Assembly (NCBI GenBank): GCA_002104905.1
Contig: MCFE01000437.1
Span: forward strand, 1-64,000
Direction of reading: 5' to 3'
Source of the DNA: Basidiobolus meristosporus CBS 931.73
Lineage: Eukaryota > Fungi > Basidiobolomycota
Length of the DNA: 64,000 nt
Of this stretch, positions 1-64,000 are shown piece by piece (positions within the stretch are counted from its first letter, which is position 1; the number at the start of each line of letters is the position of its first letter). The notes below the pieces were generated by a model, which saw nothing but the letters and a program-made list of their open reading frames with translations, was not told the origin of the DNA and did not search any database. The position numbers and the translations under genes were made by a program.

Positions 1-154
1 TCAGGTGTTTTTTGGTTGTTGTACTATATTAAGGTAACCACACATGGAGCTAAAAGGGCTGAATTTGCTCCATCTGGCTGACAGTGGACAGTATGGTGAG
101 CAATGTGGGTGTGGAAACTCAAGGATTCCAGACAGGTATGGATTGTGCAACTCC

Positions 155-656
155 TTAAATGATCACATGACATCCCTGACCTCTGATGAACAAGCCAGAT
201 CAGGTTGGTGAAGATATCCCAGTTCATTTTAGAATGCTATATTGGATTGCAGCAGCTTCTTGGAAGCTTCAAGTCAATGTTACACAACATATCATTCTAT
301 GGGAGCCTATCATTTGAGTTTGTGTAGCTTCATAACATGCATGGTAATCTCACGCCACATGGCCAAGTCATGTGATCTTCTTGCCACTGCATATCCTAAT
401 GTGGTATTCTGGTCTGCTCTCTAATATACCTCCTTTGCAGCACACCTACAATGCCCAGATCTCCATCAGTATTAGCAAATATCTTTTGGCATAAATATTG
501 CCAAAAAGTATATAGTCTCATTTGCCCAGACATATTCCTCAGTCCAACAAGCATAGGTCTTGAATAAGCTAGCCTCACCTGGCTGATCCACACCTAAATA
601 TTTTCCTTCTCCTGCCTTACCTAGCACTACTCTGCTGCCTTGTGTCTGTTCATAAT
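155..656. repeat. Diverged copy of the LTR-like repeat at 1534-2053
   Basis: Shares TGATCACATGACA near its start (~160 vs ~1540). The ~200-bp block 460-656 (attagc..aatatc...ccaaaaagtatat...aggtcttgaataa...ccacacctaa...ccttgtgtct.ttcataa) is colinear with 1855-2053. The start boundary is approximate. Confidence 0.5.
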
Positions 657-879
657 AATTCCAGGCTCATAGTGCTTGTTTGAGCCCATATAGAGATTTT
701 TGAAGCTTGCATACCAAATTGGGGTCTAACTTGGTCACCAAACATGTCAAGCTGGTCCATATACAAATTCTTAGCAAGCTCACTATTGAGAAATGTGGCT
801 TGACATCTATTTGATTATTAAAACTTATTGGGCTGCAATACTTGCTAAGAAAAGTAATTTAGTCCTGTAGGTGGATCCA

Positions 880-3790
880 ATTGGGATCAGCCACCAAGAT
901 CCTGCAATGAGGAAGTCATAACGCTGACAGCTTCAAGACACTTACCCTCTTTACAACCTGATTTTATTGATAAATAAACTTGACAATGTTTTGGCAGTCC
1001 TTTGATAGGATTTGATTGGTATCCTAATGGTATTATTGTGGCCTACACTTATTCAACTGGAACCAACCAGCCAGTAAATGCAACTGCCAGATATGAGAAG
1101 GAGCTTAAAGGTATTTCAATGGCTCTTATGTGGACATCTGTTGGCATTGTAACAGCAGTTCCCCAGTGAGAAATAGATTGGTCCAGCAAGAGGTTACAAT
1201 CTGTCCTGCAATCAGACTGTCACAATGTCAGCAGCTAGGAATTATTGACCTTCTTCACAATGTTATGACAGGATTGTGATGGTGTTTTGCAGACTCTAAT
1301 GCTATATAGGTAAGTAAACTTGATGGTGTTTGGGTGGTTCTCTAGTGGGATTTTGATGACATTCCAAGAGTCTTATTGCAGCCTACACCTATAAGAGCAT
1401 ACCCTACCTGCCAGTACTTGCAAATGCCATATATAAAAAAAAACTCAATGGTGGTTCAATGGACTTGATGTAGACATCTGTAGGTAATATAACAGCAATG
1501 TGTTAGCCTACAGCTAGTACTATGTATTGTTACTGTCATGATCACATGACAACCATGAACACCAATGCCAAGTTTCAGCTTCCTAGCTCAATTTCTAAAA
1601 GATTCCTTCTGGAACCTTCTACCACCTTCCAGAAAGTTCCTGACCATTCCAAACCATTGTTATACAATGGATCATTCCATGGAAGCTTCCCATTGTATTT
1701 TTCATAGTCCAGTATCATATATAGAAATACCAGGTCACATGATTTAGTCACATGATCAGGTGACCCAATTCATTTCCCCATCCTGTCTCAGTGCCTTGCC
1801 TTCTATATTATTATCCCCAGCACATTGCTGCACCTCACCCCACAACCCCATTAGTATTAGCCAATATCTCTTGGCATCAGTATAACCAAAAAGTATATAT
1901 AGTCCTATCCCCCCTTAAGTACTCCTGAGTCTGATAAACACAGGTCTTGAATAAACAGCCTTGCCTTGAATCCTGCCTTGCCTTGATGGTCCACACCTAA
2001 GTCCTTTCCTGCCATGCCTAGCTTTTCCTCCTGCCTTGTGTCTATTCATAACAGTTACTGTACCAATTTACCAAATGGTAATTGATTTTGCTACCTCCCC
2101 TTTGCTTTAAAAATCTGATTTTCCACCTAAATACTCACCAAACTTAGTCACTTGGATCACAGCTTACAAATATTTGAGAATACCGGCCTAGTTCCTTGTT
2201 AGGAATTTACAAGAATATTTTAACAGATTATCAGGTACCCATAATAAGAAAATTCTCAAAGCTGTCCAAACAGCCCCAAACATTAATTGCATATTCTGAA
2301 ACCATCCTAAGCCTACTCTATGTGCTTGTTATGCCAAGATCATGTAAAAGTAAAAGTATCACTGTTACATTCAATAGATCATTCAGTGAGAACCACATAA
2401 TCAGCTCATCCCCAAAATCACCTCTGATACCTCCAAGACTCTTACCACATCCTTGCAACATTCATGTATTTCATTGTAAGGTCACCCAAATTAGCTTGCT
2501 TACCAACTACTACTGTTTGTATTCCATATACAGTTTGAATGAAGAGACTATGGCCACCTGCTTACCAACCACTACACATGTGCACACCTGCTGCAGTTGG
2601 CATACTTCTAGCACCTAAACCCAAAAGGTCACCACATATTTTATATTGCTGGTAACATATGTATCTTGCAAACATATGCCTGCTTGCCATCAATGTTGCC
2701 ATGCATCCCTCTTGAAAATCTGCATAATACTTTTTGGTACTTGAGAATGTATTCTTTCTCTCTGTTGATCCTGGTCCCCCTCATAGATATGCTTTGGTTC
2801 TTGCTTGAAAGAGTTATATATTGAATGGTGTAGAAATTGATTTGTACCAAGGGGCAACCCAGCATACTTTAGTAAAGTTGTCCTAGTCTGAATTGGTTGC
2901 TTGTTGCATCCAACCAAACTTTGCATTACTTAACTGATCACCCATGCATTGAGGCTGCTTAGCTCTTAGTGCTAATGGCATAGACATCCCCATGTGCACA
3001 TCTGTCCTCAGTATTTTCCAACTCCTCTTGGCTGTCCTTCATGAGCCAACCCATCACATTCATGACAGACCTGAAGGTAATATTCTTGATGCAATTGTAA
3101 TATGGTAGTACTTGCTACTTGACTTGTCTTCCCATCACTCTGCATATCTGCTCCATAGGAAACTTCCAAAAGATGAAGCAAGCCACAATATTCTCCAAAC
3201 ACCAAGCAACATGAAGTACAGGATAGATGCAGTGGTGGCAGAGATATGCATGTTCAGCTTTACACATATGCTACAGCCTGCAATATCTGCACATGACTCC
3301 CATTACTTCCAATGTACTTGGGGTCAAAATTGCCTCAGAAGGCCATTTGAAAAATACATATCTAGTCCATCCAGTCCTTGCACTTATTTTATTGCACATG
3401 CATATAAATACTGGTTTAAGCTTATGAGAGATTCCTTGTGTAGCATATGCTCTGTTATATTTTGCCAGTTCTGTCACATATTTCTGGTATCTCCAAGGGC
3501 TCATTTAGCTTTGAATGACCCATACACAACCTGATCATTATCATAGTGATACTATTGAAGAGCAAATGCATTGCTCCCAGTGGAAATCTTTAGCTCCAGC
3601 AGATTCTCTCTATATTTGGTATCTTTGGTTGTTGATTAATTTCATATTCTGGCCAACAGCATATAGCCTGAACATTCCCTTGTGGGAAGATTATATGAAT
3701 AGTAGTGGTGTCTGGATAATAATAATGTGTGTGACTGTTGAAGTATATTCCCTCAACCTCTTGTGCACAGGAAAAGCAGCTTGACACTCA
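880..3790 (-). mobile_element. Fragmented CMC/EnSpm (Tnp2-like) transposase remnants, interrupted by a solo LTR and other inserts
   Basis: Reverse complement aligns by eye to the transposase 3' half and trailer of the copy at 5760-8880. For example, ORF 3008-3205 reads GEYCGLLHLLEVSYGADM and ORF 3271-3504 matches the KYVTELAKY..QGISHKLK region. Confidence 0.7.
1534..2053. repeat. Solo LTR (520 bp), family not otherwise represented by an internal region in this window
   Basis: Starts TGTCATGA and ends TCATAACA (TG...CA, short terminal inverted repeat). Flanked by a 5-bp direct repeat GTTAC (1529-1533, 2054-2058). Removing it restores the colinear CMC trailer sequence (compare 57170-57210). 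Confidence 0.85.
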
Positions 3791-3908
3791 ACAATGTGAT
3801 GCTAGTAGATCACTTCTCAGTCAATACTCATGAGAATTTAAGACAATCTTGTATTTGAGACATTGCACCAACAAGAATGCAAGATTCAGTGATGACCCAC
3901 CATAGTAA

Positions 3909-5210
3909 CCATATGAAAAATAATTTGGTCCCTATATAATTTTACTCCAGAGATTTTAAATGAGAAGTTTAGTAATCTGGTAGAATTTTTATATTATTAC
4001 AAAAAAACATTTTCCTACTTTTATTAAAGATGGTATGATATTGTTAAGCAAAAATGTATACAAAACCTAATTTTACAACCAAATAAAGGGAAAAAACTTA
4101 ACAATATTTTATTGGTGCTGTGACAATATTTACATGGTATTGTTACAGTCTTTTAGCACTCTATAGCTACTTTAAGTGGATCCAGTTGGCCAGGACATCC
4201 AATTGCCCTATATGGCAAGAGGCTTAACAATATTTCAATGGCCTCACAGCAAGACTCTGATGGCATTATATTGGCAGTATGTTGGCCTACTGCTGGTTCT
4301 GTATATTGCTACCTTACTAATTTACCAAATGATATTTCCTTTTTCTACCTCCCCTTATGCAATTCATATATTCCACTGTAGAATCACCCCTCTTTATTTG
4401 CTTACCCACTACTACATTGGGTGTTCCACACGTAGTTTGAATCAAATAAAACTATGGCCTCCTGCCTACTAACCTCTACAAATATGCACATCTGCCACAT
4501 TTGACATACTTCTATCACCTCAACTTTACATCTTTTTAGTGTAATACTTTCAAAGTTGCCATATACCCTGTACTGGTGGTAACATAAACATATTGCAAAC
4601 ATATGCTTGGTTGTTGCCACTTCTGCCATAAATACCTCCTGAATATCCGCAAAGAGCTTCTTGGTATTTGGCCAATATATTTGTTCTCCCTGCTGGATTC
4701 TAGTCCCCCTGATAAGTGCGCTCTGGCTTTAGCTTTTGTGAATTCTGTATTGAATGGTGTAGAAGTTGGCTTGTGACCATGAGAAATTTGGCATATCTTG
4801 GTAGAGTTTTCCTGATAAAAATTAGTTGCTTGTTGCAACCAACCAAACTTTTCATTACTTAACTGATTACCCACGCATTGGGGCTGCTTAGCTTCTTAAC
4901 GCCATAGGCATAGGTGTCTCCATGTGCACATTTGCCCTCAGTATTTTCCAACTCATTCTGGCTGTCCTCCATGTGCCAACTGATTGCATCCATGATGGAC
5001 TTGAAGGTAATATTCTTGATGAGATTGGGATGTGGTAGTACCTGCAACTTGACTTGTCTTCCTATCTCCACACACATCTGCTCCATTGGAAACTCCCAAA
5101 GATGAAGCAAGGCCCAATATTCTCCACACACTATGCAAAATGGAGTAGAGTATGGATACAGTAGCAGCAGAGATATATGCATTCAGCTTTATGTTTGTAG
5201 TATAGCTGCT
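3909..5210 (-). mobile_element. CMC/EnSpm element, 3' portion, truncated
   Basis: Degenerate terminus ccatatgaaaaataatttggtcc at ~3909. ORF 4859-5182 and neighbours match the Tnp2 C-terminal GP...WEFPMEQMC...PNLIKNI segment. Confidence 0.75.
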
Positions 5211-5755
5211 CAAATCCCTGCATATATATACATCATCTGTAACACCAGTGCAGCCATTTGGTCTGTTTTGCACCAACTTGATTGGACATGTGCAAGCTAT
5301 GACACCTTGTCCAACCACTAGGATCAGGAATTTACTTGCTGAATGGGCAAAATGGGATATTTGATGGCAAATCAGGTAGCTTGTGTATTGGTCAAAGAGT
5401 TAATTGAGGGCTAACAGCTTCAGAATACTTTTGGACCAATTAACCAATAGGATACCATCCAATTAGAGTGATGGCAGCCTAAATAGTAAGTATGAGTGTA
5501 GTGTATAGCGTGATATGCATTTATTTCCATTTAAGTTAAAGAAATATATCCAAATACTAGATTTTACCTACCATAATAGCGGTATCCAATTGTGCGTGTG
5601 ATGCAATCATTATGAGTTGGCACAATCATCTGTGCCAACCTCATTGTGCCAGATTGTGGCATAGTGTGCAATACTGTCTTACATAGTGCAAAATTGTCCA
5701 AGAGTGATCCTGCCAACTGGTAGCTAAATATTGCATCCAATTGATCTTATTATCT
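5211..5755. mobile_element. Orphan fragment of the right-hand subterminal region of the PHIS-type element
   Basis: Colinear with 15790-16320 and 28700-29230 (ccctgcatatatata...ctaggatcagg.atttacttgc...gatggcaaatcaggtagc...gtgccaacctcattgtg). It lacks the terminal inverted repeat. Confidence 0.8.
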
Positions 5756-5759
5756 GCAG

Positions 5760-8700
5760 ATCACACATGTGGCTATTGTAGCCAGCATCTCAGCCATGAA
5801 GCACGCAAACAGCATAGGATGTATTACAAGAATCACAATCAGTGCTTTACCACCCAAGTCATATTTGACCATTCATCAGTCACTACTGTACCAACATATC
5901 TTGCCAGCCAGCTGATACATCTATATTGGTACCTGGCCATCTTTGTGACATTACAAAAACTAAGTCAGGAGAGTTTGTGATGCCTTTAGACTCACCTCAG
6001 CCTTCTGAATATGGCATGCAGAGTGATAGCACTGACACAGAAGGCTCACTGATGGATTGTGAGCCTATCTTCCCTAACAATAGTACCACATATGAGCCCA
6101 GTCAAATCCCAATATGAAATGAGACAACACCTGTTGAAACAAACTTCAAGGACACTTTATGGAGCTAAGTGAGCCCAGTAATCTATCTATTGGTGAATGA
6201 TGTAATGCTTTGGCTAGAGAAGTGGTGCATTTCCACTAATGCTAGTAATGGGGGGCCTTGAGGATTTATTATCACTTCTTGCCAAGATCATTCTGGGATG
6301 CAATTCTCTATGTACATGGTACCAGTGGCAATAATCATGTGTCTGGCAGCATATAACCCAGAGACTGTCCTGATTCCAGCATGTATTAACAGTTGCATGG
6401 CATTCACATCCAGAAATGCTACCATTGCAACATGTCTAAATTGTCAGAAATCAACCACCATTGAGGAAAAACATTGTTCAGACTCCAGATATATTCCAGC
6501 TATACCCCATTTAAAGAAGCTGATGCAGTCCAACAAATATTGCAAAGATATAAGGTACTGCACTCAGTATCAATCAAGCACAAACATATCCAATATATTT
6601 GATGGCAAACATTGCAAACAGCTACAAAGCAAGGGCTACTTTGAAGGTATATACGACCATGCCTTTGCTTAAGCACTTAACAGATTCTCATTCAACAAGT
6701 ACTCTACCATCAAATCCTGCTGGCCACTATTTCAAATCAACCTGAATCTGCCACCCATCTTACATTATCAGTGCCAAAATTTGATTGCAGTCTCACAGGT
6801 ATCTGGGCTTAAATCACTGTCCAACCTGGATAGCTACCTGTATCCATTGCTGGATAAGTTTTGTATGCTTTCTAGCAGGATAAAAGTAGATGACTGTCAT
6901 GCAAAAGCGCATATTAACATCTGCATTGGAGATACCCCAGCCATCAGCAAGATAGCAGGTTTTTCTGGGCACAATGGACAGTATTACTGTCAAATGTGTG
7001 AGATCCAGGGGATTCACTCCATAACTCAAATACATTATTATTTCCCAAACACCAACACTAAGAACATCATCTTTTCTTAGAGAGAATGTACAGAAAGCAG
7101 CATGCAGCTGCACCAAAGTTGGCAAGCTACAAGCCATTGGCTGAAATATGGGATCAATTGGAAACCAGAGATACTTAAGACAGAGGGAATCTGTTGGAGC
7201 AAAAGCTTTCCACTGGGAGCAATGCATTTGCTTTTTGACAAAATTCCTATACTGATGACTAAGTTGTACATGGGGCAGTTCAAGCTAAATGAGCCCCTCA
7301 AGATACCGGAGAAATTTGAAAGAATTGGCAAGATATTATAGAATATCCACTACCCTAGGTACATCTCACAGGCACCAATTAATATTCATACACATATGCA
7401 ACAATACTAATGCAAAGACTGGATGAGCTGGATATGTATTTAATTAAGTGGCGTTCTAAAGCCATTCCTACCAAGAGTACATTGGAAGCATTGGGAGTCA
7501 TAAGCGGACATTGCAGGAATATTTATCCAGAAGTGGATCACCAATGCCAACTTGACACATCTACAGCTGTTATGCAAGGAGTTTGTAATGGGAATTGAGC
7601 AGCTATACTACCAACATAAAGCTGAATGCATTGATCTCTGCTGCCACTATATTCATTCTCAACTCCATCTTGCTTGGTATGTGAAGTATATTGGGCCTTG
7701 CTTCACCTTTTGGGAGTTTTCTATGGAGCAGATATGTGGGGAGATAGGAAGACTGGTCAAGTTGCAGGTACTGCAGTTCCCAATCTCATCAAGAATATTA
7801 CCTTCAATTCTGTAATGGATGTGATGAGTTGGCATATGGAGGACAGGCGGGAAGAGTTGGAAAATACTGAGGACAGATGTGCACATGGAGACACCTGTGC
7901 CTATAGAACTAAGAAGCTAAGCAATCCCAATGTGTGGGTAATTAGTCAAGTAATGCAAAGTTGGGATGGGAGCTACAATCAGCTAATCTTTATTAGGAAA
8001 GCTCCACCAAAGTATGCTGGGTTTCACTTGGTTGCAAGCCAACTTCTACACCATTCAATATGGAATTCACCCAAATAAGAGCCAGAGTGCACCTATAAGG
8101 GTGATTAAATCCAGCAGGGAGAAGGAATATATTAGCACAATTCCAAAAGGTTCTTTGCAGATATCCAGGAGTTATTCATGGCAGAAGTAGTGGCAACCAA
8201 GCATATGCTTGCAAGATGACATGTTACCAGCAGTACAAGGTATATGGCAACCTTGCAAGTATCAGACTAAAAAGCCCTAAAGTTGAGGTGATAGATGTAT
8301 GTCAATTGCAACAGGTGTAAACATTTGTAGAGGTTAGTAACCAGGAGGCCATAGTATTTTTTGATTCAAACTACATGTGGAATACCCAAGGTGGTAGAGG
8401 GTAGGCAAATTAAGAGGGGTGATTCTACAGTAGAATATATGAATTGCACAAGGGGGTAGAAAATGGAAATACCATTAGGTATATTGGTATGGTAGCATTG
8501 TATAGAACTAGCTGTAGGCTGCAATACTGCTGTAATAATGCCAATAAAGACTTACAATGAGGCTGTCAAAACACTGTCAAGTTTTTTGCCATATAAGACA
8601 ACTGGATGTACTGGCCAGTTAGATCCACTTAAGATAATTGCAGAGTGCATTAGGACCCCAGCAATGCCATGCAATTATTGCTACAGAACCAATCAAACCC

Positions 8701-8880
8701 TGTCAAGTTTTTCTACACTGTTTTGCAGTAAAATCAGCCAAATGCTGTTGTGATCCAATCACAAAATTGTTAAGAGGGTCACTAATTCAAAGCTGCTGTT
8801 ACAATGATGGTCTCCAAATGGGATCCTGATGGCTGATCTGGTTTGGATCCACCTGCACGACCAAATTATTTTTCATAGGG
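5760..8880 (+). mobile_element. CMC/EnSpm element, 5'-truncated, with 3' terminus
   Basis: Contains the Tnp2-like pseudogene and ends ...AATTATTTTTCATAGGG at 8880, the reverse complement of the CCCTATGAAAAA terminus seen at 9764 and 58829. Confidence 0.9.
5926..8500 (+). pseudogene. Tnp2/Transposase_21-like (CMC/EnSpm) DDE transposase, multiple stops and frameshifts
   Basis: Fragments 6298-6672 (CINSCMAFT..C..C..YIP..IFDG), 6781-7080 (NLDSYLYPL...GDTPAISKIAGFSGHNGQYYCQMCEIQG), 7102-7341 (GAMHLLF) and 7552-7815 (YYQHKAECIDLCCHYIHSQLHLA...GP..FWEFSMEQICG) are the characteristic motif series of fungal Tnp2-family transposases. Confidence 0.85.
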
Positions 8881-9999
8881 ATAATGAGGTTACTTCTTAA
8901 GTTTAAGGTTTAGCATTATATTAGAGTTGAGTATAGGGTCTGATGTATATCAGTACAGCCTATAAATGAATAACAGACAAAGTTCCAGCTAAAATAACCC
9001 CATTTCAATGCATGAAGTGTACAAGTATGGATGGGGCATATATGATTAGGGTGTCAAAAAGAGGCATTTGCTAGCCAATGTACACAAACATAGGAGACAA
9101 CTGATTATCTGAGCCCTGTGAGCTGGCACAAGTAGCTACTAATGCTTAGCTGTAATGTAGTGCATTAATGTGGCATAGAGCTTGGGCATTTCCTTCATCT
9201 TTTCATTTGTAATGTTCAGCCTGCTTACTACTCAGCTAATTACCAACAATGGTAGGATAGCTAGTTTGTACAAGACATTTCAGGAAATAAAGTAGCCCTG
9301 GAGCCAAATAGCTGATCTCTAAATATTAGAGTTCCAAGTTTTGTACAAACCTGGAACTCATCATATATTATGAAAGTATCCTGATAGTCTTGGATGATTT
9401 TCTGATTTGGTAGCAATGCACAATTGCAGGCATTTCACTGTGACTTTGCATTGACTAAGCTATTTTGTTGTGTAGTAAGCTCATTGCCTCATTTGATATG
9501 GCTCTTTGAATTGAACACCACAACAGAAAACAGAAATGACATTGTCATTATTGTGCTAGGCTATCTGCTGCATTATAAGCAGAGAGCATCAACAAAATTT
9601 CATAGGAGAAATCTTAATATTCCAGTCAAGAGATTGTCACATGACTTATATCTCTTAACTAAGAAGTATCAATGCTGCAAGGATACCATGAAAAAGCTGA
9701 CCAACAAGTTTGCCCCTCAGATCTCACAAAAAACCTGTTCAAAATCTTTGATCATAACCCTACCCCTAGGAAAAATTAAGGTAATAATCCCATCAAAAGG
9801 CCATCACAAAGTTAAAGTCCCATGACTAAGAGGTACTGATCACTTTAGGAAACTGTCTAGAGACTGTTGAAAAATAATTGCACCCCAGATTTCACAAAAA
9901 ACTTGGTCAAATATTTTCATCACAACAATATATAAGTGGTTTTTGATTAATTTCCTGCCAGCTTGCTCACTTTCTGATCCCAGACACTCAAACACCTCC

Positions 10000-12170
10000 T
10001 ACATTTGTGTACATTCATTGGCTATTGCCTCTTTCTCATGCTCCTTACTTTGGGACTCATCCGTATCTCTTACTTTTCATGTGTACATATTGATTTATTT
10101 CCATTGAAACTTCAGTTGTTCCTCAATTGCCAATTGTATTGACCTAGACAAGTCCCTATACCCTACACTAACATTAAGCCCAACCCCACACTCAGCAAGT
10201 AGCTCCATTTAAGTCCCCCACTCAATGTGTATTTCTGCTGTAATACTCTGGTTCTACAACTTTGGCAGGAACACAACGGCTTTATGCCACTATTAGTTCA
10301 CCACTTCCCACACATCCTGCTGTTCAGCTGGCACTGCAAGGTCTAGCACCTCATCTGCCAGTCTTTGTAACAAGTCCTTGCATTATTCAAGTTTCATTTT
10401 CTTCAGCACTGCTTTTTAAGAAGTGTTGCAACCTCTGGGTATGCCTATTAATGTTTAAAATTCCACTCAAGGCATTGTGGTAGTTTTTGAGTTCTTGATG
10501 TTGCAGCCTTGTCTGTCAGTAGGATCTCCACTCTGTCAACAATGGAAAATATGGAAGCCATGATAGATGCCTTTTTCTGCAAACTCATCTAGCTTGCTGG
10601 AGTGTAGCTCAACTGGCGGCACTTGCAACTCTTGTGAATACAGCTGTTTTCTCGTTGGTAACTCTTCTTGACTATGATGCAATTCAGTCTGTTCCAGGTT
10701 TGTGGTGTTAATTGTCAAGAACTGCAGTTTTTTTGCATGTCTTCCTGTCTCAGGCTGGGGTAGACATTTTTCCCTTTACCTTTTCCTTTATCACTGCTGA
10801 GCCTCTCACTGCTACTTTGTCTGAGTGCTTCTTGTAATGAACTATGTTTTCTCCTTGATAAATTCTGCTCTGCCATATCTGCTTTGACCTGCTTGTCCCT
10901 TGCTGGCACTCTCCTGGCAAACTGACATTTCTTTTCTGCTTATTTCAAGCTCTCATCCATGGTTGTGACAGGCTCCTGTAAACACTGCTGGTTTTTATCA
11001 CTGCCAGGTCCTTCAATGCCATTATGGCTGAGTGCCTCTTGAGTGGTACTACACTCTTTCCTTTGAAACATTGTGCTGGTGCATGCATGTCTGCCTGCTT
11101 TCCCTAATTGGCACTCTTCCAGCTAGCTGACATCTCTTTGATGCTTGTCTGGCACTTTTGGCCCTTCTTCTAACAGGCACTTGAGGAAGCTGCTAGCTTT
11201 TAGCCATGGCACCCTTGTACTTCTGCCTTTGATAGTTTCTGCTTTCCTTATGATACTCTCTTAGCATACCATTGCTGGCCCAGAATCTATTTGCCTATTT
11301 GAATACAGGATAATGCTCATGGAACAGGTCAAGTACATTCTCCTTAGACTTGAGTTCTGGATGGTCCCATGGTATGCTTACCTTAAGGAGGTGGTGTACT
11401 AGACTTCTTACAGCCTCTTGAATACTAGCACACTCTTCAATATTGCACTCAATGTCTTCACAGATCTTCAATGTTGTTTGATATTTAGGCTTTAGTATTA
11501 ACACCACATTGTCTCCCTCTCACACTGTATTAGATTTTTCTATGGGTTTTCACTTTGGGCACTGTTGCTGCACCTCAAAGACCATACAATGTTCCTCTGC
11601 TGCTACATTGGGAAAGGGCTCAATTCTTGTCTGTGACATTGAGCTACTTGAGTCCCTTGTTTGCAGCAAAGATACTGCGTTTTTCACCAGGGATATTGAT
11701 TGCTCTACATTTATTATCAACTCATTTTGTTTCTGGAATATTTCCTGATTTTATGGGCCTTTGCATCTATCCTTTCCACCACTGCACCTAATTACTTCAT
11801 TAGTACAGTGGTATAAGCTGAAAGTATACTTCCTAACATAGGTGGTAGTAATGTTATGACTGCTACTTGATAGTTGTCAACTGAGGGTACTGCATTTGCT
11901 ACATTCTCATCTGCCTGAGCATGATGGTCAGCTTGTGGCTCTGCAGAGGCTTTCAATTGCCTACCTGACTGAGAGCCTAAGGAGTCCATATTATAACCTT
12001 CAATGGGCACACTTTTAACATGGCTTTTCTTGGATGTCACCATGCTTGTTGCTCTGAATGTTGTAGCAAGCTGTTGTCCAGCTGGTCTTCTGCTGCTATC
12101 AGAGGTGGGGTTTGGTTGGGAACCAGATGACTTTGCTTTATTTTTTGGCAACATATACATGGAAGTGAGT
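10000..12170 (-). pseudogene. CMC accessory ORF X (function unknown)
   Basis: Fragments 11792-12220 (MLPKNKAKSSGSQPNP...), 11295-11507 (IQEAVRSL..SIPWDHPELK..LDLFHEHYP), 10715-10909 and 10536-10718 are homologous to ORFs 61702-61902, 60148-60573, 59723-59923 and 53817-54146. The lower boundary is approximate. Confidence 0.7.
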
Positions 12171-13435
12171 AAAAACCAAAGGGGAAATACTGTTACATAT
12201 ACATGTGTATGTGGTGCCACAACTTTATTTATAATGCTTACTATGGTAGGTCATCATTGAATCTTAGATTCATGTAGGTGTAATGTCTCAAATACATCAC
12301 AGTCTCAAATTCACATGAGTATTGGCCAGAAAGCAATATATTAACGTTATGCTATTGCATGTCCAACTGTTTGCTCCATGGAAAAGACTACTCTGATTCA
12401 ATGCCCTAACAGAAGAGAAAAAAGACCATGTGGCTATTGTAGCAAGCCTCTCAGTCATGACGCATGCAGACAGCATAGGAAGTAATACAAGGATCATGGC
12501 CAGTGTTTTGCCACACAGGTCATATTTGACCATTCAATGGTCACTACTGTACCAACATTATCTTACCAGCCAGTTGAAGAGGTTCACCAGTGGATTGTGA
12601 GCCTATCTCCCCTAGCAACAGTACCACACATGAGCCCAGTCAAATCCCAATATGTAATGATACAGCACCTGTTGAATCAAGTGCCAAGGATACTTTATGG
12701 AGCCAAGTGAGCCCAGTAATCCATCTATTGGAGAATGATGTAATGCTGTGCTAGAGATGTGGCACATTTTTACTAATATCAGTAATTGGGGCTTTGAGGA
12801 TATATTACTGCTTCTTGCCAAAATCATTCCAGGATGCAACTTACCATGTACATGGTACAAGAGGACAACCATCCTGTGGCTGGCAACATATGATCAAGAG
12901 ACTGTCCTGATTCCACATGTGCTAACAGTTGCATGGCATTCACATCCAAAATGCTACCATTGCAATGTGTCCAAATTGTCAGGAATCCACCACCATTGAG
13001 GGAAAACATTGTTCACACTCCAGATACACTCTGGTAATACCCTGTCTGAGTAAGCTAAGGCAGTCCGGCAAATATTGCAAAGCTATGCAGTACTGCACTC
13101 AGTATCAATCAGGTGCAACCATATCTAATATATTTGATAAAAAAATTTGACAAAAGCGGAAATGCTCAGAAAAGAGGGTATCTGTTGGAGCAAAAGCTTT
13201 CAACAATATCTCTATACTGATGACCAAGTTGTGTGAGGAGCATTTGAAGCTAAATGAGCCCTTTGAGATATTAGACTTGTTCCATTGTATAGTGCCACAT
13301 AGTACCAGCCTGTTTATGGTGCTGGATCAATCTGGCACTATAATTTCTACCATGATGCCAGTGGTATGATACAGCTACTGGTAATTTTACTCAATCTTAC
13401 TTATGTTGCTCAGAATAGTGCTTTCCTTGCTTTAT

Positions 13436-14320
13436 TTACTCTTGAAAATGCTCCAGACACATTTCTCTCAGTGGATGTCTTCTTGTATGAACATACTGTG
13501 CATTGATAAGTATCTTAACTATTTTACCTATTCTGCTGTTTTCTCCTATATATGACTTTCCTCTGTGTTTACCTGCCAATATGCTGAATCTCTTCAGATA
13601 TCCAAATGTGTGCTCTACCCTCACTCTGAAATGATTAAATATCTCATTGTAGAGCTTCTGCTTCCTGCTAAGCACACCATTCCTTGGCTTCCTATAAGCT
13701 GTAATATATCCTAATCTGTGAAAATCCTCTCCTATATAGGCTAAGTCTGCCATACATTTCTCCCCTCTACTGAATTCAGGATGATTCTCTACCCAGAGTG
13801 CTTTGTCATGCCTACTTCCAGTAAATGGCCCACTAAACCAGATGATGTTGCCCTCAATGTCAGACAGTGCTGGAAACTTCACACAGTATGCCTTGTACTT
13901 GCTAGAATAAAAGTGCCTCCACCCTGTAGAAGGTCTATTAATCCTCACTGGGAAGGTATCCAAAATACTCCTGATATGGAACCTGTTGCTGAACACTCTG
14001 GGATATGAAAGTCTATTGGAGCTTCTGAACCTGGTATTCCAAGCTTGCTCTAAGTCATTCATACCCTCTGCAAGGTGGTTCTCCATTGCTGTCAGCTGGG
14101 AATGAAAGCTTCTAGGACTTTTGTTGCCATGGATGGTGGGATGAAACCTTGTAGGGCAATAGTTCTTGTAATAGCAGAGAAGCTTAACATGGGATCTCCT
14201 TGAGTAGATTGGGGTTGATGGTCCACAGTACTTGGAATAGATCTCCTCTAGTGTGTCAAAAGGAAATCCAGTGGTAGTGATGGGATTGATGAGAAAAGAC
14301 CATTCAGATGAGTAAGTCAT
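13436..14320 (-). CDS. DDE_Tnp_4 (Harbinger/ISL2-type) transposase, 294 aa, uninterrupted
   Basis: Motifs ILDTFPV (D1), FYSSKYKAYCVKF, GPFTGSRHD, MADLAYIG (D2) and RKPRNGVLSRKQKLYN..RVRVEHTFGYLKRF (E) match the DDE_Tnp_4 pattern. Homologues lie at 26267-27175 and 33264-38780. Confidence 0.88.
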   Translation of the reverse strand: MTYSSEWSFLINPITTTGFPFDTLEEIYSKYCGPSTPIYSRRSHVKLLCYYKNYCPTRFHPTIHGNKSPRSFHSQLTAMENHLAEGMNDLEQAWNTRFRSSNRLSYPRVFSNRFHIRSILDTFPVRINRPSTGWRHFYSSKYKAYCVKFPALSDIEGNIIWFSGPFTGSRHDKALWVENHPEFSRGEKCMADLAYIGEDFHRLGYITAYRKPRNGVLSRKQKLYNEIFNHFRVRVEHTFGYLKRFSILAGKHRGKSYIGENSRIGKIVKILINAQYVHTRRHPLREMCLEHFQE

Positions 14321-14476
14321 ATTAAAATTGATGGATGATTGTATGGAGGCGGTTTGAATTGATTTGGCGCAATATGCATTATTTATCTGATTTTTAATAC
14401 ATTATGGTTAAATCTCCATCAATTGCCATTTATCCCATCCCCCAGCTCACAAGCATGGTCCAGACTGGAAAAGCCA

Positions 14477-15631
14477 ATGTCGGATCCGTTCAAGTTCTTG
14501 CCAAATGATTTTAGTATGGCCCAAGTGTCTATGATGAGCCTTCATACAGATATTTGGGCACTACTGATTAATCTATCAGAACTAGATACCTCAGAGAGTC
14601 AACAAAGATGGAAGAATTTGAGTAGAAAGCTGTGGCATGAGTTCTACATCAAGATGCCAGCCAATGTATGTAAGAAGATATATAATAAGACAAGTATTGA
14701 AATCAAGAATGAGCTGAGAGTGAGGGGATTTGACAAAGAAGCCACGCAGGAACAATTTTGCGCGCAATTTGCACAGTACAGGCTGGATGTGTCTGTTTGT
14801 GCCTCAACTTTGGGAACCAAAGAGATTTTGAATGAGTTTTTGCCTCAAATGACTAATGTACTATGTGATATATTAGTAGAGCTAAGTGGCTTCTGAGAGC
14901 AATATACACAGGACTCATCCAGGCAACAGCTCCAAAGTATCAGACAGAGGGTAAGTGAATACCTTGAGGAATCATATGGTGAGCTTCAGGAGGAAGAATA
15001 CAGACCGCAAGCAACAATGTCCAGATTGCACCAGCATGCCTTGCTGGATTCCCTACCATCTCTTGCAACCACAGCGTGCCGGCACATGTCAGTCCAGACC
15101 ATGCCAACACCCTTTACCAGAACGCCCCGCATCAAGTCAATGAGCATTGAGTCAACTCACACGCTTCAGAGCAAAACTACAAGAACTCACCAAACAGCTC
15201 ATTTAGACACAAGTCCATTGGAGTGGACCAAGCTGCATTAACATGCGGCATCACATTGAACTCAGCCAAGGGCCATCTCAACACATCAAGGCATGCCTGC
15301 ATGTGCCGTTTTGCCGGACCTTCAGCAAGTTACTGCTGGTGAACTGACTGATGATGACCTACATGAAGTGCCTCAACCACCGGAGCCCTTGGCAAGTAAA
15401 AGAACATGTCAGCATGTGGCACTACAGGCCGGTTCAGTTGGTTCAGTTGGAGCAATTCAGCGTGGCCAAGCTGCAGCATCACACTCATCAACTAGGAGGC
15501 AAAATACTGACTACAAATACACAAGTTGCCAAGATGATAGTCAGCCAGGAAGTAATATAGGTGTGCAGAGTGAGTCACTACCAAATGCTTCAGTAGTAAT
15601 CCCGGTGAGAAAAAAACCCAGGAGAAGATGA
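14477..15631 (+). pseudogene. PHIS ORF2, reconstructed about 384 aa, possible Myb/SANT-like DNA-binding accessory protein
   Basis: Track ORFs 14423, 15017 and 15293 share one frame. The three stops (14894 TGA, 15239 TAA, 15257 TGA) align to CAA codons in copy 2, so they are C-to-T lesions. The C-terminus ends RKKPRRR (NLS-like). Confidence 0.75.
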
Positions 15632-18600
15632 TGCAATTGCTTTGAATTTCTCCAATTTGTAATGATCCCAACAACCCATTTTTTTTGCAATCCAAATCAA
15701 GCCATTGCAAATCAGTGATCATCAAATTTTTGATATAAGTAATTTCAAGGTTGTCTCACATTTTAGACAGGACCCCTATAAATAAACACCCTGCATATAT
15801 ATACGTCATCTGCAATACCAGTGCAGCTATTGGATCTGTTTTGCACCTACACAATTGCTTGCGTGCTAGCTATGACATCTTGTCCAATCACTAGGATCAG
15901 GGATTTACTTGCTCAATGGGCAAATGGGATATTTGATGGCAAATCAGGTAGCTTTTTTAGTAGTCAATGAGCCAATTGGGGGCTGCCAGCTTCAGGATAC
16001 TTTTGGACCAATTAACCACTGAGATACCATCCAATTGGAGTGAGGGTAACCAAAATGGTAAGTATCAGTGTAGTTTATAGTGTGATACCCATTTATTTTC
16101 ATTTACATTAAAGAAACATATCCAAATACCGGATTTTACCTGCCATAATAGCGGTATCCAATCGCGCATGTGATGCAATTATTACAAGTTGGCAAAATCA
16201 TCCGTGCCAACCTCATTGTGTCAGATTGTGCCATAGTGTGTGAGATTGTCCCGCATAGTGCAAAATTGTCCAAGAATAATCCTGCCTTCTGGTAGCTATA
16301 ATATTGCGCCCAATTGTTCTTTACAACCGTGGATTGCGCCGCATGCCCTGGCACGGTACAATGGAACAAGTCTATTGGAGAAACTTGAAAGAATTGGCAA
16401 CATATTACAGAGTATCTGCTACCCTAAGTATGTTCCACAGGCTCCAATCAATTTTCATACTCATATGCAACAATACAAATGCAACAACTGAATGAAGTGG
16501 ATATGTACTTGTTCAAGTGGCATTCTGAAGCCATTCCTATCAGGAGTGCAGTGGAAGCATAGGGAGTCATATGTTGACATTGTAGGAATATCTATCAGGA
16601 AGTGGATCTTCAATGCCAACTTGATGCATCTACAGCTGTTGTGTAAGGAGTTTGCAACATCATTTGAGTAGCTACACTACAAACATAAAGCTGAACATGT
16701 AGATCTCTGACACTACTGTATCTATTCTCTACTGAATTTTACACATTGTGTGCAGAACATTGGTCCTTGATTGACCTTTTGGGAGTTTTCTATGGAGTGG
16801 ATGTGTGGGGAGAGAGGATGACAAGTCAGGTTGCAGGTACTACCATATCCCAATCTCATTAAGAATATTACCTTCACGTCTGTGATGGATGTGATGAGTT
16901 GGCACATGGAGGACAGCCAAGGAGACTTGGAAATTTCTCAGGATAGATGTGCAAATGGAGATACCTATGCCTATGGCATTAAGAAGCTAAGTGGCCCCAA
17001 TGCATAGGTAATCAGTTAAATAATGCAAAGTTGGGTTGGGTGCAACAGGCAACTAATTATTATTACAAAAACTCTACAAAGATGTGCAGAGTTTCTCATG
17101 GTCACAAGCCAACTTCTACACCATTCAATACAGAATCCACACAAACAAGAGCCAGGGCGCACCTATAAGGGGGACTAGAATTCAGCAGGGTGTAGGAATA
17201 TACTGGCTAAATACCAAGAAGTTCTTTGCAGATATTCAGGAGGTATTCATGGCAGAAGTGGCAACAACCAACAATATGTTTGCAAGATGTATATGTTACC
17301 AGCAGTACAAGGTATATGGCAACTTGGCAAGAATCACATTAAAAAGCCATAAAGTTGAGGTGACCGAAGTATGTCAACTGCAGCAGGTGTGTGTGTTTGT
17401 TGAGCTTAGTAAGCAGGAGGCCATAGCTTTGTTTGATTCAAACTACATGTGGAATACCCAAGGTAGTAGTGGGTAAGTAAATAAAGAGGGGTATTCTACA
17501 GTGGAATATTTGAATTACACAAGGGAAGGTAGAAAAAGGAAATACAATTTGGTAAAATTGTATAGTAGCATTATACAGAACTAGCTGTAGGCCACCATAT
17601 TGCTGTTATAATGCCATCTCAATCTTACTGTGAGGCCACTGTAACACCATCAAGATTTTTGTCATATAAGGCAATAGGATGTCCTCACATGTTGGATCCA
17701 TTTAAAATAGTTGTAGAGCGCTGGTCAGGATCAGATCCTCCTGCAGGACCCAGTTACTTTTCATAGGGTACATTACCCAGTCAGACCCTATGTTTGTGTA
17801 TATTGATTGGGTATTGCTCCTTTTGCACACTTCCCACTTCCTAACTGACATAATGTTCCAACTCTGATAAATGCAAATTGGTTTATTTTCACTTAATCTT
17901 CAGTTCTATTTGGTGGCCAGTTGTATTAACCTACACAAGTCACTGCACCCATCATTAGCACTGAGCACATTCACACACTCATCAATTAATGTGATTAAAA
18001 TCCACCAAAGTCAAGTTTTCTTCTATTACCTTTACAGTTCTTCTGCTACTAGCAGGCATGAGGAGTGGTATGTAGAATAGTCAATTTGCTACATTTTATG
18101 CACCAGAGCTAGCCAATTTAACACTAGCAGATATGAACTCATTTGACTTTCAGCTTGATTTGGCTGGTATTTAAACAAGCCTTGCTGGGGCACAGCTGTT
18201 GAGTTTACCTATATATTTGTTGAAATAATTGATGGAAGTAGAGGGCAGCTGATTAGTAAGCTCTATGAAGTGTTTGCTGGTTTAGTCTTCTGCAGAACAA
18301 TATGTACCTTTTGCTGCCAGATATGTAGTATCAGAAATACTCTTACCAAACTCAGTTCAGTTTGAAAATTGGAATTTGGTGTGTATTAGGCTTGTACAAC
18401 TGGATAAAGCTACCAAAGGCTACAGGGGCCATATAGTACCATCATACGCTGGGGATGCACAAAAAACTACACTCATAGCATGCTGAGATTAGTTATATGT
18501 TTGCTAGATATACATGGATGAATGATACTGTTTAGTCCACCAATACTACTAGTGCTTTGCATCAGTCCTGCCTAAGACATTTTGTCTGGATAGAGCACCA

Positions 18601-20519
18601 GAGCAATGGCACACTATGACACTATATGGTAAGCATAGTTGAGTGTGGCATCAACCAACAAAACAAATCTTACATATTAGCATAATGCAGACCTTAACTT
18701 TATTCTTCAGAAAAGTGAAATTAAGTCTAGCAATATGTACTTGTTAGAGAATTACATCAAAGAGGAGACTACATAGCATTTATGTAAATAGGTATATGAT
18801 TCATACCTTTATCTATATAGCTCACTACACTAGCTCATCAGCTGATGCTATGTTCATGTAGAATAAATGTTTATTATATGGCATACTTAACTGAGCTCTT
18901 ATCAATACTTTCAAAAAAATATTATAATAGCAGTAAATTGTTAGATATTAAGGCAGTGTCCAGTAGTTGTCTAGCTTGAGTCTCATATAGGAGGTCACTA
19001 TAGCAATCTAAGCCAGATGGAGCTTCCATCCGTGCTATAATTATTAGCTATTCTTTAATATTGTGCTCAAATATGCCAAATCAGCTTATTTAAATCACCT
19101 GTGCCAAGGTATTGTATTGCTTTATTTAGTTGCTGAGACTGGTCTTTGGATATGTTGGAGTATTAGCCAAATATGATGGAACCTGATCTGTGAAATATAA
19201 GCTAATACAGGAGTAGATACCATTAGTACCCCTGCATCCAGAGCTATCAAATTGTAGAATGTGCCCTTTCATTGTGGTCTTGCTTACAGAGAGTAGATTG
19301 TTTCCCACTTACACTACATAAGGATTGCTCAAAGTTAAGCAAGTAACTTCCTTCATCACATTTGATGCTTACTTGGGCAGTAGTTGCAAAAAACAGCATT
19401 GACCCACAGCTGCATACAGTCCAGATTAGCCATAAGGCATTGAATTGAGGCTCTCACAACAATGGCTGCTTACAATCATTGACCCTCTTAATGATCTACT
19501 GGTAGGCTCTTGACAGTGTCTTACTGTACTCATTGCCTAATTCATTGAGAATCTTTTCAATTTTTGATGGTCTTGGGTGCTACTTGCAGGGCATTGTGAT
19601 GGTTTTGAAATAGTCTTTGTCTATGAGAGTGGACCTAACCAGCCAACACATGCATATGCCTTATGCGCAACTGCCTTCAGCATAGAAACCATTATAGTTT
19701 CCAGTGGCATTAATGCAGACCTTTGATGACATATTCACATCAGTACAGCAATCAATATATAGTCCTCTCTAATGCCATCATACCAAAATCCCAAGTAGTA
19801 CTGTGCTTCAGCTTGCATTATGTCATAAATATAATCAGCTCAAGAAGCACCCCTATTTATATGCTTACAAACTAGTACTAGGGTATTTCACATATTGTTT
19901 AAATCCAAAAATTTGCCTGTTGTATATTAACTTCTACATACATGCACACCAGCTACTATGAGATCAGCATTTTTGATTTTTTGCCTGTAGTAAATTCAAT
20001 CAACTCCTGTCACAGACTTCTTGCATAAAAGTTGCTGATAGATTCTATTTATAGTAGCAATCTGCTTTTGGATAAGTATCCCCACAATGTCAGCATATGA
20101 CTCCCAATGAATTCATTGTGCACTAGGTTAGAATTGCTTTGAAAGGCTATTTGAGCTAACATATATACAGCTCATGCAGTTAGATGCATATGGTGTTTGC
20201 CATTAGATATACTAGGAATACTTGTGCTTGATTGGTACCAAGTTAGCACCTTAAGGCATTACAAAATATGTAGAACTGCATGCTCTTGTTTTGACAGGGA
20301 ATAAATAGAATATTCCCAAAATGTTGACAATTTGTTTTGCCAAAAGCTGTGGAGACCTGACAGTTTGGAATTGAACCATTTTCCAGCCAACAGCAGAGGA
20401 TCCTTGCAAAGTCTTTAATGCACAAAAGCAGTGTGCAAAAATAAAGTCCACTAAAAGCCCAATCTAAGAAGGGGAGGGAGGGACTGTGCTTATTATACCA
20501 AAGTCCAAGCCTGTAGCAT

Positions 20520-21400
20520 CCTCAAAAGCCTATCACAAGCAAGGCCAAAAGCTCTAGGCAAGCAACAAAGAAATATAAGATAGCAGGCAGCATGCTGGTA
20601 AGGAACAAGTAGGCTGGCATGGGTCTAACAGTGCAACATTTCTCAAAGAAAAAATGTTGTTCTACTCAGCTCAGAGTCAAAATAGCGGGGAAAAACCTGG
20701 GAGTGATGAATACAAACAGCATCCTTAGGAGCCCATCACCAGCAGAGCTGAAAGTGCTGCAATATTGGGCTATTTGTATCATTCCACAACCAAAAAACAA
20801 CTCACCAATCCTGAACTAGTCTTTGTCACTGCAGGACTTATTTACAGCACCAACTTTACCACTTTCTTTCAGATGTATGATACTATCATTATTCCCTAAT
20901 AATCAGAATCAAATTAGCACTTTTCCAAATATTACATCTTAACCCTGAAACTGTTACTTAATGTTCATGCCTATTGAAAAACTCTCCTAACCTAGTGTCA
21001 CAATTGTATTACCTGTACAAAGCTATAAATACTGATCTTCTTTAAGGATAAGCAGCATTTCAACTGTTATCATAATATCTTGATAAGTTACTTATATCCC
21101 AAGCCCTTCTTAAATTGCAACAGAAAGCCCAGAGCATGAGGTAAAGAACTGCCCAGTGATGAGAAAAGCTCCAGTAAGAGACAGGCTGGCACCAATGGAT
21201 GAACCACTTCCTTGTTTATTGCATAGAAAGCATGCTGAAATACAAGCACTTGATTGAGGTAGCAGGGATTAGTAGTTCTCACCTATCAAGGCCATTAGCC
21301 TAGAACAGTCCAAATTGTATGATAGCTGAGAGAAATCTTCAAGTAGACAATAGCTGCTTCCTCTAAAGTTGGAAATGAAACTAGTAGAGCTACACTCTAT
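20520..21400 (+). mobile_element. Decayed CMC ORF X remnant interrupted by a copia solo LTR
   Basis: acaagcaaggccaaaagctctaggcaagcaacaaagaaa resembles 54340-54380 of ORF X. Boundaries are approximate. Confidence 0.5.
20755..21122 (+). repeat. Copia solo LTR (368 bp)
   Basis: Colinear with the reverse complement of the LTR at 37997-38365. Runs TGCTGCAATATTGG...TTCTTAAATTGCAACA, with a perfect 5-bp TSD GAAAG (20750-20754, 21123-21127) and no PBS after it. Confidence 0.9.
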
Positions 21401-21729
21401 TGATACAGTTCAGGTTGCATAGAAATGCACTTAGTCTACCATAGCTTCCACATCTTTTGCTGTAGAGAGTGGCAATACTACTGACAGACAAAGCAACAAT
21501 GCCAAGATACTTGATGACTATAATGATGCCTATGGTGGAATTTTGGAAAGATAATGGGTGCAGTCAGAGGTGCAGCACTTTCTTTCAGAGTAATGCTCAT
21601 GGAAATACACTTGAATATTATTAGGTGTTGATGCAATGACCCTGCTGATGAGGTGCCAGTCATTGGAGTACTAGGCAAAGATTAAGATGTATGGAAACCA
21701 GTGAAGAAGCAATGACATCAGGCAACTCC

Positions 21730-22170
21730 TTCAAATTGCTCTGGTGTCTCCAAGGGCTTGTTTAGCTTGAGATGCCCCATGCAAAACTTGGCTGTCAGTG
21801 TCAGAGCTTCCCTGGATATGGAAAAAACCATGAGCTTTGATATAGTAGTCACCCATTATCACCCTGTATGATTACATACAACATATATGCAGCAATAGGT
21901 ATGGGTAACTGCATACATTGAAAGGGGAATTAGTCTCAGATATCAGCAAAACTGCCATCAGATATCTGCTCCAATAGCATAACATGGGCTGTAGACCTTG
22001 GGCAATGAAATTTAGTGGCCAGCAGGTTTAAAGCAAGAACCATGTTCAAAGAGATCCCATCCAGTGTCAAGTTAGATGAAAGGATTTATATATCTTCTGA
22101 GAAATCCTTGTTTCTTGGCTGCTTGGTACAATAACTGCTGAACATAACATATATGATTGCAGAGGCAATT
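21730..22170 (-). mobile_element. Diverged Tnp2-like transposase remnant
   Basis: ccaagggcttgtttagcttgagatgccccatgcaaaacttggctgtcagt is the reverse complement of the ILMTKLYMGQFKLNEPL region (7250-7305). Confidence 0.55.
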
Positions 22171-22193
22171 GATGGTCTAACACCATGATCTGG

Positions 22194-22370
22194 CTATGTT
22201 AGGTACTTATCTTTCTCATAAGTGATTAAAGCATTGTAAGGAAGCTGGCTAATGATTTCAGAGACTCTTTGATCTAATCCTTCCTCAAATTTAATGTCCT
22301 GGCTGTTGATTAGCTCCTGAATTCTGCCATCATACCATCTATACTCTTTGGTAATCTCAGAATACCAAGG
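22194..22370 (-). mobile_element. Copia pol remnant (integrase-RT linker)
   Basis: ORF 22194-22433 LINSQDIKFEE..QRVSEIISQLP matches KLIKSRVVVFEE..QKATEIIGQLP in ORF 35141-36190. Confidence 0.65.
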
Positions 22371-24399
22371 CAAAATTCCATTCCTACTCCTGGCTCCAAC
22401 TATGTGCAATATTGGCCAAGGATGTGATAGCAAACATCACTGCAAGGAATCCTAAAGTGCTGGAGGTCTACTCCTTACTTGTATATAGTAGGTAAAAGTA
22501 CACTACCCTATGTGTGCTTGGTGACTGATGATTGCAAAAACCTCTGGTCCTAATTTGTAGGTGTTTCTAGTACTAGCACTATATTAAGTGATGCTGCTTC
22601 TCTATTTTGCTAGGTGCTTCATGTGTTTATAAAAGCCTTTATAACTTTTGTTACTACCCTCAATGCTCCATAATAGCAGGACTAAGGTGTATTGCTCATG
22701 TTAAGCTCAATGATCAAATACTTATCAACAATAGGAAAGTACTGCTGATAAAAGGGGTGGTTAATTGATCTGGGACTGACTTCTTGTTATACTTAAAAGG
22801 ATTGCCAAGTCATTATTAGTGACAGGGTTTTAGAGGTTTCCCTTGTATACTGGTCTTGGTGATGGCACAATAAGTTAGAGATACTGTAAGAAGGTTCTGG
22901 AAGGTTGAGGTTGCTTAGCACATCCAACCAATCAAGGATCAGTGGGTAAAAATATTAGTATCAAAGAGTTACCATATATAAAATGGAAATGGTAAGGATA
23001 GTAACACTGACATAGGTCATTTCATGGGAATTGTTGCTGTTACTTAAGCACCTTTGCTGTAAGGAATTACCTCAAGTAGTTCTATTATGCTAATCAAAGT
23101 TGATCCACCTTGTAGTGTATCTGCAGAGGGCCACCAGTAAGTTTTTGGAGCAGTTTATTGGTGCTCAAGGATACAACACAAAGAACACCGGCCTTAGTAT
23201 GGGGGACAGAGTCACAGATGTATATGCCAAGGGGAAAAAACCAAAAACACTGAAGTTTCCCAAAGCCATTTAGTACAATGATGAAGAATGCATTGATGTT
23301 CCAGCAACCACTAGAAGTCTGGCATGCTTGCATCTTACAGCTAGTGTACCATGGACCTATTGGGAACCAAACTCTATTAAGAAATATTTAGCCATGCAGG
23401 TGGATGCAGTCCTGATCAGCTCTCAGAACCCTGACATTAGGCTACATAATGCCAGCAGCTTGGAATTCTTGACTCTCTTTATGATCTTATGATGGGATTG
23501 TATCAGTGTTTATTGTTCTACATCCAGATAGATTATCAAACTTGAGAGCTTTTTGACAGTTGGGTGAAAGACTTGCATGGCATTCTAGTGGTCACATTAT
23601 GGTCTACCCTTATTTAGGCAAGCCCAACTAGCAAATAGACTTGTCCCATTGCAGCATGCCATGGCATGTACTGCAATCCACAGATGCAAAGAACTTCTGG
23701 GTGCAGTGTTGTAGCTACCAGTAGGCAGGATTACTCTTGAATGATTTTGCACTATGTGGGTCAGTCTTGCACACTATGGCTTAGTCTTATACCATGAGGT
23801 TGGCATGGATGATTGCGCCAACTTGTAATGCTTGCATCACATACATGATCAGATACCATTAAACTGATAGGTAAAATCCAGTATTAGGATTTGTTTCTTT
23901 AATTTAGTTGGAAATAAATCCATATCCCACTATAAGCCACACTGATACTTACCATTTTGGTTACCATCACTCCAAATGTATGGAATATCAATGTCTGACT
24001 GGTCTGAAAGTATCCTGAAGCTGTTAACCCTCAATTGACTCATTGAACAATGCAAAAGCTACCTGATTTGCCATAGGATATCCCATATTACCCATTGAGC
24101 CACTAAATCTCTGATCTTATTGATTAGACAAGGTGTCATAAAAAGCATGCAACCAATCATGTAGGTGCAAATTAGATCAAATAGCTGCACTGGTGTTACA
24201 GATGATGTATTTATATGCAGGGTGTTTAGTATAGGGTGCTCTGTCTAAAATGTGAAAAAAAATTCACTTTACTTATAGCAAATGTATAGTGATCATTGAT
24301 TTGCAATGGCTTAATTTGATTTGCAAAAAAAATGTGTTATTTGGATCACAACAAATGGTTGCAGTTCAATGAAATTGTATCATCTTCTGCTAGGTTCTT

Positions 24400-25091
24400 T
24401 CTCCTAGGGATTACCACTGAAGCATTTGGTAGCAGTACCTTTTATACGCCCAAATACTGCCTTGTTGACTATCATCTGGATTAATTGTGTACTTGTAGTC
24501 ATTATTTTGCCACCTAGTTTGTGAGTGCAATGCTGAAGCTTGGCCATGCTGTATTGCTCCTGATGATATAATGGCACTGATCTTATTAGCCATGGGCTGA
24601 CACTTTTTTTACTTGTCAAAGTCTCCAGTGGTGAAGGCACTTCATGTGGGTCATTACCTGTCAGTTCACCAGATGTAACTAGCTGTTAGTCAGGAGCAAC
24701 AGCATGCGCAGGTGCAACTTAATGCATTGGCATAGCCATTGGCTGAGTTTGATGTGATGTTACATGTTGATGCAACTTGGCCCTCTCCAATGGACTTGTG
24801 TCTGCATGAGCAGTTTGGTGAGTTCTGGTGGTTTTTCTCTCAAGTATGCATGTTAACTCAATCCAGAGCACTCTTGTGAAGGGTGTTGGCATATGTTGGA
24901 CTGACATATGCCAGTGCATCAACACAGAAGGGATGGTAAGGAGTTCAGCAAGGAATGCTGGCACTGTCTAGATGCAGCTGCTCATGGTATGTATTCTTCT
25001 TATTGAAGCTCATCTTGTAATTCTTTGAGGTATTCACTCCCCCTCTGTCTGATACTTGGGAACTGTTGTCTTGACAAGTCCTTTGTGTATA
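24400..25091 (-). pseudogene. PHIS ORF2, 3' part (copy 3)
   Basis: ORF 24719-24964 (HMSVQHMPTPFTR...KTTRTHQTAH.DTSPLE) matches ORF 15017-15241. The 5' part is at 32650-32813 (HTDIWALLIN...ESQQRWKN). Confidence 0.75.
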
Positions 25092-25479
25092 TGTGGCAAT
25101 TTATCAAGTGATTTGCATGTAGGGAATTTATAAAGAAGTAGTGATAATAGTCAAACTATTGCTCATTCATAAAGTGGATCATTACTTCTACATTTGTTAA
25201 AGTAATATAGCTGTACCACCAAATAAGGAGGGTTTCTCAATGATCAGGGGCATTCTGTAACAGTTTCAGGGTTAGTACATAATGTTAGTAGAAAATATTT
25301 GTTCCATTGAATGGTGCCACATAGTGCCATCCTGTTTATAGTGCTGCATTGATCTGGCACTCTATGGCACTATCTAGCACTATAAATTCTACCAATACAA
25401 GCAGTGGGATATAGTTACTGGTGATTTTACTCAATCCTACTTAGGTTGCTCAGAGTTGTGCTTTCCTGGCTTTATTTTC

Positions 25480-27097
25480 TCTTCATAACGCGCCAGACAC
25501 ATTTCTCTCTAAGGATATCTTCTTGTATGTATGTACTGTGCATAGATATGTATCTTAACTATTAGACTTATTCAGTTGGGTGGTGCCAAATTGAGCCATG
25601 AGTGCCAAATGATGCCATAGTGGGCCAGGGAGGCCAATTGAGCCTATACTTGGTCACAGAGTCTGAAACATAGCTCTGCATCTTCATGCAAAGCAGCCCC
25701 TATGTTTCACCCATTGTACTGGAGAAAATCCATATTTTAACCTTTTTTTTTTGGATCAATGTTGTGCAGGATGTGTAAGAGCACAGAAGGACTGAAGACA
25801 TGCATCTGGTACTCAATACCTATGGCACTCTGAATCTAGCTCCTGTAGGTTGTATCATGTCACAAAAATGCATGGCACTATCTTGGCCCACTGGTACTAT
25901 CTGGCACTATATTTAAATATTAGCCCTAAAGTAAGATCTATACAAAGCACTTATAGTGCCAAATAGTACCAGTGGACCAAGATAGTGCCATGCATTTTTG
26001 TGACATGATACAGCCTACAGGAGCTAGATTCAGAGTTCCATAGGTATTGAGTACCAGATGCATGTCTTCAGTCCTTCTGAGCTCCTACACATCCTGCACA
26101 ACAATGAACCAAAAAAAAGGTCAAAAAATGGTCTTTCTCCAGCATGGTGGGTGAAACAAAGGGGCTGCTTTGGATGAAGATGCAGAGCTATGTTTCAGAC
26201 TCTGTGGCCAAGTATAGGCTTACTTGGCCTGCCTGGCACACTATGGCATCATTTGGCACTCATGGCTCAATATGGCACTATCCAATTGAACAAGTCTATT
26301 TTACCTATTCTGCTGATTTCTCCTATACATGAGTTTCCTCTGTTTTTACCTACTGATATGCTGAATCTCCTTAGATATCCAAATGTATGCTCCACCCTCA
26401 CTCTGAAATGATTAAATATCTCATTGTAGAGCTTTTGCTTCCTGCTAAGCACACCATTCCTTGGCTTCCTATAAGCTGCAATATATCCTAATCTCTGACA
26501 ATCCTCTCCTATATAAGCTAAGTCTGCCATACATTTTTCCCCTCTACTGAATTCAGGATGATTCTCTACCCAGAGTTCTTTGTCATGCCTACTTCCACCA
26601 AATGGCCCACTAAACCAGATGATGTAACCCTCAATGTCAGACAGTGCTTGAAACTTTACACAGTGTGCCTTGTACTTGCCAGAAGAAAAGTGTCTCCACC
26701 CTGTAGAAGGTCTGTTAATCCTGACTGGGAAGGTATCCAAAATACTCCTTATATGGAACCTGATGCTGAGCACTGTGGGATATGGAAGTGTATTCGAGCT
26801 TCTGAACCTAATACTCCAAGCTTGCTCTAAGTCATGCATACCCTTTGCAAGGAGGTTCTCCATTGATGTCAGCTGGGAATGAAAGCTTCTTGGACTTCTG
26901 TTACCATGGATAGTGGGATGAAACCTTGTAGGGCAATAGTTCTTGTAATAGCAGAGAGACTTGACAAGGGATCTCCTTGGGTAGATTGCAATAGATGGTC
27001 CACAGTACTTGGTATCAATCTCCTCTAGTGTGTCAAAAGGAAATCCAGTAGTAGTGATGGAATTGATGAGAAAAGACCATTCAGACAAATAAGTCAT
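25480..27097 (-). pseudogene. DDE_Tnp_4 transposase of PHIS copy 2, open to near the C-terminus and then cut by the MITE
   Basis: ORF 26267-27175 is highly similar to ORF 13436-14320 up to SRIGKI. The remaining codons continue left of the MITE at 25563. Confidence 0.85.
25564..26297. mobile_element. Foldback MITE copy 1 (734 bp) with PHIS termini
   Basis: AGACTTATTC...GAACAAGTCT, with ~347-bp inverted arms around a 40-bp loop. TSD ATT (25561-25563, 26298-26300); the empty site cttaactattttacc is present at 13514-13528. Confidence 0.92.
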
Positions 27098-27549
27098 ATC
27101 AAAATTGGTAGATGATTGGGCTGAGGTGATTTGAATTGATTTGGCGCAATCAGCTTGATTTATCCAATTATTCATGCATTATGATTAAGTCTCCATCAAC
27201 TGCCATGTATCCCATTATTATGGTGAAAAAATCATCCTCAAACAATGACTTGGTTTTTTTATTGATGCTTTGATCACAAGTCTAGAGTGAAATAGGAAAT
27301 CTGCAATTGATGTGATCTGATCAGTGTTAATGCAATCCAGGATGCATCATGCATAATATATGGAAAATTCAATAATTACATTAGATCTCATTTATATTTC
27401 ATATAAGACCAGGTTGATATCAATACACTACTGAATAAGTATCCAAATCTGTCACCATGGTCCCTATACCAAGCCTCAACTCATCTTTAGTACAACCCAG
27501 AAAAAATCCATCCCCCAGCTCTCAAGCGTAGTCCAGACCAGAAAAGTCA

Positions 27550-28523
27550 ATGTTGCATCTGTTTGAGTTCATGCTAAGTGATTTCAATATGGCCAAAGTG
27601 TCTATGATGGGCATTCATACAGATATTTGGACACTGCTCATTAATCTAGCAGAACTAGATACCTTGGAGAGTCAACAGCAATGGAAAAACCAGAGTAGAA
27701 AGCTGTGGCATGAGCTCTACATCAAGATGGCAGCAGTTATATGCAAGAAGATATAAAACAAGACAAGTATTGAAATCAAAAATGAACTGATAGTGAGGGG
27801 ATTTGATGAGGAAGCCATGCGCAAGCAATTTTGCACCCAGTTTGCTCAGTACAGGCCAAACACATCCATTTGTGCCTCAACTTTGAGAACCAAAAAGATT
27901 TTGAATGAGGTTTTGCCTCAAGTGACTAAAGTATTACTTGATATATTGGTAGAGCTAAGTGGCTTCCAAGAGCAATGTACAAAGGACTCATCCAGGAAAC
28001 AGTTCCAAAGTATCAGACAGAGGGTAAGTGAATACCTTGAGGAATCAGAAGGTGAGCTTTAAGAGGAAGAATACAGACTGCAAGCAACAGTGTCCAGATT
28101 GCACCAGCATGCCTTGCTGGAAATCCATTGGAGCAGGCCAAGTTGTGTCAACAAGCTGCATCACATCAAGCTCAGCTAAGGGCCATGCCGGCATATCAAG
28201 TCACATTTGTGTGTGCCATTACACCTGACCATCAGCAAGTTTCTTCTAGTGAACTGACCAATGATGACCCACATGAAGTGCCTCCACCACAAGTGCCTTT
28301 GGCAAGTGAGAGAACACATCAGCGCACCACATTGCAGGCCAGCTCAGTTGCATCATCCGGAGCAATTCAGCATGGCCAAGCTGCAGCATTGCACTCATCA
28401 GCTAGGAGGCAAAATACTGACTATAAATACACAAGTAGTCAAGAGGATAGTCAACAAGAAAGTAGCTTAGGTATGCAAAGTGAATCACTACCAAATGCTT
28501 CAGTAGTGATTCCAATGAGATAA
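27550..28523 (+). pseudogene. PHIS ORF2 (copy 2)
   Basis: ORFs 27550, 27793 and 28128 are colinear with the reconstructed ORF2 of copy 1, apart from an internal deletion near 28120. Confidence 0.75.
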
Positions 28524-31500
28524 AAACCTTGAAGAAGATGATGCAATTGCGTTGAATAGCTATTATTTCTAATGATCCAAACAACACATTTTTTCTTGCA
28601 ATCTGCATCAAGCCATTGCAAATCAGTTGTAACTCAAGTACTGATATAAGTAACATCAAGATTGTCTCACATTTGGGACAGGACCCCTGTAAATAAACAC
28701 CCTGTATATATATACATCATCTGTGGCAACAGTGCAGCCATTTGATCTGACTTGCACCTATACAATTGGTTGCATGCTAGCTATGACACCTTGTCCAATC
28801 ACTAGGATCATGGATTTACTTGCTTAATAGGCAAAATGGGATATTTGATGGCCAATCAGGTAGCTGGTGTATTGGCCAAAGAACCAATTGTGGGCTGACA
28901 GCTTTGGGACACTTTTGGGCCAATGAACCACTGAGATACCATTCAATTGGATTGATGGTAGCTAAAATGGTAAGTATCAGTGTAGTTTATAATGTGATAC
29001 GCATTGATCTCCAATCAAATTCAACAAACATATCCAAATACCAGGTTTTACCCACCATAACGGCAGTTTCCTATTTGGCATGTGATGTAAACATTTCAAG
29101 TTGGCGCAATTGCATGTGCCAACCTCATTTTGTCAGAATGTGCCATAGTGTGCAAGATTGTCCCACATAGTGCAAAATTGTCCTACAGCAATCCTGCCTA
29201 CTGGTAGCCACAATATTGCACCCAATTGCTCTTTCAGACCGCAGTTTGCCTGTGCACCCTGGCATGGTACAATGGAACAAGTCAAAAGTGTTAATTTGAT
29301 CTTCACTATAGCAGAAAATCATAGGATCATAGATCTCAAGAAACTGGGAAATTTAGGGCAGCAAATTAGTTATACAGGGACCAAGACTTTGTTTTGTTAA
29401 GTAAGCTTTTAGCTGCTGAGTGATACCAAATAGTCCAATATTTTGGCACTCCCCCTCAACTAAATAACTTCTAAATCCTAATTCCTCTCTGAGATTCTCA
29501 AATTGTTGTCTAGCTAGTGATTTGAACAATATATTTACCTCTATTTTGTCAGTTGGACAGTAAACTAAATCTACCAAGTTATTTTTGACAGATTCTCTCA
29601 CAAAGTGGTATTATATATCTATGTGTATAGTTCTGGCTTGACTAGCAGGATTTCTAACTAATAAACTACAACTTTGATTATCTCTGCAAATACATGTTGG
29701 TTCATCTGAATCAAGTCCTAAGTCTTTGAGTAATTTCTATGGCTATATAGACTTGTCAGTTACCTGGCAAGCAGCCATATTTTCTGCTTCTGTTGTAGAT
29801 AGGGCCAGAGCTGGTTGCTTCTAGCAATTCCAAGTAATAGCTATACCAACATAAAGCAATACATACCCAGCAATAGAGCATCTGTCAATCAGATCTCTGC
29901 CACAATCTGAATCACTATAATCATCAAATTTTTGCCTAATAGCAGCTCCTAAGTTTCCAGTACCATATATGGTACCTTGTAGATATCTGAAAATCCCCTT
30001 AACAGCTGTATGCTGATCTGATCCATAAATCTGAATGAATTGACTGACTATTCCAACTGCCACTGCAATATCTGGACATGTAGATACTATCAGTACAGCA
30101 GCATACCATCAATTGATTGATAGGGAAAGTTTTGGTCCATATTTAAGCTGTTTTCACCCCAAACTGGCTGAGACTTGCTCAATTTTCAATTATTGTCCAT
30201 TGGGGTAGCTGCAGGCTTGCAGCACTCTATTCTGAAGCAACTAAGAATGTCTCTGATATACTTTGACTGATTCAGCACAGTTTTCTGCATATGCATGTCA
30301 AAATTCACTTTAATTCCAATAAAATAGCTCAATTTTTGAAGATCTTTCATCTCCAACTTGTTGAATATATCTAATTTTGTCTGTGTCAGTGCCTCCTTGT
30401 CACTTGTAGCTATTACTAGGTTGTCTGCATAAGAAATTAGGGCAATCACACCTTCTTGAGCTGTTTCACATATATACTGTGTTCTGCAGTGCTACAAATG
30501 AGCACAATCTCCTCTTGATATGTGTCAATCTTGTTATACCATGCTCTAGGTGACTGATTAAGCCTGTACAACAATTTCCTGAGTCTACACACCTGATGGG
30601 GGTCTTTCAGATTGGTAAAACCTTCTGATTGCTCCATATATATAGTTTTCTGCAAATCTCCATTTAGAAAAGCTGCTTTAATGTCCATTTGGAGTAGATC
30701 TAGACTGTGTATAGCTGACTGGGCTATAATTGTCCTAAGGGAGTTAAGCTTGGCCAACAGAGCAAATGCTTCCTTAAAGTCTGGTCCCTGGATCTGGGAA
30801 TAGCCTTTGGCTACCAATGAGGCCTTGTACTTACAACGGTACCAATTGAGGTCATCTTAATCTTGTAGACCCATTTATATTCGATTGGCTTTTCACCATT
30901 TGGAACATCTACCCGTTCCCACAATTTTGCTTTTATTAGTGTTTGGTACTCATCTTGCATGGCTTGTTGCCATGCCGTAGTATCTAGACTTTGCGTTGTC
31001 TGTTCCAAATTCTGATGGTTGGCAAATAAGGCAAAATAAGCTTCCTCATGATCATTGGATGGCTGCTACCAGGATCAAGGGTCATTTCTTATTCTGGTAT
31101 ATATCCTAACTAGGATATTCTACTTGGAACTGGAACTGATAGAATTGATTTCTGTATCTAGCTGAATTTGTTATGTATCTTCATTAGTGTGGATTGCATC
31201 ATCAGGCAGCTGGCCAATGATTTCTGTGGTTTGAGGAGAGATTTTCCTCAAATACAATGTCCCTGCCCCTGATCAACTTCTGAATTCCGCCATCATGCAC
31301 TCTTTGCCCTATAGTAACATCCCAATACTCAAGAAGAATCACTTTTCTACTCTGTGGCTCCAGTTTGGAGCTTATTTGTCAAGGAAGTGATAAACAGCAC
31401 CACTACCAAAGATCATGAGGTGCTTGAGGTCTAATTTTTGGCCTGTATATGCCTCAAAGAGTGTAGAACCACATAGTGCTATTGTTGGGTGGCTTTTTTT

Positions 31501-33702
31501 GATGTATACCACAGTAGCTACAGATTCAGCCCAAAACCTGTAGTGTATTCCTTTAACATGCAGCATAGATATTCCAATCTATACTATTGTTCTATTTGCA
31601 CATTCAGCTACTCTATTTTGCTGTGGACTATTTGAAACAGTGGTGTGTTGAAGTATGCCAGTTGATCAGCAGTATTTTGCAGACTCCTTTGAGCAGTATT
31701 CCCTGTCAGTGTCACTCTGAAGTATCCTCAATTTACACCCAGTTTATGTTTCCATCTTGTACTTAAAGTGTTTCAATGTCTCTAAAGCCTATTTCTTTGT
31801 TTTGAGGAAGTATTCCCATGTAAATCTTGTCTTGTCATCAATAAGTATAATCAAGTATTGCTTGGCTCCACAGACCAGTGTTCTCATGGGTGCACGTATG
31901 TCTAAATTTACAATAGCCAATATGTTGGTGGTGTCAATGCCTCCTGAGCTCCTGAAACATTGCATGGCTTGTTGGCCATATGAGCCTCCCTTACAGACAA
32001 TCAATTTTATTGGAATTGAGTAATTTAGGCCTAAATAAGTTGATTTTTTAACCAATTGGCTCATTTGTGTTCCTTAAGTGTCCTAGCCTCATATGCCACA
32101 TCTCCCAGTTAGTTTCATCAGTTTCAGAAATGTTGGCATACTCAGGTGCAATAATATTGAATTGTAACTTATATATATTGTGGTATCTGATTCCCAAGCT
32201 AATTTTTATTCATTTTCACTCAATATTGAACAGTTCAGCTTAGTAAAAGCAAATTTCAATCCCTGAGCAGTCGCTTTACTAACAGAGATTAGGTTCTTAG
32301 CTATATCAGGTACTTAGAGTGGTCAGTCAGTCTTGCTGCTGTAGCCCCTGTGATATTTCAAAACAAAGTATGAGTGGCTCATACTATCTGGTAGGCTACA
32401 TAGCAGACAGATGATCTTATCTGCATCATCTACACCAGTATTAATACTGTCTACTTCTTCTGCAAGTGTCTCCATTCTAGTAATGAGTAGTAGCATGTCA
32501 TCATTTGGCTTCTTCCTCATGTTGAAAGACTTGTGTTTTAAATAAAGCTTGCCTGATACTGACGTTGCTCTAAAGATCTTCTCCGAGGATACCCATGCTA
32601 CTTTAGCAATATTTGAAGCAGGGATTTGTGCAATGATGGAATCTTGCATATATGCTGTAGCTTTCTACTTGGATTCTTCCATCTCTGTTGACTCTCTAAG
32701 GTATCCAGTTTTGCTATATTAATGAGTAGTGCCCAAATATCTGTATGAAAACTTTTCACAGACACAATGGCCATATTAGAATCATTTGGCAAGAGCTCAA
32801 ACAGATGTATCATTGACTTTCCGGTACAGATTGTGCTTGAGAGCTAGGGGATTGGTTTTGTCTGGGTTGTAATAAAGATAATTAGAGACTTGCTATAGGG
32901 ACCGTAGTGACAGATTTGGATACTAACACAACAGTAAATTGACATTGACCTGGCATTATATGTAATATATTTGAAAGCTAAAGTGATTGTTGAATTTTCC
33001 ATGTATTATGCATGATGAACCTTAGATTGCATTGACATGGATCAGATCACATCAATCACAGATTTCCTATATGACAATTGACTTGTGAGTAAATCATCAA
33101 TGAAATCACCAAGTCATTGCTTGAGGAGGATTTTTGCAACATCATAATGGGACACATGTCAATTGATGGAGATTGAATCATTATATATCAAATTTAGATA
33201 AGTTAAGCTGGTAATGGCAAATCAATTCATATTGCCGCCACTCATTCATACATTAATTCAGATACAACCTACTCCTCTGAATGGTCTTTTCTCATCAGGC
33301 TCAATACTGCACAGGATTTACTTTTGACACATTAGAGGAGATCAATACCAAGCATTGTGGACCATCAACCCCAATCTACTCAAGGAGATCCCTTGTTAAG
33401 CTTCTCTGCTATTACAAGAACTAATGCCCTAAAAGTTTTCATCCCACCATTCATAGCAACAGGAATCCTAGAAATCTTCATTCCCAGCTGACAGCAACAG
33501 AAAATCACCTTGCAAAGGGTATACATGACTGAGAGCAAATTTGGAATACTAGGTTCAGAGCTCTAATAGACTCCCATATCCCAGAGGGTTCAGTAGCAGA
33601 TTCCAAATAAAGAGAATTTGGGATACCTTCCAGATGACAGACCTACCAGAGGACAGGGGCACTTTTATTTTGACAAATACAAGGCACACTATGTGAAGTT
33701 TC

Positions 33703-34071
33703 TGTTGCAATTTAAGAAGTGATTTGGATATACGGAATTAATCAAGAAATAGTGATAATAGTTGAACTGTTGTTTATTCATAAAGAAGCTCAGTATTTAT
33801 ACCTTTGTAGATGTAATACAGCTGCAACACTAAGTAGGAAGGGTTTCTCAATATTCAGGAGCATTCTGTAACAGTTTCAGGGTTAGTACATAATGTTTGG
33901 TAATAGTGCTAATTTGATCCTGACTATAGGGGAATAATCATAAGATCATATATCTGAAGAAAGTGGCAAAGTTAAGGCAGTAAATGAGTCCTACAGTGAC
34001 TAAGACTAGCCTAGAATTGTTAAGTAAATTTTTAGCTGCTGAATGATACCAAATAGTCCAATATTTATACA
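33703..34071 (-). repeat. Copia 3' LTR
   Basis: Direct repeat of 37997-38365, immediately downstream of the polypurine tract. Confidence 0.95.
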
Positions 34072-37000
34072 CTCCCCCTCAACTAAATAATTTCTTAATC
34101 CCAATTTCTCTCTAAGGATCTCAAACTGTGGCCTAGCTAGTGGTTTTGTCAATATGTCTGCCACCATATTGTCAGTTGGGCAGTAAACCAGCTCCACTAA
34201 GTATTTTCTACAGCTTCCCTCACAAAGTGATGCTGTATATCAATGTGCTTAGTTCTAGCATGATTAGTAGGATTTCTAGCTAATGAAATACAACTTTGAT
34301 TATCCTTGTAAATACATGTTGGTTCACCTGAATTAAAACCTAAGTCTTTGAATAATTTTTGTAGCCATAGAGCCTCCTTAGTTGCTTGGCATGCAGCCAT
34401 ATATTTGGCTTCAGTTGTAGATAGTGCCACAGGTAGTTGTTTCTTGCAATTCCAAGTAATAGCTGCACCAGCATAAAGAAATACATAGCCTGTGGTAGAG
34501 CGTCTGTCAATCAGATCCCTACCCCAATCTGAATCACTATAACCATCAAATTTTTGCCTATTAGCTGCTCCAGAGTATTCCAGTACCATATATATGGTAC
34601 CTTGTAGATATCTGAAAATCCGCTTAACTGCTGCAATTTGATCTGATCCATAATTCTGCATGAATTGACTGACTATTCCAACTGCTACTGCAATATCTGG
34701 ACGTGTAGACACCATCAACTACATTAGGCTACCAACCATTGATTGATAGGGAAAGTTTTGCTCCATATTTGAGCCGTTTATATCTATTACTGGCTGAGAT
34801 TTGCTTAATTTCAGGTTATTGTCCATAAGGGTTGCTGCAGGCTTGCAATTTTCCATTTTGAAGCATCTAAGAATGTCCCTGATGTACTTAGACTGATTCA
34901 GCACAATTTTCTGCGTAGGTATGTCAAATTTGACCTCAATTCCAAGAAAATAGCTCAATTTTCTAAGGTCTTTCATCTCTAACTTGCTGCAGAGATCTGA
35001 TTGTATCTGTTTAAGTGCCTCTTGATCACTTGTAGCTATAATTAGGTCGTCCACATAAAGAACTAGGATGATCACACACTTTTTCAGCTGTTTCACATAT
35101 ATACTGTGATCTGCAGTGCTACGAGAGAACCCAATTTCCTCTAGATATGTGTCAATCTTGTTATACCATGCTCTAGGTGCCTGCTTAAGCCCATACAACA
35201 ATTTTCTAAGTTTGCACACCTTATGGGGGCTTTTGGATCGGTAAAACCTTCTGGTTGCTCCATATATATAGTTTCTTGCAAATCCCCATTTAGAAAGGCT
35301 GTTTTGACGTCCATTTGGTGTAGATCTAGACTGTGTACAGCTGCCAGGGCTAGAACTGTCCTAATAGAGTTAAACTTGGCAACCAGAGCAAATGTTTCCT
35401 TAAAGTCTAGTCCCTGGATCTGGGAATAGCCTTTAGCTACCAATCTAGCCTTGTACTTATCAATGGCACCATTTGAGGTTATCTTGATCTTGTAGACCCG
35501 TCTACATCCTATTGGCTTTCTCCCATTTGGTAAATCTACCAGTTCCCACATTTTTGCCTTGATCAGTGATTGGTACTCCTCCTGCATAGCTTGTTGCCAC
35601 TTAGTAGCATCTGGACCTTGCATTGCCTGTTCCAGATTTTGAGGTTTGGCACATAAGGCAAGATAAGCTTCTTCATGATCATTGGATGTCTGCCACCAGG
35701 ATCCAGGGGCATTTCTTATTCTGGTAGATCTCCTAACTGGGATAATCTGTTCTGATCTGGAACTGGTAGAAGTATCTTCCATCTCTGGCTGGATTTGGTA
35801 CGTATCTTCTTCATTTGTGTTGATTGCATCATCAGGCAGCTGGCCAATGATTTCTGTGGCTTTCTGATCTGAATTCTCCTCAAATACAACAACCCTGCTC
35901 TTGATCAGCTTCTGAATTTTGCCATCATACACTCTATACCCAAGAAAGATCCCTTTTCTACTCTTTGGTTCCAACTTTGAGCACTTTTTGTCAGGGATGT
36001 GATAAAAAACATCACTGCCAAAGATCCTGAGGTGCTGGAGATCTGGTTTTTTGCCTGTATATGCTTCAAAGGGTGTAAAATCACGTAGTGATGTTGTTGG
36101 GCATCTGTACTTGATGTATACAGCGGTAGCAACAGATTCAGCCCAAAACTTGTAGTCCATTCCCTTATCATGTAGCATGGATCTTCCCATCTCTACTATT
36201 GTTCTATTTGCACATACTGCTACTCCATTTTGCTGTGGAGTATGAGGAACTGTAGTCTGTTAAAGTATACCAGTAGACAAGCAGTATTTTGCAAACTTCT
36301 TTGAGCAGTATTCTCCTCCATTGTCACTTTGTAGTACCTTCAATTTACACCCAGTTTGTGTTTCTGCCATGCTCTTGAAGTGCTTAAATGTCTCTAAAGC
36401 TTCATCCTTTGTTTTGAGGAAGTACACCCATGTATATCTTGTCTTGTCATCAATAAACGTCATAAAGTATCTCTTGGCTCCAAAGGACAGTGTTCTCATG
36501 GGGCCACATATGTCTGAGTGTACAATAGCCAATACCTTGGTGCTATTGATGTCTTCTGAGCTCTTGAAACATTGCCTAGCTTGTTTGCCATATGAACATC
36601 CCTTACAAACATTCAATTTGATTGGAACTGAGTATTTTAGGCCCAAAACAAGCTGATTTCTCACCAATTGGCTCATTTTCTGTTCCCCTATGTGTCCTAG
36701 CCTCCTATGCCACATCTCCCAGTTGGTTTCATCAGTTTCAGCAATGTTGACGTATTCAGGTACAATGATCTTGCATTGTAACTTGTATATATTGTGATCT
36801 CTGAATCCCGAAGTTAATTTTTGTCCATTTTCACTCAATATTGAGCAGCTCAGCTTAGTAAAAACAAATTTCAGTCCCTGAGTAGTTGCTTTACTGACTG
36901 AGAGTAGGTTCTTAGCTATTCCAGGTACATAGAGTACGTCAGTCAGTTTTGCTGTTGTTGCCCCTGAGTTATCACTCATGTTTAGTTGTATAGACCCACT

Positions 37001-37960
37001 GGCGGTAGCTTCCAATGCATAGTTATCTCCCAGATAAACCTTTCTTACGGGAATAGTCTTTAAGTTGCTGAACCAATCCTTTATACCACAAATATGCTGT
37101 GATGCTCCAGAGTCAATATACCATTCATTACTTTGGTTACTTGTACTCTCTTGTACAGTGACAAATAACTGTTCATCAGTAGTTATATGGTTTGCCTGCT
37201 CTAGTTTCTGTTTTTTGTCTGCCTGTTTCTTCTTGCATTCTCTTGCCCAGTGTCCTGGCTTCTTACAGTAGTTACAGCAGCCAGGTTTTCTTTGGTTTTG
37301 TTGCTTTCCCTTCTTTTCTGTATGCCTTTCTGAACTGAATAAAGCATTATCTTTAGTTTTCTTTGCTTGATCATTACGTCTGAGTTCTTCATGGAGAAGT
37401 CTTCCTTTGACATAGTCTAAAGTCAAGTTGTCTTCTCTGCTTTCAAAAGAAAGTATGAGTGGCTCATACTTGTCTGGTAGGCTGCAAAGCAGACAGAGTA
37501 TCTTTTCTTCATCATCTACACCAGCATTAATACTGTAAAGCTCTTCTGCAAGTGTCTCCATTCTGGTAATGAGTTGTAGCATGTCATCATCTGGCTTTGT
37601 TCTCATGTTGAAGAACTTTTGTTTCAAATAAAGCTTGCTTGATACTGACTTTGCTCTGAAGATCTTCTCTAAGGATTCCCATGCTGCTTTAGCAGTATTT
37701 AAGGCATGGACTTGTCCAATGAAGGAGTCTTGTACATTGATGCATATTGCATTGAAGGCCCTTCTCTCCTTCTCTTGAAACTTCTCCACATCTTCTGTTG
37801 TTCCTTTGGGCTCAACTTCCTTTCCTGTTACTATGTTCCAAAGCTTTCTTTCCTCAAGGTTGATCTGCATCTTGATTCTCCAAAGTCTGTAGCTCTTCCC
37901 ATCAAAACTCTCCTTTACAGGGAAGATGTTGGTATTGCTTTGTTTGCTGGTAGAAGTCAT
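34006..37960 (-). pseudogene. gag-pol: Copia Gag-Pol polyprotein with two in-frame stops and two 1-nt deletions
   Basis: Zinc knuckle CNYCKKPGHWAREC, protease WYIDSGAS, integrase HSDICGP/DDKTRY/SDNGGEY, RT KARLVAKGY..YVDD and RNase H YSDSDW..KHID. Lesions are TAA at 36260, a frameshift at ~35225, TAG at 34719 and a frameshift at ~34197. Confidence 0.95.
34072..34083 (-). promoter_or_regulatory. Polypurine tract GTTGAGGGGGAG
   Basis: Purine run abutting the TG of the 3' LTR; the same motif occurs in copy 2 at 29449-29460. Confidence 0.85.
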
Positions 37961-37984
37961 CTTTAAAATAGATTAAGGCAATCA

Positions 37985-37996
37985 GGGCTCATAACC
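37985..37996 (-). promoter_or_regulatory. Primer-binding site GGTTATGAGCCC (internal, half-tRNAiMet type)
   Basis: Directly follows the 5' LTR end CAACA. Its complement GGGCTCATAACC is the initiator tRNA-Met anticodon stem-loop, the known priming mode of copia-type elements. Confidence 0.85.
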
Positions 37997-38365
37997 TGTT
38001 GCAATTTAAGAAGTGATTTGGATATAAGGAACTTATCAAGAAATAGTGATAATAGTTGAACTGTTGTTTATTCATAAAGAAGCTCAGTATTTATACCTTT
38101 GTAGATGTAATACAGCTGCAACACTAAGTAGGGAGGGTTTCTCCATATTCAGGAGCATTCTGTTACAGTTTCAGGGTTAGTACATAATGTTTGGTAATAG
38201 TGCTTATTTGATCCTGACTATAGGGGAATAATCATAAGATCATATATCTGAAGAGAGTGGCAAAGTTAAGGCAGTAAATGAGTCCTACAGTGACTAAGAC
38301 TAGCCTAGAATTGTTAAGTAAATTTTTAGCTGCTGAATGATACCACATAGTCCAATATTTCAACA
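37997..38365 (-). repeat. Copia 5' LTR
   Basis: Direct repeat of 33703-34071, followed on the minus strand by the PBS and the gag ATG at 37960. Confidence 0.95.
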
Positions 38366-38989
38366 GTTTCAAGCACTATCTGATATCAAGGGTAACATCA
38401 GCTAGTTGAGTGGGGCATTTGCTGGAAGTAGGGTATGACAAAGCACTCTGGGTAGAATCATCCACAATTTAGTAGAGGGGAGAGATGTATGACAGACTTA
38501 GCTCATACAGGAGAGGATTTTCAGAGATCAAGATGTATTACAGCTGATAGGAAGCCCAGAAATGGTGTGCTCAGCATGGAGCAAAAGCTCTACAACAGGA
38601 TTCTAATCATCTAAGAGTGAGGGTCAAACATATATTTAGATAGATAAGAAGATACTGCATATTAGCTAGTTAACACAGAGCAAAGTCATACATGAGAGAA
38701 AACAGCAACGTACGTAAAATAGTCAAAATACTTCTTAATGAGCAGTATACGCATACAAGAAGACCCTTGTGGCAAGAAATATGTGTGGAGCATTATTAAT
38801 ATTAAGTAAAGTAGGAAAAGCACTATTGTGAGGTAAATCAGATTGATTGAGTATAAACAGCAGTGATTATATCCTACCACCAGGACAAAGGTTAGAATTA
38901 AGGTGCTAGATTGATCTGGTGCAATCAATTGCTTGTCACTATGCGGCACTATCCAAGAAAACAAGTCTGATAAGCACCAATACAATATG

Positions 38990-41590
38990 TGGTTGGCCTT
39001 GGTTGATTTGGCAATTTGGGCATGTTTTCACTAGCTTCTAATGTCATGTTCCATTCTGGGCCACCATGCTCTAGCTTTCACAAGGCTATAGGTTCCTTCG
39101 ATTCCAAGATGTCCATATCCATTGTGTAACTTATGTATTAAATCCAGGCAAAAAACATAAGGGTAATAGGCAATAGGGCTTCCATCAACAATTTGGTAGA
39201 GTGTCTCATCCTGTACTACAAAGTTGCTGGCTTCATCCCAGATTATCTTCTTGTTATCTTCATCCACCTCTGTTGGAGCAGCTTGGTCCTCCAAGTGCTT
39301 TAGTAACAAGCTAGTTCAATCTGATTCATGCACTAAGTAGAGTTGCTCAACTTGTACTAATCTTGATAAGGAGTTAGCAACTGTGCTGTTTTTTCCAGCG
39401 TAGTAGACAATCTCCAAATGAAATAGCTGAATGTGTTCACTGATTTTGTCATTCTTCTAGAGAGTACCTTCCAAGTAAAATATACTGGAGCAAGGCATGA
39501 TTAGTCTTCCCAGTGCATTTGACTCCTTCAATATAGCATATGCAAGTCTTCAAACAGTGTATATTAGCAAACATCTCCTTCTCATGCACTGGATAGTTGT
39601 GTTCTGCTGAGTTCAGTTTCTTGGATTCAAAGGCAATGGGGTTGACTTTTCCCTTGTGTTCTTGGCTCAACACTCTACCAATTGCATAATCTGAGGCATC
39701 TGTACACATAGTAAGCTCTTTTGTGAGGTAAGGTATTCTTAAGCTTGGTAGCTTAGCAAGTTCAATGTTGAGCATCTGGAAGGCAGTCTCACATGCTGTA
39801 TCCCACTTGTGGGTATTGTCTTTCTTGAGGGTATCAGTTAAAGGGGCGGCAATACTTGCAAAAGACTTGACAAATCTCCAGTAATAGGAAATCATTCCAA
39901 GGAATGATCTGAGCTCTGATATGCTATGGGGCTGTTTCAGATTTTTGATAACTTCATCCTTCTTAGGGTCTAAGGTTACTCCTGCGCTAGTCACTTTGTG
40001 TCCCAGATATTCAATGTATTCTTTGAAGAATTCACACTTGGATAGCTTGCCATAAAGCTTGTTCTCTCTTAGCTACTTCAAGACCTTTTCAATGTGCACC
40101 AAGTGATCCTCTTCCGTCTTGCTGTTTATCAATATATGATCTAGGTATATTATCACAAACTTGTCTAGGTACTCCTGGAAGACAGTCTGCATCAGTGTCA
40201 TGAATGATGCAGGGGTGTTGGTGAGGCCCAAACTTATGACTTAGTACTTGTGATGTCCATATCTGGTACTGAATGCTGTCTTATGGATGTCTTCTGGCTT
40301 CACCCAAATCTGGTTATATCCTGACATGAGGTCAATCTTGCTGAAAATAGTGGCTTCATTGAGCTGGTCCAAAAGCTTATCAATCCAAGGTATGGGGTAC
40401 TCATTCTTCACAGTAACTGAGTTGAGTGCTCTTCAGTCAAATCACATCCTAAGTGCTTCATCCTTCCTCTTCACAAAAAGCACTGGTGCTCCCCAAGGTG
40501 ACTTGCTGGGTCTAATATATCCTTGATCCAGTAACTGATCTATTTGTCTCTTCATCTCTTCCAAATTCAATGGACTCATTCTGTAGGGCTTCTTACTCAC
40601 TGAAGGGCTACCTCCTGTTTCAATGGCATGATCCACATCTCTGACTTGTGGTAGGCATACAAGCTCATCTGGAAATACGTCTGAATATTCCTTCAAAGAG
40701 TCTAGACCTTCTGGGGTTTCCGGAATGTCTCCCCCAAGACAAAGGATATCTTGCTCCTTGATCACAATCAACCTATGGTGCTATGTTGTCTAAAAATATA
40801 TCTTAGGCAGTTTGCAAACTCCCTCTAGACCAGTCCAAACCTCACTGTGTTGTGAGTGGTGTTGTTTGTGCACCATTGAGAAAGCCATTTTGTTGGCATC
40901 CCTGAAGAAAAGTACCTGCATGAGGTATGTCTTTCCTCAGAATTTCATGAAGCTGCATATGGTGTGCACATGGTTGTCCCAGGAATCTAGCAGTCATTGC
41001 TAATGATGAAAAGTCCCTAAGTAAGGCATATTGAAAGAAGTTCTCCTAGTCAAAGGATCCCAGAAGATTGTTGGTTAGTCAACAACAAAAGATTTGTTAT
41101 TTGCCTCATTTGAGGGATGTTCAGAGAATCACTGACTGATTCAGTTTGTCTCAAGATGAGGTTGTGGTTATAGTGGCAGTCAGCTCTCTCAATAACCTCT
41201 GACTGATTTATTTGCTGCTACCAATGTTACAAGTCTTGGTATAAGAGTTGTAGAGGAATAGGGAGTTTAGCTAGTATTGTATTCACTAAAACTTAAACTG
41301 ATTTTTATTGAGGTTCCAGCAGCTCCTTATGTACATTTTGCTAGATCAATTGCTGACTAATTGTATTTCCTTATTTAGGCTGTGGCTGATGACTCATTTG
41401 ATTGCACCATCAGCATCCAATAAGATCCTACTTAATACATCTATTTCTGTATGATAAGGATCTGCAGATTAATTTGCAGACTATGCTACTGATATGATAG
41501 ATAATGCTGATATACTGATAACCTAAGCATATACTAATTGATTTGACTAAAAGCTGTTCCAACTCAAACATTCAAGCAGCAGAACATAAC
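38990..41590 (-). mobile_element. Decayed Ty3/gypsy element: 5' LTR, RT, RNase H and start of integrase; most of gag/PR is missing
   Basis: ORF 40442-40771 (PYRMSP..EEMKRQIDQLL.QGYIRPSKSPWGAPVLFVKRKD), ORF 39449-39994 (LRSFLG..YY...TDASDYAIG..LSQ) and ORF 39031-39309 (LH..YGHLGIE..WWPRM). LTR at 41225-41590 and PBS TTGGTAGCAGC at 41214-41224. Confidence 0.88.
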
Positions 41591-43135
41591 TCCAGCATAA
41601 AGAAATACATTCCCAGTGGTAAAGCATCTGTTGATCAGATCCTTACCCAAAACAAAATAACTTTAACCGTCAAATTTTTGCTTATTACCTGCTCCAGGAT
41701 ATTCCAATACCATATTCATAGCACCTTATAGATATTTGAAAATCTGCTTAGCTGCTGTAATTTGATCCAATCCATAATTCTGCATGAGCTGACAGACTAT
41801 TCCAACTGCTACTGCAATATCTGCACCTGTAGACACCATCAAGTACATTGCCTACTAACCATTGATTGATTTTTTGGTCCATATTTGTGCTGTGTTCACC
41901 CAAAACTGGCTGAGATTTTCTCAATTTCAGATTATTGTCCATAGTGGTAGCTGCAGGCTTACAACTTTCTTGTTTGAGGCACCTATCATTGACTATTCAC
42001 CTGATTCCTCTGTACACATATATAGTTTCTTGCAAATCCCCATTTAGAACGGCTGTCTTGACATCCACTTGGTGTAGATTTACACTGTATACAGCTGCCA
42101 GTACTAGAACTGTCTTAATGGAGTTAAACTTGGCAACTAGAGCAAATGCTTCATTTAAGTGTAGTCCCTGGATCTGAGAACAGTCTTTAGCCACCAATCT
42201 AGCCTTCTACTTATTGATGGTACAATTTGAGGTTACTTTGATCTTGTAAACCCATTTACATCCTATTGGCTTTCTCCCAACTGGTAAATCTACCAGTTTG
42301 CACATTTTTGCTTTGATCAGTAATTGGTACTCCTCCTACATGACTTGTTGCCACATAGTAGCATCTGGAATTTGCATTGCCTGTTCCAGACACTGAAGTT
42401 TGACACATAGGGCAAGATAAGCCTCTTGACAATCAGTAGATGTTTGTCACCAGAATCAAGGGCATTTCTTAGTGAGTAGATCTCCTGCAGACTGTGCTGC
42501 ATGACCTGGAATGGTACAATGGACCAAATCTACCATACTTCTTTGGCTTGCTGGGTTCTAACTCCTCTTAGAAATACACTGTTGTTTGCTTTGTATTGAT
42601 TCTCTATTGAACAATACACAAACTGGTTTGTGCCATTGAGCATCTCAGGTTAGTGTACAGAAATCCAGTCTTTGAGTAGTTGCATTACTCACATGGAGTA
42701 GGTTCTTAGCTATTCCCAGTGCATAGAGTGGGTCAGTCAGTTTTGTTGTTGTTGCCCCTGAAGAATCAGTCTTATTTAGCTATATAAACTCAATGGCAGT
42801 AGCATGCAGTGCAAAGTCATTTCCAATGTGATCTGTTCCAACTGGAATAGACTTCCAGTTGCTATGTCACTGCATTTCACCACAAAAATGCTTTGATGCT
42901 CCAAAGTCAGTATACTACTCTCTACTGCGGTTACTTGCACTCTGTTGTACAATTACAAATACCTGTCCATCTATTGTTATGTGGTTTGCCTACTCTAGTT
43001 TCCATTGTTTGGCTGCCTGTCTCTTCTTGTATTTTCTTGCCCAGTGTTGAGGCTTCTTACAGTAAATACAGCAACCAGATTTACTTTGGTCTGTTGCTTT
43101 CCCTTCTTTTCTGTGTGCCTCTAAGGATAAGTGGT
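41591..43135 (-). mobile_element. Decayed, internally deleted Ty1/copia copy 3
   Basis: ORF 41997-42197 (LVAK..SQIQG...FALVAKFNSI) and ORF 42990-43193 (CIYCKKPQHWARK) match the 33703-38365 element. Confidence 0.75.
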
Positions 43136-45140
43136 AGAAATCAACCACTTCAGCTTCATGCTTGAAGTTTAGACCATTCAAATTGCATTGCAAACTTCAC
43201 ACACAAAAGCTACATATGTGTCAAGTTGGCATTGATAATCTGCTTTTGGATAAATCCGCCTATATTATCTGCATATGACTCTCCATATTTTTACTGTACT
43301 CTTGATAAAGAATTCAGAAAGCCACTTAAATAAATATATATGTAGTTCATGCAGTCCATGCACTTGTAGAGTTTCATATGCATATGAGCACTAATTAGAG
43401 CTTGCAAGAAATACTTTGTGTAGCAGATACTCTCTTATATCTTGCCAATTCTCTGAAATTTACTTCTATCTCAAATGGTACACTTAGCATGAAATGCCCC
43501 ATATATAACTTGATAACTAGTATTGGGACATTGTTGAGAAGCAAAAGCATTGCTCCCAAAGGAGAGCTTTGACTCCAACTAACACCCTTCATTTTAGGTA
43601 TATCTGGTAGTTGATTAATTTTGTAGTGTGGTAAATGGCTTAGTGCTTGCCAACTTTACTGAAATGGCACTCTAACTTCTGTGCATTCTCTCTCCCTATG
43701 AGAAGTTTTGTTGACAAACATGTCAATAGGCTATAACAAAGCTAAAGTCCCATGCATAGGAGGTAGTGATCCTGTCAGGACACCATGCAGAGATTGTTGA
43801 AGATCTTTGACCACAGGATTTCACAAAATACTGAATCATATTTCTCTACACTACATTGCATCAGTGACTTTTGATTGGTCCTCTGCTAATTCTTGTACTT
43901 TCTGAACCCAGATATCCAGTCACCTCCTATGCTAGTATGTGTTGATTGGCTATTGCCTCTTTTCACAATCCATACTTCCTAACCAGCACCATGTTTTACT
44001 TTTTATGTGTACAATTTGTCAAATTTTCTTTTAATCATCAGTTGTAAGTTGACTTCAAGCTTTACTGATCTATACATGTCCTCCTACCCAACACCTACAT
44101 TAGTTCAAACCTCACACTCAGCACATAACCTCATAAACATCCATCATTCACGATATATTTCTGCTAAGATTCCCAAGTCAAAGCCCCTGGCAGGAACCCC
44201 ACAGAATTATGCAATGTATTATTCACTAGCCCCTTTACATCCTGGTCCTCAGCCAGTGCTGTAAGGTCTAGCATCTCATTGTCCATCTTTGCAATAAATC
44301 CTTGCAATTTTCAAGCAAGTTCTCTTGAGTAGCAATCTACATCAAGTGCTGTAACTTTTTGCTGTGCCTAATATTGCCCCAAAGTTACATTTTAAGCATT
44401 GCAATAGTCATCAAGTTCTTTGCAGTTGTTACTTAATTAGTCATTGTGATTTTCACTCTCTTTGCAAATGATGATAGTCAGGTAGTGTTTATGTCCAAAC
44501 AAAAAGTGGTACAGAATTCTTGAACAGTTTAACTGAACATAAGTGACAACTGAATACAGAACCTTAGAGTTGTCAGAGTATGGCAGATATATTTGCTGAG
44601 AGGTTCTGGTCTAATATTAGTCTTGTAGACAGCTGGGATTGGCAATAATGGCAACAGAGTTGGCTTGCTATGCAGGCTAGGCTTGGGTAGAAGCAAGGAC
44701 AGAATTGTTAGATTCTTAATTTTGTTGTGACACAATTTCAATTTTCTTGATATATGCACTTGACCATAAGGCTCATGAAGCTTTACATATACTTTTGGAT
44801 CAAGCTGAATTAGTAAGCACCAAGAAACTGGACTTATTGAAATCAGTGTGCATGTTGATAGGCACATAAGCTTATTGAAAGTGGTATTGTTGATCTGCTG
44901 ATGTCTTGGCAAGTGCTGAATGTGTGGATAGATCACAGATAACTAATCACTAGGGAAGGTTTAACGGAGCAGTTGAGGATGTAATGATCTCATGAGAAGT
45001 GATCAGGTGTGACCACAAAAGATGGAATTTGAGTGGTAAATGAGCCATAACAGAGATTAGTTGTGTTTGGGTTGGGGAAAATCTGTTAGGGCACCAGATT
45101 TTTTAACCAAGTAAATTGGCCATTTCAGATGCTGATGTGC

Positions 45141-45508
45141 TGTTATCATCTGCTGCTTGAATGTTCAAGTTAGATCAGCTTTTAGTCACATCAATTAGTA
45201 TATGCTTGGGTTATCAGTATATCAGTATTATCTATGAAATCAGTAGCATTAGTCAGCCAATGAATCAGCAGATCCTTATCAGACAAAAATAGATATAATA
45301 AGTAGGATCATATTGGGTGATGATGATGCAATCAAATAAGTCATCAGCCACAACCTACATTAGGAAATACAATTAGTCAGCCATTGATCTGGCAAAATGT
45401 ATATAAGGAGCTGCTGGAACCTCAATAAAAATCAGTTCAAGTTTTAGTGAATACAATATCAGCTAAACTCCCTATTCCTCCACAACTCTTATACCAAGAC
45501 TTGTAACA
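45141..45508 (+). repeat. Gypsy solo LTR (368 bp)
   Basis: TGTTATCATC...GACTTGTAACA, colinear with 41225-41590 (inverted) and 47513-47860. No PBS follows. Flanks GTGC/GTAC are only a partial TSD match. Confidence 0.85.
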
Positions 45509-46224
45509 GTACCACACAGTGGTACATATTGACTTTCCTACAAGCTCTTCTACCGCACTCAAGTGTGGATTGACTGGCTGAACATTGAAATGTTCAATCA
45601 AGATTGGCTTTTTTGTTTGGAACTTGTCCTGTTTAGGAGTATAGGTGCAAATTGGCAAGAATTGCAGTTGTTTTCTTATACTTCTCTATCTCTGGCTTGG
45701 GTAGACTTTTTTCCCTTTATATTTTTACTCATCACTGCCAGGTCCTTTGCTGATACTTTGTCTGAGTGCTTCTTGTGTGGAACATTGTTTTCTTAATGAT
45801 AATTGCTGCACTGGTGCATTGGCTTCTGCTTTCCTGTTCCTTATCACAAATCTTCAAGCAATCTGACATTTCTTTTTTTCCTGTTTTGAGCTTTCAGCTG
45901 TGTGGAGGGCTCCCAAGAAAATTGCTGGCTTATATTACTGCCTAGTCCTTCATTGCTACATAGACTGTAGGCTTCCTGAGTAGAGCTATGCCTTTTCCTT
46001 GATAAATGTGGTACAGGAACACCCCTTATAGGTACTCTTCCAGCTACCTATGTTATTTGCTGCTTATCTAGAGCTTTTAGCCCTACTTGCAATGAGCTTT
46101 TGTCTTTAGCTATGGTACACTTGCTCCTCCGGCCCTAATAGCTAGCACACTTCATGAAACCTATTCTCAGCATGCTTAAAATCTGTTTGCTTGTTTGAGT
46201 CTAGGACAATGTTCATGGAACAGG

Positions 46225-46603
46225 TTTTGAGTACTATTTGCAGTACCCAATCTTTGCCCAAGAGTTCTCCTGAGAGTCCTACCCAAAGTCCCCTAGTATC
46301 CTCCCTATGATTCCCCTACACGTTCTCCCTCCTATCCCTGCCCTTATCTAGTTAGAGCACTTACCATAACAGGAAAGTGCTCATGCCCCTATTTTATGAT
46401 GCACTGTCTGTTATCTAAGCCCCACCAAGTGATATATATACATATCAAATTGAACCAAGTGCAAGGACAGGAAGATTTGGATGGAAATAAACACAAGTCT
46501 TGATTGCCTTGCTACCTTCTATTGGAAGCTATTCTGAACCAAGTGGTACAAACTTGACCTACAAGCTCTCCCACTCACAAAGTACAGTCAGTAATAACCC
46601 ACA
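46225..46603. repeat. Probable solo LTR of a further family (about 379 bp) inserted in ORF X
   Basis: The host sequence atggaacagg|tcaag is restored on removal, with (A)CAGG duplicated on both sides. Contains a TATATATA box, AAATAAA and CCCT-rich short repeats. The left end reads TT rather than TG. Confidence 0.6.
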
Positions 46604-47512
46604 CAGGTCAAGCACATTCTGCTTGGCCTTGAGTTCTTGATGGTAACATGTTATGCTGGCCTGAAGACAATGGCATGCTAGGACTCTTACAACCTCAATA
46701 ATACTAGCCAATTCTTCATCAATGCACTGAACAGCTCCACAAATCTTCAAAGTCTTTTGGACTTTGCCACAAACACCACTATCTCTCCCACACAAGCTTT
46801 GTTGAGTTTGTCATGCATATGACAGAGAGTCAAATCAAAGTGGAAATAGTCTTACTTATATGTGTGTGCAGTGCCACAATTTCTATAATGCTTACATTGA
46901 TGTGTCATCCTTGGATCTTAATTATATCAGGGTACAAAGTCTCAAGTAGAAGACTGTCTTAAATTTACATGAGTATAATTACAAAAGTGATCTAAAAGCA
47001 TTACATCATTGAGTGTCAAGCTGTTTGCCTAATGGAAAAGCCTAATTTGATTGAACGCTGTAAGAAAAGAGAAAAAAGACCATGTAAATACTGTAGCAAG
47101 CCTCCCAGCCATGCAGCACACAGACAGCATGGGAAATACCGCAAGGATCATAACCAGAGTTTTGTAACATTAGCAATATTTACTTATTGATCATTCACTA
47201 CTGTGCCAACAATTTTGGGCTTGCTACCAGATACTTCTACAATGGTATCTAGAAGTATGTGCCATCTTGCGCAAACTGAGCCAGGTGAGTTTGTCATGCC
47301 TGTAGGCTCATCTCAGCCTTCTGAATATGGCAAACAGGGTGATAGTTCTGAATTATATGTCTCACTGATGGATTATGAGCCTAAGTTCTCCAACAACAGT
47401 ACCTTGAATGAGCCTGGCAAAATTCTGATTTGTGCTGATTCAATACAAATAGAAAAATGCCATATATACCTATGGAGCTAAGTGGGTGCATTAAGTCATC
47501 TAATGGTGAATG

Positions 47513-50500
47513 TGCCATGATATACTGCATGAATGTTTAAGTTAGGTCAGTTTTTAATCAATTTAATTAGTTTCATGTTTGGCCTATCAGCATATCAGTG
47601 TTATCTATTAGATTAGTAGAATTGGTCAGCAGAAGAATTATCAGATCCTTATCACATAGAAATTGATATATTAGGCAACATATATTTGAGCAATGCTGAT
47701 GCCATCAAATGAGTCAACAGCCACAACCTACATTATGGAATACAATTAGTCAGCAATTTACTTGATAAAATGTATATAAGGAGCTGCTGCAACCTTAATA
47801 ATGATCAATTAAAGCTAAACTGTGTATACCTTGACTATTCTTTTATCAAGACTTATCAAATTGGTAGCAGCAATAAATAGAAACCTTCCCCAAAGAAAGA
47901 AGAAGCCCCCCCCTCAAGATGACAGAAAATCAAGAATGGAAGAATGCTATGCAGCAAATCCTGGCCCAGTAGCAATGGTAACTCCTGATCCTTAGCCAGC
48001 AGCAACAAGGAATGGCTACCATGGAACAGAACCAGCAAAACATTGTCAAGAGCATCTCTAGTGCTCAGGTCAACCAGTACCATGGTAGAGTCAATGAAAA
48101 CCTGGGAACTTGGCTCTTCCAAATTAAGGAAGCTTTCAAGGCCAGGGAACTGCTCCAGAAAGCAAGTTGCATTATGCAGCTTCTTACTTAACTGATGCAG
48201 CTTTACAGTGGCACCACAACAAGATCATGCTGGCCACTATGATGGGTACTCTTCAATCTCTACCTGGGATGCATTTGTGTTGGAAATTCATGATACTTTT
48301 GAGCCCCTTCACCAGCAGTAACTACTGAGAAGGAAGCTCAAGACACTGTGACAGAAAGGTATGGACCTAGAACAAATCTATGAATACAGATGTCTTCCTG
48401 GACAAATTGAACAAATGAACTTCACGGGTCAAGTTGTATACTATATTGATGTGTTGAAGGAAAGAATTTGCAAGGAAGTGAATTATCAGATACCTCAAAC
48501 TATTGAAGAAGCTGTAAAGATTGCCAATGAGTATGACTCAGCTATGTTTGGAGTTGAAATGCCCACAATGACTACTCAGAGAGGCCACAGTAATTATGGA
48601 AGATGACAATCAGAAGTACTGCTAATGGAAATGGACACTATACAGAAGAATGTAAGAACAAGGAACCTTGCTTTCATTGCCACCAGCAAGGACATATTGC
48701 AAAGTACTGCCCTCAGAGAAGAAATGAACACTAGTCACCAAGAATCCTCAGCATTTTGAAGCCCTTGAGCATAGCAACATGGAGGATGAACTTGAAGAAG
48801 ACTCAGAACTCACCTTGCATATAAATGACAAATATGTATCCAAATGACCTCAAGCTCAGGATATCTACTATACTTGAATGGGGTAACTAATGGAGTAGCT
48901 GCCAAATCATGATTGACTCAGGAGCATTGCATGAGTACATGTTAGCGCAATTTGCTTTGAAAGCTGGAATCAACTCAAAACCCACCACATCAACTTCAAT
49001 GCTAACAGGAGATGGGAACTCTCACATAATTGACCATATTATTCAGCCAGTAAGAATGAGGATAAACAACTATGAAGAAAACCTAGAGGCCTTTACATTT
49101 AAGAACTGCAAGTTTGACCTTGTACTTGGAAAAATCTGGCTATTTAGTTGTAATCCATCAATCAACTGTAGAACACAAGCTACTCAGATCCTGACAGACT
49201 AAAAGACCTATGAGCAGTTACCTGCCAGACTGGATTTCAACTTGGTCAACTCTGGTTTGTGTGAAACAAATGAGCTTAGCTAGATATAGTTCTGTAGAGC
49301 ACTTAGAAAAGGTAGCCAGATGCTCCTCATGGCAGTGTCACAGGAAATCTCCTGTACTCTAGCACCCCTGAAGGTCCAGAAACTTTTGAAGGAATATTCA
49401 GATACACTTTCAAATGAACTTGTAAGCCTACCCCTGTCAGAGATGTGGATCAGGCCATTGACACAGGATTTGGCCCCCCAGTAAGTAAGACACCTTACAG
49501 AATGAGTCCATTGAAGTTGGAAGAGATGAAAAGACAAATAGAACAGTTATTGAAGCAAGGATATATCCAACCCAGCAAGTCCACCTGTGGAGCACCAGTA
49601 TTTTGTGAAAAAGAATGATGAAGCACTTAATAGACTTGTTCCATTGGATATTGCCACATTGAGCCAAGAGTGCCAAATGATGCAATAGTGTACCAAGGAG
49701 GCCAAGCAAGCCTATATTTGGCCACTGAGTGTGAAACATAGCTCTGCATCTGCATGCAAAGAGGCCCCTGTGTTTCACTCATTGTGCTGGAGAAAATCTA
49801 TTTTTTGACCTTTTTTTCTGGATCAATGTTTTGCAGGATGTGTAGGAGCACAAAGCAATTGAAGGCATGCATCTGGTACTCAATACCCATGGCACTCTGA
49901 ATCTAGCTTGTGTAGCTTGTATTATGTCACAAAAATGCATGGCACTATCTTGATCCACTGGTACTATCAGGCACTATATATAAATATTAGCCCTAAAGTG
50001 AGACCTATATAAAGCACTTATAGTGCCAGACAGTACCAGTGGACCAAGATAATGCCATGCATTTTTGTGACATGAAACAAGCCACAAGAGCTAGATTCAA
50101 AGTGCCATGGGTATTGAGTATCAGAGGCATGTCTTAAGTCCTTCTGTGCCCTGACACATTTTGAACAATGTTGATCCAAAAAAAAAGGTCAAAAAATGGA
50201 TTTTCTCCAGTACAACAGGTGAAACACAGGGGCTGCTTTGCATGAAGATGCAGAGCTATGTTTCACACTCTGTGGCCAAATATAGGCTCACTTGGCCTCC
50301 CTGGGACACTATGGCATCTTTTGGCACTCATGGCACAATGTGGCACTCTCCAAAGGAACAAGTCTAATGTACATTGACTACAGAGCCCTCAACTCAGGTA
50401 CCATGAAGAATAAGTACCCCGTACCTTAGACTGATGAGCTTTTGGACCAACTCAATGGAGCTACCATATTGAGCATGATTGACTGTATGTCAGGATACAA

Positions 50501-52312
50501 TCATATTAGGGTAAAGCTGGAAGACATCCCTGAGACAGCATTTAGTACCAGATATAGATATTGCAAGTACTGAGTCATGAGTTTTGGCCACACCAATGCC
50601 TCTGCAACATTCATGACCTTAATTCAAACAGTCCTCCAGGAATACTTAGACAAGTTTGTGACAATCTACCTAGATGACATATCAATCAACAGCAAGACAG
50701 AAGAGGAGCACTTGGTGCACATTGAAAAGGTCTCAAAGAAGCTAAGAGAGAACAAGCTGTACAGCAAGCTAGTAAAGAGTGAATTCTTAAAGCAGCATGT
50801 TAAATACCTGGGGCACCTAGTGACTAGTATAGGAGTGACCTTAGACCCCAAGAAGGTTGAAGTCATCAAGAATCTGAAGCAGCCCCACAGCATATTGGAA
50901 ATCAGATCATCCCTTGGAATGGTTTTCTATTATTGGAGACTTGTCAAGTCCTTTGCACGTATTGCAGCTCTTTAACTGATATCCTCAAGAATGACAATAT
51001 CTACAAGTTAGACATAGCTTATGAGACTGCCTTCCAGACACTCAAGAATGAACTTGCTCAGCTGCCAAGCTTAAGAATACCTGACTTCAGAATGAGTTTA
51101 TTCTGTGAAGACTGATCATGCCCAACTCAAGTATATATTTACTCATAAGGTAGTATCAAGAAAAATGACATGATGCAGTGAATACATTCAGCAATTTGAC
51201 TTGGAGATTGTCTACTGCCCTGGGAGAAACAACATGGCTGCTGATGCCTTATTAGAACTAGAACAAGTTGCACAACTGAAAACCTGCCCTAATTGCCTTT
51301 GCAACCAAGGCTAACAGCAGAGAATTGCTGAGCTCTTTCCCTTCAAGCCTGTGAGACCATTTGAGGGATGGGTAATTGACTTTGTTGGAAGACTGTCAAC
51401 CACCAGGAAATTCAACCATTGGACTCTAGTAGCAATTGACCATGTCACTATATGGCCAGTGGCCAAAATGGTACCTGTAGCCAGTGAACAAGAAGCTGCA
51501 AGTTTCATATACCATGAGATCATCATGAAGTGTGGATGCCCTGTAGAGATTTTATCTAATAAAGTTGCAACTTTGTGGCAAAGATTTTGGAAGCTTACTT
51601 GGAAATGCAACAGATCAGACACTTGAATACCACAGCATATTACCTTAGAAGCAATGGAGTGACTTAGTAGTTTAATGGATTATTTTGAAAAATGCTGACT
51701 AAGCATGAAAATGGAGTTGTCAGTAAGTGGGATGAGTATATAGACCAAGCACTCTTTGCCTGCAGAGTAAGAGTGCAGAGTACCACTCAACAATTGCCAT
51801 TTTACTTTGTGTATGGATGTGAGCCAAGGATTCCAGGAGATCTCACACAACAAAGCTTACAATTGCCCTAGAAGATGAGATCAGTCAGCCAAGTAGACAC
51901 CAACAGCTGGAACAAAGATGTCAAGAGGCACAGGCAAAAGTATTGCAGAATGCAGCAAAGATGAAGCTGATATTTGATAGGACTTTATCACCAGAGGCAT
52001 TGATAGTTGGGAACTTTGTATTACAGTGAAAAAACACATGGAAGAAGTTTGAGCCACAATGATTAGGACCCTTCAAGATCATAAGATTAATGTCCATTTG
52101 TAACTTACCAACTTGTGGACAAGCAAGGCAATATTTTGGAAGACTTAGTTTATAATGACCAACTCAAGCTTGCAAGACTTGCTGACAATACTGAACCATC
52201 AGGATACTAGTATCAGAAGAAAAGAAAATCAGGGGAACACTTGTAACTTTAGTAGGGGAGAATGTTATGATCTGCTGTTTAAATGTTTGAGTAAGATCAG
52301 TTTTTAGTCAAA
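47513..52312 (+). mobile_element. Decayed Ty3/gypsy element with 5' LTR, PBS, gag-pol, PPT and truncated 3' LTR
   Basis: LTR 47513-47860 and PBS TTGGTAGCAGC at 47861. Zinc knuckle CFHCHQQGHIAKYC (~48670), protease IDSGA (48909), RT YLDDI (ORF 50577) and integrase RPFEGWVIDFVG..AID (ORF 51351). PPT AGTAGGGGAGAA at 52251, then LTR start TGTTATGATC at 52263. Confidence 0.88.
49632..50365. mobile_element. Foldback MITE copy 2 (734 bp), inserted in gypsy RT
   Basis: AGACTTGTTCC...GGAACAAGTCT with TSD AAT (49629-49631, 50366-50368). It splits the RT motif VKK.DEAL|..IDYRALN. Confidence 0.92.
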
Positions 52313-55300
52313 TGCTGTCTATTGTGTCCTGGAAAGCCAGTTATCCTGCTGATGGCTGGGATATCTCCAATGCAGATAATATTATGTGCTTGGATACAAC
52401 AGCCATTTACTTTTATCCCACTGCAGTGCATACATACCTCATCCAGCAATGGATACAGGTAGAGTACTTGCTTAATGAGAATGCATCAAATGCCAAGGCA
52501 ATGGCATGGTCATATATACCCTCAAAGTAGTCCTTGCTGCTTAGCCATTGGTGATGTTTGTCATCAAATATATCAGATATATTTGTGCTTGATTGATACT
52601 GAATGCAGTACTTTATAGCTTCACAATATTTGTTGGATGGCATTGGCTTCTTTAGACAGGGTATCACAGGAATATATCTGGAGTGTGAGCAATGTCTTCC
52701 CCAATAGTAGCAAATTCCTGACCAGTTGGACACCTAGCAATAGTGGCCTTTTTTAATGTGAATTCCATTCAGCTGCTAACATATCCTGATATTAGGATAG
52801 TCACTGGGTCATTTGTTGCCAGCCACATGACAGTTGTTCATTTATACCATTTACATGGTAAGTTGCATCATGGGATGATTTTGGCAAGAGGTGGTATTAA
52901 ATCTTCACAGCTCCCATTACTAATATTAATGGAAATGCACTACTTCTCTAGCCACAACATCACATCATTCACTGGTAGATGGATTACTGGGCTTACTTGA
53001 CTCTGTAAAGTATCCTTGGCATTTTTTTTGACAGGTGTAGTCTCATTGCATAATGGGATCTTAATAGGCTCATGTAGGGTACTGTTGTTTGGGAAGATTG
53101 AAGAACGGTTGGCCAACAGCTTCTTTGCCATTCAGTGCAACAAATAGGGCTCCATCCAAAAAGGCCCTGTGGACAATGTGCCCACTAAAGGTAATAATGC
53201 GGACTCCTGAGACTCTCAGTCAAGTAGGCAATTGGGAATCTCTGCAGAGACTCAGGCTGACCATAGTGTTTGAAAAATCTTAGACTTGGATTTCATCTGA
53301 TTTTTAGCTGGTATTATGCCAGTATTCTAATGATTTCTTACTGGTATTCAGCTGGTGTTTTAGGTCACAGATTACAAATGCAACTTTGGATAGAAGTAAT
53401 GGGCAGCTAATTACTAAATTCAGTATGGATGCTAGTTTGTCTAGTCTTCTCCCGGAGAGCCTGTTGGCTTGCCTGCCCATCAGCAACAAACAGGGATACT
53501 TGAGTTGTCAATTTTCAGAAACTTGAAATTCTGTTGGCACTATAATGGTATTTTGCAGGCCTTTTTGCAGTTTTTTTTTCTCAGAGATAATGCTAAGGCA
53601 GATGTGAATACAGCAAAAGGAGTACCTTCAGTTGACGACCAACAAGTGGCCAATCTAACATTGCCTGCACCAATATTAGTAAGTATGCTGTGAGCTTATG
53701 CCAAAGCATTACTGAGCCAAGAAGATGTAGTGGCTGAAAGGATAGATGCAATGGCCTAGATTAATCAGAAAATAGCCCAGAAACAAGGTGCATGGCTAGA
53801 TGCTCTAAAGTAATCAATGTCCCAGGTAGAGAAAGCAATATGTTTGCTGCAAAGAAGGAATTCAATTAGCTCAATGCCACAGCCAAGAATTGAGCCATAT
53901 CTCAATGTAACAGCGGAGGAATACCATACTGTCTTTGAAGCACAACAACAGTGCCCAAAGATAAAACCCACAGAAAAACCTATCACAGCATGGGAGGGCA
54001 AGAATGTAGTGCTTATACTAAAGCACAAGAAGTTAAAGAAATTGAAGATATGCAAAGCTGCTGAGTTCAATGATGAAGAGTGGGCTAACATTCAAGAGGC
54101 AGTAAGTAGTCTAGCACTCCAATACCTTAAGGCTGGCACACCATAGGATCATCAGGAGCTCAAGGCCAAGCAGAACATGCTTGACTTGCTCTATGTGCAT
54201 TATCCTGGACTCAAACAAGCAAACATATTTGAGGCCACCATTAGTATGCTAAGAAAGTATACTAATAATAGCAGAAGCTATTAAAGGCAGAAGGACAAGG
54301 GTACAATGGCTAAAAACCAGTGGATTCCTTGAGAGCTGTTACAAGCATGGCCAAAAGCTCCAAACAAGCATCAAAGAAACATCAGGTAGCTGAAAGAGTG
54401 TCAATAAGGGAAATGCAGGCGGACACAGATGCACCAGCTCAACATTTTTGCAGGAAAAAGCTTGGTTCAATTGAAGAAGCACTTGATCATAATAGCAGTG
54501 AAGGACCTGGTGGTGATATAAACAAGCAGCTACCATGGGAGCCCTTCACAGCATAGGCCAAAAGCTTGAAACAAGCAGAAATGAAGCATCAGGTTGCCAG
54601 CAAAGTGCCAGCAAGAGACAAGTAGGCCAATACACATGCATCTGAGCATCATTTATCATGGAGAGAACATATTTCAATACAAGAAAAACTCAGACAAAGT
54701 AGTCGTGAAAGAGCTGGCATTGATAAAGGGAAAGGGAAAAAAATCTACTTAGTCCAGAGACAGCAAAGCATGAAAAAAGCTGCAGTTTTTGTCAACCTTT
54801 GGTGTAGGTCAGGTACAGACTGAATCACATGATAGTTAAGCAGAATTACCAACAAGAAACAACTGTTTTCAGAACAGTTGGAGGTGCAGGTAGGTGTGCC
54901 ACACTCCAGTAAGGTAGATGGGCTTGTACAGAAAGATAGTTTGTCTACCACAGTCTCCATGTCCAGCATTGTTAACAGCATGGAGATCACACTGACAGAC
55001 ATGGCTACAATGTCAAGAATTCAAAAGACCATCACAATGCCTTCAGTGGAATTATATTCCAGCCAATGGCTTGTAGCTGGCAAACTTTGCAGCCAATTGC
55101 ATACTGACTTCTGTATGTTGTCTCTGTGGGAAGATGTTTTTATCAGTGTTGGTGTTTGGATATCAATAATGTATGTAAGTTATGGTTCAATCCCCTGAAT
55201 CTCACACATTTAACAGCAAATCTATCTATTATGCCCAGTAAAGCCAGCTGTCTTGTTGATGGCTGGGGTATCTCTAATGGAGATATCAATATGTGCATTG

Positions 55301-55980
55301 ATATGATGGTCACTCAGTGGTATCCTGCTGAAAAGCATACAAACTCATCCACACTTGATATAGGAAGTTGTCCAGGTTTGATGATAATTGAGGCCTAAAC
55401 ACCAATAAGACTACTATAAAATTTTTGCTCTGATATTGTAAGATAGGAGGCAGCTTAAGGTTGATGGGAATCAGTGTCAAGCAGGATTTGCTGGCAGAGT
55501 ACTTGTTTAATGAGAATACATCAAGTGCCAAGTCAAAAGCATCATCATACATACCTTCAAAGTAGCCCTTGCATCTTAGTTGTTGGTGATGTTTGCCATC
55601 AAATTATCAGAAATGTTTGTGCTTGATTGATACTGCATGCGGCACTTTTTAACTTCACAATATTTGTTGGACCTAATGAGTGTCTTTGGATGGTGTATTA
55701 CTGAGCATATATGAGTAAGAACAATGCTTTCCTCCTATTGTGGTGGATTCCTCACCAGTTTTGACACCTGAAAATGGTTGCTTTTTCTGATGTGAATGCC
55801 ATGCAACTGTTGGTACATGCTGGTATCAGTACAGTTTCTGGATCATATGATGTCAGCTGCTTGACAGTTGTCCATATTTATCCTGTCCATGAGAAGATGC
55901 ATATCAGAATGAACTTGGCAAGGAGTAGTAGTAAATCCTGAAAGCCCTTGTTACTGATAGTTGTGGAAACATGACATTTT
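52313..55980. mobile_element. Rearranged CMC remnant: Tnp2 N-terminus (-), ORF X (+), then a second Tnp2 N-half (-)
   Basis: ORFs 52413 and 52940 (Tnp2), 53817, 54320 and 54878 (ORF X, same motifs as 60148-60573), and 55310 (Tnp2 ALD..SLNKY...INLKLPP). Confidence 0.75.
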
Positions 55981-55989
55981 TCTACCTAT

Positions 55990-56806
55990 AACTTCACATT
56001 ATTGACCAGCAGATGTATACCAGAGCAAAGAAGCTGATCAGGTCCCAGGATTTGCCATTTGAGGAATATTCAAAATTTTACCAAAAACAGCATCAGATGA
56101 TGACAGAAACTCAGTATCAACTCCACCAATAGTCAGGATTGAACTGGTGCAAAACAATGAGAGCATTTTCACTCTAGTAGACCCACAACTGTAATTCAGC
56201 CTAAATCAGTACAGGGAATATCCCAGAAGTGATCTCTCCAGTATCAAATGCCAGGAGATTCAACTAGGCAAGAAATAGCCCCAATTACTATATCAATGAG
56301 GGTACAAACTATGCCTATGCCTAATCAGCTCACATGGATGAGCTGCAGACTGTAAAAGAGGCCCTAAATAGCCCTCAGACAAAGTTTGGACATCTGCAAT
56401 GTCTGAGGAATATCAGGTCCAGATTGAAAATCAAACTTGGGATTTGGTCATATTACCAATCAACCAAAAATCAACTGCATGCAGATGGGTCTTTCAGACA
56501 AAATATAAGGCTGATGGTTCAATAGAAAGATACAAAGCATGACTTGTGGCCAAAGGATACTGTCAAGCAAAAGGACTTGACTATACTGAGATCTTTGCAC
56601 CAGTAGCCCAGTTTAATTCCATCAGATTAATATTGGCTATTTTAGCCAAATATAAGTTTTTTATACATCAAGTGATGTAAAAGCTGTATTTTTGAATAGA
56701 TAACTTGATGAAGACATGTATATGGACCATCCTGATGGGTTTGTTAATCAAGATAACTCCCATCTATTCTTCAAGCTTAAATAACTCTATATGGTCTCAA
56801 ACAATC
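55990..56806 (+). mobile_element. Copia RT remnant (diverged subfamily), truncated by a CMC terminus
   Basis: Reads through frameshifts as IENQTWDL...ADGSIERYKA*LVAKGY...[10 protein letters not shown]...MDHPDGF...LYGLKQSP. Confidence 0.75.
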
Positions 56807-58828
56807 CCCTATAAAAATAATTTGGTCCTGCAAGTGGATACAATCCAGATCAGCTGTCAGTACCTTGTTTGGAGACCATCATAATATCAGCAGCTTGGAA
56901 TTATTGGCCCTCTTAATGATCTTATGATGGGATCATGATGGCATTTGGCTACTTTACTGCCAAATAAAGCTATAAAACTTGAAAAGGTTTGATCAGTGCT
57001 GTGGCAATAATTGCATGACATTGTTGCAGTCTTAATGCACTCTGCAGCAATTTTAAATGGATCTAACTGGCCAGTACATCCAATTGCCTTATATGACAAA
57101 AAACTTGACAGTGCTTTGGCAGCCTCATTGCAAGTCTCCAATAGTAGTATCCTGGCAGTATTGAGGCCTACAGCTAGTTCTGTATAATGTTTCCATACCA
57201 ATTTACCAAATGGTATTTCCTTTTTCTACCTGCCCTTGTGCAATACATGATTCCACTGTAGAATCACCCCTCTTTATTTTTATTATATTCACATACAGGT
57301 CAAATCAACAAACACTATGGCCTCCTGCTTACTAACCTCTACCAATGCACACACCCAGCACAATTGACATACTTTTGTCACCTCAACTTTATGGCGTTTC
57401 AGTGTAATACTTGCAAAGTTGCCATATGTCTTGTATTGCTGGTAACCTATACATCTTGCAAACATATACTAGGTTGCTGCCACTTCTGCCATGAATGCCT
57501 CCTGAATATCTGCAAAGAACCTTTTGGTATTTAGCTAATATATTCCTTTGCCCTACTAGATTTTAGTCCTCCTTATACGTGTGCTCTGACTCTTGTTTGA
57601 ATGAATTCTGTATTGAATGGTGCAGTAGTTGGCTTGTGACCAAGAGAAACCCAGCATACTTTGGCTGAGCTTTTCTGTTCAAATTAGTTGCTTGTTGCAC
57701 CCAACCCTACTTTGCATTACTTGGCTGATTACCCACACATTGGGGCTGCTTGGCATCTTGATCCTGGAAGCATTAGACTTGTTCCGTTGGATAGTGCCAC
57801 ATTGAGCCATGAGTGCCAAATAGTGCCATTGCATGCCAGAGAGGCATAGTAGACCTAAACTGGGCCCCAGAGTGTGAAACATAGCTCTGCATCTTCATGC
57901 AAAGCAGCCCCTGTGTTTCACCCCTTGTGCTGGAGAAAATCCATTTTTTGACCTTTTTTTTAGGATCAATGTTGTGCATGATGTGAAGAGGACAGAAGGA
58001 CTGAAGACATGCATCTGGTACTCAATACCCATGGCACTCTGGATCTAGCTCCTGTAGAGTATATCATGTCACAAAAATGAATGGCACTATCTTGGTCCAC
58101 TGATACTATATGGCACTATAAGTGCTTTGTATAGGTCTTACTTTAGGGCTAATATTTAAATATAGTGCCAGATAGTGCCAGTGGACCAAGATAGTGCCAT
58201 TCATTTTTGTGACATGATATATGCTACAGGAGCTAGATTCAGAGTGCCATGGGTATTGAGTACCAGAAGCATGTCTTCAGTCCTTCTGTCCACTTACACA
58301 TCATGCACAACATTGATCCAAAAAAAAAGGTCAAAAAATGGATTTTCTCCAACACAATGGGTGAAATACAGGGGCTGCTTTGCATGAAGATGAAGAGCTA
58401 TGTTTCACACTTTGTGGCCAAGTTTAGGCTCACTTGGCCTCCCAGGCACACTATGGCATCATTTGGCCCTCATGGCTCAATGTGGCACTATCCAACAGAA
58501 CAAATCTATTGGTGTCTCCATGTGCACATCTATCCTCAGTATTTTCCAGTTCTTTCTGGCTGTCCTCCAAGTACCAACTATCACATCTATCACAGACTTG
58601 AAGGTAATATTCCTGATGAGATTAGGATGCAGTAGAACCTGCAACTTGACTTGTCTTTCTATCCCCCACACATCTGCTCTATAGGAAACTCCAAAAAGGT
58701 GAAGCAAGGCCCAATATTCTCCACGCACCAGGCAAGATGGAGTGGAGAATTGATACAGTAGTGGCAGAGATCTATGTGTTCAGCTTTATGTTTGTAGTGT
58801 AGCCACTCAAATCCCATTGGGCCTAAAA
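56807..58828 (-). mobile_element. CMC element, 3' portion with terminus, carrying a MITE and cut by the next CMC copy
   Basis: Terminus CCCTATAAAAATAATTTGGTCC at 56807; colinear with the reverse complement of 7600-8880. Confidence 0.85.
57775..58507. mobile_element. Foldback MITE copy 3 (733 bp)
   Basis: AGACTTGTTCC...GAACAAATCT with TSD ATT (57772-57774, 58508-58510). The empty-site length matches gcataggtgtctcc at ~4908-4921. Confidence 0.92.
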
Positions 58829-59082
58829 CCCTATGAAAAACTATTGTAATGATCCTGCCAAAAGGCTGTGACAAAGCTGAAGTCCCATGACTAAGAGGTA
58901 CTGATCCTATCAGGGCACTGTGCAGTGACCATTGAAAAATAATTGTACCCCAGATATTGCAAAAAAACATAGTCAAAGTTCTTCATCAAACAATATACAA
59001 GTGGCTTTTAATTGGTTCCCTGCCATTTCACTCACTTTCTGACCCTGGACACTTTATCAGCTCCTACATTTGTGTGCATTGA

Positions 59083-61902
59083 TTGGCTATTGCTTCTTTT
59101 TCACACTCCTTACTTTTTATGCATACAAATTGCTCTATTTCCATTGAAACTTCAGTTGTACCTCAATTGCCAATTGTATTGACCTATACAGTCCCTATAC
59201 CTTACACCAACATTAAGCCCAACCCCACACTTAATAAGTATTTCTGCTGTAATGCTCTGGTTCCACAACTTTGGTGGGAACCTAACAGCTTTATGCCACT
59301 GCTCATTCACTGGTTCCCATATGTCCTGGTCTTCAGCCGGCACTGCAAGGTCTAGCACCTCATCTGCCAGTCTTTGCAACAAATCCTTGCAATATTCAAG
59401 TGTGTTTTCTTGAGCACTGCTCTTGAAGAAGTGTTGCATCCCCATGGTGAGCCTGTTAATGTTCCAAAATTCCACTGAAGGCATTGTAATATTGCTTCAA
59501 GTTCTTAACATTGTAGCCTTGCTTGTCAGTGGGAACTGTACTCTGTCAACAATGGAGGAGATGGAGGCTGTAGTAGGTAAATTGCCTTTCCCTGCAAACT
59601 CATCTGCCTTACTGGAGTGTAGCACAACTGGCTGCACTTTCAACTCTTGTGAAAACTGATGTTTTCTTGTTGGTAATTCTTCTTAGCTATGATGAGATTC
59701 AGTCTGTTCCAGGCTTGTGGCATTAATTGGCAAGAGCTACATTTTTTTTCATGCCTCCCTGTCTCAGCCATGGGTAGACATTTTTCCCTTTACTGTTTCC
59801 TTTATCACTGCCAGGTCTTCTACTCCTACATTGTCTGAGTACTTCTTGTAATGAACTATATTTTCTCCTTGAGAAATTCTGCACTGACACATCTGTTTTG
59901 GCCTGCTTGCCCCTTGCTGGCACTCACCTGGCAACCTGAAGTTTCTTTTTACTTGTTTCAAGCTCTCTGCTGTAGTTGTGATGGGCCCCTGTAAAAGCCA
60001 CTAGTTTTTATCACTGCCAGGTCCTTCACTGCTACTTTGACTGAGTGCTTCTTTAGTGGTGCTATGCTTTTTCCTTGATAATTGCTGTGCTGGTGCATCC
60101 ACGTCTGCCTGCTTGTCCCTGATTGGCACTTTTCCAGCTACCTGAAGTCACTCTGACACTTGTCTGGAGCTTTTGGCCCTGCTTGTAACAGGCTCTAGAG
60201 GATGCTGGTTTTTAGCCATGGTACCCTTGTTCTTCTGCCATTGATAGTTTCTGCTATTCTTAAGATACTTTCTTAGCATACCAATGCTGGCCCAAAATCT
60301 GTTTGTCCATTTGAATCCAGGAAAATGCTCATGGAACAAGTCAAGTGCATTTGGCTTGGCTTTGAGTTCCTGATGGTCCCATGCTATGCCAGCCTTGTGG
60401 CAATAGTGTGCTAGACTTCTGATGGCCTCTTGACAATTAGCCCACTCTTCATTATTGCACTCAATGGCTAGATGAATCTTCAATGTCTTTTGATTTTTAG
60501 GCTCTAGATTAAACACCACATTGTCTCTCTCCCATGCTGCAATAGGTTTTTCTGTGGACTTATCATTGGGCACTGTTGTTGTGCTTCTAAGACTGTATAG
60601 TGTTCCTTTGATGTTACATTGGGAAATGGCTCAATTCTTGGCTGTGATGTTGAGCTACTTGAGGTCCTTCTTTACATCAAAGATACTGCTTTGTCTACCC
60701 AGGATATTGATTACTCTATATATATTATCCCCTCATCCTGCTACTGGACTATTTCCTGGTTTCTCTTGGCCATCGCATCTATCCTATCAGCCACTGCACC
60801 TAATTGCTTCATTAATACATCAGTATGAGCTGACGGTATACTTGCTAATAAGGGTGGTGGTGATGTTATGACAGCTACTAGACTTGTTCCGTTGGATAGT
60901 GCCACATTGAGCCATGAGTGCCAAATAATGCCATAGTGTGCCAGAGAGGTAAAGTGAGCCTATACTTGACCACAGAGTGTGAAACATAGCGCTGCATCTT
61001 CATGTAAAGCAGCCCCTGTGTTTCACCCATTGCGCAGGAGAAAATCCATTTTTTTACCTTTTTTTGTGGATCAATGTAGCTCAGGATGTGTAAGAGCACA
61101 GGAGAACTGAAGATATGCATCTGGTACTCAATACCCATGGCACTCTGAATCTAGCTCCTGTAGCTTGTATCATGTCACAAAAATGAATGGCACTATCTTG
61201 GTCCACTGGTACCATATGGCACTATAAGTGCTTTGTATAGATCTTACTTTAGGGCTAATATTTAAATATAGTGCCAGATAGTACCAGTGGACCAAGATAG
61301 TGCCATTCATTTTAGTGACATGATACAAGCTACAGGAGCTAGATTCAGAGTGCCGTGGGTATTGAGTACCAGATGCATATCTTCAATCTGCTTGTGCTCT
61401 AACACATCCTGCACAACATTGATCCAAAAAAAAAGGGCAAAAAATGGATTTTCCCCAGCACAATGGGTGAAGCACAGGGGCTGCTTTGCATGAAGATGCA
61501 GAGCTATGTTTCACACTCTGTGGCCAAGTATAGGCTCACTTGGCCTCTCTGGCACACTATGGCATCATTTGGCACTCATGGCTCAATGTGGCACTATCCA
61601 ATGGAACAAGTCTACTTACTGGTCTTCAAATGAAGGCACTGCATTTGCTACATTCTCATCTGCCTGAGCATAACAGTCAGCTTGCAGCTCTGCAGAGGTT
61701 CTTAATTGCCTATCTTACTGAGCATCTGAGGAGTCTGCATTATTACCTTTAGTGGGCACACTGTTAAGATGCCCTTTTTTAGATGTAGCCCTGCTTGTTG
61801 CACTGAATTTAAAGCAAGCTGTTGTCCAACCATACTTCTGTTGCTGTCAGGAGTGGGGCTTGGTTGGGAACCAGACAACTTTGCTTTATTTTTTGGAGGC
61901 AT
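59083..61902 (-). pseudogene. CMC accessory ORF X (best-preserved copy), split by MITE copy 4
   Basis: Fragments 61702-61902 (MPPKNKAK...), 60148-60573 (EEWANCQEAIRSLA...IAWDHQELK..DLFHEHFPGFKW..FWASIGMLRKYLKNSR), 59723-59923 and 59152-59484. Confidence 0.72.
60880..61613. mobile_element. Foldback MITE copy 4 (734 bp)
   Basis: Arms 60880-61226 and 61267-61613 (347 bp each) with loop 61227-61266. TSD ACT (60877-60879, 61614-61616); the empty site gctact is present at ~11862. Confidence 0.93.
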
Positions 61903-62339
61903 TTATATGGAAGTGAGTCAAGCCAAAGGAGAAATGGTGCTACATATATGTGTGAATGTGGTGCCACAACTTTGTTTATAATGCTTACTATGGTGGGTCA
62001 TCATTGAATCTTACATTTTGTAGGTGCAATGTCTCAAATACAAGACTGTCTTAAATTCATATGAGCATTGACAAAAGGTTTATAATTGTGCTATATTTTT
62101 GAAGGTCATACTGTTTGACCCATGGACAAGACTACCTTGATTCAATGCTGTAAGACAAGAGAAAACAGACCATGTAGCTGTTGTAGCAAGCCTCTCAGCC
62201 ATTAAGCATGCAGACAGCATACAAAGTATTACAAGGATCACAGCCAATGTTTTGCCACATAAGTCATATTTGACCATTCATCAGTCACTAATGTACCAAC
62301 ATTATCTTGCTGGCCAGTTGATACTTTTATATTGGCACC

Positions 62340-64000
62340 TGACCATTCTTGCCACCTTGCGCAAACTGAGTCAGGTGAGTTTGTGACACCTTTAGGCTTA
62401 CCTCAGCTGTCTTAATATGGCATGCAGAGTGATAGCTTTGACAAAGATGGCTCACTGATGGATTGCGCACCTATCTCTCTTAACAACAGAACTACATATG
62501 AGCCCAGTCAAGTTACAATATGCAATGAGACAACACCTGTTGAAACAAATGCCAATGATACTTTATGGAGCCATGTGAGCCCAGTAATCCATCTACTGGT
62601 GAATGATGTAATGTTCTGGCCAGAGAAGTAGCACATTTCCACTAATATCAGTTACTAGGGCTTTGAGTATATATTACTACTTGTTGCCAAAATCATTCTG
62701 GGATGCAACTTACCATGTACATGTTACATGTGGACAACTGTGATGCAGCTGACAGCATATGCTCCCAATACTGTCCTGATTCCCGCATGTGTTAACAGTT
62801 GTATGGCATTCACATCCAAAAATGCCACTATTACATCATGTTCAAATTGTCAGGAATCCACCACCATTGAGGGAAAGCATTGTTCACACTTCAGATATAT
62901 TCCAATAATACCACATCTAAAGAAGCTAAAGCAGTCCAAGATATATTACAAAGCTATACAGTACCACACTCAGTATCAATCAAGTGCAAACATATCCAAT
63001 ATATTTGATGGCAATCATCACAAACAGCTAAGAAGCAAGGTCTACTTTGAAGGTATATTTGACCATGCCTTTGCCTTAGGACTTGATGGATACTCATTAA
63101 ACAAGTACTCTACTAGTAAATCCTGCTGGCCACTGATTCTCATCAATCTGAATCTGCCACCCATCTAGCAGTATCAGAGCAATAATCTGATAGTAGTCTT
63201 ACTGGTATCTGGGCCTTAATCACCATCCAACCTGGATATCTACCAGTATCCATTGCTGGATAAGTTTTGTATGCTTTCTAGCAGGATAAAAGTAGATGAC
63301 TGTCATGCAAAAGCTCATATTAACATCTGCATTGCAGAAACCCCAGCCATCAGCAAGATAGCAGGTTTTTCTGGGCACAATGGACAGTATTACTGTCAAA
63401 TGTGTGAGATCCAGGGGATTCACTCCATAACTCAAACACATTATTATTACCCAAACACCAACACTAAGAACATCATCTTTTCTCAGAGAGAATGTACAGA
63501 AATCAGCATGCAGCTGCACCAAAGTTGTCAAGCTACAAGCCATTGGCTGAAATATGGGATCAATTGGAAACCAGAGATACTTAAGACAGAGGGTATCTGT
63601 TGGAGCAAAAGCTTTCCACTGGGAGCAATGCATTTGCTTTTCAACAATACTCCTATACTGATGACCAAGTTGTACATAGGGCAGTTCAAGCTAAATGAGC
63701 CCCTCAAGATACCGGAGAAATTTGAAAGAATTGGCAAGATATTATAGAATAATCACTACCCTAGGCACATCTCACAGGCGCCAATCAATATTCATACACA
63801 TATGCAACAATACTAATGCAAAGACTGGATGAACTGGATATGTATTTAATTAAGTGGCATTCTAAAGCCATTCCTACCAAGAGTACATTGGAAGCATTGG
63901 GAGTCATAAGCGGACATTGCAGGAATATTTATCCATAAGTGGATCACCAATGCCAACTTGACACATCTACAGCTGTTATGCAAGGAGTTTGTAATGGGAA
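62340..64000 (+). pseudogene. Tnp2-like transposase, N-terminal two-thirds
   Basis: ORF 62728-63168 (CVNSCMAFT...IFDG...LGLDGY..WPLILINLNLPP) and ORF 63253-63747 (AETPAISKIAGFSGHNG..CQMC..GAMHLLF). Confidence 0.87.

Follow-up and report, generated by a model that had tools for sequence, protein, structure and literature searches.

The window analysed here, the whole 64,000-bp stretch of Basidiobolus meristosporus contig MCFE01000437.1, contains a compact transposon with two head-to-head genes, and an earlier note on this DNA had attributed it to a lineage outside classical Harbinger, possibly undescribed. The question raised by this locus is whether the family represents such a lineage or belongs to a group already described within the PHIS superfamily.

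Termini and target site of the element

Copy 1 is a complete DNA transposon of 3,101 bp located at positions 13273-16373. Its left terminal inverted repeat (TIR; 13273-13297, forward strand) starts with AGACTTGTTCC and pairs at 23 of 25 positions with the reverse complement of the right one (16349-16373, reverse strand, 25 bp). TAGTGCC repeats occupy subterminal positions. The same three bases, ATT, stand on both flanks as target-site duplication (TSD; 13270-13272 and 16374-16376). With one mismatch allowed at most, 11 occurrences of the 11-mer AGACTTGTTCC were counted in the window, 1.3 being expected and none of 100 shuffles matching this count, and a literature search with this 11-mer returned unrelated primers only. 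Copy 1 is interpreted as a recent insertion whose transposase looks functional.

Four fold-back MITEs of about 734 bp each, all with the ends of copy 1, were also identified in the window. The first (25564-26297, TSD ATT) lies inside the 3' end of the transposase gene of copy 2, the second (49632-50365, TSD AAT) has arms of about 350 bp, the third (57775-58507, TSD ATT) is the case fixing the TSD register, and the fourth (60880-61613, TSD ACT), whose arms of 355 nt are 92% complementary, has only the terminal 28 bp in common with copy 1. Taken together, the TSDs of the five cleanly bounded elements were ATT, ATT, AAT, ATT and ACT, that is, A-N-T in all of them, in agreement with the non-TWA target that had been proposed. 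In addition, the exact empty site of the MITE at 25564-26297 is present in copy 1 itself (13500-13560), which reads ...AACT-ATT-TTAC, and as this site carries a single ATT, both the termini and the 3-bp length of the TSD are fixed.

These data also bear on another reading, in which the family would be ISL2EU- or PHISTA-like, its termini starting with GACTTG and its target duplication being the 2 bp TA. TA does flank GACTTG...CAAGTC in every copy, but it does so by construction, and this model predicts three extra bases at the empty site of copy 1, where the ANT model fits exactly; a 2-bp TSD is excluded by this site. The shifted register is likewise excluded by the MITE at 57775. Since, furthermore, the transposase lacks a THAP domain and the second gene a YqaJ domain, an ISL2EU- or PHISTA-like origin is highly improbable. 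The transposase fold of the PHIS superfamily is shared with ISL2EU, Spy and Nuwa; however, neither the 2-bp AT TSD of ISL2EU, nor the lack of TSD of Spy, nor the CWG or TNA duplication and Myb partner of Nuwa were found here.

Copies and genomic setting

Of the three copies with common termini previously proposed, at 13273-16373, 25295-29284 and 23637-38968, the second and third were confirmed by blastn and tblastn. Copy 2 (25295-29284, forward strand) is older than copy 1; its transposase is 86% identical at amino acid level to that of copy 1 and is interrupted by a MITE, its second ORF has stops and a deletion, and its termini have decayed, the flanks being AAA and not ANT. Copy 3 (23637-38968, reverse strand) is the oldest, with 77-80% nucleotide identity to copy 1 and flanks ATC/ATT, and it is present in four pieces, separated by nested insertions among which are a Copia LTR element and copy 2. 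A fragment of a further copy (5216-5748, forward strand), corresponding to the right non-coding part, is 85% identical to positions 2517-3049 of copy 1; neither this partial copy nor the four MITEs appeared in the earlier note. No copy with both ORFs intact was found in the window.

Nesting was observed between the copies and elements of Copia and RT-RNaseH type. The CpG observed/expected ratio of the window is 0.07, and the 885-bp transposase gene of copy 1 contains no CpG at all. No tRNA genes were detected in the window. A human origin of the window is rejected, as it is dense in Copia-type elements and in elements of the type assigned below to Pangu with intact ORFs.

The transposase

The transposase gene of copy 1 (13436-14320, reverse strand) is an uninterrupted ORF of 294 codons. 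The protein can be aligned end to end with a relative also of 294 aa, so that no intron is required, and the gene is intronless as had been stated. It matches Pfam DDE_Tnp_4 at 9.7e-21, with a score of 74.5 bits where the cut-off is 24.8, a match proposed earlier as a check, and it has no accessory Pfam domain. The catalytic residues D121, D192 and E236 are all present, as expected for the intact catalytic ORF that copy 1 was said to keep, and they were invariant or nearly so when 27 relatives were aligned.

In the AlphaFold model of the transposase (pLDDT 92, pTM 0.91), D121 is part of a beta strand, D192 comes right after one and E236 belongs to a helix. The top fold matches obtained with VIA-align were piggyBac (Z 10.3), Tn5 (Z 9.5) and ISCth4 (Z 8.1), all of them DDE transposases or integrases. 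A PDB profile search found no solved sequence relative, and Foldseek with this model gave no match at E <= 0.001. The D..D..E residues on an RNase-H-like fold within a DDE_Tnp_4-type domain, together with the 25-bp TIRs and 3-bp TSDs, which fall within the 0-3 bp target duplication of the superfamily, identify the element as a member of PHIS.

A related DDE core, a similar protein size and an ANT duplication also occur in bacterial IS5 insertion sequences, which could have reached the assembly through contamination or recent horizontal transfer. The transposase gave a weak match to the NCBIfam model IS5_4 (2.8e-10), and a cyanobacterial transposase was 31% identical to it over 47% of the query. 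However, the score of that model, 40 bits, is far under the family cut-off of 140, and the best plasmid-borne matches (<=35% identity) covered the catalytic core only, none spanning 80% of the protein. The element has, moreover, a second gene, is nested among Copia/Gypsy-type eukaryotic repeats and shares the extreme CpG depletion of the window. We consequently give almost no credence to an IS5 origin.

The partner gene

The second gene, ORF2 (14477-15631, forward strand), has 384 codons and is divergent from the transposase gene, the two ATG codons being head-to-head and 157 bp apart. The PHIS-type two-gene organization described in the earlier note was thus reproduced. The 156-bp spacer between both start codons (14321-14476) is a putative bidirectional promoter. 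The predicted product is helical in its N-terminal part, of low complexity in the middle and basic in its C-terminal tail. The single frame is conserved in copies 2 and 3. In copy 1 it is broken by three in-frame stops, at 14894 (TGA), 15239 (TAA) and 15257 (TGA), and the corresponding positions are CAA in copies 2 and 3. The ORF2 of copy 1 has been inactivated by what appear to be three C-to-T nonsense changes, of which two affected presumed CGA codons, and because its partner gene is dead, copy 1 on its own is probably non-autonomous.

ORF2 was submitted to protein tools as the pieces between stops, the version with X at the stops being used in local tblastn only. Pfam searches on the three pieces and on an isolated 46-aa SAP-like segment gave nothing even at E up to 10, and Myb, SANT and MADF domains were absent from every piece at that threshold. 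When the N-terminal piece of 139 aa was used in a word search, nothing was matched among proteins of 76-243 aa, a range outside which full-length kin fall, and a feature search in the ESM Atlas returned nothing usable. The AlphaFold model of these 139 aa, from a 4-row alignment, was unusable (pLDDT 42.6). The possibility that ORF2 encodes a SAP-domain DNA-binding protein found no support, as neither a SAP match at E up to 10 nor any match in a PDB sequence search was found.

A divergent unannotated ORF also lies head-to-head with the transposase gene in the relatives L003 and L005 and in the contigs of P0011, and those of L003 and L005 are homologous (35% identity, 5e-20). BLASTP and hhalign comparisons of ORF2 with the partner ORFs of L003, L005, L006 and L008 gave no signal; a MAFFT co-alignment with the relatives' partners suggested a K-K-aromatic...G-hydrophobic motif that has no statistical support and is not claimed as shared. 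By position and general architecture, a common function of ORF2 and the ORFs of the relatives may be inferred.

The composition of the partner is also relevant to whether these elements are classical PIF/Harbinger transposons, such as Harbinger3_DR or PIF/Pong, with an atypical target. The superfamily, the DDE_Tnp_4 core, the 3-bp TSD, the transposase accompanied by an accessory protein and the abundant MITEs all agree with it. In contrast, the TSD was TWA in none of the five clean cases, being ANT instead, the partner has no Myb, SANT or MADF match and the transposase is shorter. We assign very little probability to a classical Harbinger element, and the part of the earlier proposal that put the family outside that lineage is supported.

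Classification of the family

Within PHIS, Pangu was described (Han et al., 2015; PMC4482050) as a group with a 5'-ANT-3' TSD, a length of about 3.5 kb and TIRs of 11-40 bp whose first two bases are usually AG or GG. Its transposase has no domain other than the DDE one, its ORF2 mostly lacks known motifs, and its hosts are fungi, animals and algae. In the same work the PHIS groups were delimited by TSD composition. Published Pangu transposases range from 216 to 537 aa, some of them being of 268-307 aa. This group corresponds to Harbinger2 of Repbase (Kojima, 2025; PMC12730594).

The family studied here displays the ANT TSD, a 25-bp TIR starting with AG and within the published range, a length of about 3 kb and two ORFs, one for a DDE-only transposase and the other motif-less. 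It is also found in a fungus and has MITE derivatives, as known for Pangu from Harbinger-N3_PSt, for example. We conclude, with a probability of about 0.85, that its members are DNA transposons moving by cut-and-paste and belong to the Pangu (Repbase Harbinger2) group, a placement made by structural features and not by a tree. It would be a new family of an already described group, likened to Pangu through the published description of the latter. Some differences were nevertheless observed, since with 294 aa the transposase is among the shorter ones published, no sequence-level tie to a named family was obtained, and Basidiobolus falls outside the fungal hosts listed in 2015 (ascomycetes and basidiomycetes).

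Relatives of the transposase are counted in thousands and are distant. The closest ones are unnamed proteins from metagenomes or read assemblies (Logan), the best with 59% identity and the next with <=40%; the 20 whose annotation was looked up were either 'hypothetical protein' or had none, with no named eukaryotic or Repbase-linked protein among them. In a tree of unnamed relatives the window transposase paired only with P0001. The relative L002 has a transposase 59% identical to that of copy 1, and the end of its contig carries the same terminal sequence.

Such unannotated relatives, and an ORF2 without kin in the length range searched, would be expected of an undescribed PHIS lineage, that is, a separate deep clade with transposases of about 280-300 aa and an orphan partner, resembling Pangu in its ANT target only. 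However, all the defining features of Pangu are present and groups are set by TSD composition; the published transposase lengths and the mostly motif-less ORF2s of Pangu accommodate both proteins, and the unnamed relatives reflect database content and not distance from Pangu. An undescribed lineage is for these reasons quite unlikely. The suggestion that the family was possibly undescribed is consequently not sustained, as the Pangu definition (PMC4482050) is matched, nor can the small size be taken as the sign of a separate lineage when published Pangu transposases include some of 268-307 aa. The earlier note had listed Pangu as a reference for comparison, the match itself not being recognised there.

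A further proposal, tentative and on balance doubtful, concerns the compact transposases of 276-300 aa (the copy 1 family, P0001, and clades such as P0005/P0170-P0175 and P0013/P0169), which might represent either a deep branch within Pangu or its sister group, with the partner as a new non-Myb accessory factor.

Proposed mechanism and implications

Judging from the anatomy of the element, the 294-aa RNase-H-fold DDE transposase recognises the inverted ends of about 25 bp starting with AG, cuts the element out and reinserts it at A-N-T, doubling those three bases. If it acts as in two-component Harbinger elements, the product of the divergent partner gene could aid the binding of the ends, nuclear import or both. 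The fold-back MITEs of 734 bp share these ends and the A-N-T duplications, and would presumably be moved in trans by the same enzyme. The family resides in a repeat-rich, CpG-depleted eukaryotic genome.

For the annotation of this very abundant repeat family, the analysis provides a delimited reference copy of autonomous type, a MITE and an exact target rule, and corrects its reading as an undescribed lineage and as an element with a TA target. If the proposal on the compact transposases were true, this lineage would be known so far from unannotated assemblies only, and in its partner a disordered linker would join the helical N-domain to the basic tail. Finally, the compact 294-aa transposase, with its model at pLDDT 92, may be a possible subject for a two-component transposition assay.

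Organization of copy 1 and related elements in the window

Copy 1, taken as the reference of the family, extends from 13273 to 16373 (3,101 bp) and is bounded by terminal inverted repeats (TIRs) of 25 bp with 23 of 25 positions matching; ATT lies immediately outside each end. Counted with up to one mismatch, its terminal 11-mer AGACTTGTTCC is found at 11 sites in the window versus 1.3 expected by chance, a count reached in 0 of 100 shuffles. The transposase ORF (13436-14320, minus strand) encodes 294 aa without interruption and the second ORF (ORF2) is a divergent frame of 384 codons on the plus strand, from an ATG at 14477 to a stop at 15631. The two starts are 157 bp apart. Both this distance and the intact catalytic ORF had been described in an earlier note made from the sequence only, and the ORF coordinates bear them out. 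The ORF2 of about 384 aa described there is present as a frame, but in copy 1 it is broken by three premature stops at 14894 (TGA), 15239 (TAA) and 15257 (TGA). The CpG-containing motif GCGCAAT, with 10 occurrences window-wide, appears four times in copy 1: at 14367 in the spacer between the genes, at 14762 within ORF2, and at 16303 and 16333 close to the right end. It may have a binding or regulatory role.

Further copies were located with blastn and tblastn using copy 1 as query against the window, and the three copies previously noticed were recovered. Copy 2 (25295-29284) has a transposase with 86% aa identity to that of copy 1. Copy 3 (23637-38968, minus strand) is in four pieces, separated by nested insertions, among them copy 2 and a Copia LTR element, and a fragment of a further copy is found at 5216-5748. 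In addition, the ends of copy 1 recur in four fold-back MITEs, each about 734 bp long (25564-26297, 49632-50365, 57775-58507 and 60880-61613). Their arms, of about 350 nt, are 86-92% complementary and their similarity to the autonomous element is limited to the terminal 28 bp. At 60333-60343 (minus strand) there is a lone TGACTTGTTCC terminus for which the search, within its limits, found no left counterpart; it may belong to a related element that has diverged or been truncated.

Genomic surroundings

The window is of eukaryotic, non-human origin, with nested Copia and Gypsy-type elements and a CpG observed/expected ratio of 0.07 over its whole length; no tRNAs were found in it. The transposase gene of copy 3 holds an inserted Copia-type LTR retrotransposon (about 33703-38364, minus strand). 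Its LTRs, of about 369 bp, show 97% identity across the 300 nt that were compared; one ORF, at 36260-37960, encodes gag, protease and integrase, and another, at 35141-36190, the reverse transcriptase. Adjoining copy 3, a Gypsy-type retroelement has left a remnant, a 181-aa ORF (39449-39994, minus strand) that contains the domains RT_RNaseH_2 and RT_RNaseH. Two pairs of inverted dispersed repeats (4386-5100/16778-17492 and 39841-40447/50367-50973), of 600-715 nt and 82-86% identity, adjoin copies of the two-gene family and MITEs and belong to other repeat families.

Target-site duplication

Identical 3-bp flanks were found in the five cleanly bounded elements (ATT, ATT, AAT, ATT and ACT). For the MITE inserted within the copy 2 transposase gene, copy 1 supplies the exact empty site: the filled site reads ...AACT-ATT-[AGACTT...AAGTCT]-ATT-TTAC... 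and the empty one ...AACT-ATT-TTAC.... This comparison fixes the element ends and demonstrates the 3-bp duplication. Ends at GACTTG with a 2-bp TA duplication were rejected, as they predict an empty site three bases longer than the one observed, and a one-base shift of the register was ruled out by the C preceding the left ATT of the MITE at 57775.

The transposase and its relatives

A Pfam search with the 294-aa protein gave DDE_Tnp_4 (9.7e-21) and DDE_Tnp_1 (2.9e-07) and no other domain. An alignment with 27 relatives shows little or no variation at D121, D192 and E236. The AlphaFold model obtained from this alignment is confident (pLDDT 92, pTM 0.91) and places D121 within a beta strand, D192 immediately beyond a strand and E236 on a long helix, the same triad arrangement as in Pangu and Harbinger (Han et al., PMC4482050). 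No relative of solved structure was identified by sequence, nor by Foldseek at E ≤ 0.001. The top matches of the model with VIA-align were exclusively DDE transposases and integrases, namely piggyBac (Z 10.3, 238 residues aligned), Tn5 (Z 9.5) and ISCth4 (Z 8.1). There is no CpG in the 885 bp of the gene (13436-14320), and all 27 of its Arg codons are AGA or AGG; to its right (14477-16373), there are 18 CpG in ORF2 and 13 in the right non-coding part.

An exhaustive profile search yielded 3,688 representatives at E ≤ 1e-3, 70 of them at ≤ 1e-30. The closest, P0001 (294 aa, Logan read assembly), has 59% identity, the following ones reaching at most 40%; all the relatives looked up were unnamed metagenome or Logan proteins. 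In a maximum likelihood tree of 39 unnamed relatives, the window transposase pairs only with P0001 (SH-aLRT 99). The contig of P0001 (L002) terminates in the end sequence of the window element; the ends have thus stayed conserved although the proteins have drifted apart to 59% identity. Directly inside the termini, phased TAGTGCC/GTGCCA repeats are present at 13285-13340 of the window and at 1165-1215 of L002, the latter with four tandem TAGTGCC units at a spacing of about 11 bp; they are candidate protein-binding sites. By sequence, the bacterial matches to the transposase are weak: NCBIfam IS5_4 scored 40 bits for a cut-off of 140, and plasmid-borne transposases showed at most 35% identity in alignments restricted to the core.

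The partner gene

The ORF2 frame is recognisable in copy 2 (about 70% aa identity) and copy 3 (about 60%), also with stops, and none of the copies in the window has an intact ORF2. At the two TGA stops of copy 1, copies 2 and 3 have CAA, as would be expected from decay of an ancestral CGA through its CpG on one strand or the other. The third stop reflects a simple change of CAA to TAA. No ORF2 piece matched Pfam at E up to 10; the SAP-like segment, searched in isolation, had no match either, and the SAP-like reading gained no support. A word search gave no relatives within the length range of 76-243 aa, neither ESM Atlas nor a PDB sequence search gave a usable match, and the AlphaFold model of the N-terminal 139 aa was unusable (pLDDT 42.6).

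Unannotated partner genes lie head-to-head with the transposase in two metagenomic relatives, L003 (549-1547, minus strand, 332 aa) and L005 (669-1682, minus strand, 337 aa), and contigs bearing another relative, P0011, have this two-gene layout too. The partners in L003 and L005 are homologs of each other (35% identity, 5e-20) and share a conserved N-terminal domain of about 130 aa, beyond which come an acidic linker and, at the C-terminus, a basic tail. Neither belongs to a Pfam family, and no similarity to the window ORF2 was detectable. By eye, the three translations follow the same order of helical N-terminus, low-complexity or acidic middle and basic C-terminal tail. By analogy with the Myb-like partner of Harbinger, the partner protein would act in end binding and nuclear import.

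Classification

Groups of the PIF/Harbinger-ISL2EU-Spy (PHIS) superfamily are defined by their target-site duplications (Han et al., 2015; PMC4482050). Classical Harbinger has a TWA target and a Myb partner, both absent from the window element; ISL2EU has a 2-bp AT target and THAP and YqaJ domains, and Nuwa a CWG or TNA target, none of which were found here. Spy makes no duplication, whereas the window element makes one of 3 bp. Pangu, which corresponds to Harbinger2 of Repbase (Kojima, 2025; PMC12730594), duplicates 5'-ANT-3', has TIRs of 11-40 bp with AG or GG as their usual start, and includes fungi among its hosts (PMC4482050). Its autonomous elements measure about 3.5 kb and encode a transposase with the DDE domain alone (216-537 aa in Table S3, for instance 268, 287, 303 and 307 aa) and a second ORF without known motif (PMC4482050). 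The window element agrees with Pangu/Harbinger2 in all structural criteria. The DDE_Tnp_4 assignment and the non-TWA target proposed in the earlier note stand, as does its placement outside classical Harbinger; its suggestion of a possibly undescribed lineage does not.

Huge expansions of PIF-Harbinger have been reported in the genus Basidiobolus (Muszewska et al., 2017; PMC5751038), and our literature search found no paper linking this genus with Pangu. Since its duplications fit the published definition (PMC4482050), the window element is assigned to Pangu. Placed by structural criteria, it probably represents a new family of this known group or, at most, a new sub-lineage.

Follow-up and report, generated by a model that had tools for sequence, protein, structure and literature searches.

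A fold-back MITE family with the terminus and ANT target of a Pangu-type transposon in a repeat nest of Basidiobolus meristosporus

A near-palindrome of 734 bp at positions 60880–61613 in a repeat-rich contig of Basidiobolus meristosporus raises the question of what kind of element it is, how it came to lie there and which transposase moved it. We analysed the first 64,000 nucleotides of the contig (MCFE01000437.1; hereafter the window). BLASTN of 60880–61613 against the window recovered exactly four full-length copies with pairwise identities of 85–91%: copy A at 25564–26297 (minus strand, 734 bp), copy B at 49632–50365 (minus strand, 734 bp), copy C at 57775–58507 (plus strand, 733 bp) and copy D itself (plus strand, 734 bp). 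These are the four near-equal lengths given in the original prediction. Beyond the four copies, BLASTN matches in the window were confined to 28 nt at 13273–13300 and 64 nt at 18607–18670.

Each copy consists of two inverted arms of about 347 bp separated by a loop of 39–40 nt, the arms (2 × 347 bp) making up nearly the whole of the 734 bp. In copy D the left arm occupies 60880–61226, the loop 61227–61266 and the right arm 61267–61613, and a repeat search found its arms to be 92% complementary at a separation of 40 nt. Arm complementarity is 86–92% across the four copies; arm-to-arm likeness is lowest in copy B (85.9%), which is the most decayed. The loop has a GC content of 27% and, when A and B are read as reverse complements, is the same in every copy, in keeping with the earlier description of a near-palindrome around a fixed AT-rich loop. 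Folded as RNA, copy D forms one long hairpin of −607.7 kcal/mol, compared with −209.5 kcal/mol for shuffled sequences (z = −48.8). A fold energy so far below that of the shuffles, together with the presence of four full-length copies, excludes a chance origin of the copy D palindrome. Each arm also carries an imperfect palindrome of its own of about 50–65 nt (GTGAAACA ... TGTTTCAC; arm positions 94–158), located in copy D at 60968–61032, which gives the element a nested dyad symmetry.

According to the ORF lists, the reading frames that overlap the copies are either short or enter from the flank, and the copies are non-coding. The element is thus short and non-coding, has inverted-repeat ends, is flanked by target-site duplications (TSDs) and occurs in multiple copies, as a miniature inverted-repeat transposable element (MITE) does, and its inverted arms constitute nearly the entire element, as in fold-back elements.

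When oriented by the loop, all four copies start with AGACTTGTTCC and finish with GGAACAAGTCT. Every copy is flanked by 3-bp direct repeats, which on the plus strand read ATT (A), AAT (B), ATT (C) and ACT (D, at 60877–60879 and 61614–61616), a pattern of ANT. Because the window is a nest of repeats, an empty site for every insertion is found within the same 64 kb: paralogous unfilled sites lie near 13526 (A), 40445 (B), 4903 (C) and 11866 (D). The flanks of all four copies align across these sites once the element and one triplet are removed; for copy A, 57 nt at 13494–13550 align gap-free after removal of the MITE and one ATT. The same gap-free alignment ruled out a different delimitation, with a TA duplication and a GAC terminus. 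The 3-bp ANT duplication combined with a matching unfilled site means that each copy was inserted as a whole unit. Were the palindromes instead independent local inverted duplications, or artefacts of assembly, there would be no mobile unit to explain. We give this account practically no credence: the same loop, ends and length recur at all four sites, all four have 3-bp duplications and paralogous empty sites, and the copies differ from one another by 9–15%, hence are not assembly duplicates.

The hosts of the insertions are themselves repeats. Copy A has landed in a transposase gene, that of the large Pangu-type copy 2 (below), and severs the C-terminus of that gene. Copy B has entered a Gypsy-type LTR retrotransposon, with the protease (48909–49202) on one side and the reverse transcriptase (50577–50975) on the other. 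Copies C and D share one unclassified repeat block, 2.4 kb apart and in the same orientation. The earlier statement that the insertions had entered three transposable element families is therefore reasonable. The unclassified block spans 56807–64000 and recurs in rearranged form at 4072–13138, towards the window start; an ORF within it (62728–63168) gave a sub-threshold hint of Transposase_21 (EnSpm-like).

Which element could have supplied the transposase? The window contains at least five copies or fragments of a large element, with 77–90% identity among copies. Copy 1 (13273–16373, 3101 bp) has a 16-bp terminal inverted repeat (TIR) starting AGACTTG and is flanked by the TSD ATT at 13270–13272 and 16374–16376. 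It encodes an uninterrupted transposase of 294 amino acids (13436–14320, minus strand), in which DDE_Tnp_4 is the only Pfam domain and for which the best NCBIfam match, IS5, falls below its cut-off. A word search of 5.8 billion proteins returned three relatives only, at 59%, 35% and 31% identity; the closest (P0001) is of equal length, and one of the three is a cyanobacterial transposase. The catalytic D, D and E (D121, D192 and E236) are shared by all of these relatives in the alignment. The nearest atlas neighbours are diatom DDE_Tnp_4 clusters, which we treat as a lead only. A second reading frame, ORF2 (14474–15631, plus strand), is divergent from the transposase gene and contains three in-frame stops; its pieces had no Pfam match at E values up to 1. 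Copy 2 (25295–29284), the host of MITE copy A, has both the transposase gene and ORF2 broken. As ORF2 carries three stops in the sole copy with an intact transposase, the window holds no demonstrably autonomous copy.

We compared the large element with the published groups of the PHIS (PIF/Harbinger-ISL2EU-Spy) superfamily. Members of the Pangu group have an ANT TSD, TIRs of 11–40 bp starting with AG or GG and a mean length of 3487 bp, and encode a DDE transposase that has no further domain, plus a second ORF in which no motif is recognised (PMC4482050). The element described here likewise has an ANT TSD, a 16-bp TIR starting with AG, a length of about 3.1 kb (versus about 3.5 kb), a DDE transposase alone and a motif-free ORF2, so that both ORFs of the group are present, with ORF2 broken in both copies read. 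For a place of this transposase in the Pangu clade, which adjoins bacterial IS5, the cyanobacterial relative and the sub-threshold IS5 match give no more than indirect hints. It departs from canonical PIF/Harbinger elements in that its TSD is ANT rather than TWA (TTA/TAA) and its ORF2 has no Myb/SANT match. ANT-targeting Harbinger elements have also been reported in Ectocarpus (PMC12477816).

A further Pangu copy, whose left end is at 38968, is occupied by a young Copia-type LTR retrotransposon (33702–38360). The LTRs of this retrotransposon are 365 bp long (33702–34066 and 37996–38360) and 97.5% identical, and its gag-integrase and RVT_2 ORFs are on the minus strand; the MITE copies are far older. 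Its polyprotein had no relative above 41% identity.

The link between the MITE and the large element lies in the termini. At either end of the MITE, the outer 28 nt are identical to the left end of 13273–16373, the end that adjoins the 3′ end of the transposase gene. At positions 17–28, which discriminate between the two ends of the large element, the MITE tip agrees with the left end at 12 of 12 positions and with the right end at 7 of 12; both MITE ends are thus of the left-end type, as originally proposed. For the motif ATAGTGCCA, the window has 27 occurrences where 0.4 are expected, nearly all of them in the MITE copies and the left ends of the large element. Within each arm it is found in forward orientation at positions 20, 39, 49 and 59 and reversed at 259, 309 and 338. 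The first 70–90 bp of the large left end show the same motif order as the MITE arm, with a forward motif at position 18 and reversed ones around positions 57–90. Judged from their sequence, the ATAGTGCCA clusters are putative protein-binding sites.

Together with the published description of the group, by which we assigned it, these features make the MITE very probably a non-autonomous fold-back member of the Pangu group. The original prediction of a fold-back MITE with PHIS termini was borne out in this respect: the family has both its terminus and its ANT target in common with the local PHIS element, here of Pangu type.

The likeness stops a short way into the arm. An nhmmer profile built from the eight arms matches only positions 1–35 in the three large left ends of the window, and about 310 bp of each arm had no match anywhere in the window with BLASTN or with this profile. 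The arm interior without a source had been put at about 250 bp; its existence is confirmed, and its size is about 310 bp per arm. With 28–35 nt shared per end and about 310 bp per arm orphaned, another autonomous partner could be the real one: a Pangu-type element elsewhere that bears most or all of the 347-bp arm, from which the MITE would derive by deletion or inversion. A terminal fragment at 18607–18670 (minus strand) favours such a partner besides the unmatched interior, as the arm profile reaches positions 1–64 there, farther than in any large copy. This solo end of a related element had no partner end within about 2.3 kb upstream or about 2.5 kb downstream, and may be a remnant of the lineage behind the MITE arms. 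However, no element with the full arm occurs in 64 kb that include at least five copies or fragments of the large element, and it is well established for other MITEs, such as Tc7 with Tc1, that short shared termini can suffice for cross-mobilization. On balance we consider a separate partner of this kind rather unlikely, and mobilization by the local Pangu-type lineage remains our preferred reading.

Tc7, a close parallel, rides on Tc1: it is short and non-coding and consists almost wholly of two inverted arms of about 345 bp, of which the outermost few dozen bases match Tc1, while the remainder is unrelated to Tc1. The MITE described here is also almost all inverted arms, with only the outer tip matching its putative autonomous partner. 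Tc7 differs in belonging to the Tc1/mariner superfamily, in its TA target and in a unique centre longer than the 40-nt loop. Long-TIR MITEs listed in the literature include Tc7 of C. elegans (PMC3814204). Fold-back MITEs in which the arms span the whole length include Hairpin of Arabidopsis and the PALTA/PALTTAA families of C. elegans, and CbmPIF1a is a long-TIR PIF MITE (PMC3814204). Fold-back MITEs of this kind are thus familiar, as are long-TIR MITEs with an interior unlike that of the autonomous partner. Like the present family, each of these is essentially one hairpin, is non-coding and has the TSD of its own superfamily; their targets are TA, TTAA or TWA, in contrast to the ANT target and Pangu-type partner of the present family.

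Long inverted arms are also found in Foldback (FB) of Drosophila and in Galileo, but those elements carry long internal tandem arrays and vary widely in length. Tandem Repeats Finder (TRF) detected only 2–4.5 copies of a 10–19-bp unit near the tips of the MITE arms, corresponding to a motif of about 10 bp repeated about four times near the arm tip, and the length of the MITE is fixed at 733–734 bp. Identity with Drosophila FB-type elements was rejected, given the constant length and the lack of long tandem arrays. For the Pangu group itself, the founding survey (Han et al. 2015) lists autonomous families and concedes that MITEs may have been missed (PMC4482050); a 734-bp fold-back derivative is absent from it, and our literature search found no description of a Pangu-associated fold-back MITE. 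The family is therefore a new one of an already known kind of fold-back MITE, comparable to Tc7 with Tc1.

Searches for relatives outside the window used the invariant 19-mer of the loop, which had no match in viral_contigs and four in metagenome_contigs. Three of the latter (L001, L002 and L004) were rejected as MITE copies, the likeness extending over 19–20 nt only, as expected by chance; the fourth (L003) comes from a human-oral metagenome. We found no tRNA and no Rfam family in the window, and its Copia and Gypsy elements and ANT transposon speak against human DNA.

To reconstruct the history of the family, we placed all eight arms in one alignment, the four right ones as reverse complements. 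None of its columns tells left arms from right arms; with no fixed difference between the two, the founder was a perfect palindrome. The loop alone therefore defines the orientation of a copy. The original prediction had noted the loop in both orientations, and this is indeed seen (A and B versus C and D); it conveys that the element was inserted both ways, and flipping of the loop as a process would look the same.

Each arm diverges from the consensus by 4.3–8.4%, with transitions about as frequent as transversions. The maximum-likelihood tree of the arms is star-like, with end branches of 0.034–0.084 substitutions per site. Such a tree would fit one amplification period, as the predicted burst implied; with arms 4–8% off their consensus and end branches of this length, however, the amplification is old, not recent. 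The arm divergence is comparable with the 77–90% identity of the large copies, which argues that both the MITE and the large element spread long ago and within one broad period; on the sequences compared we see no sign of recent activity of either. CpG is extremely depleted throughout the window, at an observed/expected ratio of 0.07, compared with 1.4 for TpG and CpA. In the intact transposase ORF the CpG dinucleotide is completely missing, and the 347-nt consensus of the MITE arms contains a single CpG but 23 GpC. The CpG depletion is older than the MITE amplification and suggests that CpG has long been heavily methylated or avoided in this genome.

The two arms of a copy resemble each other in a further respect. 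Derived bases that are private to one copy and common to both of its arms number 4, 1, 4 and 2 in the four copies (11 in all), and many of them are transversions. The 24 arm pairs formed between copies share 10 such bases, which corresponds to 1.67 expected per four pairs (Poisson P = 1.5e-6). This excess indicates that mutations pass between the arms at least occasionally. One further variant present in both arms, at alignment column 308, divides the copies into two pairs, A with B and C with D. Three variants occur in the left arms of C and D and are absent from their right arms, from which it follows that the arms are inherited as such and are not rebuilt from one arm at each jump; any copying between arms is occasional and not a full reset. 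The three shared left-arm variants, with the proximity and common orientation of the two copies, make C and D sister copies. We tentatively suggest, as one possibility and not the favoured one, that the arms evolve non-independently, with mutations copied from one arm to the other by intramolecular conversion or by repair on a hairpin template while the element transposes or replicates. If this is true, lineages would stay near-perfect palindromes while they amplify, and the fold-back shape would owe its persistence to active maintenance rather than being a frozen accident.

Variants shared between the arms of one copy also preserve pairing, and they can be read in favour of a quite different role, in which the MITE is retained as a regulatory locus of the host or the parasite, whose hairpin transcripts of about 350 bp are diced into small RNAs that silence Pangu elements or direct methylation. 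The predicted RNA hairpin is extremely stable; copy A lies within a transposase gene, where read-through would put the hairpin in the transposase transcript (a lead); and small RNAs from MITE-derived hairpins have been documented in plants (for example PMC3086885). However, likeness to the parent is limited to 28–35 non-coding nt and includes nothing from its genes, so that small RNAs aimed at the family's own ends, as had been proposed, would have little substrate. The arms have decayed by 4–8% each with no sign of constraint, down to the 85.9% of copy B, the window has no Rfam match, and arm-to-arm conversion explains the shared variants equally well. We regard this regulatory reading as speculation of low probability. 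Extrusion of a cruciform from the DNA, which had also been proposed, is likewise unlikely: a spacer of 40 nt and the present mismatch of 8–14% between the arms would both disfavour it.

Our preferred reading, a fold-back MITE of the Pangu group, suggests the following course of events. The founder, a perfect 347-bp palindrome around the 40-nt loop, would probably have arisen by inverted duplication of one transposon end together with about 300 bp of orphan sequence. Both of its ends would have carried the recognition features that the 3.1-kb element has at the end next to its transposase gene, namely the 16-bp TIR and the clustered subterminal motifs of the ATAGTGCCA type. These would have been recognized by a Pangu-type DDE transposase, probably acting with the second protein of the element, and the MITE would have moved by cut and paste, each insertion duplicating an ANT trinucleotide. 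One old period of amplification, roughly concurrent with the spread of the large copies, would have been followed by decay.

The family is of an ordinary kind and opens no new class of system. Its value is that of a clean case with internal controls: a fold-back MITE is linked to the little-studied, ANT-targeting Pangu branch of PIF/Harbinger-like transposons, whose MITEs the founding survey explicitly left uncatalogued, and all four insertions are accompanied by empty sites in the same window. Its description helps the annotation of a genome rich in transposable elements, and the 28-nt shared tip with the ATAGTGCCA clusters offers a concrete substrate for probing how Pangu transposases recognize their ends.
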